Below the pieces are notes generated by a model. It did not search any database. It was given only the letters and a program-made list of their open reading frames with translations, and was not told where the DNA came from. Of a stretch of DNA of 64,000 bases, positions 1-64,000 are shown piece after piece. The position numbers and the translations under genes were made by a program. The DNA is from Mobula hypostoma (Eukaryota): the NCBI RefSeq assembly GCF_963921235.1, contig NC_086097.1, positions 30,816,001-30,880,000 on the forward strand, written 5' to 3'. Within the stretch, counting starts at the first letter, position 1, and the number at the start of each line of letters is the position of its first letter.

Positions 1-3000
1 AGAGGGGAGAGAGAGAGGAAGAGGGGTGAGAGAGAGGGAGGGGTGAGAGAGAGGAGGGGTGAGAGAGAGAGGAGGAGTGAGAGAGAGAGAGAGAGGGATG
101 AGGGGTGAGAGAGAGGAGGGGTGAGAGAGAGAGGAGAGAGGGGTGAGAGAGAGGAGAGGGGTGAGAGAGAGGGAGGGGTGAGAGAGAGGGAGGGTGAGAG
201 AGAGGGTGAGAGAGGAGAAGAGGGGAGAGAGAGAGGAAGAGGGGAGAGAGAGAGGAAGAGGGGTGAGAGAGAGGAAGAGGGGTGAGAGAGAGGGAGGGGT
301 GAAGAGAGGAAGAGGGGTGAGAGAGAGGAAGAGGGGTGAGAGAGGGGGAGGGGTGAGAGAGAGAAGAGGGAGAGAGAGGAGAGGGGTGAGAGAGAAGGGG
401 GAGAGAGAGAGGAAGAGGGGTGAGAGAGAGGGAGGGGTGAGAGAGAGGAGAGGGGTGAGAGAGAGAGGAAGAGGGGTGAGAGAGAGGAAGAGGGGTGAGA
501 GAGAGGAAGAGGGGTGAGAGAGAGGAAGGGGAGAGAGAGAGGAAGAGGGGTGAGAGAGAGGAAGAGGGGTGAGAGAGAGAGGGGTGAGAGAGAGGAGAGG
601 GTGAGAGAGAGGAAGAGGGGTGAGAGAGAGGAAGAGGGGAGAGAGAGAGGAAGAGGGGAGAGAGAGAGGAAGAGGGTGAGAGAGAGGGAGAGAGAGAGAG
701 AGGAAGAGGGTGAGAGAGAGGGAGGGTGAGAGAGAGAGGGAGGGGTGAGAGAGAGAGAGGAGAGGGTGAGAGAGAGGAAGAGGGGTGAGAGAGAGGGAGA
801 GAGAGAGGAAGAGGGGTGAGAGGAGAGAGAGGAGAGGGGTGAGAGAGAGGGGGGAGAGAGAGAAGAGGGGTGAGAGAGAGGAAGAGGGGTGAGAGAGAGG
901 GAGGGGTGAGAGAGAGAGAGGGTGAGAGAGAGGAGAGGGGTGAGAGAGAGGGAGAGGGGTGAGAGAGAGAGGGAGAGGGGTGAGAGAGAGGGAGGGGTGA
1001 GAGAGAGAGGAAGAGGGGTGAGAGAGAGGGAGAGGGGTGAGAGAGAGGAAGAGGGGTGAGAGAGAGGGAGAGGGGTGAGAGAGGGGAGGGTGAGAGAGGG
1101 GGAGGGGTAAGAGAGAGGGAGGAGGTGTGAGAGAGGGGAGGGGTGAGAGAGAGAGGAAGAGGGGTGAGAGAGAGGGAAGGGGTGAGAGAGAGGAAGAGGG
1201 GTGAGAGAGAGGAAGAGGGGTGAGAGAGAGGAAGAGGGGTGAGAGAGAGGAAGAGGGGTGAGAGAGAGAGGAAGAGGGGAGAGAGAGAGGAAGAGGGGTG
1301 AGAGAGAGAGGAAGAGGGGTGAGAGGAAGAGAGGGTGAGAGAGAGGAGAGAGAGAGAGAAGAAGAGGGGTGAGAGAGAGAGAAGAGGGGAGGGGAGAGAG
1401 AGGAAGAGGGGTGAGAGAGAGGGAGGGGTGAGAGAGAGGGAGAGGGTGAGAGAGAGAGGGGTGAGAGAGAGGGAGGGGAGAGAGAGAGGAAGGGGGGGAG
1501 AGAGAGGAGAGGAGAGAGGGAGGGTGAGAGAGAGGGAGGGGGAGAGAGAGGAAGAGGGGTGAGAGAGAGGAAGAGGGGTGAGAGAGAGGAAGAGGGGTGA
1601 GAGAGGGTGAGAGAGTGGAGAGGGGGGTGGAGAGAGGAAGAGGGGTGAGAGAGAGGAGAGGGGAGAGAGAGAGGGAGGGGTGAGAGAGAGGGAGGGGTGA
1701 GAGAGAGGGAGGGGTGAGAGAGAGGGAGGGGTGAGAGAGAGGAGAGGGGTGAGAGAGAGGAGAGGGGTGAGAGAGAGGAAGAGGGGTGAGAGAGAGGAAG
1801 AGGGGTGAGAGAGAGAGGAAGAGGGGTGAGAGAGAGGAAGAGGGGTGAGAGAGAGGGGTGAGAGAGAGAGGAAGAGGGGTGAGAGAGAGAGGAAGAGGGG
1901 TGAGAGAGAGAGAAAGAGGGGTGAGAGAGAGGAAGAGGGGTGAGAGAGAGGAAGAGGGGTGAGAGAGAGGAAGAGGGGTGAGAGAGAGGAAGAGGGGTGA
2001 GAGAGAGAGGAGGGGTGAGAGAGAGGAAGAGGGGTGAGAGAGGAGAGGGGGGAGAGAGGAAGAGGGGTGAGAGAGAGGAAGAGGGGTGAGAGAGAGGAAG
2101 AGGGGTGAGAGAGAGGAGGGGTGAGAGAGAGAGAGGGGTGAGAGAGAGAGGAGGGGTGAGAGAGAGAGGAGGGGTGAGAGAGAGGAGGGGTGAGAGAGAG
2201 AGGAGAGGGGTGAGAGAGAGGAAGAGGGGTGAGAGAGAGGAAGAGGGGTGAGAAGAGGGGTGAGAGAGAGGGAGGGGTGAGAGAGAGGAGAGGGTGAGAG
2301 AGAGGGAGAGAGAGAGAGGGGTGAGAGAGAGAGAGGGTGAGAGAGAGAGGAAGAGGGGTGAGAGAGAGAGGAAGAGGGGTGAGAGAGAGAGGAAGAGGGG
2401 TGAGAGAGAGGGAGGGGTGAGAGAGAGAGGAGGGGTGAGAGAGAGGAGGGGTGAGAGAGAGGAGGGGTGAGGGAGAGGAGGGGTGAGAGAGACTGGAGGG
2501 GTGAGGGAGAGAGGAAGAGGGGTGAGAGAGAGGAAGAGGGGTGAGAGAGAGGAAGAGGGGTGAGAGAGAGGAAGAGGGGTGAGAGAGAGGGAGGGGTGAG
2601 AGAGGGGAGGGGTGAGAGAGAGAGGAAGAGGTGAGAGAGAGAGGAAGAGGGGTGAGAGAGAGAGGAAGAGGGGAGAGAGAGGAAGAGAGGGGTGAGAGAG
2701 GAGGGGTGAGAGAGAGAGGAGGGGTGAGAGAGAGAGGAGGGGTGAGAGAGAGGAGGGGTGAGAGAGAGGAGGGGTGAGAGAGAGGAGGGGTGAGAGAGAG
2801 GGAGGGGTGAGAGAGAGGAGGGGTGAGAGAGAGAGGAGGGGTGAGAGAGAGGAGGGGTGAGAGAGAGAGGAGGGGTGAGAGAGAGAGAGGAGGGGTGAGA
2901 GAGAGGAGGGGTGAGAGAGAGAGAGGAGGGGTGAGAGTGAGAGGAGGGGTCAGAGTGAGAGGTGGGGTGAGAGAGAAGGGAAGGGTGACAGAGAGGGGAG

Positions 3001-6000
3001 GGGTGAGAGAGAGAGAGGAGGGGTGGAGAGAGGGAAGAGGGGTGAGAGAGAGGAAGAGGGGTGAGAGAGAGGAAGAGGGGTGAGAGAGAGGAAGAGGGGA
3101 GAGAGAGAGAGGAAGAGGGGTGAGAGAGAGGAAGAGGGGTGAGAGAGGAGGAAGAGGGGTGAGAGAGAGGAAGAGGGGTGAGAGAGAGAGGAAGAGGGGT
3201 GAGAGAGGGGAGGGGTGAGAGAGAGGGAGGGTTGAGAGAGAGGGAGGGGTGTGAGAGAGGGAAGGGTGAGAGAGAGAGGAGAGGGGTGAGAGAGGAAGAG
3301 GGGTGAGAGAGAGGAAGATGTGAGAGAGAGAGGAAGAGGGGAGAGAGAGGAAGAGGGGTGAGAGAGAGAAGAGGGGTGAGAGAGAGGAAGAGAGGGTGAG
3401 AGAGAGAGGAAGGGAGAGAGAGAGGAAGAGGGGTGAGAGAGAGAGGAAGAGGGGTGAGAGAGAGAGGAAGAGGGGTGAGAGAGAGAGAGGGGTGAGAGAG
3501 AGGGGGGTGAGAAGAGAGGGAGGGGTGAGAGAGAGGGAGGGGTGAGAGAGAGGGAAGGGTGAGAGAGAGAGGAAGAGGGGAGAGAGAGAGGAAGAGGGGG
3601 AGAGAGAGGAAGAGGGGGAGAGAGAGGAAGAGGGTGAGAGAGAGGGGAGAGAGGAAGAGGGGTGAGAGAGAGGAAGAGGGGTGAGAGAGAGAGGAAGAGG
3701 GGTGAGAGAGAGAGGAAGAGGGGTGAGAGAGAGAGGAAGAGGGTGAGAGGAGAGGAGAGGGAAGAGGGGTGAGAGAGAGGAAGAGGGGTGAGAGAGAGGA
3801 AGAGGGGTGAGAGAGAGGAAGAGGGGTGAGAGAGAGAGGAAGAGGGGTGAGAGAGAGAGAGGAAGAGAGAGAGAGGAAGAGGGGAGAGAGAGAGGGGTGA
3901 GAGAGGTGAGAGAGAGAGAGGGGTGAGAGAGAGGAAGAGGGGTGAGAGAGAGAGGAAGAGGGGTGAGAGAGAGGAAGAGGGGTGAGAGAGAGGGAGGGGT
4001 GAGAGAGACAGAGGGGTGAGAGAGAGGGGGGTGAGAGAAGAGGAAAGGGGTGAGAGAGAGGAAGAGGGGTGAGAGAGAGGAAGAGGGGTGAGAGAGAGGG
4101 AAGAGGGGGAGAGAGAGAGGAAGAGGGGTGAGAGAGAGGGAGGGGTGAGAGAGAGGAAGAGGGGTGAGAGAGAGAGGAAGAGGGGAGAGAGAGAGGAAGA
4201 GAGGGGAGAGAGAGAGGAAGAGGGGTGAGAGAGAGGAAGAGGGGTGAGAGAGAGAGAGGGGTGAGAGAGAGAGAGGGGTGAGAGAGAGAGAGAAAGGGGG
4301 AGAGAGAGGAGGGGTGAGAGAGAGGAAGAGGGGTGAGAGAGAGAGGAAGAGGGGTGAGAGAGAGAGGAAGAGGGGTGAGAGAGAGGAGGGGTGAGAGAGA
4401 GGGGAGGAGTGAGAGAGAGAGGAGGGGGAGAGAGAGAGGAGGGGTGAGAGAGAGAGGAGGGGTGAGAGAGAGGAGGGGTGAGAGAGAGGAGGGGTGAGAG
4501 AGAGGAAGAGGGGTGAGAGAGAGGAAGAGGGGTGAGTGAGAGAGGGAGAGGTGTGAGAGAGAGGAAGAGGGGTGAGAGAGAGGAAGAGGGGTGAGAGAGA
4601 GGAAGAGGGGTGAGAGAGAGGAAGAGGGGTGAGAGAGAGGAGAGGGGTGAGAGAGAGGAAGAGGGGTGAGAGAGAGGAGAGGGGTGAGAGAGAGGGAGGG
4701 GTGAGAGAGAGGGTGAGAGAGAGGGAGGGGTGAGAGAGAGAGGTGAGTGAGAGAGAGGAGGGGTGAGAGAGAGGAGGGGTGAGAGAGAGAGGAGGGGTGA
4801 GAGAGAGGGAGGGGTGAGAGAGGGGTGAGAGAGGGGGAGAGAGAGAGGGAGGGGTGTGAGAGAGGGAAGGGTGAGAGAGAGAGGAAGAGGGGAGAGAGAG
4901 AGGAAGAGGGGAGAGAGAGAGGAAGAGCGGTGAGAGAGAGAGAGAAAGAGGGGTGAGAGAGAGAGGAAGAGGGGAGAGAGAGAGGAAGAGAGGAGAGAGA
5001 GAGGAAGAGGGGTGAGAGAGAGGAAGAGGGGTGAGAGAGAGAGGAAGGGGGTGAGAGAGACGAAGAGGGGTGAGAGAGAGAGGAAGAGCAGTGAGAGAAG
5101 AAAGGGGTGAGAGAGAGGAAGAGGGGTGAGAGAGAGGAAGAGGGGGAGAGAGAGGAAGAGAGAGAGAGAGGGGTGGAGAGGGAGGGGTGAGAAAGAGGAA
5201 GAGGGGTGAGAGAGAGAGGAAGAGGGGAGAGAGAGAGAGGAAGAGTGGTGAGAGAGAGAGGAAGAGGGGTGAGAGAGACGAAGAGGGTGAGAGAGAGAGA
5301 GACGAAGAGGGGAGAGAGAGAGGGTGCAGTGAGAGAGAAGAAAAGGGGTGAGAGAGAGGAAGAGGGGTGAGAGAGAGAGGAAGAGGGGAGAGAGAGAGGA
5401 AGAGGGGTGAGAGAGGGTGAGGGGTGAGAGAAGGGGGAGGGTTGACAGAGAGGGAGGGGTGTGAGAGAGGGAAGGGTGAGAGAGAGAGGACGAGGGGAGA
5501 GAGAGAGGAAGAGGGGTGAGAGAGAGGGAGGGGTGAGAGAGAGGAAGAGGGGTGAGAGAGAGGGAGGGGAGAGAGAGAGGGAGGGGTGAGAGAGAGGGAC
5601 GGGTGAGAGAGAGAGGAAGAGGGGTGAGAGAGAGGGAGAGGGGGTGAGAGGGGGAGGGGTGAGAGAGAGGGAGGGGTGAGAGAGAGGGAGGGGTGTGAGA
5701 GAGGGAAGGGTGAGAGAGAGAGGAAGAGGGGAGAGAGAGAGAGAGGAAGAGGGGAGAGAGAGAGGAAGAGGGGGAGAGAGAGAGGAAGAGCGGTGAGAGA
5801 GAGGGAGGGGTGAAAAAGAGGGTGAGAAAGAGGGGTGAGAAAGAGGAAGAGGGGTGAGAGAGAGAGGAAGAGGGGTGAGAGAGAGAGGAAGAGGGGTGAG
5901 AGAGAGAGGAAGAGGGGAGAGAGAGAGGAAGAGAGGTGAGAGAGAGAGGAAGTGGGGTGAGAGAGAGAGGAAGTGGGGTGAGAGAGAGAGGAAGAGGGGT

Positions 6001-9000
6001 GAGAGAGAGCGGAAGAGCAGTGAGAGAGAGAGGAAAAGGGGTGAGAGAGAGGAAGAGGGGTGAGAGAGAGAGGAAGAGGGGGGAGGAGGAGAGAGAGAGA
6101 GGAAGAGGGGTGAGAGAGAGAGGAAGAGGGGTGAGAGAGAGAGAGAGAGAGGGGTGAGAGAGAGAGGAAGAGGGGAGAGAGAGAGGAAGAGGGGTGAGAG
6201 AGAAGAAACGGGGTGAGAGAGAGGAAGAGGGGTGAGAGAGAGAGGAAGAGGGGTGAGAGAGAGGAAGAGGGGTGAGAGAGAGGAGAGGGGAGTGAGAGAG
6301 AGAGGAAGAGGGGTGAGAAAGAGGAAGAGGGGTGAGAGAGAGAGAGGAAGAGGGGTGAGAGAGAGGGAGGGGTGAGAGAGAGAGGAAGAGCAGTGAGAGA
6401 GAGAAAAGGGGTGAGAGAGAGGAAGAGGGGTGAGAGAGAGGAAGAGGGGTGAGAGAGAGGAAGAGGGGGAGAGAGAGAGGAAGGGTGAAAGAGGGGAGGG
6501 GTGAGAGAGAGGAGAGGGGTGAGAGAGAGAGGAAGGGTGAGAGAGAGGAAGAGGGGTGAGAGAGAGAGGAGAGAGGGTGAGAGAGAGAAGAGGGGTGAGA
6601 GAGAGGAAGAGGGGTGAGAGAGAGAGGAGAGGGGTGAGAGAGGGGGAGTGAGAAAGAGGGGTGAGAGAGAGGAAGAGGGGTGAGAGAGAGAGGAAGGGTG
6701 GAGAGAGAGAGGGAGGGGTGAGAGAGAGAGGAGAGGGGTGAGAGAGAGGAAGAGGTGTGAGAGAGGGAAGGGGTGAGAGAGAGAGGAAGGGGAGAGAGAG
6801 AGGAGAGGGGTGAGAGAGAGGAAGAGGGGTGAGAGAGAGAGGAAGGGGTGAGAGAGAGAGGAGGGGGTGAGAGAGAGGGAAGGGTGAGAGAGAGAGGAAG
6901 AGGGGTGAGAGAGAGGAAGAGGGGTGAGAGAGAGGGAGGGGTGAGAGAGAGGGAGGGGTGAGAGAGAGGGACGGGTGAGAGAGAGAGGAAGAGAGGTGAC
7001 AGAGAGGGAGAGGGGTGAGAGAGAGGGAGAGGGGTGAGAGAGGGAGGGGTGAGAGAGGAAGAGGGGTGAGAGAGAGGGAGGGGGTGAGAGAGAGGGAGGG
7101 GTGTGAGAGAGGGAAGGGGAGAGAGAGAGAGAGGAAGAGGGGAGAGAGAGAGGAAGAGGGGGAGAGAGAGAGGAAGAGGGGGAGAGAGAGAGGAGAGGGG
7201 AGAGAGAGAGGAAGAGGGGTGAGAGAGAGGAAGAGGGGTGAGAAAGAGGAAGAGGGGTGAGAGAGAGAGGAAGAGGGGTGAGAAAGAGGAAGAGGGGTGA
7301 GAGAGAGAGGAAGAGGGGGAGAGAGAGGAAGAGGGGTGAGAGAGGAGGGGTGAGAGAGAGGAAGAGGGGTGAGAGAGAGAGGAAGAGGGGGGAGAGAGAG
7401 AGGAAGAGGTGAGAGAGAGAGGAAGAGGGGTGAGAGAGAGAGAGGAAGAGGGGTGAGAGAGAGAGAGGAAGGGGTGAGAGAGACGAAGAGGGGTGAGAGA
7501 GAGAGGAAGAGGGGTGAGAGAGAGAGGAAGAGGGGTGAGAGAGAGGAAGAGGGGAGAGAGAGAGGAAGAGGGGTGAGAGAGAGAGGAAGAGGGGAGAGAG
7601 AGAGAGGAAGAGTGGTGAGAGGGAGAGGAAGAGGGGTGAGAGAGACGAAGAGGGGTGAGAGAGACAAAGAGGGGTGAGAGAGAGAGGGTGCAGTGAGAGA
7701 GAAGAAAAGGGGTGAGAGAGAGGAAGAGGGGTGAGAGAGAGAGGAAGAGGGGTGAGAGAGAGAGGAAGAGGGGTGAGAGAGGGGGAGGGGTGAGAAAGGG
7801 GGAGGGTTGACAGAGAGGGAGGGGTGTGAGAGAGGGGTGAGAGAGAGAGGACGAGGGGTGAGAGAGGAAAAGGAGTGAGAGAGAGGAAGAGGTGAGAGAG
7901 AGAGGAAGAGGGGAGAGAGAGAGGAAGAGGGGTGAGAGAGAGGAAGAGGGGTGAGAGAGAGGGAGGGGTGAGAGAGAGGAAGAGGGGTGAGAGAGAGGGA
8001 GGGGAGAGAGAGAGGGAGGGGTGAGAGAGAGGGAGCGGAGAGAGAGAGGGAGGGGTGAGAGAGAGGGAGGGGTGAGAGAGAGGAAGAGGGGTGAGAGAGA
8101 GGGAGGGGTGAGAGAGGAGAGGGGTGAGAGAGAGGGAGGGGTGAGAGAGGGGCTGAGAGAGGGGGAGGGGTGAGAGAGAGGGAGGGGTGTGAGAGAGGGA
8201 AGGGTGAGAGAGAGAGGAAGAGGGGAGAGAGAGAGGAAGAGGGGAGAGAGAGAGGAAGAGGGGAGAGAGAGAGGAAGAGGGGGGAGAGAGAGAGGAAGAG
8301 GGGTGAGAGAGAGGGAGGGGTGAAAAAGAGGGTGAGAAAGAGGAAGAGGGGTGAGAAAGAGGAAGAGGGGTGAGAGAGAGAGGAAGAGGGGTGAGAGAGA
8401 GAGGAAGAGGGGTGAGAGAGAGAGGAAGAGGGGAGAGAGAGAGGAAGAGGGGTGAGAGAGAGAGGAAGAGGGGTGAGAGAGAGAGGAAGAGGGGTGAGAG
8501 AGAGTGGAAGAGCAGTGAGAGAGAAGAAAAGGGGTGAGAGAGAGGAAGAGGGGAGAGAGAGAGGAATAGGGGAGAGAGAGAGGAAGAGGGGAGAGAGAGA
8601 GGAAGAGGGGTGAGAGGGAGGTGTGAGAGAGGAAGAGGGCTGAGAGAGGGTGAGAGAGTGGAAGAGGGGTGAGAGAGAGGAAGAGGGGTGAGAGAGAGGG
8701 AGGGGAGAGGGAGAGGAAGCGGTGAGAGAGAGGGAGGGGTGAGAGAGCGGGAGGGTTGAGAGAGAGGAAGAGGGGTGAGAGAGAGAGGAAGAGGGTTGAG
8801 AGAGAGGAAGAGGGGTGAGAGAGAGGGAGGGGTGAGAGAGAGGGAGGGGTGAGAGAGAGAGGGGTGAGAAAGAGGAAGAGGGGTGAGAGAGAGAGGAAGA
8901 GGGGTTTGAGAGAGAGGAAGAGGGGTGAGAGAGAGAGGAAGAGGGGTGAGAGAGACGAAGAGGGGTGAGAGAGACGAAGAGGGGTGAGAGAGAGGGAGGG

Positions 9001-9815
9001 GTGAGAGAGAGGAAGAGGGGTGAGAGAGAGGAAGAGGGGTGAGAGAGAGGGAGGGGTGTGAGAGAGGGAGGGTGTGAGAGAGGGAGGGGTGAGAGAGAGG
9101 GGTGAGAGAGAGAGGAAGAGGGGTGAGAGAGAGGGGTGAGAGAGAGAGGAAGAGGGGTGAGAGAGAGGAAGAGGGGTGAGAGAGAGGGAGGGGTGATAGA
9201 GTAGAAGAGGGGTGATAGAGAGAGGAAGAGGGGAGAGAGAGAGGAAGAGGGGTGAGAAAGAGGAAGAGGGGTGAGAGAGAGGGGGTGAGAAAGAGGAAGA
9301 GGGGTGAGAGGGGTGTGAGAGAGAGAGGAAGAGGGGTGAGAGAGAGGGAGGGGTGAGAGAGGAAGAGGGGTGAGAGAGGGGGAGGGGTGAGAGGGGGAGG
9401 GGTGTGAGAGAGGGAGGAAGAGGGGAGAGAGAGAGGAAGAGGGGAGAGAGAGAGGAAGGGAGGAGAGAGAGAGGAAGGGGGAGAAAGAGGAAGAGGGGTG
9501 ATAGAGAGAGGAAGAGGGGAGAGAGAGAGGGGTGAGAAAGAGGAAGAGGGGTGAGAAAGAGGTAGAGGGGTGAGAGAGAGGGAGGGGTGTGAGAGACAGA
9601 GAGGGAGGGGTGAGAGAGAGGAAGAGGGGTGCGAGGAGAGGAAGGGGGAGAGAGAGAGGAAGAGGGGTGAGAGAGAGGAAGAGGGGTGAGAGAGAGGAAG
9701 AGGGGTGAGAGAGAGAGAGGAAGAGGGGTGAGAGAGAGGGAGGGGTGAGAGAGAGGAAGAGGGGTGAGAGAGAGAGGAAGGGGAGTGCAAGGAGAGGAAG
9801 GGGGAGAGAGAGAGC
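1..9815 (+). repeat. GA-rich tandem array, variable unit ~17-21 bp, consensus ~GAGAGAGAGGAAGAGGGGT
   Basis: Continuous degenerate repeats. The + strand is almost all G/A with a periodic T and very few C. The array runs off the left edge of the window. Confidence 0.98.
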
Positions 9816-10012
9816 TAGACAGTGGAACAGTGGGCAAGGGATGAATAGAGGGAGAGACAGAAAGGGAAAGAGAAAAGGAGTGAATGGAAAGGGGGGCAGA
9901 GAGGGGAGAGAGAGGGGGACAGGAGGGGGAGAGAAAGAGAGAGAAACACATGGATGTGAGACAGGGAGAGGAATCGCGTGGGAGCAGGAGAGGTTAAAGT
10001 GGTAAAGAAGGT

Positions 10013-10286
10013 GAGCATTGAGAATGAGGATAAGGAAGTCGCGTTGCAGCTACATAAAACTTTGATTTGGCTGCACTGTGTGCCCCATTACAGTAAGGAT
10101 GTGGAAGCTTTGGAGTGGGTGAAGAAAAAGTTGACAAGGATACTGTCTGGATTATAGGGTATGAGTTAGTAGAAGTAGGACAAACTTGGACTATTTTTAC
10201 TTGGCTGAGGGGAGATCTCATAGATGTCTATGAAATTATGAGAGGTATAGATGGGCTAGATTGACTTTCTTTCCCAGATAGGGTAA
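10013..10286 (+). mobile_element. CR1 LINE fragment, RT C-terminal region (second copy ~14940-15213)
   Basis: Decayed match to the CR1 ORF2 motifs LQLYKTL, KDVEALE and LRGDLIDVYEIMRGID. Confidence 0.85.
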
Positions 10287-10590
10287 ATGCACTGTAACGG
10301 AAGGAATTTAATCAAACCACAGTGCGTGACATTGGCTAGTAAGTTCCCTGCGTGTAATCCGATCCATGCAATGTTTTCTTTCGGAAGGAAGCAGCGGCCG
10401 TTATGTCTGAGTGGCCCTGCTCTGATCATTGACAGCTCAGCCAGTGTCCACGGCATGTTGCAACCTGAACGTTCCACTGACTGCACAAACGACATACTGA
10501 GGGGAAAGTACTTGAAACTACTTCAAGGGAAAGGGCGGGAGACTGGGAAAGAGCGCCTGCCCCAGCTGCCAAGAAGCAACCTAGCAATGT
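10287..10590. promoter_or_regulatory. Non-repetitive CpG-retaining island, candidate cis-regulatory element (second copy ~15214-15517)
   Basis: No repeat recognised. Contains AACCACA, two CGGAAG, two TGCGTG, ATTGG, GGGCGGG and TGGGAA. Motif evidence only. Confidence 0.3.
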
Positions 10591-10624
10591 AAGAACTTAA
10601 GATAATAGGAGCAGGAATAGGATA

Positions 10625-11064
10625 GGGCAGCACTGTACTTAGTAGCTAGCAAAACTCTTTCCAGCATCAGCACTCAGAATTCAGTTCCCACCGTCGTCTG
10701 TAAGGAGTTTGTATGATCTCCCTGCAAACACAAGAGACTCACAAAATGCTAGAAATCCAGAGCAACACACACAAAATGTTGAAGGAACTCAGCAAGTCAG
10801 GCAGCACCTATAAAGAGGAATAAATAGCCGACATTTTGGGATGAGACCATACATCCTTGTTCTCCCTGTGATTCTAGGGTTTCCTCCAGGTACACTAGTT
10901 TCCTCCCACATTCCAGTAACAAATAGGTTGAGTTTAGTAAGAGGCAGACACCAATGTTGTCAACAGACGTGTGGCAACACTTGCTAAGACTGTGTTGGTT
11001 GTTGACACTAATGGCACTTTTCACTGTATGTTTTGATATACATGTGACAAATAAAGCTAATCTT
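10625..11064 (+). mobile_element. tRNA-derived V-SINE interrupted by a Penelope-like end (second copy ~15552-15991)
   Basis: Head ggcagcac..., V-domain-like gggtttcctccaggtac...tttcctcccacattcc, and tail atacatgtgacaaataaagctaatct shared with other copies in the window. Confidence 0.8.
10725..10848 (-). mobile_element. Penelope-like element terminal fragment nested in the SINE
   Basis: acacacaaaatgttgaaggaactcagcaagtcaggcagca is the reverse complement of the end seen at 63650-63745. It is truncated within the hammerhead region. Confidence 0.7.
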
Positions 11065-11500
11065 ACTTCACAAAATCTCAGCCCCTCAAGTCTGACCCAC
11101 CACTCAAGTATAATTGTGGCTGAACTCCAAGCATTCACAACTTTCTGCAAGAAGTAGTTTTAAATAACCAACCCATATTGTAATGGCAATCTCCTCCTTT
11201 GAGACTTTCCCTCTGCTGGAAATATCTCAGCATTTACCCCATTATGATCCCTTAAGATCACTCCTCAATATTCTAAACTTCAAAGAATATACATAGGTCC
11301 AATTCCTTTAGTGAACTCCTGTTGGGACAACCCTGTCATCCTGGAATTAGCCTAGTGAGTCAGTATGTAAATAAGGGGGTAAAAACTGTGTATTACAAAG
11401 ACTATCTGACAAAGGCAGGCTCAAAGCATTGTTATCAGTCACAAGATAATTGCATTGTTACAATGTAGAGATGCTTTCTACCTACATTCTCTTACCCCCG

Positions 11501-11812
11501 AGACAGACCATACGACAAAGGAGCAGAATTAGGCCATCCGGCCCATCAAGTCTGTTCCGCCATTCTATCATGGCTGATTTATTTTCCCTCACAGCACCAT
11601 TCTTCTGAGTAATCGTCATAATGTTCAATGCCTTTATGAATCAAGTACCTATCAACCACCGCGTTAAATGTATCCAGTGACTTGCCCTCAACAGCAATGA
11701 ATTCCAAAGACTCAGCACCCTCTGGCTAAAAAATTCCTCCTCATCTCTGTTCTAAAGGAACACTCTTCTATTCTGAGGCTGTGCCCTCTGGTTCTAGACT
11801 CTTCCACCTTAC
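11501..11812 (-). mobile_element. CR1 LINE 3' end (second copy ~16428-16739)
   Basis: agaccatacgacaaaggagcagaattaggccat... and attcctcctcatctctgttctaaagg, shared with 25444, 56411 and 61215. Confidence 0.85.
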
Positions 11813-11834
11813 GTAGACTGTAAAGATCAGGTGA

Positions 11835-12322
11835 AAGTTCAAGTTCAAGTTTCGTTTATTGTTATTGAACCGTACACATGTATACCGCCAAATGAGACAA
11901 AATTTCTCTGGACAAGTGCACAACACAGTAGCTATAGCTCACACACATATTACCACTGGTAAATTAATAATTAATAAGTTGCATTTACAAGTTAAAAAGT
12001 AAACCATATAATGTTAGTGGCGTTACATGCATGATGATACATGGGTGGTGGCAGGGTGTTCAGTAGTCTCACAGCCTGGGAGAAGAAGCTGTTTCCCATC
12101 CTAACAGTTCCTATCCTAATGCAATACCTCCTGCCTAATGGTAGGGGGTCAAAGAGATTGTTAGACCGATGGGATGATAATAGAGAGACGCCAATGATCC
12201 TCTCAGCAGTTCTTGCAATCTTTTGTAGGGATTTACGGTCAAATGGCTTACAATTCCCATACCAGATGGCGATGCAGCTGGTCAGGGCACTCTTGATGGT
12301 GCTCCTGTAAAAATTGGTTACA
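11835..12322 (-). mobile_element. Rex1/Babar-type LINE 3' fragment (second copy ~16762-17249)
   Basis: ORF reads FYRSTIKSALTSCIAIWYGNC...NSFFSQAVRLLN, followed by a short (TTGAAC)n tail. Confidence 0.85.
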
Positions 12323-12344
12323 ATGGGGGGGGGGGGGCGGGGAG

Positions 12345-12612
12345 AAGCTACTACTCCTGCATCCACTCAGGCCTAGGGGGCTGGCGTCAGGCACGATGAC
12401 GGACTCTCCACTTCTCCCTCTCCCTCATCAGTGTGTTCAGTTCATCTACATTAGCTGCGCCGCTGTCTTCTAGGAGCGTGTTGACCATAGTCTTGGGAGG
12501 GCACCCAGGGTTCATCCTCCCGTGCTTGGGCTCCCATATGATGACTAGGCTGGCAGGTAGCTCGGGGTGGCGTAGACAGTGCCCTGCTTCTTGCAGTCTT
12601 CTCTCCTCGGGG
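12345..12612 (-). mobile_element. RTE/RTE-X-type LINE 3' fragment (second copy ~17271-17538)
   Basis: Minus strand reads RRLQEAGHCLRHPELPASLVIIWEPKHGRMNPGCPPKTMVNTLLEDSG and ends in a short TAG repeat. Confidence 0.7.
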
Positions 12613-12623
12613 AAGCTTCACTC

Positions 12624-14542
12624 AAAAAGTTCAAAAGTTCAAAGTAAAGTTATTACCATGACACCACGTACAACCCTGAGATTTATTTTCTTGCAGACAT
12701 ACTCAATGAATTGAATTGACTTTATTAATTACATCCTTCATGTACATGAAGAGTGAAAGTCTTTACGTTACATCTCCATCTAAATGTGCAATGTGCAATT
12801 ATAGTAATTTATAATAAATATTATGTATTATGTACAACCGGATAGTCAATATAACACAGAAATACAGTTGTGTCAGCATGAGTTAATCAGTCTGATGGCC
12901 TGGTGGAAGAAGCTGTCCCGGAGCCTGTTAGTCCAGGCTATTATGTTGCAGTACCGTTTCCCGGTTGGTCGCAGCTGGAACAGTTTGTGGTTGGGGTGAC
13001 TCGGGTCTCCACTGATCCTTCAGGCCCTTTTTACATACCTGTCTTTGTAAATGTCCTGAATAGTGGGGAGTTCACATCTGTGGATGTGCTGGTCTGTCGG
13101 CACCACTCTCAGCACAGTCCTGCGATTGAGGGAAGTACAGTTCCCATACCAGGCAGTGATGCAGCCAGTCAGGATGCTCTCAATCGTGCCTCTATAGAAA
13201 GTTCTTAGAATTTGGAAGGCCATACCAAACTTCTTCAACCGTCTGAGATGAAAGAGGCGCTGTTGTCCTTTTTTCACCTCACAGACGGTATGTACAGACC
13301 ACAGTGATGTTTATGCTGAGGAACTTAAAATTGTTCACCCTTTCAACCACAGATCCATTGATGTCTATAGGAGTTAGCTTGTCTCCAATACTCCTATAGT
13401 CCACAACCAGCTCCTTTGTTTTTGCGACATTGAGGGAGAGGTTGTTTTCTTGACACCACTGTGTCAGGGTGATGACTTCCTCTCTGTAGGCTGCCCCATT
13501 ATGATTTGAGATTAGGCCAATCAGTGTAGTGTCGTCAGCAAATTTAATTAGCAGATTGGAGAATAATAATTCATAACAGAATAATAACCATACTAGATTC
13601 AATGAAATAACGCACCAACATGGGTGTTCAACAAGTGTGCAAAAGACAACAAATGGTGCAAATACAAAAATAAATAAATAATAATACATAAACAATAAAT
13701 ATTGAGAGCATGAGATGAAGAGTCCTTGAAAGTGAGCCCATCAGTTGTGGGACCATTTCAATGATGGGACAAGTTAAGTTTTGTGAAGGTATCCCCTTTG
13801 GTTCAAGACCTTGATAGTTGAGGGATAAAAGCTGCTCCTAAACCTGGTGGTGTGGGTCCTGAGGCTCCTGTATCTTCTTTCTGATGGCAGCAGTGAGAAG
13901 AGAGCATGTCCTGGCTGTTGGAGATCCCTGATGATGGATGCTGCTTTTCTGCAACAAAGCTCCATGCAGATGTGCTCAATGGTTGGGAGGGCTTTACCCT
14001 TAATGGATGAGACCATACCACCACTTTTTGTAGGATTTTCTGTTTAAAGGCTTTGGTGCTTCCATATCAGACTGTGTTGTAACCAGTCAATACACTCTCC
14101 ACTACACATCTACAGAGGTTTGTCAAAGTTTTAGATGTCATCCTGAATCTTCACAAACTCCTAAGGAAATAGAGGTGTGTGCCATACTTTCTTTACAATT
14201 ACACTTATGTGCTGGGCCCAGAAAAGAACCTTGGAAGTAATAATTTGAGATATCCAAAGTTGCTGACCCTCTCCACCTCTGATCCTCTGATGACGACTGG
14301 CTCATGGACCTCTGGTTTCCTCCTCCGAAGTCAACAATCAGCTCCCTGCTGACTAAATACTGATATTGAGCAACAGGTTGTTGTTATGGCACCACTCAGG
14401 CAGATTTTTAATCTTCCTCCTATAGGCTGATTTGTTACCACCTTTGGGTTCAGCCTATGACAGTGGTGTCATCAGCAAACCTGCATATGGCATTGGAGCT
14501 GTGCTTAGCCACACATTCATAAGTGTAAAGTGAGGAGAGCAG
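12624..14542 (-). mobile_element. Rex1/Babar LINE containing a second nested Rex1 copy at ~12708-13562
   Basis: Motifs FADDTT, WCQENNLSLNVAKTKELVVDYR, QQRLFHLRRLKKFG and FYRGTIESILTGCITAWYGNC. The outer 3' UTR is split at ~12707 and resumes at ~13563. Confidence 0.88.
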
Positions 14543-14742
14543 NNNNNNNNNNNNNNNNNNNNNNNNNNNNNNNNNNNNNNNNNNNNNNNNNNNNNNNNNN
14601 NNNNNNNNNNNNNNNNNNNNNNNNNNNNNNNNNNNNNNNNNNNNNNNNNNNNNNNNNNNNNNNNNNNNNNNNNNNNNNNNNNNNNNNNNNNNNNNNNNNN
14701 NNNNNNNNNNNNNNNNNNNNNNNNNNNNNNNNNNNNNNNNNN
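14543..14742. other. Assembly gap (200 N)
   Basis: Run of exactly 200 N. Confidence 0.99.
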
Positions 14743-17700
14743 TAGACAGTGGAACAGTGGGCAAGGGATGAATAGAGGGAGAGACAGAAAGGGAAAGAGA
14801 AAAGGAGTGAATGGAAAGGGGGGCAGAGAGGGGAGAGAGAGGGGGACAGGAGGGGGAGAGAAAGAGAGAGAAACACATGGATGTGAGACAGGGAGAGGAA
14901 TCGCGTGGGAGCAGGAGAGGTTAAAGTGGTAAAGAAGGTGAGCATTGAGAATGAGGATAAGGAAGTCGCGTTGCAGCTACATAAAACTTTGATTAGGCTG
15001 CACTGTGTGCCCCATTACAGTAAGGATGTGGAAGCTTTGGAGTGGGTGAAGAAAAAGTTGACAAGGATACTGTCTGGATTATAGGGTATGAGTTAGTAGA
15101 AGTAGGACAAACTTGGACTATTTTTACTTGGCTGAGGGGAGATCTCATAGATGTCTATGAAATTATGAGAGGTATAGATGGGCTAGATTGACTTTCTTTC
15201 CCAGATAGGGTAAATGCACTGTAACGGAAGGAATTTAATCAAACCACAGTGCGTGACATTGGCTAGTAAGTTCCCTGCGTGTAATCCGATCCATGCAATG
15301 TTTTCTTTCGGAAGGAAGCAGCGGCCGTTATGTCTGAGTGGCCCTGCTCTGATCATTGACAGCTCAGCCAGTGTCCACGGCATGTTGCAACCTGAACGTT
15401 CCACTGACTGCACAAACGACATACTGAGGGGAAAGTACTTGAAACTACTTCAAGGGAAAGGGCGGGAGACTGGGAAAGAGCGCCTGCCCCAGCTGCCAAG
15501 AAGCAACCTAGCAATGTAAGAACTTAAGATAATAGGAGCAGGAATAGGATAGGGCAGCACTGTACTTAGTAGCTAGCAAAACTCTTTCCAGCATCAGCAC
15601 TCAGAATTCAGTTCCCACCGTCGTCTGTAAGGAGTTTGTATGATCTCCCTGCAAACACAAGAGACTCACAAAATGCTAGAAATCCAGAGCAACACACACA
15701 AAATGTTGAAGGAACTCAGCAAGTCAGGCAGCACCTATAAAGAGGAATAAATAGCCGACATTTTGGGATGAGACCATACATCCTTGTTCTCCCTGTGATT
15801 CTAGGGTTTCCTCCAGGTACACTAGTTTCCTCCCACATTCCAGTAACAAATAGGTTGAGTTTAGTAAGAGGCAGACACCAATGTTGTCAACAGACGTGTG
15901 GCAACACTTGCTAAGACTGTGTTGGTTGTTGACACTAATGGCACTTTTCACTGTATGTTTTGATATACATGTGACAAATAAAGCTAATCTTACTTCACAA
16001 AATCTCAGCCCCTCAAGTCTGACCCACCACTCAAGTATAATTGTGGCTGAACTCCAAGCATTCACAACTTTCTGCAAGAAGTAGTTTTAAATAACCAACC
16101 CATATTGTAATGGCAATCTCCTCCTTTGAGACTTTCCCTCTGCTGGAAATATCTCAGCATTTACCCCATTATGATCCCTTAAGATCACTCCTCAATATTC
16201 TAAACTTCAAAGAATATACATAGGTCCAATTCCTTTAGTGAACTCCTGTTGGGACAACCCTGTCATCCTGGAATTAGCCTAGTGAGTCAGTATGTAAATA
16301 AGGGGGTAAAAACTGTGTATTACAAAGACTATCTGACAAAGGCAGGCTCAAAGCATTGTTATCAGTCACAAGATAATTGCATTGTTACAATGTAGAGATG
16401 CTTTCTACCTACATTCTCTTACCCCCGAGACAGACCATACGACAAAGGAGCAGAATTAGGCCATCCGGCCCATCAAGTCTGTTCCGCCATTCTATCATGG
16501 CTGATTTATTTTCCCTCACAGCACCATTCTTCTGAGTAATCGTCATAATGTTCAATGCCTTTATGAATCAAGTACCTATCAACCACCGCGTTAAATGTAT
16601 CCAGTGACTTGCCCTCAACAGCAATGAATTCCAAAGACTCAGCACCCTCTGGCTAAAAAATTCCTCCTCATCTCTGTTCTAAAGGAACACTCTTCTATTC
16701 TGAGGCTGTGCCCTCTGGTTCTAGACTCTTCCACCTTACGTAGACTGTAAAGATCAGGTGAAAGTTCAAGTTCAAGTTTCGTTTATTGTTATTGAACCGT
16801 ACACATGTATACCGCCAAATGAGACAAAATTTCTCTGGACAAGTGCACAACACAGTAGCTATAGCTCACACACATATTACCACTGGTAAATTAATAATTA
16901 ATAAGTTGCATTTACAAGTTAAAAAGTAAACCATATAATGTTAGTGGCGTTACATGCATGATGATACATGGGTGGTGGCAGGGTGTTCAGTAGTCTCACA
17001 GCCTGGGAGAAGAAGCTGTTTCCCATCCTAACAGTTCCTATCCTAATGCAATACCTCCTGCCTAATGGTAGGGGGTCAAAGAGATTGTTAGACCGATGGG
17101 ATGATAATAGAGAGACGCCAATGATCCTCTCAGCAGTTCTTGCAATCTTTTGTAGGGATTTACGGTCAAATGGCTTACAATTCCCATACCAGATGGCGAT
17201 GCAGCTGGTCAGGGCACTCTTGATGGTGCTCCTGTAAAAATTGGTTACAATGGGGGGGGGGGGCGGGGAGAAGCTACTACTCCTGCATCCACTCAGGCCT
17301 AGGGGGCTGGCGTCAGGCACGATGACGGACTCTCCACTTCTCCCTCTCCCTCATCAGTGTGTTCAGTTCATCTACATTAGCTGCGCCGCTGTCTTCTAGG
17401 AGCGTGTTGACCATAGTCTTGGGAGGGCACCCAGGGTTCATCCTCCCGTGCTTGGGCTCCCATATGATGACTAGGCTGGCAGGTAGCTCGGGGTGGCGTA
17501 GACAGTGCCCTGCTTCTTGCAGTCTTCTCTCCTCGGGGAAGCTTCACTCAAAAAGTTCAAAAGTTCAAAGTAAAGTTATTACCATGACACCACGTACAAC
17601 CCTGAGATTTATTTTCTTGCAGACATACTCAATGAATTGAATTGACTTTATTAATTACATCCTTCATGTACATGAAGAGTGAAAGTCTTTACGTTACATC

Positions 17701-19468
17701 TCCATCTAAATGTGCAATGTGCAATTATAGTAATTTATAATAAATATTATGTATTATGTACAACCGGATAGTCAATATAACACAGAAATACAGTTGTGTC
17801 AGCATGAGTTAATCAGTCTGATGGCCTGGTGGAAGAAGCTGTCCCGGAGCCTGTTAGTCCAGGCTATTATGTTGCAGTACCGTTTCCCGGTTGGTCGCAG
17901 CTGGAACAGTTTGTGGTTGGGGTGACTCGGGTCTCCACTGATCCTTCAGGCCCTTTTTACATACCTGTCTTTGTAAATGTCCTGAATAGTGGGGAGTTCA
18001 CATCTGTGGATGTGCTGGTCTGTCGGCACCACTCTCAGCACAGTCCTGCGATTGAGGGAAGTACAGTTCCCATACCAGGCAGTGATGCAGCCAGTCAGGA
18101 TGCTCTCAATCGTGCCTCTATAGAAAGTTCTTAGAATTTGGAAGGCCATACCAAACTTCTTCAACCGTCTGAGATGAAAGAGGCGCTGTTGTCCTTTTTT
18201 CACCTCACAGACGGTATGTACAGACCACAGTGATGTTTATGCTGAGGAACTTAAAATTGTTCACCCTTTCAACCACAGATCCATTGATGTCTATAGGAGT
18301 TAGCTTGTCTCCAATACTCCTATAGTCCACAACCAGCTCCTTTGTTTTTGCGACATTGAGGGAGAGGTTGTTTTCTTGACACCACTGTGTCAGGGTGATG
18401 ACTTCCTCTCTGTAGGCTGCCCCATTATGATTTGAGATTAGGCCAATCAGTGTAGTGTCGTCAGCAAATTTAATTAGCAGATTGGAGAATAATAATTCAT
18501 AACAGAATAATAACCATACTAGATTCAATGAAATAACGCACCAACATGGGTGTTCAACAAGTGTGCAAAAGACAACAAATGGTGCAAATACAAAAATAAA
18601 TAAATAATAATACATAAACAATAAATATTGAGAGCATGAGATGAAGAGTCCTTGAAAGTGAGCCCATCAGTTGTGGGACCATTTCAATGATGGGACAAGT
18701 TAAGTTTTGTGAAGGTATCCCCTTTGGTTCAAGACCTTGATAGTTGAGGGATAAAAGCTGCTCCTAAACCTGGTGGTGTGGGTCCTGAGGCTCCTGTATC
18801 TTCTTTCTGATGGCAGCAGTGAGAAGAGAGCATGTCCTGGCTGTTGGAGATCCCTGATGATGGATGCTGCTTTTCTGCAACAAAGCTCCATGCAGATGTG
18901 CTCAATGGTTGGGAGGGCTTTACCCTTAATGGATGAGACCATACCACCACTTTTTGTAGGATTTTCTGTTTAAAGGCTTTGGTGCTTCCATATCAGACTG
19001 TGTTGTAACCAGTCAATACACTCTCCACTACACATCTACAGAGGTTTGTCAAAGTTTTAGATGTCATCCTGAATCTTCACAAACTCCTAAGGAAATAGAG
19101 GTGTGTGCCATACTTTCTTTACAATTACACTTATGTGCTGGGCCCAGAAAAGAACCTTGGAAGTAATAATTTGAGATATCCAAAGTTGCTGACCCTCTCC
19201 ACCTCTGATCCTCTGATGACGACTGGCTCATGGACCTCTGGTTTCCTCCTCCGAAGTCAACAATCAGCTCCCTGCTGACTAAATACTGATATTGAGCAAC
19301 AGGTTGTTGTTATGGCACCACTCAGGCAGATTTTTAATCTTCCTCCTATAGGCTGATTTGTTACCACCTTTGGGTTCAGCCTATGACAGTGGTGTCATCA
19401 GCAAACCTGCATATGGCATTGGAGCTGTGCTTAGCCACACATTCATAAGTGTAAAGTGAGGAGAGCAG
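14743..19468 (+). repeat. 4.7-kb near-identical direct duplication, copy B
   Basis: Starts at the first base after the gap with the sequence of 9816 onward. It continues past 19468 into the same Rex1 element that is cut by the gap in copy A. Confidence 0.97.
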
Positions 19469-19565
19469 GGGACTAAGCACACAGCCTTGTGGTGCACCTG
19501 TGCTGATGGAGATCGTGGAGGATATGTTGTCAATCCAAACTGACTGGAGTCTGCAAGTGAGGAAA
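17550..19565 (-). mobile_element. Rex1/Babar LINE with nested Rex1 (~17634-18488), copy B, extending beyond the duplication
   Basis: Same as 12624-14542, plus an upstream RT segment on the minus strand (ISTGAPQGCVLSPLL). Confidence 0.88.
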
Positions 19566-20530
19566 TCGCCTCAATCTCCTCAGGAATTGGAGACACTGCT
19601 GTGTTTTCTTGACCAAAGAGGTGGTGTTGAGGGACCAGGTGAGATCGTCTGTTATATGCACACCCAGAAATTTGGTGCTGCTAACTCTCTCCACACAGGA
19701 GTGTGTATGGTAGTCAGCCAGCAACTTCATAAAGCTCACAATCATTATTTTGGTTTTGTCCATTTTGAGACTCACGTTGCTGTGCTCGAACCATTCTACC
19801 AGCCACTCTACCTCCGATCTGTATGCCATTTCGTCGTTGTTACTGATGTGTCATCGGCAAACTTGATGATTCCATTTGAACTGGATCAGCAGTGCATTCA
19901 TGTGTCAGCAGTGTGAACAGTAGCTGGCTGAGCACACAGCTCTGGGGAGCGGTGGTGCTCAGTGTGACGGAGCTAGAGATGTTTCTGTTAACGCAAACTG
20001 ACTCTCGCTTTTCTGTCAAGAAGTTCAGGATTCAGTTCCGGAGAGGGGTGTTGAGTCCCAACAAGGACAATTTTCCACCAGTTTCTGAGGGACGATCAAA
20101 CTAACTGCTGAGTTAAAGTCGATAAACAGCATCCTGGCGTATGAGGCACCATTTTCCAGATGGGACAGGATGGAGTGGAGTGCAGAAGCTATGGCATCAT
20201 CAGTGGAACGACTTGAGTGATAAACAAACTGGAAAGGATCCAATGTAGCAGGAAGATGGGTTTTAATGTGATCCATAACCAGTTGCTCAAAGCACTTCAT
20301 TATTATTGAGGTCAATGCTACTGGATGGTAGTCAATGAGGCAGGTTACTGGACACCTGGATGATGGTGGCCATCTTGAAGCCTGAGAGGACAATGGACTG
20401 TTCCAGAGAGATGCTGAAGATGTCTGTTGGAAACTCTGTTAATTGAAATGCACAGTCCCTCAACACCCAACCAGGGACGGTACATTATCAGGCCCCGCAG
20501 CTTCCCCTGGGTTGACCCTAAGCAAAATGA
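19566..20530 (-). mobile_element. Rex1/Babar LINE RT fragment
   Basis: [18 protein letters not shown]...LDPFQF...STDDAI...[12 protein letters not shown] and KFLGVHITDDLTWSLNT. Confidence 0.88.
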
Positions 20531-20544
20531 GCAAATGACCCTGA

Positions 20545-20945
20545 GCAAAGAGCTTCACATGCAAAATGCTGGAGGAGCTCAGCAGGTCATGCAGCACCTG
20601 TAGACGGGAATAAACAGTTGATGTCTCATCATGATTGGAATGGAAGGGGGCAGAATCCAGGCTAAGAAGGTGGGAGCAGGGGGCGGCGTACAAGCTGGCA
20701 GTTGATAAGTGAAACCAGGCAAGGGGGAAGGTGGGATGGTAATATGCTGGGAGAAAGTAGATGGAAGATGTATAGGACTGAAGAAGGAATGATAGGAAAG
20801 GACAGTAGGCCATGTAAAGAAGGGGAGGAAGAGCGGAACCACAGTGGAACCAGAGGAAAGTGATGGGTAGGTGAGGTGAAGAGGAGTGAGAGGGGAGTCA
20901 AAAAAGAGAGAAGGAGGGAGGGGTATTAATCCTGGAAGTTAGAAG
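20545..20945 (-). mobile_element. Penelope-like element 3' end (hammerhead region deleted)
   Basis: Reverse complement parallels 46685-47020: the ORF end ttctaacttc, a C/T-rich tract, then the conserved ctgctgagctcctccagcattttg terminus. Confidence 0.75.
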
Positions 20946-21289
20946 TAATTGCCAGAGGAGCTTGTCTAGTTCCAGGAATGGAAAGACCAGCGAGACTGGG
21001 TCTGCAAGCCCATGCTCCGACATCCTGTTTCTCATGAGTTTAACATGGACTGAAGAACAGGATGTCCCACCACCCTGCAACATTACAAGCTTCCATCCTT
21101 GAGGCCAGTGTGCCCAGCTTACACTGCACCTCCCTGTAGACCCAGGGGACCATGACTGACCACAATTTTGGCAGTGTTCTACAACTCTCTAGGCATGTCA
21201 AAATATTACCCCACCACCTGCCATATTCCCTCCCATCCTCCACTCATCTATCCACCCACCAAGCTAAAATGGAGGTAGGTAAATTCAGA

Positions 21290-21550
21290 TTACAACCATT
21301 AGGTAGGAGGTACAGGAGTCTGAAGACACACCCTCTACTTTTTTTTGGAATAAACAGCTTCTTCCCCTCTACCATTAGATTTCTAAACAGTCCATGAACC
21401 CATGAATATAACTTTGCTATTCTTCTTTCACATTACTTATTTATTTCTATAACATAGTGATTTTTATGTCTTTCACTGTCCTGCTGGCACAAAACAACCG
21501 TATTAATTCATGACATATGCCAGTAATAATAAAACTGATTTTGATTCTGA
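21290..21550 (+). mobile_element. Rex1/Babar LINE 3' end
   Basis: PLGRRYRSLKTH...NSFFPSTIRFLN, with a 3' UTR ending aataaaactgattttgattctga. Confidence 0.8.
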
Positions 21551-22914
21551 ATTTGGCTTCCTTCCAGTCACAGGTACGTAGATTGAGGTTCACTCTTGGG
21601 TTTTATTAATGTTCTTGGTATCAATTGATCAAAAATAAGTTGAGGATGTTTGCATAGGATATTTGTTCACTGGTTATTAATGAACGGTAGTGAGAGAGTG
21701 TGTGTTGTTGTATCTTAACACAGCCAAGTAAGCAAACAGAAATCCTGGAAACATTTTGCAACAAGCCATGAAAAAAACATTTCAAACATTGGATCACTAA
21801 ACCCATTAAACCTATCAGATATAGTCGCTCTATGCAACCTCAGTAACACTAATGAACGACACACCCACACAAAGGGGGCATTCATCCAACCACCTGTCCT
21901 GGTCCAACCACATAGACGTCAAGGTCAAAGCAGCTCACCAGCAACTTTATTTCCTCAGGAGGCAAAAGAAACTTGGCCAAAGGACATGTCACAGTTGCAG
22001 TCCTTTTTAGGATTTATCAATTACTATAACAGGTTCCCGGCTTCTGTGGTCCACCCTTTGAACATTACTACAGATCTTGCCCTTGATGGAGGGTGCTTTA
22101 TGTGGGGATTGAGTTGTTGTACCATCCAAGCTGAGGAGCTACATGCTAGATCTAGATGTGGTCAAAAAGACAGCGTTGGCTAGAAGCTTTGCCTGGTAGG
22201 CTGGGATAGATCAGCAGATCGAGCAGCTTGCCATGCACTGTTCAGAATGCCAACGTTCCCAGAAGGCACTAAGAGTAGTGCCTCTCCATCCTTGGGAATG
22301 GCGTGCAATACCTGGGCAGAGGACTCATGTGGATTGTGCTAGACTATTCATGAGCACAAATTTCTTGGTAGTAGTGGATACAGCTACAAGGTGGCTAGGA
22401 ATGTCCCCAGTAGCCTCCACCACAGCCTTGCACACTGTCGATGTGTTGAGCAGCCTCTTCTCAAGGACTGGTGCTCCAGAACACTTAGTCAGTGACAATG
22501 GACACAATTTATGGTGGAACAGTTTCAGTTATTCATGAAAATGAATGGAATAAGACATCTTACATCTGCACCATATCAGCCCAGCTACAAATGGTTTGGT
22601 GGAAAGGTTTGTCCAGAATCTAAAGAATGCTCTGCGAGCAATGTCAACAGAACACTGTGAGTACTGTACACCCCAGTATGATAACTTTCTATGATTTATT
22701 ACGTTGAATATTACCTTAAATTGATGAAATATAATACGAATGTTGCCTTGTGGTACTGCTTTTGTGTCGTATTGGTATGAAAATGTGAATAAATGACAGA
22801 TAAAACATATTTAGGAAGCTCTCAAGAATGCATCCCTATTTTCTCCATTTAAATAATTATTCACATTATGCGTCAACTTCGAGGAACGTATCCCCCGCAT
22901 ATAATGAGGATAGG

Positions 22915-23269
22915 GTGTATACAAAATTATATAGACAGAATAAATGCAAACATTTTTCCAATGAGGTTCAATGATACTCGAACTAGAGGTCATGGGTTAA
23001 AGGTGAAGGGTGAAATATTTAAGAGGAACATGAGGGGGCGCTTCTTCACTCAGCTAGTGGTAAGAGTGTAGAATGAGCCGCCAGCTGAAGTGGTGGATGT
23101 GAGTTCGATTTCAACATTGAAGAGAAATGTGGATAGTTACATGGATGGGAGGTGTATAAGTAGCTATGGTCCAGGTGCAGGTCGATGAGGCTAAGCAGCA
23201 TAGTAATTCAGCACAGACTAGATGGGCCAAAGGGTCTGCTTCTGTGCTGTGGTGTTCTTTGACTCTTTG
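22915..23269 (+). mobile_element. CR1 3' end inserted in the Gypsy integrase
   Basis: TRTRGHGLKVKGEIFKRNMRGRFFTQLVVRV plus the CR1 3' UTR. AGAACAC occurs at both 22649-22655 and 23270-23276. Confidence 0.88.
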
Positions 23270-24007
23270 AGAACACACTACACTGACACTGAATCAGAAG
23301 CTCGTCAATTTCCCTCCCTGCGTATCACAGTGCAACACACTCCACAACCAGCAACTCACCAGCTATGCTGTTCCTAGGTCGCCCCTTACATTCACACTTG
23401 GATCTCCTCAAACACAATTTCAGGAGTATGTAGGACAAACAGCTGAGACAAATTAAAAGCTCCTCAAACAAAGAGGTTTGCTCTTTCTCTCCTGGACAAA
23501 CAGTCCTGGATAAGGACTACAGATCTGATCAAAAATGGGTACTTGGAAAGATTAAGGACAGAACTGGACTATTCTCCTACACAGTGCAGATTGCATCTGA
23601 TGTTATCTGGAGACAACACATTGATCAGTTGAGGAAAGCAGAGTCAATTGTTAGAGAAGAAAGATATCCAGAGCTGTCAGAACCACTTCCTGCAGTCCCA
23701 GAGTTAACTCCTACAACCACCATGGAAAAGGCCCCAGAACCTGAGATTGTTTCACAGCCACAAGTCTCAGCTGCCAAGCAGAGTGACCTCCCTTGTCAGG
23801 AAAGACACTATCCCACAAGAGTAAGAAATCCTCCACAGCGATTAAATCTTTAGGCTGAATGGGACAATTTAAAATTTGCTACGCTGTGTATGTCTATATA
23901 GTAGTTGTATACAATACGATATAGTACTGTAATAGTATACTATACATGTACTTACATTAAGATGCATTCTATATTGAGTTGGAGTTTATAGCTAAGCTGG
24001 GAGTTGA

Positions 24008-24243
24008 GTTGTGTATTTCATATTTGAGTAATATTGTAAATATGTTGTTTGATTAAGCATTCTTGTTCATTTAAATAACTCATTATGGGCTATGTGTAGA
24101 AGTATGTGAATGGCATACAACACATCATCATGCCGCCATGTCATATATGAGTGCCTCACTAAAAAAAACTAAATGTACACAAGTTATCCCCCAACTCCCA
24201 TGATTTTCTTTCAATTAGTTTTATGTTTTGGAATTACAAAACA
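24008..24243 (+). repeat. 3' LTR of the Gypsy element
   Basis: AT-rich segment after the purine tract, ending ...acaaaaca. No partner LTR lies in the window. Confidence 0.55.
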
Positions 24244-24506
24244 TGAGAATAAGATGGACACTTGGCCTCACAATCTACCTCGCCATGGCTCTTGCACTTG
24301 CATATTGTTGTCTGCACTACACTTTCACTGTAACTGTAACACTTTATTCTGCATTCTGTTACTGCTTTACCTTGTACAAACCCAATTCATTTTTGTAATG
24401 AATTGATCAGTATGAATGGTATACAAGAAACACAGATCAAGACAAGCTTTTCGCTGTACCTTGGGAATAAAAAACAAACTTACTAATTTAGTTGGGAGAG
24501 CTGGCC

Positions 24507-25198
24507 AATCAGAATCAGGTTTATTATCACCAGCATGTGTCGTGAAACCTGTTAACTTAGCAACAGCAGTTCAATGCAATACGTAATATAGAAGAAAAAA
24601 TAATAATCAATTACAGTACATGTATATTGAATAGATTTAAAATCATACAAAAACAAAAATAATACATATTAAAAAAGTGAGGTAGTGTTCACGGGTTCAA
24701 TGCCCATTTAGGAATCGGATGGCAGAGGGGAAGAAGCTGTTCTTGAATCGCTGGGTGTATGCTGGCAGGCTTCTGTACCTCCTACCTGATGGTAACGGTT
24801 AGAAAAGGGCTTGCCCTGGGTGCTGGAGGTCCTTAATAATGGATGCTGCCTTTCTGAGCCACTGTTCCTTGAAGATATCCTAGCTATTTTGTAGGCTAGT
24901 ACCCAAGATGGGGCCGACTAAATTTATAACCCTCTGCAGCTTCTTTCGGTCCTGTTCAGTAGCGCCCCCCCCCCATACCAGACAGTAATGCAAACTGTCC
25001 GAATGCTCTCCATGGTACATCTATGGAAGTTTTTGAGTGTATTTGTTTACATACCAAATCTCTTCAAACTCCTAGTGAAGTATAGTCACCGTCTTGCCTT
25101 CTTTATAACCACATCGATATGTTGGGACCAGGTTAGGTCCTCAGAGATTTTGACACCCAGAAACTTGAAACTGCTCACTCTCTCCACTACTGATCCTT
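24507..25198 (-). mobile_element. Rex1/Babar LINE 3' fragment
   Basis: Tail aatcagaatcaggtttatt. The body parallels other Rex1 copies (FKFLGV, DLTWSQHID, TVWYGG on the minus strand). Confidence 0.85.
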
Positions 25199-25269
25199 CT
25201 GTGAGTTTGATCAGAGTGTTTCCCAGAAGCTTGCTGAAGGCGCAGCCTGAAAACCATCCTGCAGAATGC

Positions 25270-25390
25270 TAAAGAGGTTTAGGAAGGGAATTCCGGAGTC
25301 TAGAATCTTAGAATTAAGATTAGCAATATTGATGCCCAGAATTGGAGGAGCACACAGATCTCAGGAGATTACAGAGATAGAGCAGAGGAA
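25270..25390 (-). mobile_element. Old L2-like LINE remnant
   Basis: ggaagggaattcc...ccagaattggaggagc...cagatctc...ttacagagatag resembles recalled elasmobranch L2 3' sequence. Confidence 0.45.
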
Positions 25391-25443
25391 ACTATTGCTT
25401 AATTGGTAACCATCTTTCTGCTGCTTCTCCACAGCTCTCTAGG

Positions 25444-26545
25444 GACCATAAGACAGAGGAGCAGAATTACATCATTTGGCCCATTGAGTCCGCTGTGCCA
25501 TTCAATCATGGCTGAATTATTTTCCTTCTCAACCTCATTCTCCCGTCTTCTCCTAGTAACCTTTGCTGCCCTTACTGATCAAGAAACTATCAACCTCCAC
25601 TTCTGTAGAACAGTGATCTACAGTTCAAACTATGGTTCTTCACAAGCGGTGGGTTTTTGTACCAACTATGGGGCTGATTGTTTTGCTATCTCCAGGAACA
25701 GCCTGGAAGACACGCACCCTCAGAGCTGGGAGGTTGGAAGTCAGGAAGCAACCCCATGGACGACCCAGTTTTTTGACAATTTCACTGAATGAAGCATCGT
25801 AGGAGAGTGAAACAACGAGACTGGAACAATGAGACAGCAGGCTAATCGCCGGCTGCTATCGAAGTAAGGTCCCTGTACTCGAGCAATCCCTCTCTCTTTC
25901 TTGATGGATCCTCTCAGTCCTTGAGATGCTTGGACAAGCCACATGGAAGTTTGAAACATCAGAACAGTGAGTTGCTGGTCTCCACCCTTGTTGCAGGAAC
26001 GACCTCTCTCCCCCTCACCGGACAGAGAGGGCCTGTCTGAGATACTGAAGTGCTGGCTTGTGAACTGTAGTTTGATGGATTCTAGATCAATGGACTCTTT
26101 GGTGTTTCTGTTGATGCTTGCATGTCTGGGGGGGGAGGGGGTCAGTGTTTCTGCTGGTGAGGGAGGGTACTGGGGTCAGTGCTTCTGCTGGCGCAAGGTG
26201 GAGAGAGAGTCCATGCTTTTACTGCGACTTGTGTAAAAGGAGGGGAGGAGGGGCTTTGGGGTTACAATGCTTCTATCATTCTATGGGGATTCTTTGTTTC
26301 ATGGACTTCGTGAAGAGGACAAATTTCAGGTTGTATACTGTATACATACTCTGATAGTAAATGTACTTTGAAATTATCAATATATGCAATAACTTGGCAT
26401 CCACAAAAAGTAACACAGATTCATCAGCCTTTGGTTAAAGACATTCCTCCTCATCTGTTCTAAAAGACATCCTTCTCTTCTGAGGCTATGCCCTCAGGTC
26501 CTAGACTCTCCCACTATTGGAAACATCTCCTCCATGTCCAGTTAA
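25444..26545 (-). mobile_element. CR1 3' end split by an insertion at ~25602-26373
   Basis: gaccataagacagaggagcagaatt...ctatcaacctccac breaks off and resumes at ~26380 with aatatatgcaataacttggcatccaca. Confidence 0.8.
25602..26373 (+). mobile_element. Non-coding retroelement with a LINE-like (Rex1-type) tail
   Basis: Interrupts CR1, has no recognisable ORF, and ends aatttcaggttgtatactgtatacatactctgatagtaaatgtactttgaa. Confidence 0.6.
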
Positions 26546-26899
26546 AGTACTTTCTTTCAAGCATTTGTTAAATATCATTTTGAAAGTTACTACCCAATCT
26601 CCTTCTGTACTCAAGCCAATACACTCTATGTCACAAGTCAATACTCCAAATACTGTTTTCCTTTGCTTCCTTTGGATCTTTAGCTAAGCATCTGAGTTCA
26701 ATTTCCTCTGGTCACCAATCCTTTGGTCTCTGAAAACATTTCCCAATGTAGCAAAGAAAGCAAAATTCTTTCCCAGAACCAGACTTACTAATTCCAGAAT
26801 TGTCCTGGAGTCCATCAGAAGCTGAAGACCAACCTTGGGTTAAGTCTATTATGCGGTGTATTCCAGGGCTCAGTGCTGCATTCACCAATGTTTAATCAT

Positions 26900-27112
26900 T
26901 AGCGGTGCGATAGCCTAGTGATTAGCGCAATGTTTACAGCTGCTGTCTATAAGGCCTTTGTACATTCTCCTCGTGACTGTGTGGGTTTCCTCTAGGTGCT
27001 CTGCTTTCTTCCCATATCCCAGAGACTTACGAGTTAGGGCTAGTAAGTTGCACGCTTGCTATGTTCTATGTTGGTGTGGGAAGCTTGGTGACAGCTGTGG
27101 GCTGCCCATAAT
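26900..27112 (+). mobile_element. V-SINE, 3'-truncated
   Basis: ttctcctcgtgactgtgtgggtttcctctaggtgctctgctttcttcccata core. Confidence 0.8.
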
Positions 27113-27114
27113 AC

Positions 27115-28215
27115 ATCTTGAGAGGAGGGTGAGAAGTGACTTGATAGAAGTGTACAAGGTCATAAGAGGCATCGATAGAGAGGACAAGAAGAGACATTTG
27201 CCCCAAGCGGCAGTGGCTAATACAACGGGGCATAATTTTAAGATGACTGGAGGAAAGTATAGTGGTGGGATGTCAGAGATGGTTCTTTACACAGAGAGTG
27301 GTGAGTGCATGGAACACACTGCTAGAGTTGGTGTTAGAGGCAGATGCAGTAGGGACAAAGTACATTATCAAAGTATGTATATATTATATAATCTTGATAT
27401 TCATTTCCTAAAAGGAAGTCACAAGACAAAGAAACCCAAAAGAGCCCATAAAAATGTCAAATACCAAATGTGCAGAAATAAAACAAATCATGCAACCAAA
27501 AAACACAAACAAATAGCACTTTGAACTGAAGGTCACAAAGAGATTCCATCCACAGATCCTCGGTTCTGCACAGAACCAGCCTGGCCCTCACCTCAGCCTT
27601 GACAAACTGACCTGTTCAATCTAAGTCTTCTTCCAAACGTTGAGTTCAGACGCTGCAATACAGTCTGGGGCCTGGACCCCACCACCTCAATTCAGCCTGT
27701 ACCCGACCTTATCAATTTGGCCTGATGCTTAAATCATCATCCAAATATCAGGTTCAGTTGCTTCGGTACACTCTGGGGACTTGACCCCCACAACTTTGAT
27801 TCTGCCTGTACCTGACCTTTCCAGTTCGGTCTGGTGCTTAAAACTATCAAACCTCAGGTCTTCTTTGCTCTCAGTGACAGGCCCACTGCCTCGCCTCACC
27901 ACAGTTCTGCCACAGTGAATTGCCTCCAAAGGGAGGTTACAGCCAATTGTTTGCGATGACCATTTACCAGAAAAAAAAATGGTCTATATAATGGTCTAAT
28001 TAATGGTCTATCTAATTAAAAAGAATTTTTTTTGTTTCATTGGCCACTGGCCAGAAGTCACCGAGATTCACGACTACCATCTTAAACTGGAAGATCCAAA
28101 GGAAGAAAGGAAAATGGTGGTCTATGTGAAAGGGAAGGGTCAGATTGATCTTAGAGAAAGTTAAAGCATCAGCACAGTATCATGGGCTAAAGGGCCTGTA
28201 CTGTGCTATACTGTT
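27115..28215 (+). mobile_element. CR1 3' end split by an insertion at 27356-28093
   Basis: ERRVRSDLIEVYKVIRGIDR...ANTTGHNFK. The 3' UTR resumes at ~28095. Confidence 0.85.
27356..28093 (-). mobile_element. Non-coding retroelement with YY1-type head and Rex1-type tail
   Basis: Minus strand starts cttccagtttaagatggtag and ends in ...tttgataatgtactttg, resembling Rex1 3' UTRs in this window. Confidence 0.65.
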
Positions 28216-28354
28216 CTTGGACGAGCTAGGTTTATTCTTCCTGGAATGTAGAAGTTTACAAATTTATGAAGGGCTATCAGGGTTAAATTCTTTTTCCCAG
28301 AACACAAGTGACTTAGAACTAGAGGACACAGGTTTAAGGTGAGAGGTGAGGAGG

Positions 28355-28525
28355 GCTAGGGTTAGAGTTAATGAGTTGCGGGCACGTTACATTGGCGTCA
28401 GAAGCATGTTGACACTTGAGGACTGCCCCCAGCAAAATTCTCAGATTGGGTAAGCCATTGATGCAAAACAACTTATTTCACTGTATGTTTCAATGTACAT
28501 GTAACAAATAGAGATAACCTTATCT
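28355..28525 (+). mobile_element. V-SINE 3' half
   Basis: Shares ttcactgtatgtttcaatgtacatgtaacaaata with the other SINE copies. Confidence 0.75.
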
Positions 28526-29258
28526 TAAAGAATTAAGCATTAGATATAACAGTCAGATCTTTTTCTGTAGGTTCTTTAAATTACAAGGCAATCACAAAAT
28601 AACAGAAGGAATCATGACCTATATGGAACAGCATTGATTATCATCAGTATGGCCTTCAGCTTTTTTTAACTGAAAATCATCCCTGCTCTATCAGCATCCA
28701 ATATCTCCCACTCTCCCTGTCTACCCAACATCAGAGTGAACAAACAGCATGTTTTTAATTGCTGACTTGAATCCTTTGTATTTGCTAGTAAGAGAATTTG
28801 ATCGTGGCTGTTAACACAGCAACCTGATCACTGATGAAAGACGCAAGTAAAAGTGGTGCAACTAAATTGAACAATTGAACAAAAGAAATGAGAAGGTTCA
28901 GGTATGATCACACACACACACACACACTTGCACACACGAAAAGCTTGGGAACATAACTAAACTGGGTGCTGCTAATTACCAAAGGACACCCATTTAAGAT
29001 ACTGTATGTGAATGAAAGTATAGGGGGAATGTGGAATAGTAGGTGTGTGGAATATGCTGCCAGGGCTGGTGGTACAGGCATATACATTAGGGACATTTAG
29101 AATACTCTACATCAGTTGACCTAGACCCTGTTGTAATCTCAGATAGTCTTCTTCCCTGTCCACCATGCCACCAAACTTTTCTCTGGAGAGCCAAAGGCTG
29201 AGGAGTGACCTGACAAAAGTATATAAAATTATCATAGATAGAGTTGATGGTCAAAGAC

Positions 29259-29471
29259 TAGGGTAATGTAATCAGTATAAATGTACATAATTCACAGCCA
29301 CCAGCATTGAGTTGGGGTTCACTTTACGAGGCAATTTTGACACAATTACATAATTACGTAAAGTACTTTCACCGCACTTTGTGCTCAGTGCCTGGATTTA
29401 CAATAAGTGAGTTGCTTCGGATTTTTCTTAAACATAAAATGCCTCCGCTGCTTTGTTTGTGAAAACCTACA
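29259..29471 (+). repeat. 5' LTR
   Basis: Ends gtgaaaacctaca at 29471. Its 3' part matches 32755-32878 (cttaaacataaaatgcctcc is identical). Confidence 0.85.
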
Positions 29472-29472
29472 T

Positions 29473-29488
29473 TGGTGACCCCAGTGAT
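29473..29488 (+). promoter_or_regulatory. Primer-binding site, tRNA-Trp-like
   Basis: TGGTGACCCCAGTGAT lies 1 nt after the LTR. The vertebrate tRNA-Trp PBS is TGGTGACCCCGACGTGAT. Confidence 0.75.
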
Positions 29489-32400
29489 CTAGAACGATTC
29501 CAGAGTTACTGAACATGTCAGCCAATGCAGTCAATTTAAAACTGCTGGAGTTTTGGGAGCAAAATGCCGTTGCTTGGTCCAAGTCGGGCCACCACTGACA
29601 GCAAGATCTACTATGCTGTAGTGTCGCTTGGAAACCCTACGGCTGCAAGAACGGTGAGTCTACCAGAACACCTGCCTGAACACGGTAACTACTCATCACG
29701 GAAATCTCACCTTTTATAGACTCATGGACTATCAGAGTATGAGCACGCCAAACAGATGCTCTCTTTGCCTGGCCTCAGCGATGCTAAATCGTCAGAACTA
29801 ATGGACCACATGTTGACTCTCCTGGGAAATCACCATCCTTGTTTTATTTTTAAAGAAACCTTCATGCAGCAAATGCCTGATCAAGTCCGCTTAGCACCCG
29901 TGAAAGACTATAGGGAGCTTGTTAAAATGGCTGATAGTCTCCACTCAGCTAAGCAGCGATGCATCACTCCTCCTCCTTTCTCCAGCTCAATAAGCCCGGT
30001 CAGCTAGGCCCCCAACATAAGGACACTTGTGCCTGTGAAACAGACAACGCAGGGCCTGTGCTTTTACCACACTCGCTTTGGTACGAATGCTAGGAAGTGG
30101 CAATTGCCTTGCAGCTTCAACGGTGCCAGCACATCAAGACATTAGAGGTCTGTGACCACTGTGGGTTCCAGCTCCCAGGGTTATCTACTGTTCATTATGG
30201 ACACCCTTTCAGGGCACTGCTTCCTGTGAGTGTGTTCAAGTGAGTGGGCTGCCAGAATCGCCTATTGATGAAAAGGCAAAGAGCAAGAAACCTCATCCGA
30301 GGCTGCCAACAGCAGCAGGATCCAGACTTACAGGATATGACAGGTGACGCTCTGCTTCAGTGGGCAACGTTACACACGGGACTTCGTCCTGGCTAAGGTG
30401 GCTAGACCCCTACTCGGTGTAGATTCCTGTGTACCCAAGGACTAATACTCAATCTTAAAAACTACTGGCTGGCAGATATCAAGGACTTTAGGTTGTTAAC
30501 CTGCTTCCCCAGTTAGTTCCCCACAACAACTCTGTCAAGCGTATGCACCGCTGCATGCAAATTTACTTCACTGCTAGCTGAATTCCCAAACCTCAGCAAG
30601 CTCATATTCTCCACCACACTCACAATACATGGCGTCGAGCACTACATTTCTACAACTGGCCCGCCTGTGCATGACCGCACGCATAGACCGGACCCAGAAA
30701 AGCTGGTATCTGCAAAGGCTGGGTTTGCCAATGTGGAAAGACTTGGCATTGTATGCTAGTCGAATAGCCCCTAGGCTTTGCCCCTCGATATGGTCCCTAA
30801 GTCCGATGGCGATTGCTGCCCATGTGTTGATTACCAATGCCTTAACAAAATCACTATGCCCAATCGCTACCTGGTCCCACACATCCAGGACTTGTCCGCA
30901 TGTTTAGCCTGAAAGTTAATTCTTTCCAAAATCAATCTAGTCAGGGGCTACCATCACGTGCCTGTGTGCTCAGAGGACGTTCCCAAAATGGCTGTGATAA
31001 CCCTGTTTGGCCTTTTTGAGTTTCCGTGCATGCCATTTGGACTGAAAAATGCAGCACAGACTTTGTAGCGGCTGATGGACTCTGTATTAAAAGACTTAGA
31101 TTTTCTTTTCATTTACCTGGATAACATACGTGCTGCCAAAGCATCCCAATCCGAACATGTACCTCATCTCCGCATACTTATCAAGCACTTAAGACACGGA
31201 TTGATTATTAGCCCTGCTAAATGCCAGTTTGGGTTGTCAACCACTGACATTATCAACCGTTGCTTCTCTGCAGAAGGTGCAAAACATCTCCCATCAAAGG
31301 TATTATAGATTTCCCACTGCCCCACACTACTAAAAAATTGCTGGAGTTTTTAGGCATGGTGAATTTCTATCACCAGCTCATTCCGCAAGCTGCTGAATTT
31401 ATGCTCCCCCTGTAAAGTGTGCTTAAAGGCAATAATCCTAATCACGTGCTTGACTGGTCAGCGGACATGACCAGGGCAATTGATGATACCAAACAAGCTC
31501 TTTCCAACACAACCCTACTGGCCCACAATGCACCTGTGGCCATTACTACAGACGCTTCAGACTATGCTGTGGGTGCTGTGGGTGCTGTGCACAAACAATT
31601 GGTCAGATGCGTGTGGCAGCCACTTGCATTCTTCAACCAACAGCTCCGCCTGCCCCCACCCCACAAAAAGAAATATAGCACATTTGACCATGAGCTTCTC
31701 AGTCTCTATCTAGCTGTCCGCCATTTTCATTTTCTTCTTGTGTGTTTCCATTTCACAGTGTTTGTTGACCACAAACCCCCTGTGCATGCATTAGCCAAAA
31801 TATCAGACCCTTGGTCTGCATGGTAGCAATGTCAACTGGCCTACATATCAGAGTTCACAACTGATATACAATAGATCAAAGGGAAAATTAATGCCGTGGC
31901 CAATTGCCTCTCATGGCAATCCGTTGAGGCCATACACATAGGGGTTGACAACACTGGCATGGCAACCGACCAGAGGTCCAGGCGTACTGAACAGCAGTCA
32001 CAGGCCTGCGGTTGGCTGACATTAAGTTTGGAGAAGCTGGGGTTTATCTCCTGTGCGATATCACAACCAGTTGACCTCGTCCCACAGTGCCTGCAAACTG
32101 GAGGTGGACTGTTTTTCACTCCACACATGGCCTCTAACATCCGGGTCAGAAGGCCGCACAGAAACTGGTTGCACTGAAATTTGTGTGGCACAGCCTTAGA
32201 AACGATGTGCGTGATTGGACTGCAGCCTGTGTAGAGTGCCAGCAGACAGAGGACATCCCTCTAGCACTGACGATGGCTGCAGATGTGGCTTGGGCAAACT
32301 GAGCAACCTGGGTTGCTCAGTTTGGCACGCCACCTGACCACAGTCCCCAATTTACATCGGACCTCTGGGCTGTGATGGTCCAGTATCTCAGTACTAGGCT

Positions 32401-32754
32401 ACATCACACCAGAGCATTTCACCCGTAGTCCAATGGCCTATGAGGTTTCACCGCTCCTTAAAGGCTGCTCCGAGGGCTTCCCTGACAGAGCATTGGCATG
32501 ATCGTCTTCTGTGGGTCCTGCTGGGGCTCAGAACAGCTCCAAAAGAGGACCTGCAGTCATCTGTGGCTGAATTGGTTTACAGGCAGCTGTTACAAGTGCC
32601 AGGTGCCAGGACAGCCTGGTTGGCCTCTCAGCAACGTTCTACCATCTTCAGTAAATTCAATTCCTTTTCACCTATTCCTACCTCCTATCGTGGCATACAA
32701 CATCCTTGGGTACCTGTTGACCTACATTCTATCTCATTTGTTTTCGTCCACCAT

Positions 32755-32878
32755 GATGTAATTACGCAAAGTATTTTTACTGCGCTTTGCGTTCGGTGTT
32801 TGGATTACAATAAATGAGTTTTTACAGTTGTTACTTAAACATAAAATGCCTCCACCATTTTATTTGTGAAAACTCACA
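32755..32878 (+). repeat. 3' LTR, 5'-truncated
   Basis: Diverged copy of ~29350-29471, fused directly to integrase sequence. Confidence 0.85.
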
Positions 32879-32879
32879 G

Positions 32880-34810
32880 AAGTCCTTTTCCCAGATTGGA
32901 AGTGAGATATATTGGCAAGCATAGTTTTAAGGTGAGGGATAGGGGGAATTTTTTTTTTAAAAAGAAGATTTGCAGAGCAAGTTTTATTACACAGAGAGTG
33001 GGGGTGGAGGGGGGGTGCCTGTAAAGAACTGCCAGGGCAGGTGTTCAAAGCAGATACAACAGCAACATTTCAGAATCAGAATCACAGTCTGTATAACATT
33101 GTTCAGTGCAGATCAGCAGTACAGTTCAAAGATATCAAATTACCACGAATTACAAAAAAAATCAAATTAGAAACACTTAGACAGGCACATGAACTGGCAG
33201 GGAGTGAAGAGATATAGATCATGGGCAGTTTCAACTGGCACAGAAGGGCCTGTTCCTGTGTTGTATTGTTCTAGGTTCTATGTCACCTTAAAAGTGTTCA
33301 GTTCTGGTTGCCTCATTATAGGAAAGATATGGAAGCTTTAGAGAGGGTGCAGACGAGATTTGCCAGGACGTTGCCTGCATCAGAGAGCATGTCTCTTATG
33401 AGGATAGATTGAGTGAGCTCGGGCTTTTCTCTTTGGTGCGAAGGAGGATGAGAGGTGACTTGATAGAGGTATGCAAAATGATAAGAGGGGCATTGACAGA
33501 GTGGACAGCCAGAGACTTTTACCCAGGGCAGAAATGGCTAATACAAAAGAGCATCATTTTAAGGTGATCAGAGGAAAGTATAGGAGGGATGTCAGAGGTG
33601 GGTTTTGTTTATACAGAGTATGATGAACATGTGGAATGCCCTGCCAGAGGTGGTGGTAGAGGTAGATATGTTAGGGAGATTTAAGAGACTCTTAGACCAA
33701 GTTCAAGTTTACCTGTCATTCAATCATACATGAATACCCATGAATACAGCCAAATGAAACAGTGTTACTCTGAGGCCAAGGTGACACAGTATTAATAGTC
33801 ATATACAGCAAAATGCACATATAGCATATATAAAATAACAGTAAAATGCAGTCATACAGAAAATATATAGTCCAAGTCCCTGAATCCAGGAATGTTCCTG
33901 CAATCCACATTTGAACACAATACAGCCTGTCTTCAGCTGAGCAAACACTGGAGAGCAGCACCGACTCCAATACTTCTCCACTGGACAGATGCAAACAGGA
34001 GACACAGGCCTAGTCCTTGCCTCCACCAAGTCCACACAACTTCCTTGCCATCCACACAACACAAGGCACTTAAAGCCCATACAAGTCAGTAGTAAACAGT
34101 CACACACAAAATAAGAACACAATCTAATTGTCTGTGTCCAGGAATACCACAGTAGTTTGCAGCCAAACACAACACAGCTTGTCCTCTGCCAAGCAAAACA
34201 CTGAGGGCAGCTCCAATGCCCCTGACACCAACTCTGACAACCACACCCCCTCAGAGGGCTGCAAACAGATGATACTGCGGCTTGAGGCGAAGTCCTCGCT
34301 ATGACTGAGGCCCTGAGTTCCTCTGCTATCTACACCCGCGCTCACCAATAAACGAGGTAACTGGACTTGCAGCATTCCACGTTATCAAAGTCCAACTGGG
34401 TCTTGTGATCACAAGAAAAGCAACTAAGACCATTACTCGCTGTCAGACTGCACACTGCCTTTGTACACCTACACCATCACCTCTCCAGTCAAGTCCAGCT
34501 CCTTCAGTTTCTCCGCCTCGCTAATGGGGTAGACTTGCAATACTTCAAGTTCTTAATGCCCAGCAGGATCTGGCAACCGTAAAAAAATACACTTAAAAAA
34601 GACAATAACTCCTTTGGTTAGCCCTGTGGAAGCCACTGCATCTGAGCACATCACCATCTTACTGGAAAAATATCAGATAGGTGCTTGGATGATTTAAAAA
34701 ATGGAGAGCTATACAGGAGGAAAGGGTTACATTGATCTTGGAGAAGGTTAAAAGGTCAGCGCAACAGCATGGGCTGAGGGCCCTGTACTGCGCTGTACTG
34801 TTCTATATTC
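32880..34810 (+). mobile_element. Two tandem CR1 3' fragments (~32880-33285 and ~33295-34810), the second split by 33697-34666
   Basis: QFWLPHYRKDMEALERVQ, RRRMRGDLIEV and 3' UTRs of the ...gggccctgtactgcgctgtactgttcta type. Confidence 0.85.
33697..34666 (-). mobile_element. Non-coding retroelement with YY1-type head and Rex1-type tail
   Basis: Minus strand starts ttccagtaagatggtg. The tail caagttcaagttt...gccaaatgaaacag resembles the Rex1 tail at 11835. Confidence 0.65.
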
Positions 34811-34854
34811 TAATGGCCGAACAGGTGAAGGTGTCTTTAGACAACATACAGCAT

Positions 34855-34980
34855 TAGTTTGTGAGAGTTTGCTTAAAGAATTATCTGCCATTTTTTCTGC
34901 ATTGTTAGAGAGACTGCACTCATTGGCCGTAAAGCACTTTGGGATGCCGTACAATTACGGGAAGGTGCTCCACAGATCCC
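34855..34980 (+). mobile_element. Ancient Deu-SINE-like (AmnSINE1/SacSINE1-type) 3' remnant
   Basis: tcattggccgtaaagcactttgggatg resembles the recalled tail ttcattggctgtaaagcgctttgggacg. An inverted relative lies at ~59630-59700. Confidence 0.5.
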
Positions 34981-35029
34981 CACATTTTCAGGGTAGAAGC
35001 AAGGATGGTTGCAGAGATCTCCTAGCATC

Positions 35030-35690
35030 AAGGATCAGCTTTATTCGTCATACACTTTTTCATGTATTAGGATCTTGCTGTGGTGTGTCAGTCAGCAAGT
35101 GACATGCAACAAAAACAACATTCAATTATAAAATTTAAGTTAGAGGTTAAAGTACAAATATGGAATTAAAATGTATAAATACATATATACCAGAATGTAC
35201 TTACAATGCAAAGATCATTACTAAAAGTGGTTTAAAGTGATAACCATGCAGGCAGTGACAGGGATAATAGATAGAGTGTAGTTGGAGGCTAACAAGAATG
35301 GTTATCAGATTAACTGCCTGGGAGAAGAAGCTTTTAAGATGGAATGAAGTTTTTTTGTTTTAATAGCCCTATAGTGCTTGCCAGAAGGAAGCTTTTGGAA
35401 AGGCAGTTGCAGAGAGGGTAGTATCCATAATGATTTCTTTTCTTCCCACTTCTTTATCCTGGACAAGTCCAGCAGCGATGGTAGACTGCAGCCAATGGCA
35501 ATTTCTGCTGACCTGACCGTTCATTGTAGTTTTCGTATACTGTTAGAGGATGCTATACCAAACCAGGCACTAATGGCTGATGTCAGGATGCTCTCTATGA
35601 TAGCAGTGTAGAATTACAACAATATGTTCTGAGGAAAGTGGAATTTTAGCAACTTCTGCAAAAAGTCCATTCTCTGCAAAGCCACAGAGC
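35030..35690 (-). mobile_element. Rex1/Babar LINE 3' fragment, old
   Basis: gcctgggagaagaagct and ataccaaaccagg...tcaggatgctctctatga (ESILTS..AWFG on the minus strand). Confidence 0.75.
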
Positions 35691-36304
35691 ATAGAAGGCT
35701 CCTCAGTTTTCAGCCAGGCAAATGCTTTTCTATTGAGGAACAAATCATATCTGTGTCCTCGATGGAAGTTGGTGTAGTGGGAAAGAAATACTTCAGTTTT
35801 TGGAGTTAAGTGTTCCTGAGTTCAGAACTCCATGTTGTAAATTTCATCTGAAGGGGTGAATCAGAGGTGGTGAGTGCAGGAGAGAGCAATAATACACTAG
35901 AATTTTTCAGTCATGTAGGTAGCACCTGGTCTCCTAAAGAATAAATCAGCCAAACAAGAATTAATGCAGTCAGCTTGATGGAGTCTATGTGTAAACAGTT
36001 GGGTGGACGAGCTGCTACATGCTCGCTTCCACACACACACTCACACACACACACATGTACGCAAACACACACACACAAAGCAAATTCAGTTTTTCAAAAC
36101 TTGCCACTTTAGCTTTGAGAGAAAGGTACAACAGTGAGAGACTGAAAAACTTCACACACACACATGCAGACACACAAATACTGACCTATACAAGCAGGGG
36201 AAGGTATTCTCTCTCCTTCAGTATGGTCTAACCAAGTGGGCATATTCATGCCACTAAACTCAGGGATAGCTTCTGCCCCACTGTTACCAGACAGCTTTCA
36301 TACA

Positions 36305-39300
36305 AAGAACATAGACCAGTACAGCCCAGGAAAAGGCCCTTTGGTCTACAATGTTGTGCCAAACCAATTAAATTAGTAATCAATTGGCTAACTAAACCAA
36401 TTTCTCCTGCTTACACAATGTCCATAACATTACATTTTACTCATGTTCATGTGCCTATCTGAATGTCTCTTAGATGTCTATTAATGTTTCTGTCTCTATC
36501 ACCAACCCAGGAGGTGACTCCAGGCACTATCCACTCTGTGTATAAAAATTTGCCCCTCACATCTCCTTTGAAATTTCTCTCTGTCACCTTAAATGCATAC
36601 CCTCTGGTATTAAACATTTCAACCCTTGGAAAAAGATATTGTCTGTCTATTCTATGTATGTCTCTCATAGTCTTATAAATCTATCAGATCTCACCTCAGC
36701 CTCTGCCACTCCAGAGAAAACAACCCAAATTTTTCCAAGCTCTTGTTACAGCACATGCCTTTTAATCCAGGCAACATCCTGGCAAACCACTTCTGCACCC
36801 TCTCCAAAGCCTCGACATCCTTCCTATAATGGAGCTGACCAGAACTGAATGCAATACTCCAGATGCGGCCTAATTATAGTTTTATAAAGCGGTAACATAA
36901 CTTTCTGACTTTTGACCTCAACGCCTCGACTAATAGAAGAAAGCATGCCATATGCCTTAACTACCCTACCAACCTGCATAGCCACTTTCAGGGAAGGATG
37001 AACTTGGACCCCAAGTTCATCAACACTGTCAAGAATCTTACCTTTAACAGTGTACTGTCTCTTTCCATTTGTCCTACCAAGGTGCAACACTTTACATTTG
37101 GCCAGTTTAAACACCATCTGCCATTTCTCTGCTCATATCTGCAACTAATCTATATCACATTAGATTAGATTAGATTATGAGGACACGCAGTCCTCTTTTA
37201 TTGTCATTTAGTAATGCATGCATTAAGAAATGATACAATTTGTTCCTCCAGAATGATATCACAGAAACACAAGACAAACCAAGACTAAAAAAACTGACAA
37301 AAACCACATAATTATAACATATAGTTACAACAGTGCAAGCAATACCGTAATTTGATAGAAGAACAGACCATGGGCACGGTAAAAAGTCTCAAAGTCTCTC
37401 AAAAGTCCCATCATCTCACGCAGAGGGTTGAAGGAAGAAAACTCTTCCTGCCATGAGCTTCCAGCGCCGCAAACTTGCCGATGCAGCACCCTGGAAGCAC
37501 CTGACCACAGTCCGACCTCAAGTCCTTCCGAAAACTTCGAGCCTCCGACCAGCTCTCCGACACCGAGCACCATCTCTGCCGAGCACTTTGACCCCGGCCC
37601 CGGCAACAGGCAATAGGCAAAGCAGAAGATTTGGAGCCTTCCCCTTCCGAGATTCTCGATCACACAGTAGCAGCAGCAGCGAAGCAGGCATTTCAGAAGT
37701 TTCTCCAGATGTTCCTCCGTGCTTCTCACGGCTGTCTCCATCAAATCAGGATTGTGCACGGCATCCTAGTTCACAAATACAATATCAATTCGGAGCAGTC
37801 ACGCGTGCTGCGTCGCGACGCCGTCTTCTCCTCCCCCTTGGATAGCTGGAGTTGGAGAATTCTGCACTGCACGTTGTATTCTTTGCCAGTTTTCTACGTT
37901 ATCTACAACACCACCAATCTTCGTATCACCTGCAAACTTACTAACCCACCCTTCTACTTTTTCATCCAGGTCATTGATATACATCACAAACAGCAGAGGT
38001 CCAAGTACCAATCCCTGAGGATCACCACGAAGGACAGCCCTCCCGACCTCTACTGCCCTCCGTCTTCTATGGGCAAGCCAGTTTCAAATCTAAACTGCAA
38101 TTCAGCATGGATCCCACGCATCTTAATCTTCTGGATGAGTCTCCCATGAGGGACCTTGTCAAATTCTAACTAAAACCCACGTAGGCAACATCCACAGCTC
38201 TACATTCATCAAACACCCCCATCACCTCATCAAAAACTCAAATTAATAAGACACAACTTGCCCTGCACAAGGCCATGATGGCTCTGCCTAATTAGTCCAT
38301 AGTTTTCCAAATGTTCATAAATCTTAACCCTATGAATTTTCTCCAGTAATTTCCATACCATTGACATGAGACTCACTAGTCTATAGTTTCCAGGGTTACC
38401 CCTGGTTTCCTTCTTGAATAATGGAACAACATTAGCTACTCGCCAGTCCTCTGGGACTCGCCTATGGCTAGAGAGGATGTAAAGATATTGCTCAGGGCCC
38501 CGGCAATCCCTTCTCTTGCTTCTCTCAATAACCTGGGGTTTATGCCCATCAAGTCCAGGGGACTTGTTCATCTCAATGCCCTTTAAGAGCCCCAACATTA
38601 CCCCCTCCTTTACCTCGAAATGTCCTAGTGTATCAATCCACTCAGCAATGATCTCCCTGTTCTGCATGTACTTCATCTTGGAAAATAATGATGTAAAGTA
38701 CTCTTTAAGGAACTCACCCACATTCTCCACATCCAAGCAATTGGTTCCCCTTTATACTTAAGTGGTCCGACCTACTTCCTAGTTATCCTCTTACTTTTGA
38801 TGCATGTATAGAATATCTTGGGATTGTCTTTAACCCTACTTGCCAAGGACTTTTCATGGCCCCTCCTGGCTTTCCTAATTCCCTTCTTGAGTTCTTTTAT
38901 GGTTTCTTTATAATCCTACAGGGCTCTGTTTGATCCAAGCTTCCTAAGTTTTATATACTTCTCCTTTTTCTTCTTGACTAAATTCATTACCTCTCTTGAC
39001 ATCGAAAGTTCTCTTACCTTGCTATCCTTATCCTTTCTTCTTACTGGAACACACCTGTTCTGTAGTCTGTGTAGTTAGTCTTTAAGCACGCTCTACATGT
39101 CGAACGGGGACCTGCCCAAAAACAACTGTTCTCAATTAACTCTCCCTAGTTCCAGCCCAATGTTCTCGTAATTTGCCGTTCCAATTTAATACTGACCCAC
39201 AAGGTCCATACTTATCCTTATCTATAGCTATCTTAAAATTTACGGAGTTGTGGTCACTGTTAACCCACTAAAAGGTTGGTCACCTAGCCAGGCTTATTAC

Positions 39301-39420
39301 CCAACACCTGGTCCAGTACAGCCCTCCTCTTGTTGGATATGGATTCAAGAAACCCTCCAAGATGTACTTTCCAAATTCTGCCCCATCTAAAACTCTTGCA
39401 CTCTACAGACATGTCTTGAC
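36305..39420 (-). mobile_element. Long CR1 LINE fragment (ORF2 endonuclease end, RT and 3' UTR), split by 37161-37837
   Basis: KSPGLDG, PEDWRVANVVPLFKK..GNPGNYRLVSL, VLGPLLFVMYINDLD..VSKFAGDTKIGG, KCKVLHLG and LYKTIIRPHLEYCIQFWS. Confidence 0.93.
37161..37837 (-). mobile_element. ~680-bp non-coding retroelement, copy 1
   Basis: Closely similar to 43856-44538. It has an (ATCTA)n tail and the head GGGGGAGGAGAAGACGGCG, and is CpG-rich. Confidence 0.85.
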
Positions 39421-40494
39421 AGGCCCCCAGCTGCTCCTTAAACCTGGTGCATAAAGTCCACAAGGAACTGTCTCCAACACATTCTGCGATCTTCTGCTCC
39501 ACTGCTTGGAAACAGGCCCTTCAACTTAACTGGTCCATGCTAATCACGATGAACATACAAGTTATTTCTATTTGGAACTGTAATTGGTTTAATATTGTGA
39601 AAAGCTTGTCTTGCATACTATTCATGCTAATCATGTGTACTGAGATGGTACAAGATAAAGCAACAGCAGTGCAGAATACAGTGTAACATCTACAGGGAAA
39701 GCGCAATGCAGGTCACCAATAAGGTACAAGGCCATGAGATTTTTAAAAACATTGTGTTCTTGTAGACGGACAATTTAGATTTAAGAGTAGAACAATTTTA
39801 ATGGAAGTAATGGGTGGATCTTCAGACAGCAACTTGCAACGTTTGGCAAATAACCTAAACGTTTCCAATCCAAGTACCTGTCCAATTGTCTTTTAAGAGT
39901 TGTTACTATACCTGCCTCAATCACTTCCTCACTCAGCTCATCCCACATACCATTCCACATGTCAAAAGTGGTCCTAAAAAGTTCCTAATACATCTTTTTT
40001 TCTCTGAAAATATTCAGTACATTTGCCCGATCTATGCCCCTCATAATTTTATCCTTGAGGGCTTTAGCATTTTCTGAACCGTATTTCATGCACTAAAGAT
40101 GAATTCTTGATCTCCCAATTTACCTCATCGTGGCCCTTTGCACTTTGTCTATCTGCACTGCACTTTCACTGTAGCTCCTGCACTATATTCTGCATCTTGT
40201 TTTCTTTTTACAACCTCAATGTACTTGTGTAAGGCATAATCTGTCTAGATGGCATGCAAACAAAAGCATTTCACTGAACATCAGTATACATGACAATAAT
40301 AAGCCATTGCTACCAATAATCCACAGCCTTATTATTAACATTTTATGCACAGCCAACTGTCTCATCCGCAGCTAATCTTCACATCAACCGTAGCCTCATC
40401 TATCACAGATATTCACTCTGTCCTATCCACCCCTTCTACCACCTTCTTCGTAACTCAAATTAACCTTTTTTAAATCTCCTTCCGAGTTCTGAAT

Positions 40495-41270
40495 CAAATG
40501 CAATGTTAGCATGAATTTCAAGAGGAGCAGAATATAAAAGCAAGGATGTAATGCTGAAGCTTTATAAGACATTGATCACACTACACTTTGGAGTATTGTG
40601 AGCAGTTTTGGACCCCTTTTCTAAGAAAGGATGTGCTGGCATTGGAGAGAGTCCAGAGGAAATTCACAAGAATGATCCCGGGAATGAAAAGGTTAATCTG
40701 TGAGGAACATTTGATGGCCCTGGCTCTGTAATTGCTGGAGTTTAGAAGAACAAAGGGGGGTCTCTTTGAAACCTATCAAATATTGAAACGTCTGGATAAA
40801 ATGGATGTGGGAAGGATGGTAGACTTCTGATTAGTCAGGGCATCAAAGGTTACGAGGAGAGGGCAGCAGAATGGAATTGGAGGGATAATAAATCAGCCAC
40901 GATGGAATGGTGAGGCAGACTTGACGGTCTGAATGGCCTAATTCTGCATATTATGTCTTATGGTCTCATAGAGGCCAATGTGCCCAAAGCTCTCTTAATG
41001 ACCCTATCTACCTGTGATGACAATTTCAAGGAATTATGGATCTGAATTCCCACACGACTCTGTTCTACTGCACTCCTCAGCAACATACCACTCACCATGT
41101 AAATCCTACCTTCTTTCGTCCTCCCAGAAGTGCAACATCTCACATTTGTCTGCATTAAACTTTATCTGTCATTTTTCAGCCCATTTTTTCAGCTGATGCA
41201 TTTTTTCCTGCTGCATGCTTTGACAGCCTTCCTCAATGTCCACCACATCCCAATCTTGGTCTCATCTGCA
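40495..41270. mobile_element. Two CR1 fragments in opposite orientation (+ ~40495-40960; - ~40968-41270)
   Basis: YKSKDVMLKLYKTLI and RKDVLALERVQRKFTRMIPG on +. HNSLKLSSQVDRVIKRALGTLA on -. Confidence 0.85.
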
Positions 41271-41721
41271 AGGTGGGAAATGTGCAATTACACAGGACAG
41301 AACTTCAAAGTGCACATGGAGTAACGCTATTGCGGGAGACAATGGACCAGAGAGGAGGCTGTAGGAACTGGGGAAGAGTAGGATTAGAATAAGTGAAACA
41401 TAAACAGAAGGAAGTGAGAGGAGCATGGTTCTGGATCCATTGGAATTATAAAGTAGATATTGTACACTACAGTTTGTAGAGGGTCAGCGAAAGTGGATAT
41501 TAAAAGGACATTGTGTATGGGGCTGGGGGAGGGGGTAGGATTCAGATTTTGGGATATGAAAGAGTACAGGGAGAAAGATGAGAGTAGAATTAGAATTAGA
41601 ATATGTGGATATGAATGGTATGGGGATTAAGGAAACGTGGAATTAATTGGGTGGGAATATTAAAGTGTAAGGCATAGGAGAGAGTGGGATTTTCAAGAGT
41701 ATAGTGAGTGAGGGGAAAATG

Positions 41722-42350
41722 AGATTAAACTGGATGAGATACTCAAGCATATGGGTGTAAATGGAGGATGGGATTAGACGGGGTGAGATACTCAAGGGTA
41801 TGGGTGTAAGTGGAGGGTGTGATTAGACAGGGTGGGATACTCAAGGGTATGGGTATAAATGGAGGGTGGGATTAGACAGGGTGGGATACTAAAGGGTATG
41901 GGTGTAAGTGGAGGGTGGGATTAGACAGGGTGGGATACTCAAGGATATGGATGTAAATGAAGGGTGGGATTAGACGGGGTGGGATACTAAAGGGTATGGG
42001 TGTAAGTGGAGGGTGGGATTAGACGGGGTGGGATACTCAAGGATATGGATGTAAATGGAGGGTGGAATTAGACAGGGTGGGATACTAATGGGTATGGGGT
42101 GGGATTAGACTGGATGGGATACTCAAGGATATGGGTGTAAATGGAGGGTGGGATTAGACGGGGTGGGATACTCAAGAATATGGGTGTAAATGGAGGGTGG
42201 GATTAGACGGGGTGGGATACTAATAGGTATGGGTGTAAATGGAGGGTGGGATTAGACAGAGTGGGATACTAATGGGTATGGGGGTGGGATTAGACTGGAT
42301 GGGATACTCAAGGATATGGGTGTAAATGGAGGGTGAGATACTCAAGTGTA
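41722..42350 (+). repeat. 49-bp G-rich minisatellite (GGGATTAGACRGGGTGGGATACTCAAGGGTATGGGTGTAAATGGAGGGT)
   Basis: About 13 units with a 49-bp period (e.g. gtgggatact at 41881 and 41930). A shorter variant unit occurs twice. Confidence 0.95.
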
Positions 42351-42359
42351 TGGATGTAG

Positions 42360-42712
42360 AGTTATAAAGCACTACAGCATAGTTACAGTCCATTTGGTCC
42401 ATCTAGTCCAGACCTGTTATTCTGCCTAGTCCCATCAACCTGCAGCTGGACCACTGATCTCCATACTCCTCCCATCCATGTACTTATCCAAACTTCCCTT
42501 AAATATTGAAATTGAACCCGCATCCATCACTTCCACTGGTAGTTCGTTCCACATCCTCACCACCCTCTGAGTGAAGAAGCTCCACTCATGTTCCCCTTAA
42601 ACATCTCAGCTTTCACCTTTAACCCATAACCTCTAGTTCTAGTCTCACTCAACCTCTGCCTACATTTACAAAAGCCTGCTTGCATTTACCCTATCTATAC
42701 CCCTCATAATTT
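42360..42712 (-). mobile_element. CR1 3' end inserted in the minisatellite
   Basis: Reverse complement of the CR1 end seen at 44540-44870. Minisatellite-like units resume at ~42715. Confidence 0.85.
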
Positions 42713-42854
42713 AGGGTAAACGGAAAATGTGATTAGACTGTGTGGGATACTCAAAGGTATAGGTGTCAATGGAGAGCAGAATAATCAAGAGTATGGGTGT
42801 AAGTGGTGAGGGGGATTAGAAGAGGAGGATATTAAAAGGAGAAGGGAGTGAGAA

Positions 42855-43110
42855 AAGCAGCAAACTGTAAGATCTCAGTGGGTTAGATAGCAACTGTGGG
42901 GGGCAGTTGGCACTTCGGACTGAGACCCTTCATCAGGACCAGAAAGAGGGGAGATAGCAAGTCTAAAAGAGTGGGTGGGGAAATGGGTAGAACAAGAGCT
43001 GGCCATTGATAGGTTGATCCAGGTGAGAGGGAAAAGAGGAGCAGGTGGGGGGAGTGGTTTGGGAAAGGTGTAAGAAGTTGGAAGATAATTATGGGTGACA
43101 AATGGCTGAA
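42855..43110 (-). mobile_element. Penelope-like end with mutated hammerhead
   Basis: Minus strand reads gtc-CTGATGA-agggtctcagtcc-GAAG-tgccaactg, with GAAA changed to GAAG. Confidence 0.75.
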
Positions 43111-43261
43111 AAGAGTAAGGAGAGCATGGATTTGGATCTGATGAGATGTTAAAGGATACTGGACATAAGGGGGTGTGGGATTAGGCTAAGTATGCTATTA
43201 AAAGGTGAGGGGAGTGAGAGTGGATGTGATTATTCATGGTGCATCACTGATCCTGGAGGGC

Positions 43262-44870
43262 TGTGAATAGTGGTATGTCGCAGAGATCAGTGCTGGGTCC
43301 TTTGTTGTTTGTCATCTATATCAACAATCTGGTTGATAATGTGATGAACTGGATTTGTGGATGGTACCAAGATTGGGGATCTAGTAGGAAGCGAGTAAGA
43401 CTATCATGGCTTACAGCAGGATCTGGACCAGTTGGGAAAATGGGCTGAAAAATAGCAAATGGAATTTAATATAGACAAGTCAAGTGTTGCACTTTGGTAG
43501 GATGAACCAGGGTAGGTCTTACATAATGAGCGATACGCACTGAGAGCCATTTCTCCTTGAAAGTGATGACACAGGTTGATAGGACCATAAAAAAAGCTCT
43601 TGGCACATTGGTCTTCATAAATCAAAGCATTCAGGATAAAGATGTATGTTATGTTGAAGTTGTATAAGACGTTGGTGAGGCCTAATCTGGAGTACTGTAT
43701 GTAGCTTTAGTCACCTACCTAGAGGAAAGATGTAAATAAGGTTAAAAGAGTACAGACAAAATTTATAAGGCAAGATTAAATAGGTTAGGGCTTTATTCCT
43801 TGGAATGTAGAAGATTGAGAGGAGATTTGATAGAGGTAAACAAAATTTATCAGTATAGATTAGATTAGATTAAGAGGACACTCAGTCCTCGCTTATTGTC
43901 ATTTAGAAATGCATGCATTAAAAAATGATACAATGTTCCTCCAGTATGATATCACAGAAACAAAAGACAGACCAAGACTAAAACTGATAAAAACCACATA
44001 ATTATAACATATAGTTACAATAGTGCAAAGCAATACCGTAATTTGATTTCCACAGACCATGGGCATGGTAAAAAAAAGTCTCAAAGTCCCAATAGCCCCA
44101 ACATCTCACAAAGACGGTAGAAGGAAGAAACTCTCCTTGTCATGATCTTCCAACGCTGCAAACTTGCCAATGCAGCATCCTGGAAGCACTCGACCACAGT
44201 CCAATTCCGAGTCCGTCCGAATACCTCCAGCCTCCGACCAGCCCTCCAACACCGAGCACTGAGCACCATCTCTGCCTAGCGCTTCGACCCCGGTCCCGGC
44301 CACCAAGCAACAGGCAAAGCCGAGGATTTGGGACCTTCCCCTCCTGAGATTTCGGATCACACAGTAGCAGCAGCAGCGAAGAAGGCATTTCAGAAGTTTC
44401 ACCAGATGTTCCTCCATGCTCTCACGTCCGTCTCCATCAAATCAGAATTGTGCACAGCCTCCTACTTGACAGATTACAGATATTCATCACAGGAGAGGCC
44501 GCATGCACTGCGTCGCGCCACCATCTTCTCCTCCTCCCAATAGGGTAAACGCAAGCAGGCTTTTTCCACTGAGGTTGGATAGGGCTACAACTAGAGGCCA
44601 CGTGTTAAGGGTGAAAGGTGAAAAGTTTAAGGGGAACATGAAGGGAAACTTCTTCACTCAGAGGGTTGTGAGAGTGTGGAATGAGCTGCCAGCACAAGTG
44701 ATACATGCGAGCTCGATCAGAGAAGTCTGGAGATCTATATACAGATGGTAGGGGCCTGGAGGGCTATAGTCCTGTTGCAGGTGAATGGAAGTAGGCAGTT
44801 TAAATGGCTTGGCACGGACTAGATGGTCTGAATGGGCTTTTGCCGTGTAGTACTTTTCTATGACTCTATA
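43262..44870 (+). mobile_element. CR1 RT and 3' end, split by 43856-44538
   Basis: SGMSQRSVLGPLLFVIYINNL, LYKTLVRPNLEYC and TTRGHVLRVKGEKFKGNMKGNFFTQRVVRVWNELP. Confidence 0.9.
43856..44538 (-). mobile_element. ~680-bp non-coding retroelement, copy 2
   Basis: Similar to 37161-37837 along its length. Head GGGAGGAGGAGAAGATGGTGG and an (ATCTA)n tail. Confidence 0.85.
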
Positions 44871-45385
44871 TGGCACCATATACTAGCCAGAGATTCATTT
44901 TCTTGCAGGCATTCACAGTAAACACAAGAAACACAATAGAATCGATGAAAGCTGCACCCAATAAGACAAACAACCAATGTGCAAACTGAAAAATAATAAT
45001 AAATAAATAAGCAACAAATATCGTGAACATGAGATGAAGAGTCCTTGTAAATGAGTCCATAGGTTGTGGAAACAGTTCAGTGATGGGGGGAGCGAAGTTA
45101 TCCCCTCTGGTTCAAGAACCTGATGGTTGAAGGGTAATAACCGTTCCTGAACCTGGTGGCTTGGGTCCTGACCTTCTTACTGAGGGCAGCAGCAATAAAA
45201 GAGCATGGATTGGATGGTGGGAGTCCTTGATGATGGATGCTACTTTACTGTGACAACACTCTGTGCAGATGTGCTCAGTGGTGCAGAGAGCTTTGTCTGT
45301 GATAAACTGGGCCATTTCCACTACTTTTTGTTGGCTTTTCCATTCAAGGGTTCAAGGACATCAAGACCTGGTATGGTGTTTCCAT

Positions 45386-45612
45386 CAACACATATAAAAG
45401 TTGCTGGTGAACGCAGCAGACCAGGCAGCACCTCTAGGAAGAGGTGCAGTCGACGTTTCAGGCCGAGACCCTTCGTTAGTCCTGACGAAGGGTCTCGGCC
45501 TGAAATGTCGACTGCACCTCTTCCTAGAGATGCTGCCTGGCCTGCTGCGTTCACCAGCAACTTTTATGTGTGTTGCTTGAATTTCCAGCATCTGCAGAAT
45601 TCCTGTTGTTTG
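45386..45612. mobile_element. Inverted pair of Penelope-like ends (~90-bp arms)
   Basis: 45387-45475 is nearly the reverse complement of ~45486-45574. ATGGTGTTTCCAT flanks both sides (45373-45385 and 45613-45625). Confidence 0.88.
45477..45514 (+). ncRNA. Minimal type I hammerhead ribozyme motif
   Basis: tagtc-CTGACGA-agggtctcggcct-GAAA-tg-TC-gactg, giving stem I UAGUC/GACUG, an intact core and a GUC triplet ending at 45509. Confidence 0.7.
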
Positions 45613-46373
45613 ATGGTGTTTCCATACCAGGCCATGATGCAACCAATCAATATACTCTCCACCAGAGATCTATAGAAGTTCGTCAAAGTTTTGGATGACA
45701 TGCCAAATATATGCAAACTTCTAAGGAAGTGGAGGCACTGCTGTGCTTTCTTTGTAATGGCACTTACATGCTGGACCCAGGACAGATCCTCTGAAATAAC
45801 ATAGAGGAAATTAAAGTTGCTGATCCTCTCCTCTTCTGATCCCCTGATGAGGACAGTTCATGAACCTCTGGTTTATTCCTGCTGAAGTCCTTCCTTGGTC
45901 TTGCTGACATTGAATGAGAGGTTGTTGTTGTGGCACCACTCAGCTGAACTTTCAACCTTTCTTCAATATGCTGACTCGTCGCCACCATTGATTTGACCAA
46001 TGACAGTGGTGTCATCAGTAAACTTAAATAGAGCATTGGAGCTGCGCCTCACAGTCATAAGTATAAAGCAAGTAGAGCAGGAAGCTAAGCACAGTCTTGT
46101 GGTGCACCTCTGCTGATGGAGATTGTGGAGGAGATGTTTTTGCCGATCGACATTGACTAGGATCCAGTACATTATCCTTCGCAACTTCCGCCACCTTCAA
46201 CAGGACCCCACTACTAAGCACAACTTTCCCTCTCCACCCCCTCTGCTTTCTGCAGGGATCGGTCCCTCCCCACGGATCTCCCACCTGCCATTTATCCCTG
46301 TAAGCGTAAGTGCTACACCTGTCCCTACACCTCCTCTCTCGCCACCATTCAGGGCCCCAAACAGTCCTTCCCG

Positions 46374-46700
46374 GTGAGGCAGCACTTCACTTATGAGTCT
46401 GTTGGGGTCATCTATTGCATCTGGTGCTCCCGGTGCGGCCTCCTCTACATCGATGAAACCCGGCGCAGATTGGGGGACTGCTTCGGCGAGTACCTCCGCT
46501 CCGTCCGCTTTAACAAGCAGGATTTCCCGGTTGCCACCCACTTCAACTCTGCTTCCCATCCCCATTCAGATATGTCCATACATGGCCTCCTCTACTGCCA
46601 TGATGAGGCTAAACTCAGGTTGGAGGAGCTACACCTCATATACCGTCTAGGTAGTCTCCAGCCCCTTGATATGAACATAGAATCCTTCAACTTCTGGTAA
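46374..46700 (+). pseudogene. GIY-YIG endonuclease domain of the Penelope-like element
   Basis: VIYCIWCSRCGLLYIDETRRRLGDCFGEY...PVATHFN...RLEELHLIYRLGSLQP. YIG is changed to YID, and the frame is shifted relative to the upstream RT piece. Confidence 0.88.
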
Positions 46701-46962
46701 TTCCCTCCCCCTCCCTTCCCCTATCCCTATTTCACTCTGCCCCCACCCCCAGCTGCCTATCACCTCCCTTATCACCTGCCTCCTTCTACTACCCATTGTG
46801 TTTTCCCCTATTCCTTCTTCACCTTTCCTGCCTACCACCTCCCTGCTTCCCCTCCCCCACCCCTTTATCTTTCCCCTTACTGGTTCTTCACCTGGAACCT
46901 ACCAGCTTTCTCCTTCCCACCTTCCCCCCACCTTCTTTATAGGGCCTCTGCCCCTTCCCTCT

Positions 46963-47002
46963 TCAGTCCTGATGAAGGGTTCCGGCCCGAAACGTTGACT
47001 GA
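46963..47002 (+). ncRNA. Minimal type I hammerhead ribozyme motif (best-preserved copy)
   Basis: tcagtc-CTGATGA-a-ggg-ttccgg-ccc-GAAA-cg-TT-gactga, giving a 6-bp stem I, stem II GGG/CCC, a palindromic AACGUU stem III and a GUU triplet ending at 46996. Confidence 0.8.
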
Positions 47003-47020
47003 TCGTTTCCATGGATTAAC

Positions 47021-48149
47021 TTTGTTGTTTTTAAGTGACTCCTGTGTAGCTTTGGCTTTATGCTTGGGGTCATTGTCTTGCTGGAAAACAAATCTTCTCC
47101 CAAGTCGCAGTTCTCTTGCAGACTGCATTAGGTTTTCCTCCAGGATTTCCCTGTATTTTGTTGTATTAATTTTAAGCATCCCCACTACGTGATGCAGCCA
47201 CTACCATGCTTCACAGTAGGGATGGTGTGGTTTTGATGAGGTGCAGTGTTTGACTTATGCCAAACATAGTATTTAGTCTGATGGCAAAAAGCTCAATTTT
47301 GGTGTCTTCAGACCATATCTTCCAGATGACTTCAGAATCTTCCACATGCCTTCTGGCAAGTACTAGCCGAGATTTCATGGAAGTTTTTTTTCAACAGAGG
47401 CTTTCTCTTTGCCAGTCTCCCATAAAGCTGAGACTGGCAACAGCTGTTGTATGTGCAGTCTCTCCCATCTCAGCCACTGGAGTTTGTGACTCTTCCAGAG
47501 TTGTCATAGGTCTCTTGGTGGCCTCCCTCACTAGTCCCCTTCTTGCACGGTCACTCAGTTTTTGAGAACGGCCTGCTCTAGGCAGATTTACAGCTGTGCC
47601 ATATTCTTTCCATTTCTTGATGACTGACCTAACTGTACTTCAAGGGATATTCAGTGACTTGGGAATTTTCTTGCATCCATCTTCTGACTTGGGCTTTTCC
47701 ATAACCTTTTCACAGAGTTGCCTGAAGTGTTCTTTTGTCTTCATGGTGTGGTTTTTGCCAGGACACTGATACATCAGCAGTTGGACCTTCCAGATACAGG
47801 CATATTTTTACTACAATCTATCGAAACACCTTGACTGCACACGGTTATCACCATTTAACTAATTTTGTAACTTCTAAAACCAATTGGCTGCACCTGTGAT
47901 GATTTAGTGTGTCTTATAAAAGGGGGTGAATACTTACGCAATCAATTATTTTGTGCTTTATATCTGCAATTAATTTAGATCACTTTGTAGAAATCTGTTT
48001 TCACTTTGACACAGAAAAATCTTTTTCTGTTGATCAATGTCCAATAACCCAAATTAAATCCACTGTGATTCAATTTTGTAAAACAACAAAATATGAAAAC
48101 TTCTGGGCCGGGGGGGGGTGGGGTCAGTGAATACTTTTTATAGGCATTG
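47021..48149 (-). mobile_element. Tc1/mariner transposon (Tc1 type, IR/DR ends), 3'-truncated and inactive
   Basis: ATG at 47744 reads MKTKEHFRQL...NLPRAGRSQKLSDRARR, and the DDE region reads [14 protein letters not shown]. The TIR ends taggcattg at 48149 followed by TA, and gtgaatactt is repeated internally near 47925. Confidence 0.92.
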
Positions 48150-48204
48150 TATACTGTGTGGGGTAATAAAAGGTATAGGGAATGAAGAGAGGGGAATTTT
48201 ACTG

Positions 48205-48612
48205 TGTGGGGAGTGATGGGGGATGGGGAGTGATAGGGGATGACGAGTGATGAAGAATGGGGAGTGATGGGTGATGGGGAGTGATGAGGAATGGGGAGTG
48301 ATGGAATGGGGAGTGATGGGGGATGGGGAGTGATAGGGGATGACAAGTGATGAAGAATGGGGAGTGATGGGTGATGGGGAGTGATGAGGAATGGGGAGAG
48401 ATAGGGATGGGGAGTGATGAGGAATGGGGAGAGATAGGGATGGGGAGTGATGAGGAATGGGGAGAGATAGGGATGGGGAGTGATGGGGATGGGGAGTGAT
48501 GGGAATGGGGAGTGATGGGAATGGGGAGTGATGGGGGAATGGGGAGTGATGGGGGATGGGGAGTGATGGGGGATGGGGAGTAATGGGGGATGGGGAGTGA
48601 TGAGGAATGGGA
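48205..48612 (+). repeat. 16-17-bp minisatellite ~(GGGGAGTGATGGGGAT)n
   Basis: About 24 tandem units with almost no C. Confidence 0.95.
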
Positions 48613-49569
48613 TTATACTGTGTTGGCTAATAAAGGGTGTAGAGAGTGAAAGGAGAGGGTATCAGATGGTCCAGGATGTTAAAGATTGAGGGGAGAGTGG
48701 GATTAGTATGTGTAAGGTATAAAGGGTGTGGGGGGGTGGAAGAAGGGGATTAGATCAGGTAACATAGTAAAGACCTAGACAAAACAGAACCTGTGAAAGC
48801 AACTACAGCAACTTCCAATCAAAGCAGGGAATTTTTCACCAAAACACTCAATACTTAAACACATCCTGATTTTGCATTCAAACTCAGCCTCTTAATCGTA
48901 GAACACAGAACATTACAGCACAGTACGATGTTGTGCTGACCTTTTAACCCACTCTACGATCAACCTAACCCTTCCCTCCCACATAGCCTTCCATTTCTCT
49001 GTCATCATGTTAGTTAACAGGCTTGACTGGCCCAGTCATATAACTAACCTGGAAAAGGACTGACACTAAATGACCACCTTCTGATGAACTCCTTTTGCAA
49101 TCCAAGAAAATGTGAACGATTGTACTTTAACATGCTTCTGCAGCCTGCTTCTCTGTAAACAACTCCGATAACCCAGGTAGGAGTGAGGCAAGTGGTGAAA
49201 GGATCTTTTAACACATCAATAATCACATGGAGCGTACCTCATACCATCAGTCACCTTGTATTTACTGTACACATTAATGAATGTGGTTGTGTTTATTCTC
49301 CAGCTGAACAGGGTTCACTGTCACTTGCGTTTGTTCCTTCGTAGATTTGGATTTGGATTAACAACCAAATATTCAGTGCATTTTCATGCCTAGTAGTAGA
49401 TATGTGACAATGATCAGTAATGTGCAGTAATTAATCTCCATTTTATGGCATGCAAGTAGTGACTTTAACAAACTAGTCCACAACAGCCCTAATTTCAGTC
49501 AGTCTTGATGGCATTGCTGGCCAATGTACAGGATAACTTTTTTAAAGACAGTAAAATTATCCTTAAGAA

Positions 49570-50290
49570 AGCATAACGGCTTGGTAATGCAATTGCTCTA
49601 CCTGTGACTACAAGAAGCTGCAGAGAGTTGTGGACAAAGCTCAGCACATCACAGGAAACAACCTCCACTCCAAGGAATCAGTCTATATTTCTTGATGCCT
49701 CAATAAAGCAGCCAGCATAATCAAAGCCCCTGACATTCTCTTTTCACACCTCTTCCATCAGAGAGAAGATACAAAAGCCTGAAAACACATACTACCAGGA
49801 CATCTTCTATTCTGCTGTTATGAGACTTGAGCCTCTTGTATGGTAAGGTGGATTCTTGGCCTCACAGTCTACCTCGTTATGATCGTGCAGTTTATTGTTT
49901 ACCTGCACTGCACTTTTTCTGTAGTGTTTACACTTAATTCTGCATTGTTATTGTTTTACCTTATTCCAGCTAAATGCACTGTGTTTGAGAACGTGTGGCA
50001 AGCTTTTTATTGTATCTTGGTACATGTCAGAGTCAAAGTAAATTTATTATCAAAGCACATATACTATCTTGAGATTCATTTTCTTGCAGGCATTTACAGG
50101 GAAATAAAGAAATCAACATAATTTATAAAAAACTATATATAAAAAAGACTGACAAACAATTAATGTGGCAAAAGACATGCAAGAGATTAATAAAACATAA
50201 ATAAGTAATACTGAGAACATTAGTTGCAGAGTCCTTGAATGTGAGTCTGTTCATTGTGGACTCATTTCAGGTGAATGAATTTATCTACAT
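49570..50290. mobile_element. Tail-to-tail Rex1/Babar 3' ends (+ ~49570-50028; - ~50030-50290)
   Basis: KKLQRVVDKAQHIT and KAASIIK on +, then the reversed tail caaagtaaatttattatcaaag. Confidence 0.78.
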
Positions 50291-50706
50291 GTAGGGCCAG
50301 AATAAGATTTAGAGAAATGGATACATGAAACATGACATCCCAAAATTATGCCCAAAACAGCAAGGATAAAGCATAGAGAGCGCTTCCTAGCAGTTATGAG
50401 CCAGAAAACTCTTAATAGAAGCTGGAAAACAGCAGGAAATTACTGATTTTAACTCACATCCTCCTAGTGCCCTTCTGCATGGGATAAGGTTACTGGTTTA
50501 GCCAACCTCATCCTGGCAGTGGGATGTCCTGAAATGCAAAAAAAAAGACATATCTGACATATCAGTTAAATTTCTGAAAAATGCAAATTTGGCCAATGAT
50601 ATTCATTCTTGCTTTGCTCTCCTCCCATCAGTTTCTTCTTGGTATTGATCTTTCAACATCCACCTAACTCTTCCAAAGCAAAGTTCGAAGTAAGTTTATT
50701 ACTGTA

Positions 50707-51224
50707 CACTCATTGGCTACTTTATTAGGTACATCTGCTCATTAATCAGCCAATCATGTGGCAACACCTCAATGCACAAAAGCATGCAAACATGGTCAAG
50801 AGGTTCAGTTGTTGTTCAGACCCAACGTCAGAATGAGGAAGAAATGTGATCTCAGTAACTTTGACAGTGGAATGATTGCTGATACCAGACTGTGCAGTTT
50901 GAATATCTCAGAAACTGCTGATCTCCTAGGGTAGCATGCAGAACAGTTTCTAGAGTTTACAGAGAACGGCATGATAAACAAAAAACACCCAGTGAGCAGC
51001 AGCTCTGTTGGCAAAGATGCCTTGTTAATGAGAAAGGTCAGAGGAGAATGGCCAGACTAGTTCAAGCTGATAAGAGGATGACAGTAACTCAAATATCCAT
51101 GCATTACAACATTGGTGTGTAGAAGAGCATTTCTGAATGCACACAATATTGAACCTTGAAGTGGATGAGCTAGGGCAGCAGAAGAACCGAACATGGAGGT
51201 ACCTTATAAAGTGGTCACTGAGTG
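50707..51224 (+). mobile_element. Internally deleted Tc1-like transposon with both TIRs and TA duplication
   Basis: TA-cactcattggctactttattaggtac ... gtaccttataaagtggtcactgagtg-TA. Decayed N-terminus reads MRKKCDLSNFDSGMI...ISETADLLG...RRMARLVQAD, with no DDE domain. Confidence 0.92.
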
Positions 51225-51783
51225 TATATGTCAGCGAATATTATGAGATCCATTTTCTTGCAGACATTCACAGGAAAATAAAGAAATACAATTTAATTTA
51301 TGAAAAACTATAAATAACAAAGACTGACAAACAACCAATGTGCAAAAGAAGACAAATAATGAAAATAAATAAATAATACTGAGTTGTCGAGTCCTTGTAA
51401 GTGGAATCAGTTCAGAGTTGAGGTGAGTGAAGTTATCCACACGGTTCAGAAACCTGATGGTTGTAGAGTAATAACTGTTCTTGAACCTCATGGTATGGGA
51501 CCGAAGACTTCAGTACCTCCTGCCCGATGGTAGTAGTGAGAAGGAAGCATAGCTTGGATGTTGGGGGTCCTTGATCTTGATGATGTTTTCCTTTGGCAGC
51601 TCTCCTTGTAAATATGCTCAGTGATGGGGAGGGCTTTGCCGTTCCTGAGCACTGGTGTTTCCATACCAGGCCACGATGCAACCAGTCAGAACACTACTCT
51701 CCACTCTGCATCTACAGAAGTTTGTCAGTTTTAGATGGCATGTTTAATCTACACAAATTTCTAAGCAAGTAGAGCACTGTTGT

Positions 51784-52016
51784 CCAGCTCTTGGCTCCAT
51801 CCCTCCCCCTCCTGTCTTCTCCTATCATTTTGGATCTCCCCCTCCCCCACCCACTTTCAAATCTCTTACTAGCTCTTCCTTCAGTTAGTCCTGACGAAGG
51901 GTCTCAGCCTGAAATGTCAACTGTACCTCTTCCTAGAGATGCTGCCTGGCCTGCTGCGTTCACCAGCAATTTTGATGTGTGTTGCTTGAATTTCCAGCAT
52001 CTGTAAAATTCCTCAT
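51784..52016 (+). mobile_element. Short Penelope-like end with hammerhead motif (51886-51923) and 15-bp target duplication
   Basis: GTAGAGCACTGTTGT occurs at 51769-51783 and 52017-52031. CTGACGA is at 51891 and GAAA at 51911. Confidence 0.88.
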
Positions 52017-52139
52017 GTAGAGCACTGTTGTGCCTTCTTTGAAATGGCACATACACTGTAAGCATTTTGATAAGGCACAAGCACATTACGTTACATTGCA
52101 CTGGGTATTGTGATTGTAGATGTGCTATGCCTTTAAGAA

Positions 52140-52330
52140 CAAAAGGACTGAGTGGTGTAACAACCACAAACCGAAGTTTCCACTTGCGCCAAGGATCCTG
52201 GGCCCTTCCATGGCCGCAAAAGTAACAGGAAATGACTGGTGCTTTCCTTTTGGATGCGAAGTACTTGGGGACTTCCTGAGGATGTTAATGAAGCTATAGG
52301 AAGTCCAGTTCCTGGTTTGCTTTCTTATTG
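52140..52330. promoter_or_regulatory. Candidate enhancer (ETS/RUNX/NF-kB motif cluster)
   Basis: AACCACA 52162, CAGGAAAT 52226, GGGGACTTCC 52267, ACTTCCTG 52271, AGGAAGT 52298 and TTCCTG 52309, all in non-repeat sequence. Confidence 0.35.
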
Positions 52331-52370
52331 AAGGGAGAATCCTAGGTGAAACAACCAGTCAGGGAGAGGC

Positions 52371-53425
52371 ACATAGAATAGCACAAAACAGTAACAGGCA
52401 CTTAGCCAACAATGCCTGTGCTGAACACCATGCCAAATTAAATTAAATCCTGGAGGAGCTCAGCACATCAGGCAGATCCTGACGAATCTCTTGCGTCTCC
52501 AGTGTGTTCCAGATTCCACTTCGAATGATAGATGGTATAACTTTGAGTCCTAATGAAGTCTCGCCCCAAAACATTGACAGTTTATTCCTCTCCATAGACA
52601 CTACTTGCCCTGCAGAGTTTCTCTGTGTGTGTATTGCTCTGGATTTCCAGCATCTGCAGAATCTCTTATGTAAACTGAATCCTGCCTGCCTGTCTGCCAG
52701 TGATCCAAATCCCTCCATTTTCTGCATATTCATGTATCTATCTGAAAGCCTCTTAAATCCTCTGTCATATCTGCTTTCTACACAACCCTTGTCAGCCTGT
52801 TCCAGGAATCCACTGCTCTTCATGTTAAAAAGCTTGCTCCACACATGTCCCTTAAACTATTTTCCCTATCATCTTAAAGTTATGCCCTCTAGTATTCAAA
52901 GAGGAATATGGAACATACTGGATGCACCAGACACTGGAATCTGGAGCAACAATCTGCAGGAGAAACTCAACCGGTTGAGCAACATCTATGGGATGACTGG
53001 AATTGTCGACAAAGTCCTCATGCAAGGTTTCGACCTGAAATGTCAACAACCCCTTTCCACCGACAGAAGCTGCATAACCCGCTGAGTTCCAGAATATTGT
53101 TTTGTTGCTCTAAATCACATTCAGAATGAAGAGACTCTCATAACACTTAAGACCAGGTGAAGGGGAAGGTGGTTGCCCACCTATACAAGGGACAATTTAC
53201 GGTTTACAAAGCACCTGATTTCACCTATCACCTGCCAGTTTAGACTCTTTCCCCTCCCCCCTTCTAATTCTGGCTTCTGCCCCCTTCCTTTCCAGTCAGA
53301 TGAAGGGTCTCAGCCTGAAATATTGACTGCTTATACCCCTCCATAGATGCTGCTTCACATGTAGAGTTCCTCCAGCATTTTGTATGCGTCACTCAAGATT
53401 TCCAGCATCTGCAGACTCTTGTGTC
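52371..53425. mobile_element. Cluster of a CR1 3' end (-) and three decayed Penelope-like ends (~52445-52672, ~52925-53115, ~53135-53425)
   Basis: Repeated gatttccagcatctgcaga termini, degenerate hammerhead cores (ctaatga, ctcatgc, cagatga), and CR1 NTRGHNFKMIG. Confidence 0.75.
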
Positions 53426-54085
53426 AGCTGGTCATTGACTTCAGTAAGCGGGGCAGAGCGCACACCCCTGTAGGTATCGATGGCGTTGAAGTGGAGATAG
53501 TTGAAGAGCCTCAAGTTCATGGATGAAAATATCACCACTTATTTGTTCTGGACGACCACAGAGATGTCATGGCCAAGAAAGCACAACAATGCCTCTATTT
53601 CCTCAGAAGGCTAAGGAAATACAATATATTCAGTGTCATTCACTGACTCTCACCAGCATTTATAGATGCCCACTGAAAGCATCCCATCCTGTTACATCAT
53701 AGCTTGGTATGGCAACTGCTCTGCCCAAGACTGCAAAGTTCTGCAGAGTTGCAGATACAGTCCAGTCCATCAAAGAAATCAGTCTCTTCTCTATGGACTC
53801 CATCTGTAATTCTTGCTGCCTCATAAAAACAGCCAGCTCAATCAAAGGCCCCTCCCACCCCAGACATTCTATCTTCTCCATTCTTCTCGTGGAGGAGGAG
53901 ATGAAAAAGCTGAAAACATGTGCTGCCAGGCTCAAGGACAGCATCTATCCCGCGACTATAACTCTGTTATACCTCTTCTATAATTTAAAATGAACTCTTG
54001 ACCTCACAATCTTCCTCACAGTAGCCCCCATCCACCAACACTTCACTTTTGCTGTAACTGTAACACTAGATTCTGCATTCTGCTA
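53426..54085 (+). mobile_element. Rex1/Babar LINE 3' fragment
   Basis: VIDFSK, AKKAQQCLYFLRRLRK, AWYGNCSAQD and RLKDSIYPATITLL. Confidence 0.85.
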
Positions 54086-54087
54086 TT

Positions 54088-54390
54088 GGTAGCACAGCAG
54101 CATAACAGTTTGTGTACACTACTGCAGTGCTAGTGATCAGCAATCAAAGTTCAATTTCCATTGCTGTCCGTTAGGAGTTTGTATATTCTCACCATAACCG
54201 TATGGGTTTCCTCCCACATTCGAAGCACACACGGATAACGATTTGTAAGTTGTGGGCATCCTATGTTGGTGCCGGAACCATGGCAACACTTGTGGGCTGC
54301 CCCCACCACATATTCAGACTGTGTTGGTCATTGATGTAAATGACACATTTCACTGCAAGTTTGATGTACATGTGACAAAGCTAATCTTTT
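54088..54390 (+). mobile_element. V-SINE
   Basis: Head, gggtttcctcccacatt core and gatgtacatgtgacaaagctaatct tail. Confidence 0.82.
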
Positions 54391-54494
54391 TCGTTGTACT
54401 ACTTCGAAGTGTTTTGAAATTATCTGTACAAATGTCTTGCAAAACTAAGATTGTCCACTGTGTCATGGTATGTGTGAGAATAATAAACTAATAC

Positions 54495-54890
54495 CATGAG
54501 TGTTGTGTGCATTTCTGGTCACAGAATCACAGGAAGGATGTGGAGGCTTTGGAGAGGGTGCAAAGAGGTTCACCAGATGCTGCCTGGATTAGAGAGTATC
54601 TGCTATATGGAAAGGTTGCACAAATTTAGACTGCATTCTCTGGAGCATTGGAGTTTGAGGGATGACCTGATAGAAATTTATATATTTATGAGAGACGTAG
54701 TCAGTGTCTTTCTCCATGGTTATAGATATATAGTCAAGAAGAAAGTTGAAAAGAGATGTGCAGTCTAAGGTTTATTTTTACATAGAGTGGTAGGTGCTTG
54801 GAACGGGCTTCCAATGGAGATGGTAGTAGATACGATAGTGACATTTAAGGGGCATTTAGACAGATACACAAGCACTGAGGGATGTGCAGA
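54495..54890 (+). mobile_element. CR1 3' fragment
   Basis: MLPGLESICYMERLHKFRLHSLEHWSLRDDLIEIY. Confidence 0.85.
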
Positions 54891-54899
54891 CGTGAAGGG

Positions 54900-55216
54900 T
54901 GGCATGAAAGCATAGTGGTTACTGTCATTATTACAGAATCAGTGATCAGGATTCAAATCCCACCACTGTCAATAAGGAGTTTGTACATTCTCCCCATGAC
55001 TGTGTGGGTTTTCTCCAGGTGTGCCGGTTTCTTCCCACATTCCAAAGATGTATGGGTTCGGGTTAGTGAGTTCTGGGCATGCTATGTTGGCAGCGGAAAC
55101 ATACTGACACTTGCAGACACCCCCACCCCCACATTCTCGGACAGTGTTGGTTGTTAATGCAAACAACATATTTCACTGTATGTTTCAATGGACATGTGAC
55201 AAGTATAGCTAATCTG
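54900..55216 (+). mobile_element. V-SINE
   Basis: ttctccccatgactgtgtgggttttctccaggtgtgccggtttcttcccacattccaaaga. Confidence 0.85.
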
Positions 55217-56410
55217 TAAAAATGACTACCTTTATTTTTATCCAAGTAGCTGTTCAAAAATCTTTTGAATGCTGTAATTGTGCAAAACTCCAAAATAAAA
55301 ATCCAGCATAAGAGCATAAAACCTTGAAATTGCAGCCTAGCTGTTAGAGGAAAAAGGGAAAGTCTCCTTAACTGAAAGGGTGTGTCTTCCTTCCTGTCTT
55401 GACAAAATCATGCCTGCAGGTCAGTTACAAAGTGCAAACTGGAAGTGACAAACCCTAGTTTTGTACAACAAGGGACATTAAGAGATAGGGAGCAATACCT
55501 CTACCCATTAACCCACCCCACCACTACATCCATTTCAGCCACTCCTCTCCACTACCCCTCAGCACCCTCCTTTCCCCCCATGCGCTGCCACATGACACTC
55601 ACACTGCACACCTCATAACTGCACTGACAGTCACTGTCCTGCTGTGATTTCATGTGCCCTGCCGCTACTTAGAGGAGTTCCTCTTGCCGAGAGTCACTTT
55701 ATCATTTCCTGTCAGTCACCTTATGTTCAGATACTCCTGCACCTAGTGTCATTTTATGTAAATATAATCCGTCTATGTATATATGCTGTCTTATAAATAT
55801 ATGGGCATACTCAAACAGTTACTTACACATTGTGTTTCAAAGGATTGCCTTTATTTGTATTTATTGTGTTTTATGCTTATTGCATTTTTTATGTTGCATT
55901 GGATCGGGTCCTTATACACTGGTGCACTGAAGAATGACAATAAGCCATCCTGAATCTTGAAATAACCAAAGTTAAGATAAGGAACTCAGAGAAAAAGGGT
56001 AAACAGGGTTGAATGCCTTTGTCTGTCCCAAAGTGGAAAACCTGATCTTCCATACATAGTCAGTTTTCATGTTACAGAAAACCAGAGACAGGAAAGCTAA
56101 CTGCTGCTGTATAATGCAGCCACAAACATGTTGGAGGATGGGAGTGTAATGAAACAGAGGATATAATTAACACCCTGCTTTATTAAATCTCCACCACAAG
56201 TTCACAGGTATGCATCCTGGACAGCTGTGCTCCACCTTCAGTAATATATCACAAGTTATCAGAAACTGATCTCATTCCATTTCCAGCTTAACAACCCTCT
56301 AGTGCTTCTTCATTTCCTGAATTTCAGCCTGGACATATTATCTTTGCACTCTCCTATGTAATTGAGCAACCAATGCATTATAAAGTGAATGTTGGAAAAT
56401 CACCCGGCTT

Positions 56411-57362
56411 AAGACCACAAGACATAGGAGCAGAATTAGACCATTTGGCCCATCAAGTCTACTCCCTCCGAACACCATTCTCCTACCTTCTCCCCATAGC
56501 TTCTGATGCCATAACTAATCAAGAGCTCATCAAACTCCGCCTTAAATGTACCCAATGACTTGGCCTCCACAGTTGTTCATAGCAATAAATTCCACAGATT
56601 CACCACCCTCTGGCTAATGAAATCCCTCCTCATCTCTGTTCTACAGGGCCATCCTTGTATTCTAAGCTCCTAGACTCACCCACTACAAGAAATATTCTCT
56701 CCACATCTGTTCTGTCTAGGCATTTCAATATTCAGTAATATTCAATGAGATCCACCCCTCAGTTCTTCTAATCCAGCAGGCTATCAGGTGCTCCTCATAC
56801 ATTAACCCTTTCATTACCAGAATTATTTTCCTGAACCTCCTCTGGACCTTCTCCAATGCCAGCACATCTTTTCTTAGATAAGGGGCCCAAAACTGTTCAC
56901 AATACTCCAAGTGTGGTCTGACCAATGCCTTATAAAGCCTCAGCATTACATCCTTGGTTATTATTCTAATCCTCTCAAAATGACTGCTAACATTGCACTT
57001 GCCTTCCTTGCCATTGACATAACCTGCAAGTTAATCTGTAGGGAATCCTGCACAAGGACTCCCAACTCCCTTTGCACCTCTGATTTTTGAATTTTCTCAC
57101 CATTTAGAAAACAGTCTCTGCCTTTATTCCTCCTACCAAAGTGTATGACCATACACTCCTCTACATTATATTCCACCTGCCTCTTCTTTGCCCATTCTCC
57201 TACTCTATCTAAGTCCTTCTGCAAACTCCCTGCTTCCTCCAACACTACCTGCCCCTCCATCTATCTTCATGTTATCAACAAACTTAAGTCATCAATTCCA
57301 TCATCCAAACAATTGACGTATAATGTGAAAAGAAGTGATCCCAATAGTCACTGGCAGCCTTA
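56411..57362 (-). mobile_element. CR1 RT and 3' end
   Basis: MLRLYKALVRPHLEYCEQFWAPYLRKDVLALEKVQRRF and LQKDLDRVGEWAK. Confidence 0.92.
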
Positions 57363-58084
57363 AAAAATACTAAAAGACCCAGATTCAACTGTCCTTGAGG
57401 AACAGCCTTCCAAAATTCTTATGTCCCTCTGAGAGAAAATTGTTTGTCTGTTTTAAATAGGCAACTTTTTTTAAGAGACACGGAGAAATACAGGACTAAA
57501 ACAGGCTCTTTGGCCCATCTAGTCCATGGCAAAACCATTTCAACTGCCTACAACTTCTTGGAAGGGGTGCTAAAAATAAAGTGACATAGGTTTAAGATCA
57601 GAGGCGAGAGATATAAAGGGACATCTGGGGCAGCTTCTTCCTGCAAAGGGTTGTGTGCATTCGGAATGAGCTGCCAGAAACAATGGTTGAGGTGGCCACA
57701 TTAACAACATTTAAAACCCATCTAGGTATGTACTAGGATAGAAGAGGTTTTGGGGGCTGTGGGTTAAACACAGCCAGATGGGCTGAAGGGCCTGTTTCCA
57801 TGTCTGTATAAATCTATGACTCTGTAACAGAGGTACTCTACAAAAGGAAACAGTGTCTTGGCATTGACCGGTCAAGAACCCTGAAGATTTTTAAGAGCTT
57901 CAATTATCCCTGTTCATTCTTCTAAACCCCTGTGATTACAAGTCTCATCTGTCCAACCTTTCCCAACAAGACAACCTGCTTATTCCAGTTATAAGTCGAG
58001 GAGACCTTCCAAGGAGATGCTTTTAATTCATTTCTATCCTACCTGAAAGACGGAAATCAGTACTGTGCACAACCATCTTAAGTA

Positions 58085-58462
58085 TCAAGGATGACTTGAC
58101 TCCACTTGGTTCTACAGGTTTCTAGATGACTATAGAGGTTCATGTCATAATTGCAGACTCTTCCACAGATGGGTCAGATGGTGGTTGACAAGCTGAGAGG
58201 GGGTGTGGTGTAGACAATTTGTGTCTCCTTCCACTGCTTATGCAAGGTCTCCTTGAGGTGTGGAATACTAATTTTCCATTTTGAGCTGACTTGGTCCAGA
58301 CCTTTTCAGGAATCAATGGGGATGTTGCCCATCATCAAAGAAGCTCTGATCACATTCTTCACTCACCTTCTCTGCTATCTGGTCATCTATCATCACAGAA
58401 CTAAGGCCATCTGTCTCTGGAAGCTGGAATCAGGCATGGGACTAACCCAATGAAGCTGACTG
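58085..58462 (-). mobile_element. RTE-clade LINE 3' end, old
   Basis: Minus strand reads QLHWV..MPDS, KNVIRASL..NIPIDS and terminal ICGRVC....LYSHL. Confidence 0.7.
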
Positions 58463-58479
58463 AAAGTAAGTGCAGTATT

Positions 58480-59150
58480 TTTTAGATGGCACACAGAGTA
58501 GTCATTCCATTCCAGTGGCAGAGAGAATGAATTTTTAGAATGATTAATGGGGTGCCAATTAAGTGGGCTATTTTGTCTCAGAGAGAGTCAAGTTCCTTGC
58601 TGGAAATGAACTCATCCAGGCAACTGGAGAGTATTCCATTATGTTTCCGATTTGAGCTTTGTAGATGCTAAAAATAATTCACTCATTGCCCAGCCTCATA
58701 CCTACAATATTTATGTGTCTGATTTCATAGAGTTTTGTGTCAGTAAAAAATAGCTTTATTTACATCATGTACATCAAAAGATTAAAAATTAAACCTGAAA
58801 TGCATCATTTGTGTCAATGACCAACACAGTCCAAGAATGTGTTGGGGGCAGCCCACAAATATTGCCATGCTTCCAATGCCAACATAACATACCCAACTTA
58901 CTTACAACCCCTAACACATATGTCTTTGGAATATAAGAGGAAACCCACGTGATAATGGGAAGAACGTACAAATCCTTATACAATAGACAGCAATGGGAAA
59001 TGAACCCCAACTGCTGATGCTGTAAAGTGTTGGACTGACCATTATGCTACCATGTCACCCATAATATTGGCTGATGATGTTAAACTTGGCAATAGAAATC
59101 ACAGATTCCCTCTTGTCAAAGACTGTCATTGCTTGACACTTTTGTGCTAT
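58480..59150 (-). mobile_element. Old CR1-group LINE RT fragment, split by a V-SINE
   Basis: Minus strand reads IYKAQIGNIMEYSPVAWMS and KCQAMTVFDKRES. Confidence 0.6.
58752..59058 (-). mobile_element. V-SINE
   Basis: Reverse complement of the 54088 and 54900 copies. Confidence 0.82.
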
Positions 59151-59154
59151 CACT

Positions 59155-59615
59155 AGTTTATGAGGATAGGTTGAACAAGCTAGGGCTTTTCTCTCTGCAA
59201 TGAAGGAGGATGAGAGGTGACCTAATAGAGGTGCACAAAGTGATAAGAGACATAGATAGACTGGTAGAGTGGACAGCCAAAGACTTTACCCAAGGTGGAA
59301 ATGGCTGATACAAGGGGGCATAATTTTAAGGTAGTTGGAGAAAGTATAGTATTCTGGGGGATGGGGTGATGTCAGAGGTTAACTTCTTTTTATACAGAAA
59401 GTGGTGGGTGCATGGAACATGCTGCCAAGGATAGTGGTAGAGGCAGATACATTAGGGGCATTTAAGAAACTCTTAGATAGGCAGATGATGATAGAAAAAT
59501 GGAGGGCTCCATAGGAAGAAAGGGTTAGATTAATCGTAGAGTAGGTTGAAAGGCTGGCACAACATTGTGGACCAAAGGGCCGGTACTGTGCTGTAATATT
59601 CTAAGTTCTATGTTC
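59155..59615 (+). mobile_element. CR1 3' end
   Basis: YEDRLNKLGLFSL..RRMRGDLIEVHK plus 3' UTR. Confidence 0.88.
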
Positions 59616-60229
59616 AATTTCTTCCACAATTTGGGATATCCCAAAGCACTTTACAATCAATGAGTTTGTTCAGATGTATTCACAATGGTACTAATTTAGA
59701 TATGTAAGGTATCTCTGACTTAAGAAAGAGTATTTCTGGTTGAACAAGTTCAGACAGCAGTGTTTAATGGTGATGAAGCAACCCAGTTACCAAGGTATGC
59801 AGTCCACGTTTGGCTGCAATAGAGTGGGATAAGTCAGCAAGACAGCCTTATAAACCAGGATCTTTGTCAACTACTGTTTTGGAAGACATGTTGACGAAAG
59901 CACAGCTAACATCAAGTGACAAACACGGGAAAAGATTGTGGGAATCAGAGGGAGCTGAATGGCTTATAATCTTATTCTCTCCTCCGTTGACTCAGTCTAC
60001 ATTTCTCACTGTCTCAGTAAAGCAGGCAACATAATCAAAGACCCCACCCACCCCAGACATTCTCCTTTTCACCTCTCTCACCTGGCAGAAGATACAAAGA
60101 CCTGAAAGCACGTACCACCAAGCACATCACATCTTCTATCCCACTGCCTTAAGGTTCCTGAATGAACCTCTTATAAGATGAACTCTTAGCCTCACAATCT
60201 ACCTTGTAATCATCTTGCACTTTATAGAT

Positions 60230-60815
60230 CAAAGCTGTGCTGAACATATCCTTACCTTAGAAATTACCTAGGGTTATCCATAGCCCTCTATTTTTCTGAG
60301 TTCCATGTACCTATCCAAGAGTCTCTTAAAAGACCCTATCATATCCGCCTCCACCACCGTTGCCGGCAGCCCATTTCATGCACTCACTACTCTCTGCGTA
60401 AAAAACTTACCCCTGACATCCCCTCTGTACCTATTTCCAAGCACCTTAAAACTGTGTCCTCTTGTGGCACCCATTTCAGCCCTGGGAAAAAGCCTCTGAC
60501 TATCCACACGATCAAAGCCTCCCATCATCTTATACATCTCTAACAGGTCACCTCTCATCCTCCATCGCTCCAAGGAAAAAAAAGGTTGAGTTCACTCAAC
60601 CTATTCTCATAAGGCATGCTCCCCAATCCAGGAAACATCCTTGTAAATCTCCTCTGCACCCTTTCTATGGTTTCCACATCCTTCCTGTAGTGAGGTAACC
60701 AGAACTGAGTACACTACTCCAAGTGGGGTCTGACCAGGGTCCTATATAGCAGCAACATTACCTCTCGGCTCCTAAATTCAATTCCACAATTGATGAAGGC
60801 CAATGCACCTTATCT
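60230..60815 (-). mobile_element. CR1 3' fragment between Rex1 tails (~60000-60225 and ~60820-61215, both +)
   Basis: ERWRMRGDLLEMYKMMGGFDRVDSQRLFPRAEMGATRGHSFKVLG. Confidence 0.88.
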
Positions 60816-61214
60816 TTTACCCACCCACCTAACTTATGGACTGTTTGTCCCTGCGTCCATCAGGGGAGAGGCTACATAGCATCCACACCAAGAACCATTA
60901 GTCTCAAAAACAGTTACTTCCCCAAGACATCAGGCTGATCAACACCTCCACCCATTAATCACCCTATCACTCCACACACCACTACATACACATAACCTTG
61001 CATCAATTTACCTACACACAATTAGTCTATGTACAGTGTATAACATTTGTACATTGTGTTTTATAGGATTGCTTTTATATTTATAGTTATTTTGCTTTTT
61101 TGTATTGTGTTCTTTGTGCTTATTGTGTCTTTTTATGCTGCATTGGATATAGTATAGTAACAATCAGATATAGTAACAATCACTTCATTCTCCTTTACAC
61201 TTGTGCACTGATAA

Positions 61215-62520
61215 CAATAAGATATAGGAGAAGAATTAGGATCCAGAATTCGAATACATGGCCCATTGAGTCTGCTCCCCCATTTCATCATGGCTGATCC
61301 ATTTCCCACTCAGTCCCAATCTCCTGTCCTCTCTCCATAACCCTTCATGCCCTGACTATAAACCAATGAACCTTTGTCTTAAATATACCCAATGACTTGG
61401 CCTCCACAGCTGCCTGTGGCAATGACTTCCACAGACTCACCACTCAATGACTGAAGAAATTCCTCTTATCTCTGTTCTAAATGGACGTCCCTCTCTTCTG
61501 AGGCTACTGTTTGGAGGTCTGAACGTAACTCCCATCAGGGTCTTTTTACCCTTGCAATTTCTTAGATCTACCCACGACGATTCTATACCTTCCGATCCTA
61601 TGTCAACTCTTTTGATGATTTGATTTCATTTTTACCAACACTACCCCACCCACTCTGCCTACCTGTCTTTTCAATACAATGTGTATCCTTGGATGTTAAG
61701 CTCCCAGCTATAATCTTCTTTCAGCCACAACTCAGAGATGCCCAGAACATCATACATGCCAATCTGTAAGTGTGCTACAAGTTCATCTACCTTATTCAGT
61801 ATACTGTCTATATTCAAATATAACACCTCCAGTCCTGCATTCACCACCCTTTTCGATTTTGTCCCCCTTTTACACTGCAATTCATCCCATTGACTCCAAT
61901 TTTGCCCTATCATCAGCCTCTCCTTGCTAGCTGTCTCACTACATACTGCCTCTCTGTGTAAACCAACTACCCTTTCCTCAGCCCTATCACTCCAGTTCCC
62001 ATCCTCCTGTCAAATTAGTTTAAACCCTCCCCAACAGCTCTAGTAAACCTGCCCACAAGGATATTGGTCCTTATTAGGTTCAGGTATAACCTGTTTCTTT
62101 TATATAAATCATACCTTTCCCAAAAGAGGTCCCAATAATCCAGAAAACTGAACCCCTGCCCCTGTATCAGTTTCTCAGCCACGCATTCATTTGCAAAATC
62201 ATCCTATTCTTACCCTCACTGGCACATGGCAGCAATCCAGAGACTACTATCCTGGGGGTCCTGATTTTCAGCTTTCTATCTCGCTCCCTAAAATCTCTCT
62301 TCAGGGCCTCCTTACCTTTCCTACCTTTGTCATTGGTGGCAATATGTACCAAGACTCCTGGCTACTCACCCTCCCCCTTTAGAATGCTTATGGACCCAAT
62401 CCGAGGCATTCCTGACCCCGGCACCTGGGAGGCAACATATCCTCCAAGTGTCTCTATTGCAGCCACAGAATTTCATCTCTATTCCTCTAACTATGGAATG
62501 TCCGATTTTGCAATCTTGAG
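61215..62520 (-). mobile_element. CR1 with ORF1 esterase and endonuclease start joined to a 3' end (RT missing)
   Basis: VHIATND...IVVSGLLP...QMNAWL (SGNH-type ORF1) and LYLNIDSILNKVDEL...ISELWL...LNIQGY (APE). The junction to the 3' end is at ~61505. Confidence 0.85.
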
Positions 62521-63604
62521 TTTATAATGAGGTGCTGGATGTGGGTTTGATTGCAAACTTTAAGAAAAGTTTGGATAAGTACATAAACGGGAGGTGTATG
62601 GAGGGCTATAGTCCAGGTACAGGTTGATGGTTCCACATTGACTAGATGGGCCGAAGGGCCTGTTTCTGTGCTGCAGTGATTCTGTTAATGCAAGCAAAAG
62701 GAGATCCAGGACCTCAATAAGTGGCTACACAATGGTGGCAAGAAAGGAGTTTCTGATTATGGAGCAATGGCACCAGCTCAGGGGATAGATTGAGTAAGAT
62801 GGCGTATGCCTGGAAAGGAAGCAAACTAATAAATTGGAAAAAGCATAAAAGCATAAATATTTGTGCAAGTAAGGAGGAGGAGCAGCTGGTAAAATCAAAG
62901 CACTCAGTGGCAAGATAGAAAGGTAGCGATGGATGAGGTCATCCCACATTTTTTCAGAAAATAAAGCAAAATAAGAGGAAATGAGAGGAGGGCAGTTAAC
63001 TTAGCCTTTCATTATAGGAAAGAGCGAGATAAAGGAACGATGTACAATCTGTGATAAAAATAAATCACGACTCAAGAAGTTATGTTAAATACGAACAAAA
63101 AACCTCGAGGTATTACAATGCTTGAAATGTGGGAAAATAAACCATGGAAACTTAAAACAATATCACAGGAAAATATAGATTTAATCACACAGAAACTTGG
63201 CTGCAAACTGTGCGGTGGTAATAAAGTGAACTCATCAGGTTGCAATACTCTTTTAAGAGCCAGAACAGTAAAACAAGACGAATGGTGACACGAGAGACAG
63301 AACCCCTGCTGAAGAGAGGGCAGGTGCACATGACAGGAATTCAGACAATCAGTGTGATTAGAGATCACAGATAAAATGCAGAGATTGCTCCATTAGTGGG
63401 CTTAATGACAGATTCCCTCCTCCAACAAACCACAGGATGGAACCTGTGGACAGATAAGTGAGGCGAGTGCAGATTACAAAATTAGCATTCCTCGAGCTTT
63501 TAATAACCCGTTCCTTGACTGAGAGACAAGTAAAAAGGGCGGGAAATTCTATGGTAGTCTCTTCTGTGCAGAAATTTGGAGAAGGGTGTTTGAAAGGTTC
63601 AAAA

Positions 63605-63745
63605 CGCAGAAGGGTCCTGATGAAAGGTCTCAGGCCAAAATGCCGACCCTTTATTCTTCTCCATAGATGCTGCGGGACCTGCTGAGTTCCTCCAGCATTT
63701 TGAGTGTGTTGCTCTGGATTTCCAGCAGCTGTACAATCTCCTGTG
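63605..63745 (+). mobile_element. Penelope-like end with mutated hammerhead (63611-63650)
   Basis: agggtc-CTGATGA-aaggtctcaggcc-AAAA-tgcc-gaccct, then ctgctgagttcctccagcattttg. Confidence 0.8.
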
Positions 63746-63804
63746 TTGAAAATTCAGCAGGCTTGAGTTGAAGATGAATGAGGACAATGAGAACAGTGAC
63801 AATT

Positions 63805-64000
63805 AAAGATTAGCTTTATTTATCACACATACATCTAAACATAGAGTGAGATGTGTCGTTTTCATCAATGACTAACAAAGTATGAGGATGTGCTGGGGCA
63901 GCCCGCAAATGTCTCCATGCTTCCGGTGCCAACATAGCATGCCTATGACTTACTAAACCTAACCAGTGCAGGAATTGAAACCTAATTGGTGATCACTGGC
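63805..64000 (-). mobile_element. V-SINE 3' part
   Basis: agattagctttattt...tgctggggcagcccgcaa...ttccggtgccaacatagcat. Confidence 0.8.

What the first reader, a model, noticed from the sequence alone, without database searches (positions are those of the whole stretch)
46161..47020. Penelope-like GIY-YIG element ending in an intact minimal hammerhead ribozyme
Seen: about 260 nt after the GIY-YIG stop lies tcagtc-CTGATGA-a-ggg-ttccgg-ccc-GAAA-cg-TT-gactga (46963-47002). It has a 6-bp stem I, both conserved core boxes, a 3-bp stem II, a palindromic AACGUU in place of stem III, and an NUH triplet. Known: Penelope-like elements carry minimal type I hammerheads that are thought to cleave as dimers. 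Inference: a transcript of this strand could self-cleave after 46996. The class of system is known, but I cannot tell whether this family has been described.
Basis: partly seen in the sequence, partly recalled or inferred. Interest (0 to 1): 0.7.

Follow-up and report, generated by a model that had tools for sequence, protein, structure and literature searches.

The report
Decayed Penelope element with minimal hammerhead
This is the broken tail end of a very common jumping gene of a ray-like fish, carrying the small self-cutting RNA motif already known from this class of element; the motif is real, but this copy looks like a fossil rather than a working ribozyme.

Summary
The motif is present as described and is not chance: a generic minimal-hammerhead descriptor hits it, while 0 to 2 of 300 shuffles give any hit. 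It has every minimal-hammerhead feature that Cervera and de la Peña (2014) reported for Penelope-like elements (PLEs). It lies 262 nt after the GIY-YIG endonuclease of a very high-copy PLE. The closest proteins are from rays, and the motifs point to the Neptune clade.

The copy is not intact. It lacks the RT and most of the 3' tail. The endonuclease region has a frameshift and has lost near-invariant G, R, H and C residues.

The ribozyme is the best preserved of 8 window copies. But its cleavage triplet is GUU (C17 in 6 of 8 copies), which ranks poorly for cleavage. The motif has no tandem partner, and upstream pyrimidines out-compete its fold. Rfam does not model it, and cleavage is untested.

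This scan found the same kind of element before, in this genome and in others. Verdict: new member of a known kind, low interest.

The parts
46159..46241 (+). Remnant of the RT-endonuclease linker of the PLE ORF (frame +1); 5' truncation point at about 46159-46161; RT absent from the window
   Evidence: tblastn of P0001/P0003/P0007; loose ends at 46148 and 46160
46242..46700 (+). Linker Zn-finger-like motif and GIY-YIG endonuclease (frame +3, frameshifted against the upstream piece, 9-residue gap against P0001); departs from near-invariant C, G, R, H and G residues at codons 46392, 46452, 46479, 46491, 46668
   Evidence: majority bases in four runs
46701..46962 (+). Pyrimidine-rich 3' UTR / pLTR body; its last ~30 nt can pair with the core and stem II and compete with the hammerhead fold
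   Evidence: (71% match to pLTR copy 53220-53329)
46963..47002 (+). Minimal type I hammerhead motif without helix III; predicted scissile bond 46996/46997 after a GUU triplet
47003..47016 (+). Short remnant of the pLTR downstream of the hammerhead; the rest of the family's 3' end (about 85-100 nt in other copies) is missing
   Evidence: alignment; 580, 746, 73 and 76 loose ends at 47001
47015..48149 (-). Right flank: decayed Tc1-like DNA transposon, cut off where it meets the PLE (Tc1 label from weak HTH hits and a recalled terminal pattern)
   Evidence: Pfam HTH_32 E 0.001 and HTH_SB E 0.022, both below cut-off; 179 loose ends before 47015 in X1
44861..46158 (-). Left flank: 3' part of a repeated LINE-like element
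   Evidence: ALKBH8_N E 1.6e-9; repeats elsewhere in the window
45386..45612 (.). Related fold-back pLTR insertion (inverted arm 45386-45479, direct arm with one-sided tail), 13-bp target-site duplication; two hammerhead copies, one with G5 changed to A
51784..52016 (+). Related solo pLTR with a hammerhead copy and a 15-bp target-site duplication

Best explanation
46159-47016 is the decayed 3' end (linker, GIY-YIG endonuclease, pseudo-LTR) of a very high-copy, C-terminal-endonuclease Penelope-like retroelement, most likely Neptune clade, in a ray-like cartilaginous fish. Shown: anatomy, homology, motif, decay. Inferred for the active parent: it sits in partial tandems; read-through RNA carries two pLTR hammerheads; each lacks helix III, so two copies pair through the 4-nt palindrome to form a double hammerhead, probably helped by the element's protein, and cut after N17 to trim the transcript; the RT-endonuclease inserts copies by target-primed reverse transcription, mostly 5'-truncated. 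Inferred for this copy: a dead insertion, nested between or trimmed against a LINE and a Tc1 remnant, whose hammerhead is a solo relic with little or no cleavage.
For: 8 ray proteins hit the frame (6 of them cover 87-96% at 61-78% identity). Relatives carry RT then GIY-YIG. Linker Zn-finger plus internal CxxC in 6 of 6 ray proteins and 30 of 31 relatives of 700 aa or more; DKG in 27 of 31. About 63,000 and 61,700 contigs lay on the 1-kb stretch in two DNA-type runs. 14 pLTR profile hits in the window, about 10 sites. Sister copies have 13- and 15-bp target-site duplications, an inverted arm and a one-sided tail, as described for PLEs (PMC8557442 section 6). All four non-descriptor min-HHR traits of PMC4209133 can be compared: extra base after A9, G10.1-C11.1 and palindromic 15.2-16.2 are met. 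Decay: differs at 7 of 27 columns conserved in at least 75% of 108 relatives; frameshift; T-for-C and A-for-G differences dominate (30 and 10 of 93 places in X1). Against activity of this copy: U17, competing folds, monomers inactive and dimers weak, 8 of 9 tested Xenopus dimers inactive.
Against: This copy is the best-preserved hammerhead in the window: the only one of 8 with full core, GAAA, G10.1-C11.1 and C15.2-G16.2 together, and the most stable modelled active dimer of three compared. The family-wide base at position 17 could not be read, because rows for 46963-47002 were cut, so U17 may be a subfamily trait and not decay. Covariation among the 8 copies is not above shuffles (42 of 500 for the score, 84 of 500 for percent paired), so selection on the RNA structure in this family is not shown. 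No Rfam hammerhead hit. No tree against named clades was built. The tandem parent was not seen.
Confidence: 0.85

Rival explanations
1. This copy's hammerhead still cuts: as a homodimer between two transcripts, as a heterodimer with another pLTR in the same long RNA, or with help from the protein of an active element.
For: Core, stem II and stem I are all intact. GUU is a cleavable NUH triplet. The Anolis PLE hammerhead cleaves when its protein is added (PMC11167929). Same-strand copies with intact core lie at 45482 and 51891 and can be drawn as heterodimers.
Against: The modelled active homodimer (-23.1 kcal/mol) is less stable than two monomers (-26.0) or the cofold optimum (-31.1); heterodimers are worse (-15.4, -12.3). 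The 45482 copy is locked in a -67.9 kcal/mol fold-back. In context the hammerhead stems have pairing probability at most 0.05 once 8 or more upstream bases are included. These are nearest-neighbour energies without Mg or tertiary contacts.
Confidence: 0.08
2. The hammerhead is a passenger in the whole family: cleavage is not needed for retrotransposition, and the motif is kept only as part of the pLTR end that the RT recognises.
For: In the Anolis element, core mutants did not change insertion in vitro, unprocessed RNA was the main substrate, and no RNA-seq reads ended at the cut site. Naiad PLEs spread without canonical hammerheads. No significant covariation here.
Against: The catalytic core is kept across PLE clades and kingdoms. 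The covariation test had only 8 old copies and one mis-set row.
Confidence: 0.25
3. The motif is a chance hairpin beside a GIY-YIG fragment.
For: No Rfam hit; folding z-score of the 40-mer is only -1.8.
Against: 0 to 2 of 300 shuffles give any descriptor hit; the motif recurs at the same place in the pLTR in 8 window copies; it sits where PLE hammerheads are described.
Confidence: 0.01

Closest known systems
Minimal hammerheads (min-HHR) in pLTRs of metazoan PLEs, including Xena, Poseidon and Neptune of fishes (Cervera and de la Peña 2014, PMC4209133)
   Same: Type I, no helix III, extra base between 9 and 10.1, G10.1-C11.1, palindromic 15.2-16.2, in the pLTR, mostly solo copies of truncated elements, some as opposite-strand pairs.
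   Different: Host is a batoid-like fish; no cartilaginous fish appears in the text parts read or in supplement file 2 (file 1 could not be searched). Stem II is 4 bp (7-8 bp in their Schistosoma families). This copy has U17.
Neptune clade of endonuclease-positive PLEs (features as given in Craig et al. 2021, PMC8557442)
   Same: [quoted passage not shown]
   Different: This copy has no RT and has lost one linker Cys and the G, R and H residues. Nematis shares the linker and was not excluded by a tree.
Poseidon element PAc of Anolis carolinensis (Frangieh et al. 2024, PMC11167929)
   Same: PLE with hammerhead in the pLTR and a tail beyond it; the only mechanistic model read here.
   Different: Poseidon lacks the linker Zn-finger. 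PAc is intact and active in vitro; this copy is not.
Non-LTR retrozymes derived from PLE pLTRs (Li et al., bioRxiv 10.64898/2026.07.22.740005)
   Same: Type I hammerhead on pLTR-derived units; reported in one chondrichthyan genome.
   Different: Retrozymes are tandem and non-coding; this copy is solo and still attached to endonuclease coding sequence.

Membership tests
Endonuclease-positive PLE | C-terminal GIY-YIG endonuclease | tested here: met
   Window frame itself 0 Pfam hits, but 35-38% identical over 133-141 aa to P0009 and P0016 (E 3e-28, 4e-30), which pass the GIY-YIG cut-off; 4 of 5 ray relatives hit GIY-YIG below cut-off.
Endonuclease-positive PLE | RT upstream in the same ORF | tested here: inconclusive
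   Absent from this copy. Present upstream of the endonuclease in ray relatives and in 4 of 5 long relatives by Pfam.
Endonuclease-positive PLE | RT groups with PLE/telomerase RTs in a tree | not tested
Endonuclease-positive PLE | Two pLTRs / partial tandem | tested here: not met
   Only one truncated pLTR in this copy; usual for 5'-truncated insertions.
Endonuclease-positive PLE | Inverted truncated arm and one-sided 30-40 bp tail in family insertions | tested here: met
   Sister copy 45386-45612 with 13-bp duplication. Not in the focal copy.
Neptune clade | CX2-5CxxC linker Zn-finger before GIY-YIG | tested here: met
   C28, C32, C35 kept; fourth Cys is Tyr in this copy but Cys in 107 of 108 relatives; 6 of 6 ray proteins match the pattern.
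Neptune clade | CCHH motif with two Cys inside the GIY-YIG core (excludes Hydra, Chlamys) | tested here: met
   C70, C73, H108, H114 kept; H92 is Tyr here but His in 106 of 108 relatives.
Neptune clade | Distinction from Nematis by phylogeny | not tested
   Only indirect: Li et al. class the PLEs of their 35 genomes as Hydra, Naiad, Neptune or Poseidon, with the first two only in coral.
min-HHR of metazoan PLEs | Core boxes CUGANGA and GAAA, U16.1, H17 | tested here: met
min-HHR of metazoan PLEs | Extra base between 9 and 10.1; G10.1-C11.1; palindromic 15.2-16.2 | tested here: met
   A46976; G46977-C46988; C46993 G46994 against the list
min-HHR of metazoan PLEs | Compensatory covariation within the family | tested here: inconclusive
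   8 copies, not above shuffles; one row shifted by the aligner
min-HHR of metazoan PLEs | Self-cleavage as a dimer | not testable with these tools
   Only folding energies
Rfam hammerhead families | Covariance-model match | tested here: not met
   No hammerhead family listed at E<=1 (window) or E<=10 (161 nt)
Non-LTR retrozyme | Tandem units each with a hammerhead, no coding sequence | tested here: not met
   Solo motif attached to endonuclease remnant

The most novel reading that the evidence does not exclude
With about one pLTR end every 5-6 kb, dispersed minimal hammerheads in ray genomes could complement each other inside long host pre-mRNAs and cut them as heterodimers, while the upstream pyrimidine tract acts as an anti-ribozyme switch that keeps solo copies off until a partner or the PLE protein binds. 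That would make a transposon relic a genome-wide, dimer-gated RNA cleavage system in a vertebrate.
Probability: 0.04. Interest if true: 0.7.

Novelty: new member of a known kind. Interest (0 to 1): 0.17.

Why it matters
It confirms that a very abundant ray PLE family carries the standard minimal hammerhead. That is useful for repeat annotation, since Rfam misses the motif and fragments of this ORF are folded into host gene models (for example entries named DIPK1C, mucin-2 and ABHD14A isoforms). The role of PLE hammerheads in vivo is still open, and a family this large could test selection on the core. This decayed solo copy is a poor tool for that; young tandem copies would be better.

Tried and rejected
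No whole genome is held for this window, so no genome-wide count or full-length copy. No related loci: viral contigs, metagenome contigs, prokaryote genome contigs all gave 0. A protein search with a reading of the 3' UTR and hammerhead, meant to count C17 against U17, found nothing. Expression: no RNA holder listed. Two runs guessed to be RNA carry contigs over the stretch, and no start or end pile-up was listed, but contigs cannot show ends, strand or level. The variant table showed 40 of 128 rows and none for 46963-47002. No target-site duplication longer than 7 nt around the focal copy; the short hits were taken as chance. PDB sequence search: one hit at E 0.67, ignored. Rfam mir-3926 at 45443-45518 (47 bits, cut-off 82) is the fold-back hairpin, not a microRNA match. 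The zero chance count used a pattern drawn from the motif itself and was not relied on. Lünse et al. (PMC5785218) is not held. Paper searches for a description of this family in sharks or rays listed none; Repbase and Dfam could not be searched, so the family may well be catalogued there. No host gene or transcription direction was looked for. No structure prediction was run.

Full report
Observation. The 40-nt motif at 46963-47002 is in the sequence as written. In hammerhead numbering, C3-A9 is 46969-46975, an extra A follows, stem II is 46977-46980/46985-46988, GAAA is 46989-46992, and C15.2, G16.2, U16.1, U17 are 46993-46996. The cut would fall at 46996/46997. A generic descriptor finds 2 sites in the window (45482+, 46969+), and only this one at the strictest setting. 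Of 300 shuffles of the 53,800 non-satellite bases, 2 had a site at the loosest setting and 0 at the other two. Rfam lists no hammerhead family here.

Corrections to the drawing. Stem II is 4 bp with a U-G wobble and a tetraloop (pair probabilities 0.9-1.0 in the isolated 40-mer). The palindrome that can replace helix III is the 4 nt from 15.1 to 16.1. In a two-strand model the 6-bp form is 2.6 kcal/mol more stable than the active 4-bp form (-25.7 against -23.1), so it would hinder cleavage.

The coding part. The frame 46218-46700 has no Pfam hit. It hits 8 predicted proteins of Hypanus sabinus and Mobula hypostoma, 6 of them over 87-96% of its length at 61-78% identity (only proteins of 281-2000 aa searched). 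These carry the RT C-terminal half before the endonuclease, and 4 of 5 scanned hit GIY-YIG below cut-off. A profile of these found 17,697 proteins at E<=0.001. Of 5 long ones scanned, 5 hit GIY-YIG and 4 hit RVT_1. The window frame is 35-38% identical to two that pass the GIY-YIG cut-off. The linker CX2-5CxxC plus internal CxxC pattern is in 6 of 6 ray proteins and 30 of 31 stored relatives of 700 aa or more; DKG is in 27 of 31. By the features given in PMC8557442 (passages and section 6) this means Neptune or Nematis. I call it Neptune by host range, not by a tree.

Decay. tblastn puts 46159-46239 in frame +1 and 46242-46694 in frame +3, with a 9-residue gap, and finds no RT for this element in the window. 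Among the 108 of 160 stored proteins that cover the domain, 27 columns are conserved in at least 75%. This copy differs at 7, including the YIG glycine (108 of 108), the Arg (105 of 108), the His (106 of 108) and a linker Cys (107 of 108). One of the 7 (position 133) is shared with the ray proteins and is not decay. Contigs of four runs carry the conserved base at these places (86-99% of depth in X1).

Family size and ends. 63,087 and 61,684 contigs of two DNA-type runs lay on the 1-kb stretch, flanks included. This is no copy number, but it shows a very large family. Most relatives go on differently after 47001 (580, 746, 73 and 76 loose ends), into a 3' end that this copy loses after about 47016. 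The left neighbour is a LINE-like repeat and the right a Tc1-like remnant, with no convincing target-site duplication. A profile from 9 window copies gives 14 hits, about 10 sites. Two sister insertions have 13- and 15-bp duplications, and one is a fold-back with a one-sided tail, the PLE pattern.

State of the ribozyme. Eight window copies align to the motif at 21 of 33 bases or better. The core is intact in 5 of 8, GAAA in 6 of 8, C15.2-G16.2 in 2 of 8 and G10.1-C11.1 in 2 of 8; only the focal copy has all four. Position 17 is C in 6 of 8 and U in 2 of 8. C17-G1.1 is a CpG, and G1.1 is A in 3 of 8, so U17 is most simply a deamination (inference). A subfamily trait is not excluded, because the relevant rows were cut. 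GUU is ranked fourth of five tiers, GUC first (PMC8879150, passage). With 8 or more upstream bases the pyrimidine tract pairs with the core and stem II; the hammerhead stems fall to probability 0.05 or less, and forcing them costs 2.6-4.5 kcal/mol (5 of 6 windows; 0.6 with only 3 upstream bases). The active homodimer is predicted less stable than two monomers. Covariation among the 8 copies is not above shuffles.

Mechanism. For the parent element I infer the published model: tandem pLTRs give two helix III-less hammerheads that pair through the 4-nt palindrome and cut after N17. Single motifs did not cut and dimers cut weakly in PMC4209133 (text parts 1-2 of 4 read). In PMC11167929 (parts 1-2 of 4) the Anolis hammerhead needed the element's protein and was not needed for insertion in vitro. 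In the bioRxiv preprint 10.64898/2026.07.22.740005 (parts 1-3 of 5; supplements closed, so the chondrichthyan species is unseen) 1 of 9 Xenopus dimers cut. For this copy, solo, U17 and in a competing context, little or no cleavage is expected. None of this was tested at the bench. The passenger rival concerns the family-level role and can hold together with the relic reading.

Novelty. The kind is known since 2014, including Neptune elements of fishes. I found no paper on this ray family in six searches. Supplement file 2 of PMC4209133 has no shark, skate or Callorhinchus term, and file 1 could not be searched. Repbase and Dfam were not available. Lünse et al. was seen only as a cited title. 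PMC6765202, PMC6155905 and PMC3138052 were seen as passages. Earlier notes of this scan describe the same kind of element in this genome and others; they are unchecked AI notes and were not used as support.

Verdict. Observation confirmed, interpretation partly supported, new member of a known kind, interest 0.17.

Noticed in passing
window 45386-45612: Fold-back pLTR insertion with a 13-bp target-site duplication and a tail on one arm only; would form a long hairpin RNA (weak Rfam mir-3926 hit comes from this).
   Followed up: yes
window 52445-52646 and 52945-53110: Two older opposite-strand pairs of pLTR ends, probably decayed fold-backs; no clear target-site duplication.
   Followed up: partly
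window 10000-14542 and 14927-19528: Near-exact duplication at 4926-4927 nt spacing across the 200-N gap at 14543-14742; probably an assembly artefact.
   Followed up: no
window 1-10000: Ten kb with almost only purines on the + strand (GC skew about 1, AT skew about 0.75).
   Followed up: no
window 41659-42358 and 48173-48652: 49-nt and about 17-nt purine-rich minisatellites.
   Followed up: no
run X1 contigs laid on 46965-47003: Joints from 47003 and 46999 back to 46965 (table 5c; kind not shown). They could be tandem units of about 39 nt that are just the hammerhead, or fold-backs on stem I.
   Followed up: no
P0001, P0002, P0008: Ray gene models named DIPK1C, mucin-2 and ABHD14A isoforms consist partly or wholly of this PLE's ORF; likely annotation errors or exonised fragments.
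   Followed up: no
P0009: An unnamed 752-aa relative has C2H2 zinc fingers in front of the PLE RT and GIY-YIG; may be a fusion or a mis-called ORF.
   Followed up: no
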